Part shown: piece after piece, positions 1 through 64,000 of the stretch
Layout: each line of letters begins with the position of its first letter
Numbering within the stretch: position 1 is the first letter of the stretch
Assembly (NCBI GenBank): GCA_010909165.1
Contig: MU008159.1
Location: 2,418,001 to 2,482,000 of the forward strand
Reading direction: 5' to 3'
DNA length: 64,000 nucleotides
DNA from: Anthoceros angustus
Lineage: Eukaryota > Plantae > Anthocerotophyta
Notes under the pieces: model-generated
What the model saw: only the letters and a program-made list of their open reading frames with translations
The model's database searches: none
Told to the model about the DNA's origin: nothing
Translations under genes and position numbers: made by a program

Positions 1-399
1 ACTCGGCTACCGCCAACCACATCGCCACGCACACCATCGAACCATCTAGAACCCTAACTTTCAAGATTTAAACAAAGATGCACATAGGGTTATCACACTC
101 CAACACGCGCCAGCCGCCGGGGGCGGTCGGCGGTCCCACGATCACTGGCCGAGTGACCTCTTGCTCGCTTTGGCTGGTGTCCTCGGAGAAGGTCGCAATC
201 GGCTCCACTTTCCTTCATCTTGGTACGCCCACTACGATGCACTTCTTTCTTCACGCCGCTTAGTTCTCGATGTAGGTGGGTACACCTGCCTCCTCTCGCC
301 GCAAAACCATCGATCCGTCCTTGCAGCCCACACCGTGGTCCAACGCTCTCCTCGCCACCGCCATAAGACAACAAGAAGTCTCGATGGCGTCCTCGTGAC

Positions 400-1700
400 G
401 ACGTCAAGCACACACGCCGTGTCGGTTCTCTTTGTTTTGAGCCCCTGCCAACGCCCACCGCCTCGGGCTTTGCTTCGCCTTTTGCTCGGATAGCCTATAA
501 TCGCTCGTGAGTTTGCTATGAGAACCGCCTTGCTTATCAAGTGATTTATTGTGCGAAGTCTCGAGATAGTTGCACAAAACCCCTTCAGTCCAACTGCGAA
601 GTTCGTGCTTTGCTGTGTCGACAAACCGACCTTATTCCATTTGGTTGTTCCTTTCAAAGTCCACCATCTTCAAGAATAAGCAGGTCCTCGATAGTGTTTG
701 ATCCGGACGCTTTTGCATCGTTTAATCTTTTGTTGCCTTGCACCTAGATCACGACACAAAACACGCGGGCTATAGAGTGGTGTCTGCAGGTCCACCACAA
801 AACCACAACCGTAAGTCACCCCTTCACCTTTGAAGCTTGTATCACGCATGCGAGTTATGCATGCCTCCTTGTGTCGGGCTTGTTTGCGAACATGCACTTA
901 CCTTGTTGAGTTGAGACTGCGCACGATGGCTCACCGCCGTTCGCCAACATCTTGCTCGACAAGCGCTTATCTCGACCTTTCTGCGTCTTCGCAATCTTTG
1001 CCATCGCCGCCAACGTTCTCTGCTTTAATCTCGATTCAATCGCTAATCCGTCAATCTCGATGCATGAATAGGCATGCCAAACATGCGGTTTGAGCATCAT
1101 CGCGTTGTCGATCACGCCCAACTCACCGTTCCGCATGCATAAACCTTTCTTATCGGCGTCTACCCTTCTATTGTTGGTCACATCGCGTATCCGCGCTCTA
1201 AATAACATCTCACATTACCGAGTTAAAGCCGAAAGCGAGGCCTGCATGCATGGACTGCGCCTCTTGATATTCTCACCCACGGTCAAGTCCTTAAACATGT
1301 TTTACTTAACCGTTTTCTTATTGGTGGAGTATATCAATATCTTAAGGTGCACAAAACCGGTGGCGTAAGTCATATCGCTTTGTGTTGCCGTAGTATATTT
1401 TCATGCGGTGGTATGCATAGCATGCCGCAGCATGCAGCAACTGCAGCATGTAGCACTCCGTGATTTTCAAAAGTTCAAGTTTGAGCATTCTTTTGTGGCC
1501 GACCGATGCTTTTATTTGTAATGGCATCCGAGAATGAGAGCAACGATGAAATGGTCGACATCCAAGAAGGTAATGATCATTTCGCCACACCCAAATCCAT
1601 TTTAGGTTGATGAATCCATGGCTAAAATGATTTTCCGAGCGACACAATAGTAGACCCAACAAACCTTAACTGGCGATCAACAACAATGTTCCCACCCATG
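400..1700 (-). pseudogene. Degenerate, frameshifted transposase-like coding remnant (possibly Mutator/SWIM-type)
   Basis: Minus-strand fragments such as 'LFRARIRDVTNNRRV', 'FVVDLQTPL' and 'RSWTEGVLCNYLETSHNK' weakly recall MULE/SWIM-type transposases of bryophytes and ferns. No intact frame; boundaries approximate. Confidence 0.3.
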
Positions 1701-2041
1701 GGGATCCAGGATATGATGACAGTCAAGTTCAAATCCTCTCATTGAGATACGAAGATAGTTGAGAAAGGTAGTACATTACAATTATCTGAATTGAATCTCG
1801 TCAACATTTCTAACTCGATACTTGTTACAGTACTTACGGAGCACACTATGTTCACATCAATGGACAAAAGGACTTGCGCTCCTTTGCAGTGCACCCAAGG
1901 AAAAAATTAAAAAGGTAAAGACTTGGTTCGCAACTTTCTAGAACTATAGAACAAAATATAGGTCTCTCGCAACTTACTATGGTTGTATATGGTATATGAT
2001 ATTAAGAAGAATCTCAACAACCTCAATTAGAGTTGGAAACA

Positions 2042-3193
2042 ATGACTCTGGTCCGGAGGTTTAATGGACATCAGATCTCAATTCAGTCGATTTTGGAGGT
2101 AAACAACAAACACTCAGTATTATATGTATTTGTTTACATTAATAAGTACTAATGTATTTGTTTACAGAGTGCTGCTGAACAAGTAGCTGCAGCTAAGGAA
2201 ATTAAGGAAAAAATAGAAGCAATGGATGACAAAATCAACAACACAGTCATCTCTCATCAGGTAATTAGTATTGTATATTTGTAATTAGTAATTAGTATAT
2301 TTGTAACTAGTATTTGATTTACTAATTACTGTTTTTCCAAAGGACAAAAAGAGAAAAAAAGACGAGTCAGAAGATAATGCACCAACGTATGGACCATCAA
2401 AGGAATTTGTTGACTTTGGAAAATGGATGGATAACTTTCAGTATCCACAAGTCTTCGAAGATTTTAAAAAAAGATATGTTCCCATTTGGGAACATAGCCT
2501 CAAAGATCCAAAGACCAACTGCAATGAAGATGGGTCGACAACCCTAGAGCAAAGACATGGAGATCCAAAAAGTAAGTGTTATCGGTTTATATTGTTTATA
2601 GTTTATTTGAATCGCTTTATGTAGTACTAATGAATATTTGTGTTTTGGTAATGTAGAAATATCAGCCATTGAAAATAAGGAGCTAAAAACCCAGACTTGT
2701 TGACTCATGGAAGATCCGAAACTAAAAAACATTCAAAAGGTTAGTTCAGAATAATTTCAAGTAAACAAGGAAAATATAATATTGGTATTTAAAATATGCA
2801 AATTCTAACGTTGATCTTTGCGTAACGTCAATCACATTTCCGTAGTGTGGGAAATCTTCAGCCATTGCCTCACATTAGTGAGAAAGGTATTTACGAGCAA
2901 GATCTTCTTCGACTTGAAATGGAGGTAAAATATTAACTTTTTTTGTTTGTAGTTATCAAGAATCAAAAGGAGTTGTTTGCACTATTTGAGGTTAGTATAT
3001 CATATTTACAGCGGTTAAATCTGATATGTACGATGTCTGACATTTACCATTGTCTGCAGAAATATTCCCGTTTGGACGAAATTTTCGAAATGATTAACTA
3101 TCTATCTGGACCATATAATGAACAAAGGAAGAAGTATTATTCTGAAGACAGAGCAGACCCGAAATCGCCGGTGTACACCCCTTCAATGCCAGT
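2042..3193 (+). pseudogene. AT-rich multi-exon gene of unknown function, interrupted near its 3' end by the LTR retrotransposon
   Basis: GT-AG exons 2042-2098, 2168-2260 and 2343-2571 join in frame (MTLVRR...SAAEQVAAAKEIKEK...DKKRKKDES...). Later exons (2657-2739, ~2846-2924, ~2952-2990, 3060-) carry a stop and an indel. Removing the element rejoins ...PSMPV-EET-stop (ending at 20794). Confidence 0.55.
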
Positions 3194-6100
3194 TGTGGGC
3201 TATGCACTTCCCTGGGGAGTTAGGAAATAAGTAGGGTTTCTGTTTTTTTTTTAGGATTGAAGGATAAATAAGGCGGAAAAGGAGGAATAAATTGGGGTAG
3301 CGCCGGAGGCTCGAGTATACTCCGACTCGAGTGAACAACGGACCCCGCACCACTATGGCAAGCTCCGACCGAGTAACGGATAAGTCCGAACCCACCTGTG
3401 TCAAAATAGGATAAGTACGCCAGGAAAGTAACCTAGGAGCGGAGGCGTGAGGATGACGAGGCGGCGCCACGTGACGGCCCCGAGTGGAGGTCGGGCATGC
3501 AGAGTCAGACCGTAACCTGCGAGGCCGCAGGCAGTATTCACGCCGCTGGCGCGCGGGCGTAAGGCCGCAGTAAGCGAAGCGTAGGGTCGAGGGCATGACA
3601 ACGAAGAGGCGCCTTCCGCCAGCACTTTCCACAAGCGGCCAAGAGGGAGGTCATGGCCGCGCAGCCTAACCCTCACAGCCCCTTGCGCCCGCAATCCGCT
3701 CGCGCCTTTTTGGGCGCCTTTAGAGCGTGGCGCACCGCTGGTTGGAGCAACAACGCGGGCGAAGGAGGAACATCGCGCGCCGACTCGCCAGCAGCAATAA
3801 GAGAGGAGGAGAAAGCAATGGCACCCAAAAGCCGACGGAAGTCTGGGAGCCATGGACCGTGGAGCGCAACATTGTGACCCGCGCTATCCGGACTTCGGGC
3901 CCCGAGGAGGAAGCGGAATTGGTGCAGAGTGGCATCCGGACGTGTTCCAAATGGTCTCGACCTTTGACAACGCTACCTAGTCCGGAGTTTGCCCGAAGAT
4001 GCAAGGGCGATCAACAAGGAGGTCCGATCCAAGAACCTCCGGAGGACTCGAGGCGATGGACCTTGAGGTCCCGAGGATGGCCTACAACCGCCTCAAGGAG
4101 GAAGAAGGGGGTGCCGAGCCCCTTAAGGCGGAAGATAGGGCCGCCACGGGCGGCGTCGAGGCTCGAACGCAGCGACAACCAACGGATGGTTGATATCCGA
4201 TCCGCCGGATACGAGTAAGGCGGTAGCCCGGATCATTGTCCATTGAACTCGCCACCAAGGTGGATCACCTTGGTGATAACTCGCTGGTATTCTCGCATGC
4301 GCCCAATGGGAAGAGAGCGGACTGGGAAGGATTATCTTCGCCCGGTCGCCAGAGGCACGCAAGCTAAGGAGCGAGAAGCCTCGCTTATCGGGCCGACCCC
4401 ATACCGATTCATGTATGGGGACATTTCGAGCCTCAAGGAGGGAGAGCTTGAGCGGCGCCCAAGGGGCCGGAGGCCCCGCTGTAAGTAGAGCGTGCAAGGG
4501 CGCCTGAGGTGGGGGTCGCCCTTCAAGACCAAGCGGACTCGGAGGAGGACGATCGAGGATTCCTGACTCACGCCCTGAGCGAACCCCTCACCACCTGTGG
4601 AAGTTTGGGAGGCGATTCCCCTTCCTCCTTTTGGTGCCCTCCGAGCACCGACAGTGAGGGAGCCGATGCCGGAGGGCGCTGGCGGCCCGCACCGGCTGCA
4701 AAAGCCCAACAACCACGACGGCCGCCGAGCCCCGACGAACTCAACGGAGCCAAGAGCGGAAGACGTGCCGCTTACCAACGCAAAGACCTCAAGGTGCCGG
4801 ACTTACCCCGCCACCTGAGTGGCAAGAGGTCAAGAGGCGTAAGGAGGCGTAAAGGGACGTGGCAAGGAGGAGGTCAGCAGCCCCACCTCGAGCCGGCCTG
4901 CCCCGGCTGTGAAGGGGCAAAAGAGCTTGCTCCCGACCCCTCACCTCCTCCGAGCCCTGTGGAGAAAGAGGGCACAAAGGAGTTAGAGGCCAAGAGGGCC
5001 AAGAGGGTGAGACTGACCACCACTGTGACCCGAGGGTCCCGATTAGGTCCGAGAACCCACCGACTTACTCCGGCATGGGTATGGAGGTCCTGGATCGAGA
5101 AATGCCGGCCCCACTACGGACTTTGTGGGGGCCTCACGGCCGTGGAAGAAACACGAGTCGCTACCGCCATGGACGGAATGCTTTGGGGTCTCGTGGTACA
5201 GGAGAAGACCTGTGAAGTGGAGGCCACCCGAGGAGGATGGTGGAACCCAAGAGCAAGGCGGCCGAGGGGCAAAGGAAAGGCGGAGTCCCTCGCCGATCGA
5301 GGAAGGGAAACGCCGGTGGCGGAGCGCGAGGCCCGGTTCACAGATCAAGGTTCTTCACCAGGCGAACACAAGCAAGCCTGGAGGCCCAAGCGGCGGAGGA
5401 CCTTGCTGCGAAGAGGGAAGCGCAGAGGCGGAAGAGGCCCGGCACAAGCAGAGAGCTCGGGACGCGGAGGCGGCCCGGCCAGAGCCAAGTGGGCGAGGCC
5501 TGTAAAGGCGGCGAGCGGAAGTCAAGGCAAGAGCGACCGGATCACTGCTGACGGATCGAACCGGTGGAAAGAGTCAAGAAAGACAGGAGATTCCAGTACC
5601 GGGCAGGCATGGGAAAGAAAAAGGAGCTACAACCCAAGATGCGCTGGAGCAGCAGTGATTCTCAACGAGAGAATCCACCGAGCACGAAAGAGTGCAGCCC
5701 AGCCCGGCCTCAAGACGGAGGAAAATCGCGACTATCCAAGGAGTTGGACGCTGCTGTGCTGCAAAGGAGCCGGAGGAAGTCCGAGCCTGACGGAGGTATC
5801 CGACCGCCTGAGAGGGAGTCATGGAGCTAAAGGCCGAATGAACGGAGGAGCGCGAGCACCGAAGCGTAAAAGAAGCCGGTCCACCGAAAAGGCGGAAGGG
5901 AACGCCGCGCTATGGCGGGTAAGCTGGAAAGGAAACGACGGAGCCGAGTGGAAAGGGAGCAATGTGCAGGAGGTGACCGAGGCCGCCTTGTAGCCTCGCG
6001 TGATACCCGCCCACCACAACTGGGCAGAGAGGTGGCCCAACAAGCCGGCAAAAGACGCCCCCCCTAACACTTATGGCGGAGGGAGTATCGGTGCCCGCAC

Positions 6101-7472
6101 ACGGAAGAGGCACCAACAAGTCGATCTGACTTTGCCTATTACCACGCTCCGTGAAGCCTCGACTCACAAACGACGGACCGGAAGGCTCAAGGAGATGAAG
6201 GCCACGGACAGGACCCTAGTGGCCCCTGCTTGAGATGACGGAGCGAGAGGAGCAACCGGAGGAGCAGTAACGAGGGAGCGCGATGCGATCGAGGTAAGCA
6301 CCCCGCACCTCACCATGGAAGGAGGGGCCAACGAAGGAGCCACGGCGATCGGGAACATGGAGGACTTCGAGGAGAGCCACGGAGGAGTCCCGTGAGGGAG
6401 GAAACCCGGTGGAGTCCGACTTTGTCCGGACCCCAGAGGGAGGCAAGTCCGGACTCAAGTCCGGACCACAAGTCCGACCAAGTCCGGACTGAACCGGACC
6501 GAGGTCCGAAGACAAGGTCGACCACCGCCGGACCTGTGTTAAGCCGACTCAAGTTCGTGGAGTCGAGACAGACTCGAGGACCGGGTCAAGGCAAGAAGGA
6601 GGAGCCCCTTCGACTTACGCTTAGGGGAGCCGATAGGGCCCCACCGGCCAAGGACCTGTGGAGGCCGGAGGATGACGTTGCGGCGGTTGTCGACCGCCAG
6701 AGCCCAACCCGATGTGATTCCGGGAGAGAGGGGCCTCACGGATCATCCGATTGCGCACCACAACGCTGTGACGGGGATTGACCACCCATTCCGAGGGGGC
6801 TCAGACCTTCCCACACAACAAGGAGAGGGGGAGAATAGGTAGGCGTCGATTAGGTATACCGAAATGCTATCACCGTAATAGGGGTGTAATAAAGACGCCT
6901 TGGGCGCAGATAAGAGGGCCGCCCTAGTAAAGCATCATCTTGGTGTTGATGCCGCTGCCTGCACCTTTGTGAGTCTTCTTGCTAACGTGAGTCCCGAGTC
7001 ACCAGCACGGCTACCCGGGAGATTGATCAAGGTCCCGTGACTTAACGCGCTGTGGTGTGCGTGGAAGGGTGACCGTGATCCGTCGAGCCGCGTCCGACAC
7101 CGAACGGACGAACGTGTGAGCCGAGGAACTCCGGAGGGTGTAGAGCCCGGACGAGAGCCCGGAACGAGAGGAGGTCCGGATCACAGAACTGCTTTTCTAA
7201 GATCAAGAGTGTAGCGTGAGAGGAGAGAGAGAAAGGATGGATGCGTGAGGATGCGTGAACGATACGGACGCGAACGGGTCTAAACGCTTGGCCATACCGG
7301 CTCGACGGTGAACGCCAGAGTAGTTAGAGTATGTGTGTGTGAGACCGAACGAGCGCTAAGGACGTAAGAATCACCAAACGCGTAAACGGGCCTATCATTC
7401 CCTTTGGGAACGGACTTCTTCCTACAACGACACGGATTGCGGCGCCGGCCGCCAAAGAAAAGTCCCGCCACA
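3194..7472 (+). repeat. 5' LTR (~4.3 kb)
   Basis: Starts TGTGGGCTATGCAC (repeated at 11483) and ends AAAAGTCCCGCCACA (repeated at 20776). AATAAA and a TATA-like box near 6888-6915. Confidence 0.9.
3818..6400 (+). pseudogene. Long frameshifted ORF inside the LTR (U3); unknown protein with acidic/Pro-rich linker and charged coiled-coil-like C-terminal half
   Basis: ATG at 3818 (MAPKS). Purine-rich coding-like composition and a 494-codon open stretch (4509-5993). Peptides RMAYNRL, TKVDHLGDN, YRFMYGDISSL, LEDQADSEE, ELEAKRAKRVRL, TEENRDYPRSWTLL and HLWRREYRVLG can be read from the LTR copies. 3' end approximate. Confidence 0.6.
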
Positions 7473-7475
7473 TTT

Positions 7476-7490
7476 TGGCGCTGCCGGGAA
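7476..7490 (+). promoter_or_regulatory. Primer binding site, tRNA-Asp-like
   Basis: TGGCGCTGCCGGGAA lies 3 nt after the LTR end and resembles TGGCGCCGTTGCCGGGGA, the complement of the plant tRNA-Asp 3' end used by Athila-type elements. Confidence 0.7.
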
Positions 7491-10400
7491 TGAAATCGGT
7501 CCGTGGTGCCGCAGTGCGCCCTTAGGAAGAGAAGGTGAATGCGTGGCGGTCGAGCGACGGTCAAGAGTGAACCGCCGGAGGAGGACGTGGTCACTGCTCT
7601 CCGAGCCGTGGAGAGGAGAGACGCCAAACCCAACGAGAGAGCACCGATCGAGGAGGGAGAACGTGGTCGAATTGTCGACCAAGACGAGTACGGGTACAAG
7701 GGACGCCAACGGAAGAAGGTAGGATGCCCCACGCCTAACCCATCGATGGCGCAGCCCATGGCCCCTACCGACCAAACAAGCGCATCTATATTCGGAGGGA
7801 AGAAGGAGCGGATGCGAGACCTTTGTGGAGGACTGTCCAAAGCCAACTTCAACGGAGAGGGAGTCGACGCGCAGCCTCATCCAGCCAAGGGGTTCTCCGA
7901 GGACACCGCTCAATGGTATCGGAGAAAGTACCGACCACCGGAGAATGCCCCACCCGCCTCGCTTGAAGCTTTGAAAATGCCTTCTTAGAACGGTTTCGAG
8001 GGATCACCGTGAGGTATGTATATCAAAGTTGCTGGTCACATCGAGCGTTTCTATGCCCCGAGGATCGAGATCCAACCCATACCACGATGCAAGCGACGGG
8101 TTCGGTTCGGCCTAGCCAAACCATGTGCACGCCCCGCCGCCGAGAAGGACGTGGCAAGGTCGAGGCCGAAAACTACGAGGAATCGCTACATCGAGGAGGA
8201 TAAAGAAATCCAAGGAGGCAAGAAGAAGAAGAAGAAACGGGTTCGACTGAGGAGGAAGAGTCTTGTGAGGAGGAGGAAGACCAATCGGAGGTGTCTTCGA
8301 GGAGGAGCAGTCCAAGAAGAGACGGAGGTCTCTAGCGAGGAAGAGTATCCCGCAAGAAGAAGAGCAAGAAGGCCCGCCAAAAAGAAGCTGGTAAGAAGGA
8401 GGTGGTGACACCAAGACCGTCCGAGAAGCTCCACCGGACCCGACCCCTCAAAGGAGGTAGCAGTCCGGGAGGACCGGAAAAAGTGATAAAGAGAGTAGAG
8501 GACCCGCGATAAACTGTGTTAAGGACCGAGGGCGGAAAACACCGACCACGGCGAACGATCGTGTGCCGGTGCCAAGAACACGGCCATTCGAAGTCCAACC
8601 GCCTCAAGGCCGGTGCATCAAGGACTACGAATACGAGGAGGAGGCCGAGGAGCAATGGGAAGAGGCCTCAGTGGGAAGCCCTCCGGGCCGCGATATCCCA
8701 AAACCATGTATCCGCCAACCGGAGGTCCGTCAATACAACGAGCCCCACCGATGCAAAGACCGCATGGGAGCCCTTCGTATCCTCCGACGGCCGCGGGTCT
8801 GCTGGAACCGGGAATCTCGCCATTACTCCAACGCGTCCGCACTCAACGAGGCAGGTAATGGGGACTTCGAGCCGTGGTGGCGATCGCAAGGCCGGGCATA
8901 TGACAAGACGCTATGTCCCAACCCCGCACAAGGACGGTACGATATGCCACACCAAGCGGAGAACCCCGACCACCAACGCCACCTCCTAAGATCTACTGCA
9001 CGGCAAGTCAAGATGCTCTGGGCCATGGAGTGGGAAGAGATTCCCAGGTACGCGAGATGGAAAGAACAAGAAGGGGTGGGGGTGTCAAAGGAAGGGAGTC
9101 ATGGAAATCTTGAGGTGTCTACTGAGTCAAGGAAGGAGCGACGAGAAAGGCGCCATTGAAGAAGAACAAGATCGAGGAAGCGCCGACGCCGAGGAAGGCA
9201 ATCAAACCAAATACCAGCAGAGGATCCGACCGATGAAGGAGGGCCGGGACGGCAGCCGGAGGACTCAAGGAAGTTCTCCGACAGATGGGAGAAGGGAACG
9301 GTGCCTCCCGCGACGGCCGACGTTAGCTTCCACGGACGTAGTCCGGAGGTGACCGAGATGTTGCAGAGGAAATGCGCAAGCATCCGGAGAATACCGTAAC
9401 AAAGTGACCCGGGAGAGGATGAGGACGCAGCAGGATCCTCGATTGGGGTAGAAGCCTCCCTTTAATGTGGCGGACCGATGATGAATCGCAGCACCTTGTG
9501 TCCTTTCGACACCGAGGATAACCCAACCGGCAAGAGGTCCGTCGGGCCGTTAGGGGAAACCCACCGTGAGCACCAAAGCCGTGAAGGGTAGCAGGGAAGT
9601 GAGGGTGGTGTCCCATACGACCTGTGGGCCAGGTACAAGTGGAGATTGGATGTATCATCAAGGATGTACTGCTGGACACGGGTCCGAGTCAACCTCATCA
9701 TCAAGCCACGGCACGAAAATTGGGCTTCACATCCTTCAACCTCAACGAAGACTCGAGAATGGCGTATATGTCAAGAAGAGATCCGCGGGAGTTAACCGAG
9801 TCTTGGCCACCATAGCCGCACCCTACAAACCGGATTTTGTTGTGATCAAACCGCCGACCATTAGGGTATGAGGTGTTGGGCGGCCATGGTTGGCCTGCAT
9901 AAGCTACACTTTGGAAGGAAGGAGATTCACTTCGGTGGACGGGACCCTAAGGTGCAGAAGGAGGGTTGCTATCACCGGAGCAAGGACACCTATTGTGGGA
10001 AACCGAGGAGCACTACCGAGGGTATACCTCAAATGGAGGACTAATCGGGCGACGAACAAGATAGTTCCGAGGAGGCGACTTTCGCCAAGATCCGCCGGGT
10101 CCGAGGAGGAGATGGACTACCGGATGCCTTTGGCGGAAGTGGTTGATTGAGTAAACGCCACAACGGGCCGGAGGAAGGAAGTGAAGAGGAGGTCGGACCA
10201 AAGACAAGGGGAGACAACAAGAGTCGGACCAAGGAAAAGCTGACATCAAGGAGTAACACGATTCACCTCCGACGAGCTCTTCAGAATGGGGATGCGAGAG
10301 GACGATCCCCGAGGAGGACGAGGGGTTTGGACGCATGAGGCAAAGACGGAACGGGAGACGGTGAACCCGGACGACGTGGAAGAAGTGGAGGTCCGCCAGC

Positions 10401-11450
10401 AAATTCTCAAGTTTAAGAAAGGCATGCCTCCGACCAAGGAAGGACTAAAGCTGGGGAGTTTTATGAGGTGTTCGCTCAAGGTCACGACATGAAGGGCATT
10501 CAAGAAGTGGGAGAGCATAAGATCGATTTGAAGCCGTGAGCGTGCCAGAATCCAATACAAGCTCAACCCCAAGTATTCGATCAAGGTGAAGGAGGTCCTT
10601 GATAAGTACCGGAGACATCATTTTCCCCATCGTCAGCAGTGTGGGTCGCGATGTGGTGGTTCCCAAGAAAGCAGCCAGGACAAATTCGGGTATGCCAAGA
10701 TTGGAGGAAGCTCAAGCGGAGAAGGACCACTTCCGATGCCATTCGTGACGACATTTTGGACAAGGTGGCCAGACGGACTACTTACGGATGGGTAGGCTTG
10801 GGACAAACGGACTCCTAAATACGTGCCAAATTTGCCGAGAGAACCTCATAACCCACGGATGTCATGATTGGTAAGTGATAGAGGACCCATTTCCTTAATG
10901 ATGTGGTGGCGCCATGGAGATATTTCGGCATCAATCATCGCAAGACGGCACCCTACAATCCTAAGGCCAATGGGGTGAGAGAAGACAAATGGGCTCATCT
11001 GGGATTGAATAAACTCACAGGAACTCGCCCATGGGGCAAGCGCCATCCACTTGGTGGGCGTGAGAGAGGTGACCACAGCGGACCCCGCTTCTTGACCTCG
11101 GACACTCTCCGTAATGCTGGAGTTTGAAGTGCCCACTTTTAGGTAATGATGGAAGGAGCGGAGAGGAAAAGCTCGGCGACTCTTGGGGTTTGTCGGCTAC
11201 GAGGGAGGGAAGAAGCTCGGTGAGATGCGGATTGGTGCAAAACCGGTGAAGATTTGTACGATCATGGCGAATCGGGAGTATGTAAAGGAAGGGGACTGGC
11301 CCTCCTTATGATGGTAAATCGCATGCATTTTCAGGCAAACTTCACGAGATGGATGGGTCCACAAGTGGTGCAAGTATATATGACAGATTAGTCCATTCTG
11401 ACTAGATGGAGGTGCCCTCGGGTAAGGTGGCGGTGAAGAAGTATCATGCT
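7490..11450 (+). pseudogene. gag-pol remnant: gag, Zn knuckles, aspartic protease, RT N-terminus, partial integrase
   Basis: Gag-like 'AQWYRR...ALKNAFLERF'; CCHC-like 'CRCQEHGH' (~8563); protease 'KDVLLDTG' (~9660); RT start 'LNPKYSIKVKEVLDKY...VVPKK...KDHFPMPF...ILDKVA' (10560-10770); integrase 'IVSDRGP...FGINHRKTAPYNPKANG' (10860-10975). Many frameshifts; RT core and RNase H absent. Confidence 0.85.
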
Positions 11451-11482
11451 TAGTGTTGGCGGAGGCATGTGATGAGAAAGAG

Positions 11483-14400
11483 TATGGGCTATGCACTTAC
11501 AGGGAGTTAGGAAATAAGTAGGGTTTGTTTTTTTAGGATTGAAGGATAAATAAGGAAAGGAGGAATAAATTGGGGTGGCGCTTGGACGAGGCTCGGGAGT
11601 ATACTCCGGACTCAGTGAACAACGGACCCGGTACCACTATGGCAAGCTCCGGACTCGAATGTGAGGATAAGTCAGGAACCCACTCGAGTCAAAATAGGAT
11701 AAATCATGTAACCTAGGAGGCGGGCGTGAGGGCGACAGGCGGCGCCACGTGGGCGGCCACAGTGGAGGTCGGCATGCGATGGGCGGCCCGCGAGGCCGTT
11801 ATAGCGGTATTCACGCCCCAGCAGCTGGCGGCGTAGGCAGTAAGCGGGCGTAGGGTCGAGTAAGCCATGCGGACCCACAGCGATTCTGGACAGAGCGCCT
11901 TCCAGATTACTTCCTGCGCGGCCAAGGAGGAGGTCATTTGTTGCGCGACCTCGACAATCCTCCACGGTCCCTTGCGCTCCAATCCGGCTCTCTGGCTGTC
12001 TTTTTGGCGCGGCTTAGGCGTGCGCCGTCAAGGTTGGAGCGGTGACGGCGAAGGAGGAACATCGTGCCGGACTCGGCCGGCGGCTACAGAGAGGAGAAAG
12101 CAATGGCACCCAAAAAGCCAGTGGGAGCCATGGACCCTCGTGGGCGCAACATTGTGACCAGCGCTATGGGACTTGAGGCCTGGTGGAGGCGGGGATTGGT
12201 CGGGAGTGGCATGGGCGTGTTCCAAATGGTGCGGACCTTTGACAGCGTCACTCTAGTCGGGAGTTTGCGGAAGATCTTGGATCAACAAGGAGGTCGATCA
12301 AGAACCTCGGGAGGACCAGGCGATGGACCTTGGATGGCCTAACCCGCGAAGGAGGAAGAAGGGGTGGTGCAGGCCCTTAAGGCGAAGGGAAGATAGGGCC
12401 GGCCAGTGGCGATCTTGAGGCACAGGCAGCGGACAACCAGGTTGATATGATCCGTCTGCTGGGCCGGTCGAGTAAGGCGGTAGCCGGATCATTATCCACT
12501 CACCAAGGTGGATCACCTTGGTGATAACTAGTATTCTGCATGCGCTCGGTGAGGAAGGCGGCGGGAAGGATTATCTTCGCCCGGTTCGGTCGGGAGAACG
12601 CAAGCTAAGGAGGCGAAGCCTCGCCATCGGTGACCCATGATTCATGTATGGGGACATTTCGAGCTCTGAAGGAGGGAGAGCTTGAGGCGCTCGGGAAGGG
12701 GCTGGAGGCCCCAGTAGGCGTGCAAGGCGCAGGTGGGGGTCGTCCTTGAAGACCAAGCGGACTCGGAGGAGGGCGGCGGGAGGATTCGGACTCCATCGTG
12801 CAGGCGAACCCCTCACCACCGGGAAGTTTGGGAGGATTCCCCTTCCTCCTTTTGGTGCCCCTCGGGCGGCCGAGGAGGCGTCTGGGAGGCGTTGGCGGCT
12901 CCCGGCGGCAACCACAACCGGTGCTGAGCCCCAGACTCGGTGGAGCCGAGGCGGAAGGCGGTGCCGCCTCGCGGCACCTCGAGGTGGGTGCCCCACCACC
13001 TTGCAGGTAGAGTGAGGCGGTGGAGGCGAGAAAGGGGCGTGGCCCAAGGAGGCGGGAGGTCAGCGGCCCACCGAGCAGTCTGTCCCGGCGGAAGGGCAAA
13101 AGAGCTTGCTCCGGACCCCCTCACCTCCTCAGAGCCCAGGAGAAGAGGGCACAAAGGAGTTAGAGGCCAAGAGGGCCAAGAGGGTGAGACTCGGACCTCA
13201 CCACTCGGGAAGGGTCTGATTAGGTCGAGAACCCGTCGGACTTACTCGGGCTGCGGTATGGAGGTCCTTGCGGACCCGAGAAATCGGCTCCCACGGACTT
13301 TGTGGGGCCTCACCGGCGGCCGTGGAAGAAACACGGCGAGTCAGCTACCGTCATGGACGGAATGCTTTGGGGTCTGTAGTAGTGAGAGAGACCCGAGTGG
13401 AGGCCACCGGAGGAGGATGGTGGAACTCCAAGAGCAAGTGGAGGCGGAGGGGCAAGGAAAAGGCGGAGTCCTCGCCGGATCGAGGAAGGGAAACGCTGGC
13501 GGAGCGAGGCCCGCGTTCACAGATCGGTTAAGGTTCTTCACAGGCAACAAAAAGCAAGCTCAGAGGCCCAAGCGCGGAGGACCTTGCAGTAAGAGGGAAG
13601 CGCAGCAGAGGCTAAGAGGCCCGCACAAGCAGAGAGCTCGGACCGCGGAGGCGGCCCGAGCAGCCAAGTGGGCGAGGCCTGTAAAGGCGGCGGGAGCCTG
13701 CCGCGCAAGAGAGCGACCGGATCACACGAGATCGAACCGTGGAGAGAGCCCAGTGAGGGACTCAAGGCCGACAAAGGCCATGGAGCAGTAAGGGCCAAGA
13801 CTCGGGAGATAGGGATCTCACAAAGGCAGAGGTAGAGGAGGCGCAGCAGATGGAGGATGAAGGACACGCTGGAGCTACAACCCAAGATGCGCTGAGCAGC
13901 AGTGATTCTCAACGAGAGAATCCACGACTCGAGCACGAAGTAGTGGCCCGTCTCAAGACGGAGGAAAATCGCGACTATCCAAGGAGTTGGACGCTGCTGC
14001 TGAAGGAGCTGGAGGAAGTCCCGAGCCTGACGGAGGTATCCGATCACTGGAGAGGGAGTCATGAGCTAAAGGCCGTAATGAACGGAGGAGCGCGCACCGG
14101 AAGTGAAGCGTCAGGGTCCACCGAAAGGCGAAGGGAACGCCGGCGGCGTGGTAAGCGGGCAATGGAAAGGAAACGACGGAGCCGGAGCAAGTGAGCAACA
14201 GCCGCAGGGAGGTGACCGAGGCCGCCTTGTAGCCTCACGTGTCTGACCCGGCTCGGTATCCAAATCTGGCGGAGAGGTGGCCCAACAAGCCGCGGCGCCC
14301 GACTCCGGAACACTTATGGCGGAGGGAGTATCGGGTGCTCGGGCTGCGTGGAAGAGCAATTCAACAAGTCGATTCGGACTTTGCCTATTACCACCGAGCT

Positions 14401-17400
14401 CCACGTGTAAAGCCTCTCGGCGCGCAAGCAGACGGACCCTGGAAGGCTCGGAAGGAGATGAAGGCCAGGGGCGGCCGGGGACCCTAGTGGCCTGTTTGAG
14501 ATAATGAGGCGGAGGCAGCGGAGGCGAGCGAGGGAGGCGGCGGATCACGGAGGTAAGCACCCCGCACCTCACCATGGAAGGAGGGGCCAGAAGAGTCACT
14601 TGAGGCGATCGGGAGCAGAGGACTTGAGGAGAGCCACGGAGGTCCGTGAGGAGGAAACCGGGTGGGCGTGAGTCCGGACTTGTCCGGACCCGGAGGGGCC
14701 GGACCACAGTCGGACCTCGGTAATAAGTCGGACCACCACGAAGTCCGGACCCCGTGTCATCCGGACCACGAGGTCCGGACCCCAGTCGGACCTAGCCGGC
14801 GGACCAGGAAATAAGCGGACTCACGAAGTTCGAGTCGAGGCGGACCTCGAGGGCCGGCTGCGGTGAGGAGGCCGCCGACTTCGCTAGGGAAGCCCGATAT
14901 GGTGGCCCCACCGTGAAGGACCCGAGGAGGGCGAGGAGGATGGCGTGTGCGCGGTTGTCGAACCGCCGTAATAACGGCAGATTCGGAGAGGAGGGGCCTC
15001 ACGGATCATCCGATTGGTGCACCACTGGTCGGGACGAAGTTGGACCACCCATTCGGCGGGGCCAGGACCTTCCACGGTCAGTCGGCGAAGGAGATAGGGA
15101 GATAGGGTGGTAGGCGGCGATTAGGGTATAGGTGGCTATCATTTCGAATAGGGGTGTAATAAAGGCGCCACCTTGGGCGCGATATAAGAGGGTGAGGCTG
15201 CTCTAGTAAAGCATCTTTCTCTTGGTGTTGATGCGCGTTCTTGCAGACCTTTGTGAGTCTTCTTGCTAACGTGAGTCACGAGTCAGCGAGCCGGCGCTCG
15301 GAAGGGGCTGGAGGCCACGAGTAGGCGTGCAAGGCGCGAGGTGGGGGTCGTCCTTGAAGACCAAGCGGACTCGGGAGGGTGTGTAGCCGGACGGAGGCCC
15401 AGGCAGCGGAGGAGGTCATTTTGCGACCTCGACAATCCTCACGGTCCCGCTCCGCAATCCGGCTCTCTGGCGCTATCTTTTTGGCGCCAGTCGGCTTAGG
15501 CGTCGAGGTTGGAGCGTGAGCGCGAAGGAGGAACATCGTGCCGGACTCGGCCGGCTACGGCAACAGGAGGAGGCAATGGCACCCAAAAGCCGTGATGCAG
15601 GGGCCATGGACCCTCGTGGGCGCAACATTGTGACCGGCGCTATCCGGACTTGAGGCCTGGTGGAGGCGGGGAATTAGTGCGGGAGTGGCATCTGGGCGTG
15701 TTCCAAATGGTGGACCTTTGACAGCGTCACTCTAGTCGGGAGTTTGCGGGAAGATCTTGGCGGCGATCAACAAGGAGGTCGGGCATGCATGGGCGGGGCC
15801 GTAACCTTGCGAGGCCGTTATAGCGGTATTCACGCCCGGCTGTAAGGCAGTGAGCGTAGGGTCGAGAGTAAGCCATGCGGACCCAGCGATTCTGGACAGC
15901 GCCTTCCCGGATTACTTCCTGGCGGCCAGGAGGAGGTCATTTTCTGCGCGACCTCGACAATCCTCACGGTCCCTTGCGCTCCATAATCCGGCTCTCTGGC
16001 GCTATCTTTTTGGGCGCTTAGGCGTGGCGCCCGTCAAGGTTGGAGCGTGAGCGCGAAGGAGGAACATCGTGCCGGCGGACTCGGCCGGCTGACAAGAGGA
16101 GGAGAAGCAATGGCACCCAAAAGCCGGAGTCAGGGGCCATGGACCCTCGTGGGCGCAACATTGTGACCGGCGCTATCCGGACTTGAGGCCTGGTGGAGGC
16201 GATTGGTGCGAGTGGCATCTGGGCGTGTTCCAAATGGTGCGGACCTTTGACAGCGTCACTCTAGTCGGGAGTTTGCGGGAAGATCTTGGCGGCGATCAAC
16301 AAGGAGGTCGATCAAGAACCTCCGGGAGGACCAGGCGATGGACCTTGGAGGTCACGAGGATGGCCTACAACCGCTTAGAAGGAGGAAGGGGCGTGGTGCA
16401 GGCCCCTTGAAGGGAAGATAGGGCCGACCACGGAGCGTCTTGAGGCACAGGCGGACAACCAGCGGATGGTTGATATCCGTCTGGCGGTCGAGTAAGGCGG
16501 TAGCCGGATCATTATCCATTGGAACACCTCACCAAGGTGGATCACCTTGGTGATAACCTCGCTGGCCTCGCATGCGCCCAATGGGAAGAGAGCGGACTGG
16601 GAAGGATTATCTTCGCCCGGCCCGCCAGAGGCACGCAAGCTAAGGCGAAGCCCTCGCCATCGGGCCGACCCCATACCGATTCATGTATGGGGACATTTGA
16701 GCTCTGAAGGAGGGAGAGCTTGAGCAGGCGCTCGGAAGGCTGGAGGCCACGAGTAGGCGTGCAAGGCGCGAGGTGGGGGTCGTCCTTGAAGACCAAGCGG
16801 ACTCGGGAGGAGGGCGGCGGGAGGATTCCGGACTCCATCGTGCAGGCGAACCCCCTCACCACCCGGGGAAGTTTGGGAGGCGATTCCCCTTCCCTCCTTT
16901 TGGTGCCCCTCCGAGCCGCATGTGAGGGAGCCGATGCCGAGGGCGCTGGGCCCGCACCGCAATGCCAGCCCAACAACCACGACGCCGGCCGAGCCGACGA
17001 ACTGGGAGCAAGAGGCGGAAGGCGGTGCCGCTTACCAACGCAAAGACCTCAAGGTGCGGTACTTACCGCCCACGGAGTGGCAAGAGGAGGTCGATCAAGA
17101 ACCTCCGGGAGGAGGCGAAGGGGCGTGGCCCAAGGAGCAGGAGGTCACCGCGCAGCCCCACCTCGAGCCGTCCTGCCCCGGCTGTGAAGGGGCAAAAGAG
17201 CTTGCTCCGGACCCCCTCACCTCCTCCGAGCCCTGTGAGAAAGAGGGCACAAAGGAGTTAGAGGCCAAGAGGGCCAAGAGGGTGAGACTCGGACCTCACC
17301 ACTCGGGACTGAGGTCTGATTAGGTCAGGAGAACCCACCGACTTACCCCGGATCATGGGTATGGAGGTCCTTGGCGGACCGAGAAATGCCTCCACCACGG

Positions 17401-20400
17401 ACTTTGTGGGGGCCTCACTCACGCGGCCGTGGAAGAAACACGGCGAGTCCTGCCACCGCATGGACGGAATGCTTTGGGGTCGCATGGAGAAGACCTGGAA
17501 GTGGAGGCCACCGGAGGAGGATGGTGGAACTCAAGAGCAAGTGAAGGCGGCCGGGGCAAAGGAAAAGGCGGAGTCCCTCGCTCGGATCGAGGAAGGAAGC
17601 AGCGGAGGCGGAGGAGGCGGCGGCGATCAACAAGGAGGTCGATCAAGAACCTCCGGGAGGACCAGGCGATGGAAGGAGGGCCAGCGAAGGAGGAAGGAAG
17701 CAGCGGAGGCGGAAGAGGCCGGGCACAAGCGAGAGCTCGGGACTGGCGGAGGCGGCCCGGCCAGAGGCCAAGAGGGCCAAGAGGGCCAAGAGGGCCAAGA
17801 GGGCCAAGAGGGCCAAGAGGGCCAAGAGGGTGAGACTCGGACCTCACCATGGAAGGAGAGAGTCCAGTACCGAGGCTAACTCAAGGCCGTGACAAAGTGC
17901 TATGGAGTGCAAGGGCCAAGACTGGGAGATAGGGATCTCCGAGTACACCGCAGGAGGTAGAAGGAGGCGAGATGGAGGATGCAAGAAGGACACGCTGAGC
18001 TACAACTCCAAGATCGTCGGGCGGCGGTGATTCTCAGCGAGAGAATCCACGACTCGAGCACGAAGCAGTGCCTCGGCTCCGTCGAAGGCGGAGGAAAATC
18101 GGCGACTATCCAAGGAGTTGGACGCTGCTGTGGTATGAGCCGGAGGAAGTGGAGGCCACCGGAGGAGGCGGAGGAGGTCCGTGAGGAGAGCCACGGAGGA
18201 GGCGGAGCTAAAGGCGAGAATGAGCGGAGGAGGCGGAGAGGAGAGAGGAAAAGGAAGCAGCGGAGGAGGTCCGGACCGAGAAAGGCGGAAGGAGCAGCTG
18301 CGCTATGGCGGAGGCGGCGGAGAGGAGAGAGGAAAAGGAAGCAGCGGAGGAGGCGGAGAGGAGAGAGGAAAAGGAAGCAGCGGAGGAGGCGGCCGAGGCC
18401 GCCCTTGTAGCCTCACGTGATACGCCCGCCCACCACAACTGGGCAGGAGAGGTGGCCCAACAAGCCGGCAAAGACGCCCACCCCGAACACTTATGGCGGA
18501 GGGAGTATCGGGTGCTCGGGCACCGTGGAAGAGGCAATTCAACAAGTCGATTCGGACTTTGCCTATTACCACGAGCGAGGCGGAGGAAGTCGGTCGGACC
18601 TGGCCGGCGGACCGAAGGCCTCAAGGAGATGAAGGCCACGGGGCCAGGACCCTAGTGGCCTGTTTGGAGATAGCGGGAGGCGGAGAGGAGAGAGGAAAAG
18701 GAAGCAGCGGAGGAGGCGGATGCGATCGAGGTAAGCACCCGCACCTCACCATGGAAGGAGGGCCAACGGCGAGTCACCGGGCGATCGGGAGCAGCGGAGG
18801 ACTTGAGGAGAGCCACGGAGGAGGTCCGTGAGGAGGAAACCGGGTGGGCGTGAGTCGGACTTTGTCCGGACCCGGAGGAGGCGGACCACAGTCCGGACCT
18901 CGTGTAAGTCCGGACCACAGTCCGGACCCGTGTCGTCCGGACCACGAGGTCGGGGACAGGTCGGACCTGGCCGGCGGACCCGAAATAAGCGGACTCCACG
19001 AGTCGAGAGGACCTCGAGGGCCGGGCGGCGATGGGAGGAGCCCCGACTTACGCTAGGGGAGCCGATAGGTGGCCCCACCGGGCGACCTGTGGGAGGCCGG
19101 AGGATGACGCCGTAACGGTTGTCGACCGCCAGAGCCCAACCGGCTGTGATTCCGGGAGAGGAGGGCCCGCCTCACGGATCATCCGATTGGGTGCACCACA
19201 AGCTGTCGGGGACGAGTTGGACCACCCATTCGGCGGGGCCAGGACCTTCCCACCCCACAATGGGCGAAGGAGATAGGGGATAGGATGGTAGGCGGCCGAT
19301 TAGGTATACCGACAAGCACGCCGTAATAGGGGTGTAATAAAGGCGCCACCTTGGGCGATATAAGAGGGGATGCTCTAGTAAAGCATCTTTCTCTTGGTGT
19401 TGATGCCGGCCTGCACCTTGTGAGTCTTCTTGCTAACGTGAGTCCCGAGTCACCGAAAGGTGCACGACTCCCGGGAGATTGATCAAGGTCCGTGACGGAC
19501 TTAACGCGTTGTGGTGTGTGCGGGGAAGGGTGGCGGTGATCGTGCTCGTCCGGACCACGGTCGGACCCGAGACAAGGTCGGACCCGAGACAAGGTCGGAC
19601 CCGAGGAGGCGGAGGAACTCGGGAGGTGTGTAGAGCCGGACGGAGAGGCCCGGAACGACGGAGGAGGTCCGTGAGGAGGAAACCGGGTGGGCGTGAGTCG
19701 GACTTTGTCCGGACCCGGAGGCCGGACCACAGTCCGGACCTCGTGTAAGTCCGGACCACGAAGTCCGGACCCGGGTAACAAGTCCGGACCACGAGGTCGG
19801 ACCCGAGACAAGGTCGGACCTGGCCGGCGGACCGAAATAAGCGGACTCACGAGTTGAGTCGAGGCAGACCTCGAGGGCCGGGCGGCGATGGGAGGAGCCC
19901 CGACTTACGCTAGGGGCCGATGGCCCGTGAAGGACCCGAGGGGGGCGAGGATACGTCGTGTAGCGGTTGTCGAACCGCGCCGGTAACTAACGGCGAGTTC
20001 GGGAGAGGAGGGCCTCACGGATCATCCGATTGGGTGCACCACAAGCTGTCGGGGACGAAGTTGGACCACCCATTCGGCGGGGCCAGGACCCTGATCGTGA
20101 AGGAGATAGGGGATAGGTGGTGGCGGCGATTAGGGTATCTGGGGCTATATTTCGAGAATAGGGGTGTAATAAAGGCGCCACCTTGGGCGCGATATAAGAT
20201 GAGGTGCTCTAGTAAAGCATCTTTCTCTTGGTGTTGATGCGCGTTCTTGCAGACCTTTGTGAGTCTTCTTGCTAACGTGAGTCTGAGTCAGCGGCGAGCA
20301 CGGCAGCTCGGAGATTGATCAAGGTCCGTGGCGGACTTAGCAGCGTTGTGGTGTGTGCGGGGAAGGGTGGCGGTGATCGTGCTCGTCCGGGGCAGCGGTC

Positions 20401-20776
20401 CGACACCAATTTGGGCAGCGTGAGCGGAGGAACTCGGGAGGTGTGTAGAGCCGGACGGAGGCCCGGCAGCGGAGGTCGGCTGCGTAACCAGCGTCTTTTC
20501 TAAGACCCAAGAGTGTAGCGGAGAGGAGAGAGGAAAGGGCGGATCGTGAAGGATGGCGTGAACGATACGGAAACGGGTCCCTAAACGCTTGGCCATACCG
20601 GCCCAGACGCGTGAGAGTAGTTAGGAGTATGTGTGTGTGAGACCGAACGAGCGCCAAGGACGGTAAGAATCACCAAACGCGTAAACGGGCCTATCATTCC
20701 CTTGGGAACGGACTTCTTCCTACAACGACACGGGATTGTGCGCGCCCGGCTGGCCATCAGCAAAAGTCCCGCCACA
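11483..20776 (+). repeat. Expanded 3' LTR complex (two near-complete LTR copies plus scrambled partial duplications)
   Basis: Copy A ~11483-15280 lacks the LTR end; patchwork junction ~15280-15850; copy B ~15780-20776 has internal re-duplications (e.g. 19640-20330) and ends at CCACA+TSD. Purine-rich tract GATGAGAAAGAG precedes 11483. Confidence 0.85.
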
Positions 20777-21963
20777 CCAGTAGAAGAAACTTAGAAAAAA
20801 TGAATCCTAAAACTGTGAAATGACGAACGTAAACAGTCGTGAGAGTGAAAACTCTGAAGTGTGAAAGTGAAAACTCTGGAAGAGAGAGAAAAAAGACTTC
20901 TAACACGCTGGACAATTCTAAAGATATTACAGACCTGCTGCTCGCCTCGGTCAAGTCGAAGTTGCACCCGTCTGCTGACCTCGGCCGCTCCCTTCGCCGA
21001 GAGCACGCTCGTCGGGCGCACGGCCAACGGTCTCGGCCTAGCGGCCTCGGCGGTCTCGGCGATGGCGCCCTCCGGCGTCGTTCTAATACTTCTCTCAAAT
21101 GGCGACTTTTAGCCATGCCTTCTGCTGCTACAGTAACACGCAAGGTAGCTCTGGAATCCACATTGCTGTAGGATGACAGGAGTGAAGCTAGCTCACCTGC
21201 TCCAACCATCTGAATGTATGCTTGACCAAGGCTCGGAGATGGTCACCGCTAGACGACACTTGATCCATTCTTGAGCAAACTGAGTTGCAAGAAAGGCACC
21301 GCAACCGGCCTCTCCAAGCGGGCGTGGGTGCGGTAGGTTGGGGCGCCAGGTTGGGGGCGGGACAAGCAGTGGGGGCGACAGTGAGGGCGGCAGCCCACGG
21401 CGGGCCGGTAGTGGGGCGGCCTCTCCAAGCACGTAGTCGGGAAGCTTTGCGAGATCACCTGCGACAGTACGAGAAACGTGTGAAAAAAAAAGTGCCCGTC
21501 CCTAGGTAGCAGCTGGCCAGCTCTGGGCAACATTTCGTGAGTCGGGAACCGAGAGTAGGTCGGTAAGGCCACGTCATTACGGCCGATACATATGTTATAT
21601 AATTCCTTTTTCGAAATATGAATTCCTCACATAGAGATAACTTCCCGCCACCAGTATGGGGGAAGCCGTGCAAGCTGCAAGCCGTGCAAGCGTTCCAAGA
21701 TCACCTAAAATGCTAACGAGGATTAACTTAGTTCATACCATCCTACGCAGCACGCCTGTGTCCTCGTTGATGAATTCTATTTAGTGGGTTAAGTGATTCA
21801 TTTGGTTCATATTCAACATTAAATTACGATTACTTATCCAGCGAGTGAAAAATACATGGAGTTTGGATGTTCTTCAACTCTTAAGGAGGGAAGGGCATGT
21901 AAAGTGAAGAACCCCGACCCTGAGACGTTCGATGGTCGTTTCTCAAAGATGTATATCTACCTA

Positions 21964-22504
21964 CAGTCGGCCCCCTAATTGGGAACTCTATAAATGGGAT
22001 TCCTCTCTAAATGGGACCTCCCATCCTACTCCCTTTAGTTTACAATGTAAAAAAATGGGACTTTTCCCTAAATGCTAATTGAGACCTTTTGACACATACA
22101 TTCATATTAGTTTCATTTCCCTGAATGGAATTTTTACTTTCATATTAGTTTCATTTCCCTAAATGGAATAAAATAAAAAAAATCGATTATTTCATAACAT
22201 AATAGACTTTTAAGTGTGATTGAAGACTCTTAAGCTAAGCTTTTTCCTTTATGATAGGTAGAGGTTTTTCAATGCTGCTTAGAGACAGTGCTAGCTTTCA
22301 AGCAACTACATACAGAAATGGTAAAAGTTATTATTAGTGAAACCTATCAATCAAAATTTTAAATTTTTTTTTCAGTATTTTTTGATTTTTAAAAATTTTA
22401 TAATATGTTCATTATTTTTTAAATAAAGAAAATGTAATCGAGACACCTCCCTTAATGGGACCTCTAAAGGCACTCTGAACCAGTCCCAATTAGGAGGTGG
22501 ACTG
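21964..22504. mobile_element. Tc1/mariner-pogo-type MITE (541 bp)
   Basis: TIRs CAGTCGGCCCCCTAATTGGGA / TCCCAATTAGGAGGTGGACTG, TA target duplication on both sides, AT-rich interior with repeated AAATGGGA. The empty site is visible in the paralogous sequence at ~29085-29100. Confidence 0.9.
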
Positions 22505-22609
22505 TATATAAGAGTACGACAAAGATGTATATGTACCTATATAAGAGTACGATCCACGTTTGTACACATTACCCGATCCGACCAGTCGTATTTTCGCTAA
22601 TCACACCAC

Positions 22610-22729
22610 TCACACGTACTTAGGTTTGAACCCCCTCCTTCTGAATGTTCTCCAAGTGGTAGAAGATAGTTCCATCATAAACCCCACGAATGGCGTCTTT
22701 CGTTACAAAACCGTCTAAATCCTTCACCG
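22610..22729 (-). pseudogene. Duplicated caleosin last-exon fragment
   Basis: [31 protein letters not shown] parallels [31 protein letters not shown] of the intact gene. Confidence 0.88.
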
Positions 22730-22749
22730 AAGCACGAACACACAAACAA

Positions 22750-24560
22750 TGCCCACGACCAGCCTTCATCAACTTGGCAACACCGTATGTACTTGGAAGC
22801 ATAAGAGGCTTTTCCATTCTTATCCGCACTGTATGAATCATTGCACTGTATGAATCATTTTCATGTTACATCATAGTGGCTTGGAAGTACGTTTTTGGGG
22901 TGAGGCTGTTGTTACAGCAACCTACGTTTTGAATCGAGTTCCAACCAAAGCTATTGTTGGAATGACCCCGGAGGAAGCGTGGTCTGGCGTCAAGCCCGAC
23001 ATAAGCCATTTAAGGATCTTTGGTTCAGTGGTTTATGCTCACGTTCCGAAGCAAACCCGAACAAAATGGGATCCAAAAGGCGTGAAGTGCCTTATGCTTG
23101 GATACTCTCGAGATTAAGGGCTCTGGGTTGTATGATCTTTCAAGGAAGAAGATCATTTTAGCGAGGGCGTTGTATTTAATGAGGTTGTGGAACCCATCAA
23201 AGGAGTGGGAGCTCCAACCCCGGTGATTATCATGAAGGATCCACGGGCGTATGTTGACGACCCTAATGAGGATTCGACTATGATGACACCCTTGAGCAAC
23301 CCTCGAGCCCAGAACCTTCTCAACAATGCGACATAGAGGGGAGAAAGGGAAATTCGATGTCGCGATTGGAGAAGTAGAGCGAAGATCAAAGCATTGTCGA
23401 AGAAGAGGAAGCTCAAGTATTCGAGAGAGACAACCAATCTTGAGAAGATCAACGAGACAATGGAAACCTTCGCAGAAGATCTTGGAATCCATGAATGCGT
23501 GTGTGTATGAGGAGGCATGGTTGGCAGATGCCGGCGAAAAAATCTGTATGAATCATGAAAATGATTCATACAGTACAACTGAAAAGGAGAAAGAGAAGAT
23601 AGATAAGACTCTCTATCAACGTGCCGTTGGCTGTCTTACATATTTGGCAACAGGGACAAGGCCCGACATTGCGGAGGCGTGGGAGTTGTGAGTCGATTCT
23701 TGGCCAACCTCGGACAACAAAGATTATCAAGCAGTCAAGAGGATATTCAGATACTTGCGCGGCACAAAACATTGGAAGTTGCAATACCAAAAGGATCGAC
23801 ATGAAGACGCCCAGGTGGTTGGATTTTGAATGATCCGCACTGTATGAATCATTGCACTAGCCACTTATCATACGATTTGAAGTTCTGGAACCAAGTGGAA
23901 TGAAAAAACTTAACCAAAGCTAAGCAAGCTTGTCCACCCTGCTGAGTTTGCTGAAAGCGCCTTGCTGCCTCCATACCAATCAGTAACCTGATTCTTCAAT
24001 GCAGCTTGACAATTGTTACATGAAGACGAGATCAGAATCATACCCATCCCCATTGAACCTGCATCAACAGAAGACGCAGCTTAGCGATCCGCAATGTCTG
24101 TCTGGGTGCACCTCACAATAAAGGTCACCTGCAGTACCTCCGCCCAAAAACATATCACAGATATGTGTGACGACCGAAACCACAAGCAAGAAGCACCAGC
24201 ACATTGCAAATGAAGTGGACCGGTAAACCACACCAGTGATAGTTGCCGAAAGGTTCAAACTTGGGATCTCGTAGAAATTCTCCGTTCAGGCAGTCCTGCA
24301 AGAAACCACGCAACAGCAATGTCAGTCCCATCAGTAAAGCATCGTAAGAAATCTCCTGCATCCCAGGGCCCACTTGTACCGTCGACAGATTGCTTCACAA
24401 ACATTCGATCATGTCAGAGATTTCCGTCCAGGGGGAAATCGGTGAGAAGTCTACCATAGTCGCTTCCACTTTGGTTATTCTGAGGATTTGTTGACTCAAG
24501 TTGCGGTCACTGGGGGTCGACCGCGTTTCCCGTTCTTCCAACCTTATATAGTGCTGCCAT
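22750..24560 (-). pseudogene. CCD1: Carotenoid cleavage dioxygenase 1-like pseudogene fragment, copy 1 (interrupted by Copia fragment)
   Basis: LRGFLQDCLNGEFLRDPKFEPFGNYHW (~24235-24320) matches the CCD1 motif [22 protein letters not shown]...YHW; the next exon reads MIHTVRI...YGVAKLMK. Only the first two exons are present. Confidence 0.8.
22863..23830 (+). mobile_element. LTR-less Ty1/copia internal fragment (integrase C-terminus/SH3 plus RT C-terminal end)
   Basis: FWGEAVVTATYVLNRVPTK...TPEEAWSGVKPDISHLRIFGSVVYAHVPK...KCLMLGYS and LYQRAVGCLTYLATGTRPDIA; the RT core is deleted between them. Confidence 0.92.
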
Positions 24561-26009
24561 GATCCCTCTCTATGTGTTCAAACATTTCCGGAGAGTTCAA
24601 GCAAGTGAGCCTGCAACAAGCATCAGGAGCTGTGTCAAACTTCATGATTTCAAGGTCTGTCAGTGGGGCTTCTTTTTCTTTTTATCAGGGGCACTGCTAC
24701 GGACGTTTGTAGTGGACAGTATTTCATATCTCAACAAGCTGGTTCCCTCCCCCTTTTTAGCTTCTAAGTGGCCCAGCTGGTCTGGGGCAAAGGTTCCCTG
24801 ACGGTCATGTGCCAGCCTTCCGAGTTGTCCCTGGCGCAGAAGAACGTTTTCTGATCATTGAAAACAAAGACGATAGTCTCTAAGTTTCAGATTGGATCTT
24901 TCTCCGTGACCAATTCCGAAGGGTGGATCCACTGCCACACTGAAGATTTGAAATTGTTGACTATCTTGCAGGCAGGCACAACCGGGGAAGGTGGATGAAC
25001 GATCCCTTGGTGGCGTGGATTAATTGCTTGGCACCAAGTTGAACATAGCACTTCATGCAACTCTCCATCCACAGTGCACCACCGATGGTTCTCCCTCTTT
25101 CAGATCGGTATGGAATGTACTCCAATGAGCCAGACACTCACACTTTCACCTGGAGCCAAAGAAAGGAACATTTCAGTGCAGCTTACAACAACAGTACATG
25201 GTTACCTCTGGAATCCACATTGCTGTAGGATGACAAGAGTGAAGCTAGCGCACTTGCTCCGACCATCTGAACGTAGGATTGACCAAGGCTCGGAGATGGT
25301 CACCGCTAGACGTACGACACTTGAGCCATCCTCGAGCAGTTGAAGTTTGTGAGGATGCCAGTGCTCCCAAAATATTACACCCCCTGACCTTGTCCTTTTC
25401 TTGTTATATGTACGACAATTTAATTACGGACCACATATGAAGCGTGGATGTCACGCAATGAGGGACAACATGTGCGCGAACGTGGTGTGGAGGGCGTTTA
25501 CAGACGTAGCAGCTAGCTCAAGCTCAGTCGCTCAGGCTCAAATATGAAAAACTAGTACTCCAGCCCAGAGCCGGTGCTCCTCCCCAGTGTGAACGTGTGA
25601 AGTGAGCCACTGATAGAATTATAGGAGAAGAGGGATAGAGAGAGGAGAGCAAACGGGATGTATCTGCTCCTGATGGAAAGCACACCATCTTTCTCATTTT
25701 CGCTCACGATCTGCGTTGCAGAGTGGCGTGCAACATCGGGAACCGACAGAACGGTGGGCAAAGCCATGATACATACGTCATATAATTCCTCTTTGAATAT
25801 GAACTTCCTCCCATCGAGATACCTCCCCGCCAACAGTATGGGGTAAGCAGTGCACGCTGTTCCATATGATCAAGGCCACGTGTGGTTGATTGCTAAAATG
25901 CTAAGGATTGACTTTGTTCCTAGCATCCAACCCACGCCTGTGATGTCACGCAATGTTAGAGTTCTCAACCGCTCTCACTCTACGAAGTACGAACACACAA
26001 ACAAATGCC

Positions 26010-26840
26010 CGCGACCAACCTTCATCAACTTGGCAGCACCGTAGTACTCTCCTTGTTTGATCCGTGAAGTCCTCACATATGTACTTGGAAGCATAAGAGG
26101 CTTTTCCATTCTTGATCCGTACTGTATGAATCATTGCACTAGCCACTTATCATACGATTTGAAGCTCTGGAACCAAGTGGAATGAAAAAACTTAACCAAA
26201 GCTAAGCAAGCTTGTCCACCCTGCTGAGTTTGCTGAAAGCGCCTTGCTGCCTCCATACCAATCAGTAACCTGATTCTTCAATGCAGCTTGACAATTGTTA
26301 CATGAAGACGAGATCAGAATCATTCTCATCCCCGTCGAACCTGCATCAACAGAAAACGCAGCTTAGCGATCCGCAATGTCTGTCTGGGTGCACCTCACAA
26401 TAAAGGTCACCTGCAGTACCTCCGTCCAAAAACATATCACAGATATGTGTGACGACAGAAACAACAAGCAAGAAGCACTAGCACATTGTAAATGAAGTGG
26501 ACCGGTAAACCACACCATTAATAGTTGCCGAAAGGTTCAAACTTGGGATCTCGTCGAAATTTTCCGTTCAGGCAGTCCTGCAAGAAACCACGCAACAGCA
26601 ATGTCAGTCCCATCAGTAAAGCATCGGAAGAAATCTCCTGCGTCCCAGGGCCCACTTGTACCGTCGACAGATTGCTTCACAAACATTCGATCATGTCAGA
26701 GATTTCCGTCCAGGGGAAATCGGTGAGAAGTCTACCATAGTCGCTTCCACTTTGGTTATTCTGAGGATTTGTTGACTCAAGTTGCGGTCACTGGGGGTCG
26801 ACCGCGTTTCCCTTTCTTCCAACCTTGTATAGTGCTGCCA
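26010..26840 (-). pseudogene. CCD1: CCD1-like pseudogene fragment, copy 2
   Basis: MIHTVRIKNGKASYASKY/VRTSRIKQGEYYGAAKLMKVG (frameshifted) matches CCD1 [39 protein letters not shown]. 26110-26900 is near-identical to 23833-24620. Confidence 0.85.
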
Positions 26841-26924
26841 TGATCCTCTCTATGTGTTCAAACATTTCCGGAGAGTTCAAGCAAGTGAGCTTGCAACAAG
26901 CTATTGCCCAGGGGATTCACAGCT

Positions 26925-28370
26925 ATGCTCAAAGTTTTTCATCGTGACAAGGTAGTGCTAGAGATCGAAAGGCAGAGGAGGAAGCCTGGGGATCATCAGG
27001 ACCACCATGATAATGCCTCGTCAGGTCTGTCCCAAAGGTCGGATTCCGACACGGAAGGCGACCATGAATTGGCAAGAGGAGAAGGATCTGGAGAAAATGA
27101 GGAAGGAGGACCGGTACCTTGTACAGCTGCAGATATACAACTGATGCGCATACAACCTCCGGCCCTGTATGTTGGTTGCAATTGCAAGCACACGCTTGCC
27201 AAGATGATGATATTGAACATCTAAGCCCATGGACATGGCTGACTGACTCAGAGTTTTGTTGTGGGCAGGGTTCCAGAGGCTCAAGAAGACGTAGAGGTGC
27301 GACAAGTGATGGCTCAGATGGTGAATGCCGTCTATGGTTTTGAGGCATACCGACGACGGCAGCAGCGCGAAAACGGCACAAGGAAGAGGGACGACGTGAA
27401 ACGCGCGGTCGCGCAAGTTTTGGGATCTGAAACCTTTGATGAAGAACCGACCATATCCCAGGAGGAGTTCGTGGCAAGGTTGCAGAGAGCGGGGTTCCAG
27501 TTGAAAACAGCTGAGCACTGTCAGCCAGGCCAGGGGCCCTACAAGATATGGTTCCTCGTCTTCGTCAAAGACTCTGCAAAGTGCACATGTCGAGGCGCGC
27601 CCGAAGTTGTGGTTGCTGTTCGCGGGACCATGATATCCGTGACAGACCTGCGGTCGGATTTGAAAGTGCTGCGACAGAAGCTACATGACGACGGAAGGTA
27701 CGAGAAGCTGTTGCAGGTGGTGGAAAATGAAGTGCTCCTGAATGGGCACGAAAATGTGTGCATCACAGGTCACTCTCTGGGTGCGGCTTTGGGACTCCTG
27801 GTGGGCAAGGTTATGGCGGCCAAGCACACGCCTGTGGACGGCCATTTCTTCAACCCGCCTTTTGCCTCCTTCACCTATTTCGACAGCAGCCTGCTGCGGC
27901 GGCTGGAAAGGGACTGCAAGCTTCTTCTGCTGACATCTCATATGGCGATGAACTATTTTCATGACGACTACAAGGGCAGGAAGCAGTGGTTGCTTGACAG
28001 TCACACCAAATTCTGGAGCGTGATGACCTGGACGCCGCACCTCTACCTCAACAAAAGCGACACCATCAGCAAGGGCTACATCAACTTCTTCCAGGACATC
28101 CAGGGCATCAATCCTCACTTCAATTCTGCCTTTCTCAATTGGCAGGCAGAACTGTCTCGGCCAGTGGCGCACCTTACCCTCTCGTCGCTGATGAACACCA
28201 AGAAGCTTCCCAACCACCTGCTTCCTTCCGCTATAATCATTTTCTCGCCGCCTCCTCCTTGGAGCAAGTTCAAGATAAAGACGGTGATGAGGTCCCACAC
28301 CGTCTCGCAGTGGCTCAATTATCCTTGTCCTCTTGAAAGGGCGGTTATCCAAGTGCGTCGGCCTGAGTGA
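26925..28370 (+). CDS. Class 3 lipase (alpha/beta hydrolase, At4g10955-like); exons 26925-27166, 27269-28370
   Basis: Oxyanion motif VVVAVRGT, nucleophile GHSLG, HFFNPP, W-PHLYLN-SD; one GT-AG intron that preserves frame. Confidence 0.88.
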
Positions 28371-29162
28371 GCAATGCATGCCCACACCCCAATCTTCTAG
28401 TTGCTTGCATCTGTGATGGATTCTATCTCTGCACCGGAAGTGTTTGTGATTTGACCTGCTTTGTCCTGCTTCTGCTAGATTTGGATGCTTTCTTGCATTC
28501 TATATATTGATTCCTCTCCTGTGGAATAGTAGCCTGGCAATCTCCACCTTGCAAATCTTTTGCAAATCTTCGGAGGAGACGCATACTTTGCCTACCATGC
28601 TGATTTTGTAAAAGGTGATGAATGCATTCTGCTCTCACAAGCTTCCTTCGTTGACAACTCCTTTTTCTCTCAAATGGCGACTTTTAGCCATGCCTTCTGC
28701 CGCTACAGTAACACGACACGGCAAGTTAGCTCTGCAATCCACATTGCTGTAGAATGACAAGAGTGAAGCTAGCTCACCTGCTCCAACCATCTGAATGTAG
28801 GATTGACCAAAGCTCGGAGATGGACACCGGTAGCACCTAAAATGCTAATAAGGAGTAACTTAATTCATATCATCCAACGCAGCACGCCTGTATCGTCATT
28901 GATGAATTCTAAGATGTGGATTAAGTGATCCTCCTGGTTCATATTCAACATTAAATTACGATTACTTATCCAGCGAGTGAAAAGTACATGGAGTTTGGAT
29001 GTCCTTCAACCGTTGAGGGAAGTGCCTGTAAAGTGAAGAACCCCGACCCTAAGACGTTTGATGGTCGTTTCTCAAAGATGTATATGTACCTATATGAGAG
29101 TACGATCCACGTTTGTACACATTACCAGATCCGACAAGTCGTATTTTCGCTAATCACAGCAC

Positions 29163-30599
29163 TCACACGTACTTAGGCTTGAACTTCCTCTCTTTCTGAA
29201 TGTTTTCCAAGTGGTAGAAGATACTTCCATCAAAAACCCCACGAACGGCGTCTTTCGGCACAAAACCGTCTGAATCCTTCACCGTCCAGTACGTAAAGCC
29301 CCATTCGAGCTTGGCTGCAATCCTGAAACAAACAGGGAGATAGATAATGAGTGATCATAATTCATCGACGGGCATGCAAACACAAAAAAACAGGAGAACT
29401 TAAAAATGAAACACTTACCATCCCAGTGCATCAAAGGTGTCCTCATTCGCTGCTGTCATGTCTAGCAGCTCCCCGAACGTGAGAGCGGCCCGTCTGGTTT
29501 TCGCAAACTTCTCGAACATTTCCTCAAATTTGGCAGGAACAAATCTTGACACGAAATTAAGCCAGTCAGAAATCAGAAAGACACCAGTATAGCAGCGTCG
29601 CTCAGGACCCACGCAGATTCACTGAGGGTTCACCTGCCCTCTGGGTCGTAGATATCAGAGTCACTCGCGTGCTTGCAACGATGTATGTTGATCATGTATA
29701 TGGGGAAGAGCGGATGCGGAATCCAACTCTGCACAGCAAACATCCAATTAAAACCAGATCATGCTTGCTGACGTCCTGAAACCGACTGCTGGTGGGCTTG
29801 CATGCCGCATTTCAGGCCAAAATTTACATCTTGAGTCTTGTAGGCCATGAAGAAGTGGATTAGACTGGCAGCCCAGAGTGAGACAAGAATGTTGAACCCA
29901 ATGGCCCGAAAACCTGCGAAACCGTCGCAGCACAGTCAGGAAGACACGAAGGCTGGGAGCTGAGCCGAAGCTGACCAGTACCTCGTCCCAGATTTGATAC
30001 CTGAATAGGTCTCCCAAGGATATATGACCCCATCGTGGTTGCGGTCGAAAAATGCCACATGCTGCTGCATTACTGTCATACTGCGGTGAGGATAGCCTGG
30101 CGTTCCATGCGGATGCTCCTTGTCGGCTGCCACCAGTGCTCGTGGCACATCTGTAGACCGAGGCCCTCAATCCCTGGTCTCCAACAACAACAAGAACCCA
30201 AGGCATGCAGCAACAGGAAGGGCGATGCCATGCGGACTTACACGGCCTGTCCATATCGTCCAAGTAGTAGGGGTCCACCCGGCGTCGATAGGTGATGGGG
30301 GCGTACTCGGTGTCCGTCCGGAGGTGTTCAGGAACGTTCAACAGGTCCTCTCGAGGCGAGTGGAGATGGTCTGCTGGAGCCTTGGATGGCTCCAAAGCCT
30401 TGGCCTGAGCCTCGGCCTGCGCCGGCGACTTCGCCTGGCTCTGGCTCTGCCCCTGGCTCTGCCCCTGCCCCTGGCCTTGCCCCCGGCCCTGAGGATGCGC
30501 CTGTCCCTGGGCTTTATTCCCGGGCCGCGATTTGCTCGAAGAGTCGCGTAGTGATCTCCCAGCATCCGCGGACTCGGGTGCCACAGACGGAGTCGCCAT
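29163..30599 (-). CDS. Caleosin/peroxygenase; exons 30599-30242, 30150-30001, 29913-29828, 29728-29634, 29544-29419, 29322-29163
   Basis: EF hand [16 protein letters not shown], hydrophobic anchor, proline knot [30 protein letters not shown]. All introns are GT-AG and in phase. GQ/SQ-repeat N-terminal extension. Confidence 0.95.
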
Positions 30600-32057
30600 G
30601 ACCTCGCGCTTTGGGCTCAGGAAGGCTGCAAATGATCAAGCAACGAAGAACCCGACGGTGTCATGCACAGACGAGGGCAACAGATGCATCTCGACCAGGC
30701 ATACTGCCATGTGCATGCACACGGCTAGCACTACCAGTTCTGCTACTTACTGAAGTCTGAGACCTGACACAAGCTTGTTTGCGGACTTACATTGCCTCCA
30801 ATTAGCTTCGAAGATGTCCTTGATGTCACCGACGTCCCGGACGACGTCTCTGGCGTTGGCGTCAATATGCATGTCAAGGAGCGCATGAGCACAAATCTGG
30901 AAATACGTCAATTGCTCATTGGTGGCAATTCCGTCCCACCACACATGACTGGCAGCACGTAGCCCAACAAAGCACCACAAAGAAAGGCACAGCTTCAGAG
31001 CTGTAGCGGCGAGCTCACCAAATTGGAAGGCCGAGCTTGTGATGCAAAAACTGTCTTCAAGCACCGGAAGTTGGGCGGTGGGTCTCTCTCCCTCTTCTGA
31101 CTGGAGCAAAGGAAAATTCAGGGCGGTTATTAATTGCATGAGCCTGAGCCAGCGATGCTCTTGCCAATCAGCGCCTCCCGGCAGCAACTGCATGTTGCAG
31201 GGTGGAGCATGGGATGTGTTCGACAGATAGTCTCGCAAGTGACAGTTGTGAGCACAAGTCAGCAGTTGGCTGGCCATGACTCACAAACGCCGAGCACGTG
31301 GATGAGGGAGGCCGTGGTTGTAAGCCACCTCAACCAGATGGCGCCCGGTTTCCAAATCTGAAACGCCCCACGTTGCGTGCCTGCCATTCGCCTGCCTTCG
31401 CGGCCTACGAGGTTTCCATTGTCGGGTTCCATAATGGCTACTCCCCTGGCCTCTGTTTGTGCCGCTCTTGATCCCAGCATTCGCGCATGCTTGGTTTTTT
31501 GGCTGGCGTTGTTGTATGCCCATGACTCTTTTGTTCATCGTTGCTGATATTCTGGTCCTCTACCTCTTCTTCCACCTCATGGTGGAGCTGGTGAGCTTGT
31601 CCTTAAGTGTGTTGGATGCTTTTTGCGTTTGAATTGGGAGTCTGTCGTGGGCAGGGGCTTGCTGCGGTGATCCAGCCTTTTCTACGTGGGTGTGCCAGCA
31701 TCACCGCACTGTTGAGTGGGTGCGTAAGTGCAGCGCTTCGGAATTTGCTCTGATTTCCTGATCATCATAGATCCTCTTTTTGCAGTGCCCACTTCCTGGA
31801 TGTTGTGTGAAGTCCTGATTGCGATATCCTGTCATTCTTAGAGCTTGGCCCAGTTCTTCATCCTGGGAAAACCATGAGGATTGACCGTGCACTCAGTACA
31901 TTCGTATTAAGCCTCTTGACGTAGAAGGCATTCCTGAGGAATGTGCGTGGGTGATAGCACTATGTCATGTTCTAGGCATGGGAAATTGTATGGCATGGTG
32001 CCTGATTCAGTGTAGTAGCTGTCGTGCAATTCGGGGGACGTGTTTGTGAAGAGCAGA

Positions 32058-34606
32058 ATGCCAGTGTTGTCGGCACATTGTTTTGCGAATCATAAGGGGG
32101 GTGTGGGAAAAACAACGCTTTGTTATCAGATTGCAGCTCAGTACGCTGCAGCACATCCCGATGTAAATATTTTGGTTGCGGACTTCACTGAGGTTAGTTC
32201 CTACCGTGTATACGTTCTGGGTTAACGTTACTGCATGTCGCATAGCTGAAGGGGAATAGAAGGTGCAGATGCATCAGTATCCTCTGACAAGGACACCTAG
32301 CTCTTCTTGCTAGCCACTTCACTAACAGAGCTGCTCATAACACTGGGCAACACACTGTATTTTCAGGCAGGTGATGTCTCAGAGATCCTACTGGGTGGCA
32401 TGCAAGAGGACAGAGGTCGGAAGGCACTGGTGCAGCTAGTGACTTTGTCGAACGTCACTCACTTATGTCTTAAAGCTTTGGCAGCCAGTGTTCGCCTCAG
32501 CGTAGAACATGAAGCCCAATCAAGCACACGAACGGGTGATGGCATTGGAAGTGCACCAGAAGCCTCCTTTTATGAGAAGGTGCTGGAGCACTTGCCTAAA
32601 CGAAAGAAGACCAAGGTAAAGCTTAATTAACTTCATGCTGCCTTCTTTGGAAGGGCAGCTTGTTATGAATGACTTGTGCTACTGTTCGTCAAAGCTGGAT
32701 GCAGGGTGCAGAGACCAGGACGTTGTTTTGAGAAGCGAAGCCGACGTAGATGGCCCCAGAAGTGAAGGCAGTGTAGATATATCTGAGTTTGCTATCCCTG
32801 TACATTCAGTAAATGAGCGAATTCCTTCAAACTTGTATTTGTGTCCCAGTGGAGTGGAGTTTGAGCCACTGATCAGGTTTTCTAAATCACAACAGCGAAG
32901 AATTATTTCTGTTCTTAGACGGTGAGCGTGCTTACATGTGTGCTCTAGGTTTCCCCTCTTAATGGGGACATTGTTATCAAGGGCTACATAGATCCCTCGT
33001 GGTTGCCCCCTGATGCAGCTCGTTCGAAGAAGCAGACGGTGATTGGAAGGTGTTCATGGACACTGATGCCCCTTACCAGGATCAGGATGAAGTGTATACC
33101 GAACTCGCTCTGGGCATATCCCACTTCTGCATCTTGCCACTTCATGCTGACATCAGTGAATGGCTACGAGCCAAGACGACGTTGAGGGTGTTGAGGAATT
33201 TGCGTGAAGAGCGTGACTGCGTATGCACAGTAAGTACCTATGGTGGTTTTATGTCCTGCCAATGGGACTGAGTCAAGTTTGTCAAAGATAATCGATTGAA
33301 GTCAAGAGTTGCACATGCAGTTGCAGATGATCATATGGAACAAGCTGTCTGTTCAGAACAATCGTGAGAGTCCATGCATCGGTACTCAAAAATGTTCCTT
33401 CACCCCTACGAAGGCAGAACAGGTAGAATTTCCCGTCCTCCTCGTTGTCCAGCAACGACACTGGTACTTCATGCTTGGCACACAAATCCAGCTGCAGGAA
33501 GATTATGTCATGGTAGTGGAATGAGCTGTCATTAAAGGTGCATTGTTGTGGTTGGATCTGCGGTCTTAGGACTTACTACGAAGTCTCCACAGCCTTGTAC
33601 ATGAAGAGGCTAAGCAGCATCCAGAAGACTTCATCAACTTCAGGACAGAAGAAGGAACAGCATCGCCGTTCAAGCCTGCTGTGTGCATGAGAAACTTGAG
33701 CGTGGTTGGGCTTGCATCCAAGGACATGGGGGTGCCTATATCCGTGTTACATGCGGGCACGTTTCATGGAGTGCACATGACATACAACCTGAGCCAGTAT
33801 TCAGTCAGCTCTTGCAGGTTCCTTACATGCTCCTCAGAATTTCATGCCCCAGCTACAGTTTGGCTTCACACCTGCCTGAATCTTCAACCTGGCTTCTTGT
33901 TTCATGTGCATGCTGTGGCTTGCAGAGCCAATTTACGCCTCCTTGTGGAATCGATTGACGCGGGAGACGAACTTTTGAAGCTCCCTCGAGGTGGTTCTCT
34001 TTCGGAGGCTCGAATGCCCTTAAATCAAAAGGGAAGTAAAGAGTCCGCGGATGGAATTATGACTCCCGAGAGAATTCCAGATCCCGCAGCCGAGGTTTTC
34101 AATCCTCAGACGACTCAGGGGCCTCCAGATGAAGGTGCACATCCCGAGGGAGATGAGGATGTGGATGAGCAGCAGCTCGAAGTGCACGTCACGGATGCTA
34201 GTGCCGAGCAGGGCGCGGATCCAGTTGCCGATGCTGGAAGGGAAAGGGGACAGGAGGAGCCTGCTCCACGTGAGCCAGCTGCGAAGATGCTGAATGGTAA
34301 GGCTCATCAGCCGCTGGCACTATTTCCACTGTCAGTTCCGAGAGATTCCAATTTCCGAGCCCGCAAATGTCTTGAATGCAGCTCGGGATGGGATGCTGAT
34401 CTCCTATCACTGTAGATGCAGATCAGAAGCCGGAGCCCCGGCCAGTGCAGCGTCGAGCCAGACGGCCTTCGAGAAAGGGCAGAGTCTCGCAAGTTGTGCA
34501 CAGAGTGCAGCGTTACTCCCTGAGGAATCTGTACTCCTTGAGAAGCAGAAGCTGTGGGAAGACTTTCAGCCTGCACAGCGACGGTCGACGTCGGTTGCGG
34601 AATTAG
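32058..34606 (+). CDS. ParA/Soj-family (SIMIBI) P-loop ATPase, 8 exons: 32058-32192, 32367-32615, ~32695-32921, 33019-33229, 33321-33422, 33570-33817, 33926-34296, 34416-34606 (~577 aa)
   Basis: Deviant Walker A ANHKGGVGKTT, ILVADFTE-AGDVSEILLGG, IPSNLYLCPSG, Walker B-like VFMDTD..YTELAL...ILPLHAD, IIWNK. Seven GT-AG introns give a continuous stop-free frame; the exon 3 and 5 acceptors are ambiguous by a few codons. Confidence 0.88.
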
Positions 34607-46717: not shown

Positions 46718-47312
46718 TGCTGTTACACAATAAGCATAAATTAGGTAATCAAAACACCCTCTTCGTCCGGGTCCCCCTCCATCCCCACCCATTTATACGA
46801 ACGCCGTGATTAAGCATCCTGAGCTTAGATCGGTACTTAGATGGGGTGCCTAAAGGGAGTGGATGCCCTTGGTGAAGTAGCTTAGGCACACCATGGTACA
46901 AGTTGTTAAGTACCAAGTCCCATGACAGAAATCCGTCCTTAGTGGACTTAAATAAAATTCTTCTTCTGCTTCTCATTCTACTACTCCGGTTTTGATGAGT
47001 TAGGTACGCTTGTCTTCTTTGTTTTACATTGGCATCTACAGGCGATGCATGGGACTCTCAGAACATTGAATTGGACTTTATGTCTGTACTAAGGTATTGT
47101 AGGCAAGTTGTGTTTACACTAAGTGCGCCTTCCTTCATCGAATGAGTCTTGCTATTTGCTCGTGCTACTTCCAACCATAGGTTTGTATTCAGATGCCTAG
47201 AGCTAACTCGTTTGCCAAAAGAACTTCAATTTCAAGCACTCCAGGGATCCTTTCGCCTACCTAAAGGAGTAAGAAGTACTTGAAATAAATACTAGTACTT
47301 ATGAATGAAAGA

Positions 47313-47620
47313 ATGTATTGATGGCCACAAAGTTAAGCAAGGGCGCCCGAGTCAGCAGTTGCATGGGGCTCTGGCCATCTTTGCATGGTACACCAATGGA
47401 GAAATGTAGTGATGGCCACAAAGTTAAGCGAGGGGAGTCAGATCGGCAGTCAGAAATGTAGTGATGGCCACAAAGTTGCGAGGAGTCGGATCGGCGATAA
47501 ATGTAGTGATGGCCACAAAGTTAAGCGAGGGGAGTCAGATCGGCAGTCAGAAATGTAGTGATGGCCACAAAGTTAAGCGAGGGGAGTCAGATCGGCAGTC
47601 AGATGGGGAATTGGCCATCT
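47313..47620. repeat. ~52-bp minisatellite, about 5 units
   Basis: Unit AAATGTAGTGATGGCCACAAAGTTAAGCGAGGGGAGTCAGATCGGCAGTCAG at ~47402, 47454, 47498 and 47551, with a diverged unit at 47313. Confidence 0.9.
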
Positions 47621-48466
47621 CTTGATTTTGCTTTTACTATTAAATTTTATTGTATATGTGAGACATGCGCTTCTTGTAAAACCCCATGCATTTGCATAAG
47701 TCCACTATGAGTTAATAACGTAGTGTGCTATGAAGGCCAAGTGCAGTGCATTATGCTTTATGAAGGCTCCAAGCATATTACCATCCCGGGTCCTCTTCAA
47801 ATCTATGCAAATAATTGAAGCCCGAATCGGACCTTAATTATTTGAGCTCGAGTCTATGATTCAAGCCTCAATTACTGGATCTCGAGTCTGTACTTTAACA
47901 ATACCAGATTCTGTTGTAAACATATGTAGGTACACCCATATCCAAATATTAATGTGTAATCCTCTTTGAACCATCATGCGAGCAAAAGGGTGGGGGCATG
48001 ACGGTGGAATGTGCACGAGACATTGGGAATGGCGAGGATTGGTTTTTCCTTCAATTTATGCTCAGGAGCTATATAAATGCTACTCGGCTGCTGTTAGTGG
48101 ATGATGATCACTTCATAATGAAATATGTGTCACAACATTACATGCTATATCAACTAATCACACAAGGAGGCGGTTGTCCTATAATCGAGGGAAAGATTTA
48201 TGAAGGACAAGATGAAATTGCAAATGAAAAACTTGTAAGAGAACTAGCACAATGTGCTATCAGGAATGATTAGAAGTAGTTAACGCGTAAATTAAATTTT
48301 AGGGAGCGTCTAGTGGAAGGGGCTAGTGGCCGAGAACAACAAAATTATATGCGAGCGTAACCATGACTCTCAAGGTCTTAAGTGTAGGGCTAATATGAAA
48401 CCACAAAAGCTCTTCAAAACATCAAGAGTCGGTTTTTGGTAGTGCAAGAAATATAGGGCTAAAGTC

Positions 48467-49700
48467 TCAAATTGAAATTGTTTGTGCACAATGCCTAGTT
48501 TTGATTTGGTATATTCTAGCAGTGTTTAGGGGTTTTTTGGCTTCTGCTTTCTTTCTTAGGTCTTTCTTCATGCCGTCTTTGAAAGTGGCTTTGGAGATTT
48601 TGTTGATTTGTTGCCTCAATATCAATGAGTTGGCCATTATAGAAGAACTGCAAATTGTGATCAACTGAATCCTTCCTGTTAAAAAACATTATCTTGGTCT
48701 TCTTCAATTTCATCTCGCAGAAGTGGGACAATACATCAAGTTGTCGTTGAAGGCCCTCGGGAGAGAGAGATAAAAGCATAATGTCATATGCATACACAAG
48801 TATAGCGATATATACCAAGGAGAGAAGGCAACCAGGATCACCAGCCTCTGCAATCCAGGATTCCAGCTCATCAATATACACGCCAAATAAGTTAGAAGAA
48901 AATGGATCTCCCTGTTTGCTCTTAGCTTCCTCAATAATAGCAATGAGAGTGAAAAGATTATCGTGAGCATTCCGCTCCGAACAAAACCCAGCCCTGGCCC
49001 CTTGCCTTGATACCAGCAGTCTCAGCCCAAGAAGTGGTGAGTATTTCCAAGCAGGAGCTAAAGAGTTTTGCAAAGATGGACTCAATCATGATATACGATA
49101 GTTCGACAGGTGTTGGGGTCTCGAGTCTTGAAGATGGAATGGATGTCATTTGCACACCACTCCTCAGGAAAGCCATGGATCAATGCCTCATCAGACAAAG
49201 TAGGTACAAGAGGAGCAATAATTGTAGGAGTTGCATAAGAGAAGAGTTCTCTTGGGATACTTGCAGGGTCAGATGATCTACCAAATCTGAGGTTGTTGAT
49301 GGCGAAGATGATGAGCTCAGGGGTGAACATCTTGATCACGGGATCCTGCGACCCAAGAGGAGAAGGAACAGATTCCCAGAAGAAAAGAGTTTGCACATAG
49401 TTGATAAGCTAGTTGATAAGCTCAAGAGATGTCTGCAAGAGGATGGTGTGAGAGTGAAATTCCCTTCAAAATGCAGCACCACTAGGAGAAGCCTCATCAA
49501 GCGATCGCATTGGAAAGAAAGAAAAGCAAACTTCTTGGTAGCAATAAGGGCTTTGTAAGGCTTGACAACCTCCTTGTATAATGGATTATGATGAGACTTG
49601 GGTGGGACAAAAAGGGCACGGAGATCTACCAGTGAGTGAGGAAACGAAGGTGTTTGCATTCATCATCAAACCAGGGATGACAAGTAGCAATGTTGGAGAG
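48467..49700 (-). mobile_element. Degenerate LINE ORF2 reverse transcriptase (RTE/RTEX/L2-like)
   Basis: GFPEEWCANDIHSIFKTRDP, AGF...HDNLFTLIAIIEE, QGDPFSSNLFGVYIDEL, LVYAYDIMLLS--PEGLQRQLD, KKTKIMFF; frameshifted and internally deleted. Part of it is repeated at 50568-51200. Confidence 0.85.
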
Positions 49701-52700
49701 TTTTGTTACAGTCTTGTTGCAATTTTGTTGCAGTGTAGTGAGAGGTGGTATCTGCCCCTTTCAAAATTTCAACATATTTGCAACAACCAAAGTGTTACAT
49801 CCTCTTTTGTTACAGTTTTGCAGGCTTGACACCGATCCTCCTCCCCATGTAGGTTTACCATTATTGCTTATATTCCTGTGTTTTTCCCTTGCCATTATTG
49901 TTATGCGTGTACCAGACTATACGTATATAATATGCCTTGGCTTGCAGGTACGTATTTTCCGATATCATTATTGAAATACATATACGCTGCCTTTTCAAAA
50001 AAGTATACGTACATGTGGTTTCCGTGTTGTGCACTTTGTTTTGTCTGATGCGGCTGCGTATTATATGCGCTTTTGTTTCCACCCTATTCGCTGTAGTGCC
50101 TTTTTCGTCACTCGTATTTCGTGCCCTTGTAGGCGTCCCCCATATAATGTACTTGTTTTGGAAACCCTTACAGTCCAAAAAGACAACAGAAGACGTTGTT
50201 TCGTGCACCCTATAGATAAGATGCCGGTTCTGCATCCGCATCCACATCCAAGATTGACCGTCCTCCCTCCGCGCGTGGGATGAATGAATCGGCATCCACA
50301 TCCGCGGAGTACCGTGCTCCCTCATCGCGCGGGAGGAATGAACCGGCATCCACATCCGCGACCTACCGTGCTCCCTCCTCGCGTGGGAGGTGTGAATTTG
50401 GGGTTGTGGTGGGCATTTTGTCCCGCCTGCTCGTTCGAGCATGCCTACTCCTCGTCGTATCACGGCTGAAAGCATCCACCTCCCACACGGCTAGCGATTT
50501 TGCCCTTTCCCTTCCTCAACCGGTCTGCTGCCTTTTTCTTCCGTCTCCTGATTCCACCTATTTCCGGATTTTGCAAAGATGGACTCAATCATGATATACG
50601 ATAGTTCGACGGTGTTGGGGTCTCGAGTCTTGAAGATGGAATGGATGTCATTTGCACACCACTCCTCGTGAAAGCCATGGATCAATGCCTCATCGACAAG
50701 TAGGTACAAGAGGAGCAATAATTGTAGGAGTTGCATAAGAAGAGTTCTCTTGGGATACTTGCGAGTCGGATGATCTACCAACCGAGGTTGTTGATGGCGA
50801 AGATGATGAGCTCAGGGGTGAACATCTTGATCACGGGATCCTGCGACCCAAGAGGAGAAGGAACAGATTCCCAGAAGAAAAGAGTTTGCACATAGTTGAT
50901 AAGCTAGTTGATAAGCTCAAGAGATGTCAAGAGGATGGTGTGAGTGAAATTCCCTTCAAAATGCAAAGCACCACTAGAGAAGCCTCATCAAGCGATCGCA
51001 TTGGAAAGAAAAGCAAACTTCTTGGTAGCAATAAGGGCTTTGTAAGGCTTGACAACCTCCTTGTATAATGGATTATGATGAGACTTGGGTGGGACAAAAG
51101 GGCACGGAGATCTACCAAGGTGAGTGAGGAAACGAAGGTGTTTGCATTCATCATCAAACCAGGGGATGACAAGTAGCAATGTTGGAGAGTTTTGTTACTG
51201 ATCTTGTTGCAATTTTGTTGCGATGTAGTGAGAGGTGGTATCGCCTTTTCAAAATTTCAACATATTTGCAACAACCAAAGTGTTACATCCTCTTTTGTTC
51301 TGATTTTGCGGGCTTGACACGATCCTCCTCCCCATGTAGGTTTACCATTATTGCTTATATTCCTGTGTTTTTCCCTTGCCATTATTGTTATGCGTGTACC
51401 AGACTATACGTATATAATATGCCTTGGCTTGCAGGTACGTATTTTCCGATATCATTATTGAAATACATATACGCTGCCTTTTCAAAAAAAGTATACGTAC
51501 ATGTGGTTTCCGTATTTGTGCACTTTGTTTTGCAATACGGTGCGGCCTGCGTATTATATGCGCTTTTGTTTCCACCCTATTCGCTGTAGTGCCTTTTTCG
51601 TCACTCGTATTTCGTGCCCTTGTAGGCGTCCCCCATATAATGTACTTGTTTTGGAAACCCTTACAGTCCAAAAAGACAACAGAAGACGTTGTTTCGTGCA
51701 CCCTATAGATAAGATGCGGTTCTCGCATCCACATCCAAGATTGACCGTCCTCCTCGCGTGGGATGAATGAATCGGCATCCACATCCGCGAGTACCGTGCT
51801 CCCTCATCGCGGGAGGAATGAACCGCATCCACATCCGCGACCTACCGTGCTCCCTCCTCGCGCGGGAGGTGTGAATTTGGGGTTGTGGTGGGCATTTTCT
51901 GTTGCCCCGCCCGTTCTCGTTTCAGAGCATGCCTACTCCTCGTCGTATGCAGCAGCTGGAAACGTCCACCTCCCACACGGCTAGCGATTTTGCCCTTCCC
52001 CTTCCTCAACCGGTCTGCTGCCTTTTTCCTTCCGTGCTGCAGCTCTGTGATTCCACCTATTTCCTGGGATTTCTGCAAGAACAGATGACCACATGCCATT
52101 CCCATGGCCCTTGGCCTGTAAGTATATACAGCTGGCCAGCAGTGCACTTGCAATTTCTAGGCTTACCTTCGCGGCCTTCTCTTTGTTTTGTTGCCGCCCA
52201 CTTCCTGCCTCCAGTTGCGTGCTTGTCACCGTCCCTTGGGCAGCCACAGCCCTCGATCGTGTTACTCTTACTTCCCCATCCGCCTTGCCAGGCATTCCTC
52301 TTCCTTTCCTCTTCCGGCCACCTCCCTCCTCCATAACTTGCGTCACCTTTTCTGGAGCCCCACTGTACAGGTCCATGCTCTCGGCCTCTGAGTCGGCCAG
52401 GTATGTGTCTGGTACAAAGTTCGGCACGGGCTCGTTCACATCTTCCTCCTCTTCTGCCACCTCCCTGTTCTCTTCCTCCTCGTCACCATGTCGTGACGCC
52501 GTCAGTCTGTCCATTGGAGGCTACTGGAATCCCCGTGACAGATGTCTCATTTCTCTCTCTCGCCTCCATTCCCTAGCTGCCCCCAATGAGGGCAACGTTT
52601 TTTTTGCACCATTGGGCACACATGTCGTCACCCCACGGTCCCCCCCTACTGCCCTCCATTGTTCCTCCTGCCCATCCTGCGCCTCCATTGTTCCTCCTGC

Positions 52701-54370
52701 CCATCCTGTTGCGCCCCTACCAGCCTTGATGTCCGCTGTATAATGCCATTCCCTGCATGTGTACCTGGCCCCATGTACAACTCACTTACCGCTAACGCCG
52801 CTCTCCCTACCATGTTCTTCGTTGCCCCCGTTTTTCTCGAGCCACCCACGGCCACCATGTCCCCCCCTCTACGATCATGACCACTGTTGTGTTCTGCCAC
52901 AACCACGGCCGTTCGTGGTGTCGCTGGGACCACCACCTCATCGCCCTCGCCATAGTCGACAATGTCAGTCGCCTTGCCCCTGGCTGCCATCACACCGCCA
53001 TGCGCTTTTGTTTCCACCTATGTGAGTGCCTTTTCACTCGTATTTCGTGCCCTTGTAGGCGTCCCCATATAATGTACTTGTTTTGGAAACCCCATAAATT
53101 CAAAAGACAACAAGACGTTGTTTCGTGCACCCTATAGATAAGATGCTGCTCGCATCCGCATCCACATCCAAGATTGACCGCCTCCTCCGCGTGGGATGAA
53201 TGAACCGGCATCCACATCCGCGGAGTACCGTGCTCCCTCATCGCGGGAGGAATGAACCGGCATCCACATCCGCGACCTACCGTGCTCCCTCCTTGCGCGG
53301 GAGGTGTGAATTTGGGGTTGTGGTGGGCATTTTCTGTTGTCCCGCCCGTTCTCGTTTCAGAGCATGCCTACTCCTCGTCGTATGCAGCAGCTGGAAACTG
53401 TCCACCTCCCACACGGCTAGCGATTTTGCCCTTTCCCTTCCTCAACCGGTCTGCCTTTTTCTTCCGTGCTGCAGCTCTGTGATTCCACCTATTTCCTGGG
53501 ATTTCTGCAAGAACAGATGACCACATGCCATTCCCATGGCCCTTGGCCTGTAAGTATGTACAGCTGGCCAGCAGTGCACTTGCAATTTCCAGGCTTACCT
53601 TCGCGGCCTTCTCTTTGTTTTGTTTCCGCCCACTTCCTGCCTCCAGTTGTGTGCTTGTCACCGTCCCTTGGGCTGCCACAGCCCTCGATCGTGTTACTCT
53701 TCCTTCCCCATCCGCCTTGCCAGGCATTCCTCTTCCTTTCCTCTTCCGGCCTCCTCCCTCCTCCATAACTTGCGTCACCTTTTCCGAGCCCATGCAGTCC
53801 ATGCTCTCGGCCTCTGAGTCGGCCAGGTATGTGTCTGGTACAAAGTTCGGCACGGGCTCGTTCACATCTTCCTCCTCTTCTGCCACCTCCTCTTCTCTTC
53901 CTCCTCGTCACCATGTCGTGACGCTGGCCCCGTCCATTGGAGGCTCGGAATCCCGTGATGATGTCTCATTTCTCTCTCGCCTCCATTCCACAGCTGCCCC
54001 AATGAGGGCAACGTTTTTGCACCATTGGGCACACATGTCGTCACCCACGGCCACCATGTCCCCCTCACGCCTCCATTGTTCCTCCTGCCCATCCTGGTGC
54101 GCCCTACCTTGATGTCCTGATAATGCCATTCCCTGCATGTGTACCTGGCCCCATGTACAACTCACTTACCGCTAACGCCGCTCTCCCTACCATGTTCTTC
54201 GTTGCCCCCGTTTTTCTCGAGCCACCCACGGCCACCATGTCCCCCCCTCTACGATCATGACCACTGCTGTGTTCTGCCACAACCACGGCCGTCAGGTGTC
54301 GCTGACCACCACCTCATCGCCCTCGCCATAGTCGACAATGTCAGTCGCCTTGCCCCTGGCCGCCATCACA
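49066..54370. repeat. Two overlapping ~1.5-kb tandem duplications
   Basis: 49066-50567 is repeated at 50568-~52080; ~51560-53000 is repeated at ~53000-54370. Both contain a ~55-bp internal repeat (GCATCCACATCC...GCGTGGGA). Confidence 0.9.
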
Positions 54371-55298
54371 CCGCTGCGCTTTGCCCCACCGTGTTAGCAT
54401 TTCCTTCTCTCGCCGGTCGCACCCCTGTTTTGTTTGTTCTCTCATTTTGTGCTCCATGGCCTTCCACCTGCCTTGACGTCCTGTCCTCCCATGGTCGATC
54501 GTTCATCTCGTGACGTCCCTGTCCATGTCGGGTTCCACTTCTGCCTTGTTGTCCCGTGCTATTCGTCCTTCCTGCCTGCACATTCGTCCGCATTTTTCCT
54601 CCACCACATGCTAGTGGCTCCCCTTCTGCGACTCGAATGCCTGCCCGCCTCACATCTATCGCCCTACTGTCCGTTTCGAAGGATTCACCCATTCCCACTA
54701 TCCTCCTCCATGGGAAGGCCACGAGATCAGGATCCTCCTCCAACTCTATATCATTCAGCAACGCAGTCCTTTCCCGCGTTCTCCTGGCAATTGCCTGCAT
54801 CTCGTGGGTTCGTCCATACTTTGCCTCCCTCACACGTCTGAGGAACTCCGGCACCGAATCCTCCCTGTCGCGGACTGCCCATAGCCCTTCCATGTTTGTC
54901 GTTCCTTCTAACATTCCATACTCTGCCTCGTCATCTGCAGGATACATGCCATACCGTTTGTGAAAATGCAACACCCAGCCTGTCCGGCCTCCCTTTCCCC
55001 ATGGGTTTGGACCCATACCGCCATTTTTGGCTAGTCTCTCCTTGGCTGCAATTTCGTGCTTGGAGGGCTGAAAACAGCCGTTCCTTTTCAGCTCGTGTCG
55101 AGCCCATGCTAAGGCATCTTCCCACTCTTCCTCGTCCACCATGGAAGGTTTCCTATTCGGAGGAAGATCCCCCTTTTCCCTCTCTTCCAGCGCAACGGCC
55201 TTCGCAGCATCCACACATCTAGCATTGCGTGTCCGCGTCATTTGAGAGAAATGACTACCTATGCACTTCACCAATAAATCTGGAAAGGCTTCCACCAC
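54366..55298 (-). pseudogene. Transposon-associated ORF, possibly CACTA (En/Spm) TnpA/Transposase_24-like; continues into low-complexity acidic ORFs at 52000-54300
   Basis: 310-codon open frame with KPSMVDEEEWE...KERLAKNGG..NPWGKGG, reminiscent of Ptta/En-Spm ORF2; located among other DNA-transposon fragments. Confidence 0.4.
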
Positions 55299-55389
55299 AC
55301 ACTTTATTAACCGGGCCTTCTTTACTTTCGAAACGTCCCTCCACCTTGTCAGGTGGCCCAGAGGGCACTTTAGCGACTAGAAGAGGTGA

Positions 55390-55862
55390 CCAGGTGGCAA
55401 GCACCACCACATGTGGCCAACAATACCACATGTGGCCACCAGGACCACTGGTGGCCAACATTACCACATGTGGCCACCAGCACCACTGGTGGCTAGCAAC
55501 CCGGGAGGTGGCCACCAGCACCACTGGTGGCCAGCAACCCGGGAGGTGGCCACCAGCACCACTGGTGGCCAGCAACCCGGGAGGTGGCACCAAGACCACC
55601 GTGGCCGAACCGGGAGGTGGCCACAGACCACCGGTGGCAAGAATCGGGAGGTGGCCACCACCACCGGTGGCCAAGAACGGAGGTGGCCACCACCAGTGGC
55701 CAGAACGGAGGTGGCCACCAGCACCACTGGTGGCCAGCAACCCGGGAGGTGGCCACCAGCACCACTGGTGGCTAGCAACCCGGGAGGTGGCCAGCAACCC
55801 GGGAGGTGGCCAGCAACCCGGGAGGTGGCCACCAGCACCACTGGTGGCCAGCAACCCGGGAA
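55390..55862. repeat. GC-rich minisatellite (~39-bp unit) with internal palindromes
   Basis: CCAGCAACCCGGGAGGTGGCCACCAGCACCACTGGTGG and variants, more than 10 units; CCACCAG...CTGGTGG is self-complementary. Confidence 0.92.
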
Positions 55863-56094
55863 GTACACAGCTGGAACACAAACAGGTGGAACACAAACAT
55901 AGGAGTGGCCAATCGTCAGCCAGTATCTCGCGAAACAGCCTGCATAAATAGTTCACTAAAATCTCACCACATTCAACAAGGAAGGGAAGACATCAACATC
56001 CACCAGGTACAATAGGCCACGGTCAATCCCATCTCCCAAATGAACCAGATGGCTGCATTTTAATGATACAAATGCCCAAGTATGCGCTAAAACT

Positions 56095-56700
56095 TCATCT
56101 GCACCATAGATGTCGGTGCACACGCACCTGCGACATGTCCAGAAAGTGGGTAATGTGCTTGATGAAAGTTTTTGGTGCTATCCGCTGACGCTTCGTGTCC
56201 TTCGTGTTCGACGATGGACGAGAAGCTAATTCCCAGAACTGGACTATGGTGGCTTTGACATGCGGCGAAAGAATGTCAGATCTTGGTTTCCTCTCGGCAC
56301 CCAACCAAGTTTTCTCACTTGGAACATGCGCTTCCTGCCTTGTGCCCAGGGCTCGATGGATCTGCCTCCTACTCACACCAATGTGCCGTGAAAGCGTTGA
56401 AACCAGGTGGTTGCATTGGATATCCTCTGACAAGATGATGTTAAATAGGGTGTTCCTCGCTCGCAGATGGTTGCCAACTTGAACTGCCTTCATGCTTGTG
56501 CAAGCCTCACGCACATTCTTCAACAACAATGCTCCCAACTGGTGCTCTTTTGCATTCTTTGCAGCTGCTGGCCTGTACATCTTCAGCAATGGAACACAGC
56601 TGAACATCTCCAGAATGTCTTTCCGGCACTGGCCTGTATATGAACTTGTAAGGTCAAGAAATTGGTGGGCTAAGTTGCAGCCACATCACTTCGGCCGCGA
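56095..56700 (-). pseudogene. N-terminal fragment of a DNA-transposon protein (Sola/Chapaev-like, tentative)
   Basis: HTH-like LSRHIGVSRRQIHRAL, then RKPRSDILS--VKATIVQFW---SRPSSNTKDTKRQRIAPK---H--HFL--SQ. A paralogous fragment lies at 62258-62623. Confidence 0.45.
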
Positions 56701-56749
56701 GCATTCCGAACACCCATTTGCGCCAAGAGCTCACTGACGCTCTCGATGC

Positions 56750-59745
56750 CTCACACGGCCGGTTGATGTCTTCACACCGCATTTTGTGGCATGACCGAGC
56801 GGAAGGTACACCTACCTCTATTCATTTTCTGCATGAGGCTCCTCCACTAATCTCTACTGTGGCATTTGCGGATGGATTGCTACTCTCCTCCCTTGGGACT
56901 CAGAGAACTTGCTTGGCTTCTTACATTTTGTAGGGCAAGTGCTTGCCGTTCTCGTGGCGCTTTGTTGCAACGACTCCGGGATGATGGTGACCGAGCCATA
57001 TGAACCTTCAAAACCATCAAACCTCCACATACGGTAACAAGGTCGTCGCCCCAAATAAAGAGCAGAAAAGAACAACCCTTTACGGCACTCAGATCGATTA
57101 ATGGAAGCACCGGGCTCCCAACACGCTAGCGACATGCAGCCCACGTCCTGGAATCCTCCTGCGCTCTCAATTGACCTCACCACTGCGCCTGCACAAAAAG
57201 CAACCACACCATCATTTGACAACGGTAGCTGCAGCCAGTAGGACCAGCCAGTTGGCGGAAGCATTAGCGGCGGCAATGGAAGGCACTATGCAAACCCTCA
57301 CTTTGCGCTCTATCCTCGAGAAAAGAAGCCCTTGAATGCGGTGCCTATCTCATATGCCTCGAATGCCGATTTACTGGATGTTGGGCTCCTCACTTTCGTG
57401 GCATCCACGAACCAAGTGCGCTTCCTCAAGGCGGTGTGCAAGAATTTGGATCATTGAATTAAACAATGTTGACCCCGTTACCCATGTTAAAAGTCCAAAA
57501 AAACTGTTTTGAACTTGAGCGCGGGCAAGCCGGTTCCCCTAGTTCGTAAATCCAACGTGACAAATGGTTGCTTAGTGAGACAATGCTCGTCCCCAAAAGT
57601 CACCAAATTCATAACTTAATTTCTTAATATTTTAATGATTATTTTAACTCAAAATTTAACCTTAGATGAAAGTAATCTATTTCACACCGTAAAAAATCAT
57701 GTAGTATGGACAAGAAATAAATTATGTAAAATTATTAACGCAATGTGATGACAAAATAACAACGTTTTAGTCATTTCTCACTAATGTGTGCACCAAACCG
57801 TGCTTCCACCCTGTACCACATGGAGGTGATGCACCCATTTCTAGATATGTACGAGGAAGAGGTGAGGAGGTATGGTGCACGTGGAGAATGGCGAACTTTC
57901 AAGGTTTGGCTGCATGTAGGCAGGTCTGGCAACGCATGGGAGAATCACCCGGCTATGACAGATGAAGTGCGCGCTATCATGGACGGCCCACGAATGGAAG
58001 CAGTAGCTTATCGACATATGTGGAACAAAGGCAGCCACCTTAGAACGATAGAGGCAGATAGATGGCGCCGGAGCACGAAGGATAGTGCGGTTTTCGCAAA
58101 ATTTATCATGAGCGGGGCGATAGACAAAGGTTGTGAAGCCCGCTCGTGTCTCGCCGACCGCAAAAACCACGTTAAAGCTAGAATTGGAGTGCATTTGCTG
58201 GCCATTGATGCGAGAGAACCCACGGCCACCATGGTGCGGAGTAGCGCGGGCTTGATGTCTTCACACACATTTTGTGGCATGACCGAGCCAAGGTACACCT
58301 ACCTCTATTCATTTTCTGCATGAGGCTCCTCCACTAATCTCTACTCGTGTGGCATTTGCAGATGGATTGCTACTCCTCCCTTGGGACTCCAGAGAACTTG
58401 CTTGACAGCTTCTTGTTTGTAGGGCAAGTGCTTGCCGTTCTCACGACGCTGCTTATTCGGCCCAACGACTACTGGGATGATGGTGACCGAGCCATATGAA
58501 CCTTCAAAACCATCAAACCTCCACATACGGTAACAAGGTCAGTCGCCCCAAATAAAGAGCAGAAAAGAACAACCACAAGATACAGATGTTAAAGCACCGG
58601 GCTCCCAACACGCTAGCGACATGCAGCCCACGTCCTGGAATCCTCCTGCGCTCTCAATTGACCTCACCACCGCAACGCCTGCACAAAAAGCAACCACACC
58701 ATCATTTGACAACCATACAGGCTGCAGCCAAGGAGTAGGACCAGCCAGGCGCGAAGCATTAGCGGCGGCAATGGAAGGCACTATGCAAACCCTCACTTTG
58801 CGCTCTATCCTCGAGAGAAAAGAAGCCCTTGAATGCGGTGCCTATCTCATATGCCTCGAATGCCGATTTCGCTGGATGTTGGGCTCCTCACTTTCGTGGC
58901 ATCACGAACCAAGTGCGCTTCCTCAAGGCAGGCGGTGTGCCGCAAGAATTTGGATCATTGAATTAAACAATGTTGACCCCGTTACCCATGTTAAAAGTCC
59001 AAAAAAACTGTTTTGAACTTGAGCGCGGGCAAGCCGGTTCCCCTGGTTCGTAAATCCAACGTGACAAATGGTTGCTTAGTGAGACAATGCTCGTCCCCAA
59101 AAGTCACCAAATTCATAACTTAATTTCTTAATATTTTAATGATTATTTTAACTCCAAAATTTAACCTTAGATGAAAGTAATCTATTTCTGTCACCTGTAA
59201 AAAAATCATGTAGTATGGACAAGAAATAAATTATGTAAAATTATTAACGCAATGTGATGACAAAATAACAACGTTTTAGTCATTTCTCACTAATGTGTGC
59301 ACCAAACCGTGCTTCCACCCTGTACCACATGGAGGTGATGCACCCATTTCTAGATATGTACGAGGAAGAGGTGAGGAGGTATGGTGCACGTGGAGAATGG
59401 CGAACTTTCAAGGTTTGGCGCATGTAGGCGGTCCGGCAACGCATGGGAGAATCACCCAATGGCGATGTATGAAGTGCGCGCTATCATGGACGGCCACGAA
59501 TGGAAGCGTAGCTTATCGACATATGTGGAACAAAGGCAGCCACCTTAGAACGATAGAGGCAGATAGATGGCGCCGGAGCACGAAGGATAGTGCGGTTTTC
59601 GCAAAATTTATCATGAGCGGGACAGGGGCAGACAAAGGTTGTGAAGCCCGCTCGTGTCTCGCCGACCTGCAAAAAAACCACGTTAAAGCTAGAATTGGAG
59701 TGCATTTGCTGGCCATTGATGCGAGAGAACCCACGGCCACCGCGG
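56750..59745. repeat. ~1.5-kb tandem duplication
   Basis: 56750-58230 is repeated at ~58245-59745. Confidence 0.9.
57784..58115 (+). pseudogene. CACTA TnpD C-terminal (DUF4216-proximal) fragment; second copy at 59293-59620
   Basis: EVRAIMDGPRMEAVAYRHMWNKGSHLRTIEADRWRRSTKDSAV matches the En/Spm pattern LA-GP----Y-----G--F-T---D--R-TQ(N/D)SGV. Confidence 0.6.
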
Positions 59746-59819
59746 TGCTGGCGGTGGGCGCAGATTAAAGGAATTCTTGAAATGTGTGCGGAATACGAGC
59801 TGCGAGCTCGCGACCTGAT

Positions 59820-61845
59820 GGCGGCGAGGACAATACATGTACACCGCATGCATTTCGTGGCATCCTCCCTGTGGTCGTGATCGGTAGGCACGGCAACCAC
59901 GCAGAAAGGTGGTACATCCGTTATCCGACGCCCGTCCCCACGGTGTGCTATCATGACTTCATGACCCATAAACACGACGACACGTGGGACTGGAACGTGC
60001 TTGCGAAACCATGGACGGAAGCACAAACGTCACACCGCTTATGGAGTTCATTTGAGGTCCAGTAAAAAGCGGTTGCGAGGAGAGATCCGAAAGAAGTCTT
60101 GCGACAATGCGTGGGAAACTAGAGGAAAACTCGGGACCCATTTGGGCGCGGTGAGGATATTTGGTGGGAGGAATTACAGGGTGAGCAATCGACCATCGTG
60201 GACAAGATAGCATGTGAGCATCTTTGAGGAATTGAAGACCCCTTGGCAGTAGTGCGATAGAACACATAATGAAGAGTTGCATCGCCTTTGGTTATGCAGA
60301 TGAGATTTCTGACATCAATCGTTCGCAAGTGCCCGGGACATGTATGTTGGAGGCGTCTGCGGATGATGCGGGCGGGAACAAGAAAGCTTGAACGGCGATG
60401 TGTTGGAGATACAAACAGGTCACATGATTGCGGTGCCTTGTGGGGCAGATCTTGACAATCGACCATTACGGCTCGCAAAAGTTCTGGTGGACTTCCAATG
60501 TGGCCCATTCATTAAAGTCCATTGGTGGGTGACTAAATGCAGCGCATTTGAAGGCGGTACCTAGAGGAGATGATTTTACGATCGACCACCAGCGGCGATC
60601 GTGGGGGTCGCTCTCAACAGCGGAGCATGAGGTTGCGGAAACACGTCGACAAATTGCTTCTTCGGACACATTCATCTTGGCATACGGGTTTTCTCTAACA
60701 AAGCGAAGCAACTAAATGCAAGGACGAGAACCATGTCACGGAAAAACATATACGTTTTGCGCTCATGCGGAGGAAGCTCGGAACATATGGAAGGAAGGGG
60801 CCTGCGGATGATGGCGTTGCGAAGATGTTGCATCGGCGAGGACAATACATGTACACCGCATTTCGTGGCATCCTCCCTGTGGTCGTGATCGGTAGGCACG
60901 GCAACCACAAACAAAGGTGGTACATCCGTTATCCGACGCCCGTCCCCACGGTGCTATCATGACTTCATGACCCATAAACATGACACGTGGGACTGGAGCG
61001 TGCTTGCGAAACCATGGACGGAAGCACAAACGCGTCACACCTTATGGAGTTCATTTGGAGGTCCAGTAAAAAGCGGTTGCGAGGAGAGATCCGAAAGAAG
61101 TCTTGCGACAATGCGTGGGAAACTAGAGGAAAACTCGGGACCCATTTGGGCGCGGTGAGGATATTTGGTGGGAGGAATTACAGGGTGAGCAATCGACCAT
61201 CGTGGACAAGATAGCATGTGAGCATCTTTGAGGAATTGAAGACCCCTTGGCAATGGTACGATAGAACACATAATGAAGAGTTGCATCGCCTTTGGTTTAT
61301 GCAGGAGATTTTACAGCATCAATCGTTCGCAAGTGCCCGGGACATGTATGTTGGAGGCGTCTGCGGATGATGCGCCAAGGTGGGAACAAGAAAGCTTGAG
61401 CGGCGATGTGTTGGAGATACAAGCAGGTCACATGATTGCGGTGCCTTGTGGCGGATGACAATCGACCATTACGGCTCGCAAAAGTTCTGGTGGACTTCAA
61501 TGTGGCCCATTCATTAAAGTCCATTGGTGGGTGACTAAATGCAGCGCATTTGAAGGCGGTACCTAGAGGAGATGATTTTACGATCGACCACCAGCGGCGA
61601 TCGTGGGGGTCGCTCTCAGACGGAGCATGAGGTTGCGGAAACACGTCGACAAATTGCTTCTTTCAGACACATTCATCTTGGCGTACGGGTTTTCTCTAAC
61701 AAAGCGAAGCAACTAAATGCAAGGACCATAACCATGTCACGGAAAAACATATACGTTTTGCGCTCATGCGGAGGAAGCTCGGAACATATGGAAGGAAGGG
61801 ACTGCGGATGATGGCGTTGCGAAGATGTTGCATCGAGGCGAGGAC
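59820..61845. repeat. ~1.0-kb tandem duplication of a degenerate coding-like fragment
   Basis: 59820-60835 is repeated at 60835-61845; it includes GHMIAVPC..DNRPLRLAKVL..IKVHWW. Confidence 0.9.
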
Positions 61846-62339
61846 ATTGAAACACTTGATGAACATGGTTCATGGAGTTGATTAGTTAGTTTTCGATTGA
61901 CCATGGACTCCTACTAGTCTTTGGGTATGGGGAAGGTATCGCGCCGGTGGCGCACTTCTCAGTGGATAGGTTGTGTGTTCCCCATGGACATAAACGGCTT
62001 AACCAAGTGCAGTATGGGCACACAAAATGACGGTACAACACAATTTGCGATTATGTTCCAAATCGCCAAAACCGTGTCTCTATTCGATGGACCTTATTTT
62101 TTAGGACAACACATGATAAGACCGGCTGTCGACAAATGTTCAAGCGCATCCACGATTCGGTCCCACACTTTTACGAAGTTTTGGAGGAATGAATTCAAAG
62201 ACAATAATTTTTTGGCCACGTTCTTTTCGGTCCTCGAAAAGTGGATGCCAAATTTCTTCAAAACCATAATAACGTACATGGTTTTACGGGACATGCTTTT
62301 TGGATATGATGATGGGAAAGTTTCGCCTTTTGACCCATT

Positions 62340-62623
62340 TCAACGGAATCCGCCGATATTGCGCAGACTTTGTTCTTCAACAACAATGCTCCTAGTTGGA
62401 TCTCTTTTGCATCCTTTGTAGCCCCTGGCCTATACAACTTGAGAAGTGGTAGGTGACTAAACACCTCCAAAATGTCTCTACGACATTCTGCCGTGTATGC
62501 AGCGGTAAGGCATAAAAACTGATTGGCTAGCGTACGAGCAACTTCTTGCTTGCGACGCACCGAGCATTCCCTAATACCAGAATTGGCTGCAAGAGCCCGC
62601 TGTCGCTCTCTATGCTTCTGCAC
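62340..62623 (-). pseudogene. Diverged paralog of the 56095-56700 transposon ORF
   Basis: CRRDILEVFSHLPLLKLYRPGATKDAKEIQLGALLLKN versus CRKDILEMFSCVPLLKMYRPAAAKNAKEHQLGALLLKN. Confidence 0.65.
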
Positions 62624-64000
62624 ACGGGCTGTTGATGTTTTGACGCCCTCTCCTTCAACTCTACCAGAAGGAGCATCCTCCCCTACTCCCCTTGCCGCTG
62701 CTGGAGGAAGTGTCTCCTCGTTTCACATCTGCTCCTATCCACCTCCAAGATGTATCCCTACCCTTCTTCCTCCCACACCCTGGACACCAGCTTCACGTGA
62801 AGCACCTTGATTTGTGCTTCACTTTGTTCAATGACAACGTTTGGCTGCTGCCTATCGACTCCGTTGTTGGGAAGGTGACCGAGCCATAGCACCGTCCCAA
62901 AAACAGCCAAGAGTTTGAAGGCACCAACTCCAACGCCATGGCACTATCCACCGTATTTGAAGTAGCACACCGCCCCCGCACTATCCACCAACGCAGCGCC
63001 GCGGACCTACTTGCAACTTGTAGCGCCGTCCGAACCTGATCCGCTCCTTCCACCACGTCCTGCACATGTAGCCCTGGAGCTTGTCACGATTAACAGCCTA
63101 GCCTACAGAGTTCAAGTTGAGTTCTACAGTACATAGGTCATTTGCCAGCACAAAAGCGGTATGCACGTACTCCAGTCCCGCCTGCACCCTGTAAATCATA
63201 TTCAACCCTAAACCATAAATCCGACCAGGATTTTTAAACTCGCAACATTTCGAAGGCAGCGCGTGGGCGGGCCCGTTCCTGGGCCACGGGTTCATGAAAT
63301 GAAGCGGCAAAAGGCCAGCTATGTGGGGACATTGTCCTTAAACAAGTTGAATTTTTTAAGCATATTTTAATATACCATTCTTTATTAAATTTTAATCCTA
63401 GATAAAAATAGACATTACTATAACATGTAAAAAAAATCAGACAAGTTGGAAAAGAAATGAATTTTTCATAATTGTAGACATTGCGTGAGGACAAAATAAG
63501 AGCGTTTCAACCGTTTCTAACTAAAGTGAGCACCTAACCATGCACGCACCCTGAAGTGCACCATGCTCTAGCTTATCTTGGTCAGTTACTCAGACCTGGT
63601 TGTTGAGCGACATGTGTATTGCACCCTAGTCATGTGCTGTGTGTTTCTCCTCTGCTTGGTGTGCCCAATGTCAATTTATCTGCAGTTTGTTCCACTAGTG
63701 TGTACAATGCCACTTTGCTTGCAATTCTGTTCCACTCTGCCACATGTGTGTTCATATGCCCAATGCCACTTTTCCTGCATATTTGTTCTACCTGGTGGGC
63801 ACAATGCCACTTTGCCTGCAACGATGTTCCACTGGAAGGGTGGATGGGTAATTTACTAGACTATGTACAGGTGAAGGCAGCACGCGAAGGAAGAGCAAGG
63901 TGGCTACCATCCTCAGCGACCACCTGATCCGTATCGCTGGGGAGTTGACAAATGTAAATCTGCAACTTGACAAGGTGGATGCCACTGCAAAAGAGGTAAA

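Follow-up and report, generated by a model that had tools for sequence, protein, structure and literature searches.

An intron-bearing ParA-like gene in Anthoceros angustus

The window analysed here is a stretch of 64,000 nucleotides from Anthoceros angustus (GenBank assembly GCA_010909165.1, contig MU008159.1, positions 2,418,001 to 2,482,000 of the forward strand). Near its middle lies a gene of eight exons for a ParA-like ATPase, with Lipase_3, MYB-CC and PLS-class PPR (with E motif) genes as its neighbours. The features of the gene, in positions of the window, are as follows.

32058-34606, + strand: whole ParA-like gene, eight exons, from the window sequence and its three-frame translation
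32016-32018, + strand: in-frame TAG, 14 codons 5' of the ATG, with no intervening ATG
32058-32192, + strand: exon 1, opening with the start Met and coding for the deviant Walker A (N11-H-K13-G-G-V-G-K18-T-T) and, on strand 2, the Walker A' Asp42
32367-32615, + strand: exon 2, with the G-D-V-S-E-I-L-L-G-G switch region, half of a helical insert specific to plants (its first half), and PKRKKTK at the end
32695-32921, + strand: exon 3, with the remainder of this insert followed by the conserved block F-A-I-P-x-x-x-V-N-x-R-I-P-S-N-L-Y-L-C-P-S-G
33019-33229, + strand: exon 4, with Walker B (W-K-V-F-M-D-T-D), Y-T-E-L-A-L and L-P-L-H-A-D
33321-33422, + strand: exon 5, with the strand carrying the invariant Asn (I-W-N-K-L), and T-P-T-K-A-E-Q
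33570-33817, + strand: exon 6, with M-R-N-L-S-V-V-G-L-A-S-K-D-M-G-V-P-I and H-G-V-H-M, from the C-terminal part of the ATPase core
33926-34296, + strand: exon 7, with the last core helix, then a long acidic linker specific to the Anthoceros genome
34416-34606 including the stop, + strand: exon 8, with the basic cluster R-R-A-R-R-P-S-R-K-G-R and the tandem Y-x-L-R (R-Y-S-L-R-N-L-Y-S-L-R-S-R)

All of the introns start with GT and end with AG, with lengths of 79-174 nt, and one codon is split between exons 3 and 4, two bases ending exon 3 and the first base of exon 4 completing it. The spliced coding sequence of 1734 nt comprises 577 codons plus the stop, without internal stops. The Walker A motif N-H-K-G-G-V-G-K-T-T begins at residue 11 of the product (KGGVGKT at residue 13), and the helix R-A-N-L-R-L-L-V-E-S-I-D in exon 7 matches R-E-N-L-E-E-x-V-K-A-I-D of the orthologues described below. 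Exon 7 is acidic (28 D+E vs 11 K+R among its 123 residues), and exon 8 is basic (31% K+R) and contains RYSLRNLYSLRSR. A preliminary description of this DNA had proposed eight GT-AG exons joined into a stop-free frame of about 577 aa, an acidic linker with an Arg-rich tail, and a location among ordinary plant genes. The translation, the codon count and the exon alignments bear out the first of these, the composition of exons 7 and 8 agrees with the second, and the flanking genes agree with the third.

Orthologues in other land plants

We then searched for relatives of the encoded protein. As a result, a phmmer search with exon 4 over 1.84 billion representatives gave P0001-P0003 as the only related proteins, two of the three being traced to plants, and full-length searches retrieved members from Diphasiastrum, Psilotum, Adiantum, Cryptomeria and Taxus, together with one spliced gymnosperm-like transcript (L001), and from no further plants. 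Neither the exon 4 search nor the full-length searches found a member in angiosperms, mosses, liverworts or streptophyte algae. Cryptomeria has three copies, two of them truncated. The orthologues are annotated merely as "hypothetical protein", and a literature search on plant or eukaryotic ParA-like ATPases found nothing relevant.

Seven of the eight exons (E1-E6 and E8) align to the unnamed proteins from these six plant sources, and five of the seven junctions (E1/E2, E3/E4, E4/E5, E5/E6 and E6/E7) fall within conserved sequence, the only poorly conserved parts being E7 and the region of the E2/E3 junction. Since each of the seven exons aligns to proteins that were independently predicted or transcribed in six other plants, the gene model stands far above chance. 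The Adiantum and Cryptomeria genes span ~2.5 kb for ~1.45 kb of coding sequence, indicating that they have introns, too. By these alignments, the Anthoceros gene belongs to an unnamed plant family that is common to Anthoceros, lycophytes, ferns and conifers.

Catalytic motifs and predicted fold

Residues N11, G14-K18, D42, N152 (in the numbering of orthologue P0007), D196, P222, D226, N259 and G344 are invariant across 47 plant, eukaryotic and bacterial sequences, and all of them occur in the Anthoceros exons, with the Walker A' aspartate D42 (L-V-A-D) in exon 1, N152 in exon 3, and the Walker B aspartate D196 (F-M-D-T-D), P222 and D226 in exon 4. The signature Lys of Walker A is retained in Anthoceros (K13) and replaced by Arg in the gymnosperm and fern orthologues, and the catalytic cycle of the latter may differ because of this replacement.

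Exon 1 alone matched Pfam AAA_31 (E 2.3e-6, 28.1 bits vs a cut-off of 27) and, under the cut-off, NCBIfam ParA_partition (E 7.9e-7), and it aligned with the N-terminus of every orthologue. Exons 2-8, searched singly, had no credible match in Pfam or NCBIfam, where the sole row was a chance-level DUF1582 for exon 3 (E 0.087), and exon 4 had no match among PDB sequences or, by tblastn, among plasmids. When the profile of the plant family was searched against PDB sequences, Soj/ParA came out best (E 1e-14 to 1e-12), ahead of MinD (~5e-7) and GET3 (~5e-5), the latter on the P-loop only. An AF2 model of the core of P0007 reached pLDDT 84 and pTM 0.86; an earlier one from six sequences (pLDDT 52) was too poor for use. 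In a Foldseek search of the PDB with the P0007 core, the top hits were 8ray, 8jml, 2bek, 3ez2 and 6non (probability 1.0, TM by target <=0.75), and the top 25 hits were ParA, Soj, McdA and PF-32 proteins. The best matches in the Atlas were bacterial ParA clusters of 339-374 aa (TM 0.72/0.80 over 306-316 residues). A complex prediction with two copies, ATP and Mg scored 0.04, which speaks neither for nor against a homodimer.

The best structural matches of the plant family are thus ParA/Soj proteins (Thermus Soj 2BEK, Helicobacter Soj 6IUB/8JMJ, ParA-ATP 8RAY) and McdA (6NON), which have in common with it the deviant Walker A and its signature Lys, the aspartates of Walker A' and Walker B, and the general fold. 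However, the plant core is ~130 residues longer and is followed by a C-terminal tail, and the likeness beyond the P-loop is visible by profiles only. Judged from sequence and predicted structure, with the fold and profile evidence derived from orthologues ~50% identical to the Anthoceros protein, the gene encodes a highly divergent ATPase of the ParA/Soj class (SIMIBI, deviant Walker A).

N-terminus, tail and comparison with known plant SIMIBI ATPases

The preliminary description had placed the P-loop about 10 residues past the Met, without an organellar leader, and this arrangement held. All six full-length orthologues and the Anthoceros gene begin at the same Met (M-P-V-x-S in the orthologues), and transcript L001 has an in-frame TGA 5' of its ATG. 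In the window, the in-frame TAG at 32016-32018 lies upstream, with no ATG between it and the start.

Two basic clusters of the protein, K-R-K-K in exon 2 and R-R-A-R-R in exon 8, resemble nuclear localisation signals (NLS). The PKRKKTK noted in the preliminary description is indeed present at the end of exon 2, but it sits in the variable insert and is not conserved among the orthologues; it is the other cluster, ahead of the tail motif, that occupies the same place in every orthologue. The motif itself, Y-x-[LT]-R-x-x-Y-[SP]-L-R-x-[RK], occurs in the five orthologues with models that extend to the C-terminus, and also in the fragment P0002 (alignment columns 470-500), and the partial Taxus model P0008 stops ahead of it. 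A nuclear placement of the protein is a prediction from motifs, namely the NLS-like basic clusters and the conserved tandem Y-x-L-R tail.

Plastid MinD, Mrp/NBP35 and GET3 are the eukaryotic SIMIBI ATPases compared here. Plastid MinD1 (ARC11), which is of cyanobacterial descent, resembles the Anthoceros protein as a nucleus-encoded plant SIMIBI ATPase with a deviant Walker A, but it carries a transit peptide and, at its C-terminus, a membrane-targeting helix, neither of which is found in the Anthoceros protein. As candidate identities, we rejected plastid MinD, on the Met 10 residues before the P-loop, the upstream stop and a tail that is basic and disordered, not amphipathic, and also NBP35/HCF101/IND1, on a conserved core without C-x-x-C and a PF10609 score under the cut-off.

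Two ways of explaining the locus away can be weighed on this evidence, and we regard both as very improbable. One takes it for a decaying or chance open frame, or for bacterial contamination of the assembly. The poor conservation of exon 7 would fit decay or chance, but the gene keeps seven spliceosomal introns, an uninterrupted frame and every catalytic residue, spliced transcripts of its orthologues exist in Psilotum and in a gymnosperm-like sample, and plant-specific genes flank it on both sides in the same contiguous sequence, which argues against contamination. The other holds that a targeting exon was missed and that the protein is an organellar ATPase of the MinD, Mrp or GET3 type, serving plastid division, Fe-S delivery or tail-anchor insertion. 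A common superfamily and weak, P-loop-only matches to GET3, ArsA, MinD and NifH speak for it; against it, all of the family-specific models scored far under their cut-offs, namely minD_bact (13.6 bits vs 212.9), Pfam ParA/NUBPL PF10609 (19.7 vs 27.1, P-loop only), ArsA_ATPase (16.4 vs 24.3) and TIGR00345 (13.4 vs 135), as the preliminary description had expected when it set the protein apart from MinD, NBP35/HCF101/IND1 and GET3. The ranking of Soj/ParA over MinD and GET3 by the family profile, the shared start Met and the in-frame stops upstream in both the window and L001 also count against this explanation. The analysis of the sequences thus confirmed the gene model as that of an intact, intron-bearing nuclear plant gene.

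A bacterial family of long ParA proteins

The closest non-plant relatives of the plant proteins are uncharacterised bacterial "long ParA" proteins of 340-370 aa, here called family A. They occur in at least ten phyla (Bacillota, Bacteroidota, Cyanobacteriota, Pseudomonadota, Planctomycetota, Verrucomicrobiota, Chlorobiota, Myxococcota, Bdellovibrionota and Poribacteria), with examples in Anaerocolumna sedimenticola (L012), Phocaeicola coprophilus (L013), Microcoleus (L016) and Chimaeribacter (L025). All of the NCBIfam hits of family A proteins were under the cut-offs and provided no family name. By hhalign, the plant family aligned to family A end to end (E 7.2e-36, 319 columns; columns 5-380 vs 2-350), whereas the alignment to canonical ParA (E 4.5e-17, 232 columns) reached column 320 only; the exon 6 region aligns with family A and not with canonical ParA. 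Collinearity between the two extends from the first strand through the last helix, and both families have N-x-K-G-G-V-G-K, V-L-V-I-D, P-x-N-L-x-L, W-x-V-x-I-D-T, Y-T-x-x-A, P-x-x-A-D, the invariant Asn and a C-terminal subdomain of ~60 residues that is missing from canonical ParA. The likeness to a bacterial orphan ParA family, which the preliminary description had read from short motifs, is therefore supported, since family A bears I-Y-T-E-L-A, P-x-N-A-D and P-x-N-L-x-L in addition to the hhalign match.

The plant proteins differ from family A in a helical insert of ~60-80 residues after switch I, which is absent from the bacterial relatives, and in a C-terminal extension, disordered and 90-190 residues long, that carries the basic cluster and the tandem Y-x-L-R. 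In addition, the plant genes have introns, and the identity between the two families is merely ~20-25%.

A scan of viral contigs gave P-loop matches and two full-length proteins, and no giant-virus source. One of the two, L092, is a family A member (21% identity) on a UViG that comes from an isolate genome and may be a prophage, and the other, L097, is a ParA-like protein that is 23% identical to Psilotum P0009 and groups with early-branching family A loci. A metagenome scan found nothing nearer to the plant family, and one relative (L145) from a membrane-anchored group.

Phylogeny and origin of the plant family

The members of this group, P0013, P0014 and L145, have an N-terminal transmembrane helix and then a basic stretch. 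In L145, a 47-nt GT-AG phase-1 intron separates the membrane-helix exon from the P-loop exon, indicating that L145 is eukaryotic. These proteins have the F-A-N-H-K-G-G-V-G-K-T motif in common with the plant family and are collinear with it in the core, but differ from it in the membrane helix, the lack of a C-terminal tail and an identity of only ~23-25%. The MetAP gene that neighbours the P0013/P0014 group is of the bacterial or organellar type 1.

In the trees, the plants fell within the family A clade (SH-aLRT 100) with or without the membrane-anchored group, and their placement inside family A was weakly supported, at 77-93, with very long plant and membrane-anchored branches (1.7-3.6 changes per site). 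An AU test did not reject the tree in which bacterial family A forms a clade excluding the eukaryotes (p 0.084). The nesting of the plants inside bacteria is left unsecured by this result. These comparisons suggest that the plant family derives from, or is sister to, bacterial family A. The most economical origin would be an ancient bacterium-to-eukaryote transfer, no later than the land-plant common ancestor, or before it should the membrane-anchored relatives be true sisters. Because the bacterial-clade tree remains unrejected, the direction of such a transfer is read from distribution and not from topology. The horizontal acquisition proposed earlier accordingly keeps its bacterial affinity, seen in both hhalign and the trees, but not its restriction to this one genome: lycophytes, ferns and conifers share the family, and any transfer therefore predates their split from Anthoceros.

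Alternatively, the family could go back to a single acquisition deep in the history of eukaryotes or of the green lineage, being an old gene of eukaryotes that was inherited vertically with many losses, and not a horizontal transfer into land plants; in algae and protists it would be membrane-anchored, and land plants would have dropped the anchor and gained the basic tail. In the full tree, the plants and the membrane-anchored group (P0013 and P0014) are sisters (SH-aLRT 99), L145 has the same architecture and is eukaryotic by its intron, the Atlas cluster nearest by features is 92% Eukaryota and mostly Chlorophyta, and the AU result allows bacteria to form a separate clade. However, both eukaryotic groups are long-branched and may attract each other; analysed singly, they attach at different places in family A. 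The low identity between them and the lack of streptophyte-alga, moss, liverwort and angiosperm members in our searches also weigh against this history. We consider it, including the loss of the anchor and the gain of the tail, a serious but rather unlikely alternative. Altogether, the explanation that we judge probable is that of an intact plant gene for a divergent ParA/Soj-class ATPase of an unnamed plant family, with ancestry in or sisterhood to family A and an ancient transfer.

Possible functions

ParA/Soj-type ATPases are standard bacterial devices that position DNA and large cargos. By analogy with ParA, Soj and MinD, the plant protein would be an ATP-dependent dimerising switch, in which ATP would close a sandwich dimer and create a surface for a matrix or partner, and hydrolysis would reset it. 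The disordered C-terminal extension of the land-plant proteins would provide localisation, probably nucleo-cytoplasmic, and binding to a partner or nucleic acid.

A partition-type system, as assumed in the preliminary description, was not borne out. No ParB-like partner adjoins the gene in the window, no ParB-like neighbour was found at 37 family A loci, and for the plant family we know of no partner gene of the ParB or McdB-like kind. Its bacterial relatives are orphan genes, with seven of the 37 lying directly upstream of a HEPN RNase gene. At these seven loci, a HEPN_RiboL-PSP gene (192-200 aa; best E 3.5e-12) follows 2-11 nt downstream, except for one deviating locus (142 aa, 284 nt downstream). 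Mrr-type restriction genes lie beside two other loci, and the remaining loci without HEPN, 30 in all, have no conserved neighbour. For dyads of HEPN and ParA/Soj-like ATPases, a toxin-antitoxin relationship was predicted in which the ATPase is the antitoxin (Anantharaman et al. 2013, PMC3710099). One family A subclade resembles these in being paired, in an operon of two genes, with a HEPN domain protein, but the HEPN of the described dyads belongs to the MAE_18760 family, whereas the partner in family A matches Pfam HEPN_RiboL-PSP.

These neighbourhoods raise the idea that the plant protein is a regulatory ATPase from a bacterial conflict module (toxin-antitoxin or defence) that controls a partner enzyme, and not a positioning ATPase. 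The close HEPN genes, the two Mrr loci, the predicted dyads and the lack of a ParB-like neighbour at any locus all point this way. Nevertheless, the HEPN link is confined to one subclade, with which the plants grouped in no tree, most loci lack a conserved neighbour and no PADLOC model matches family A; there is no HEPN gene beside the plant gene within the Anthoceros window, and to our knowledge no HEPN partner in plants. We therefore hold this proposal to be doubtful. The bolder proposal, and an equally speculative one, is that a ParA-type machine for positioning or patterning, driven by ATP, still works outside the organelles of seed-free land plants and conifers; it would dimerise on ATP, ride on chromatin or another cellular surface by its basic Y-x-L-R tail and organise some cargo, and it would later have been lost in flowering plants. 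If true, this would be the first case of a ParA/Soj-like system at work in the eukaryotic nucleus or cytoplasm.

The family described here would represent a third lineage, ParA/Soj-like and non-organellar, which is conserved from Anthoceros to conifers, keeps its catalytic motifs intact and has a conserved tail specific to the lineage. It would add a clear case to the ancient bacterium-derived land-plant genes lost by flowering plants, and it defines a bacterial family of uncharacterised function together with its eukaryotic offshoots. The plant family may thus provide a direct experimental handle on the role of a ParA-like switch in a eukaryotic cell.

Gene model and genomic setting

From the DNA of 31500-35200, read with its three-frame translation, we obtained a ParA-like gene model of eight exons:

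E1, 32058-32192 (+)
E2, 32367-32615 (+)
E3, 32695-32921 (+)
E4, 33019-33229 (+)
E5, 33321-33422 (+)
E6, 33570-33817 (+)
E7, 33926-34296 (+)
E8, 34416-34606 (+)

The seven introns (79-174 nt) are all GT...AG with compatible phases, and the joined exons read uninterrupted through 577 codons to the stop, reproducing by translation the ~577-aa frame of the preliminary description. Residue 11 opens the Walker A motif, N-H-K-G-G-V-G-K-T-T, and an in-frame TAG lies 14 codons 5' of the ATG with no intervening ATG, in agreement with the earlier view that the P-loop, about 10 residues after the Met, leaves no room for a transit peptide. The acidic linker and Arg-rich tail were likewise recovered, in E7 (28 D+E among 123 residues) and in the basic E8, which contains R-Y-S-L-R-N-L-Y-S-L-R-S-R. 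The inserted PKRKKTK is indeed present at the end of E2, but is not conserved in orthologues. Among the exons, Pfam and NCBIfam recognise E1 only (AAA_31 at 28.1 bits, CbiA and ParA_partition).

The gene was also said to sit among ordinary plant genes, and its neighbours bear this out:

window, Lipase_3 gene
38995-40951 (+), MYB-CC (PHR-type/PHR1-like, LHEQLE motif) transcription factor gene, at least two exons
43773-46610 (-), PLS-class pentatricopeptide (PPR) gene with E motif, single 945-aa open frame
42031-42103 (-) and 46645-46717 (-), tRNA-Lys(CTT) pair with identical Rfam scores, either side of the PPR gene

PLS-class PPR proteins with an E motif are typical of land-plant organelle RNA-editing factors. 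The window also contains retroelement remains and nuclear tRNA genes, and is ordinary plant nuclear DNA; with 52% GC, introns about 100 nt long and this gene content, it is consistent with a hornwort genome.

Several repeats were also observed. Related Arg/Gly/Glu-rich open frames occur in three copies in the first 19 kb (3400-6000, 12570-14200 and 16540-18000), consistent with LTR retroelement copies, and near-duplicate blocks at 51900-52750 and 53360-54120, with similar open frames on both strands, suggest a tandem or segmental repeat. At 55229-55956, long open frames on both strands cover a Pro/Gly/His/Trp-rich repeat with units such as P-G-G-G-H-Q-H-H-W-W; the 96-nt tRNA-Pro called inside it by ARAGORN (55383-55478) is probably spurious.

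Orthologues in other plants

The window model was searched exon by exon, and full-length orthologues served as proxies for whole-protein searches, fold and complex prediction. A filter-free phmmer search with E4 against 1.84 billion representatives returned three relatives only, among them a full-length Diphasiastrum protein (P0001), and a search with P0001 followed by profile searches recovered the family, all of whose plant members are annotated as hypothetical or uncharacterised:

Diphasiastrum complanatum, orthologue (P0001)
Psilotum nudum, orthologue, EukProt transcript
Adiantum capillus-veneris, orthologue
Cryptomeria japonica, one full copy and two truncated copies
Taxus chinensis, orthologue
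L001, Logan contig from ERR550394, 1727 nt, intron-less, 73-77% identity to conifer proteins

These searches found no orthologue in angiosperms, mosses or liverworts, three groups with good proteome coverage in the databases used. The truncated Cryptomeria copies (P0002 and P0011; 301 and 256 aa), which lie on other chromosomes and lack the P-loop region, probably represent pseudogenes or incomplete gene models.

E1-E6 and E8 can be aligned to the plant orthologues, and conserved sequence spans the junctions E1/E2, E3/E4, E4/E5, E5/E6 and E6/E7; across the last, by eye, C-R-A-N-L-R-L-L-V-E-S-I-D of the window corresponds to C-R-E-N-L-E-E-x-V-K-A-I-D. The Adiantum and Cryptomeria genes span ~2.5 kb for ~1.45 kb of coding sequence, and thus have introns too. 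All full-length orthologues begin with M-P-V-x-S (M-G-V-V-S in Diphasiastrum), and L001 carries an in-frame TGA 18 codons 5' of its ATG; the gene model thus lacks no leader peptide.

Family membership and fold

The plant-only profile matched PDB sequences in the P-loop only. In the ATPase-core search, the significant distant relatives were a membrane-anchored group (P0013 and P0014, E 1e-17 to 1e-14), a marine Tara group (P0016-P0019) and P0015. A prokaryote scan, with one genome per species, placed P0015 in a full-length bacterial family of about 340-370 aa (family A; loci L012-L048), which occurs in at least 10 phyla at 28-60% identity and is hit by no NCBIfam model at its cut-off. By hhalign, the plant profile matches family A end to end (probability 99.9, E 7e-36, 319 columns), as anticipated from motifs recalling a bacterial orphan ParA family, whereas the match to canonical chromosomal ParA (E 4.5e-17, 232 columns) ends ~60 residues before the C-terminus. 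Of the 13 positions that do not vary among 47 plant, eukaryotic and bacterial sequences, all are present in the window; they include Walker A in full, the aspartates of Walker A' and B, an Asn and P-x-x-x-D.

A deeper alignment with the distant relatives gave a confident AlphaFold model of the Cryptomeria core (pLDDT 84, pTM 0.86). Its top Foldseek ranks were ParA-ATP (8RAY), Helicobacter and Thermus Soj, P1 ParA, pNOB8 ParA and McdA, with MinD, NifH/BchL and MipZ lower, and the closest Atlas models were bacterial 339-374-aa ParA clusters. The combined family profile scored Soj/ParA at 1e-14, against ~5e-7 for MinD and ~5e-5 for GET3; membership of MinD, NBP35/HCF101 or GET3 was therefore rejected, their Pfam/NCBIfam models also falling well short of cut-off, and the proposed distinctness from these plant ATPases holds.

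Function and bacterial gene neighbours

An intact ParA/Soj-type nucleotide switch has been maintained over several hundred million years, and the plant protein would dimerise in an ATP-dependent manner and follow a cycle that depends on a partner or a matrix; homodimer prediction gave no verdict. The deviant Walker A signature Lys is found in the window, in Diphasiastrum and in every bacterial relative; in the gymnosperm and fern orthologues P0006-P0010, Arg takes its place (N-H-R-G-G-V-G-K, columns 10-20 of the orthologue alignment). Two elements are specific to the plants, a helical insert that follows switch I and, at the C-terminus, a disordered extension, which has a basic K/R cluster in every orthologue and, where models reach the C-terminus, a tandem Y-x-[LT]-R ... 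Y-[SP]-L-R-x-[RK] ~20-40 residues further on. Together with the lack of a leader, these features make a nucleo-cytoplasmic location plausible.

The partition role first proposed found nothing in its support: no ParB neighbour was present at 37 family A loci, most of which have no conserved neighbour, and a nuclear ParA system is a minority possibility. In one subclade (7 of the 37 loci), a HEPN_RiboL-PSP gene lies downstream of the ATPase gene:

HEPN_RiboL-PSP genes at family A loci
L034:7073-7672
L035:2956-3555
L036:1475-1900
L039:7055-7654
L040:7025-7624
L042:7117-7692
L048:7066-7665

In six loci the product of this gene is ~200 aa long and its start lies 2-11 nt past the ATPase gene (142 aa and 284 nt in L036). 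This candidate two-gene conflict module recalls the HEPN and ParA/Soj dyads for which a toxin-antitoxin role has been predicted (PMC3710099).

Origin of the plant family

In an IQ-TREE phylogeny (LG+C20, 94 sequences, rooted on canonical ParA), the plants form one clade (99), with gymnosperms together and ferns together as the species tree predicts. The plant clade has the membrane-anchored group as its sister (99), and both lie inside the family A clade (100). Placement within family A is weakly supported: when either long-branched eukaryotic group was included without the other, it stayed in family A at a different position, and the AU test did not reject bacterial family A as a separate clade (p 0.084). 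What favours the suggested horizontal acquisition from bacteria is thus distribution, since the family occurs in many bacterial phyla and only patchily in eukaryotes; the topology is no proof. Viral contigs and metagenomes were both scanned, and no closer relative of the plant family was found.

The membrane-anchored architecture is shared by a ParA-like gene on an AT-rich metagenomic contig (L145:3840-4960, 38% GC), a relative of P0013 and P0014, where a 47-nt GT-AG phase-1 intron separates an N-terminal transmembrane exon from the P-loop exon; this group is therefore eukaryotic. The marine group comes from Tara Oceans scaffolds (L004-L007, 40% GC), each with ~1.8-2.7 kb free of called genes after the ParA-like gene, suggesting that the source is eukaryotic or at least not bacterial.

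By whichever route it came, the gene predates the split between the window plant and vascular plants. In our literature search, no published account of such a ParA/Soj-like family in plants or other eukaryotes came up, and the plant family is real, unannotated and evolutionarily interesting.
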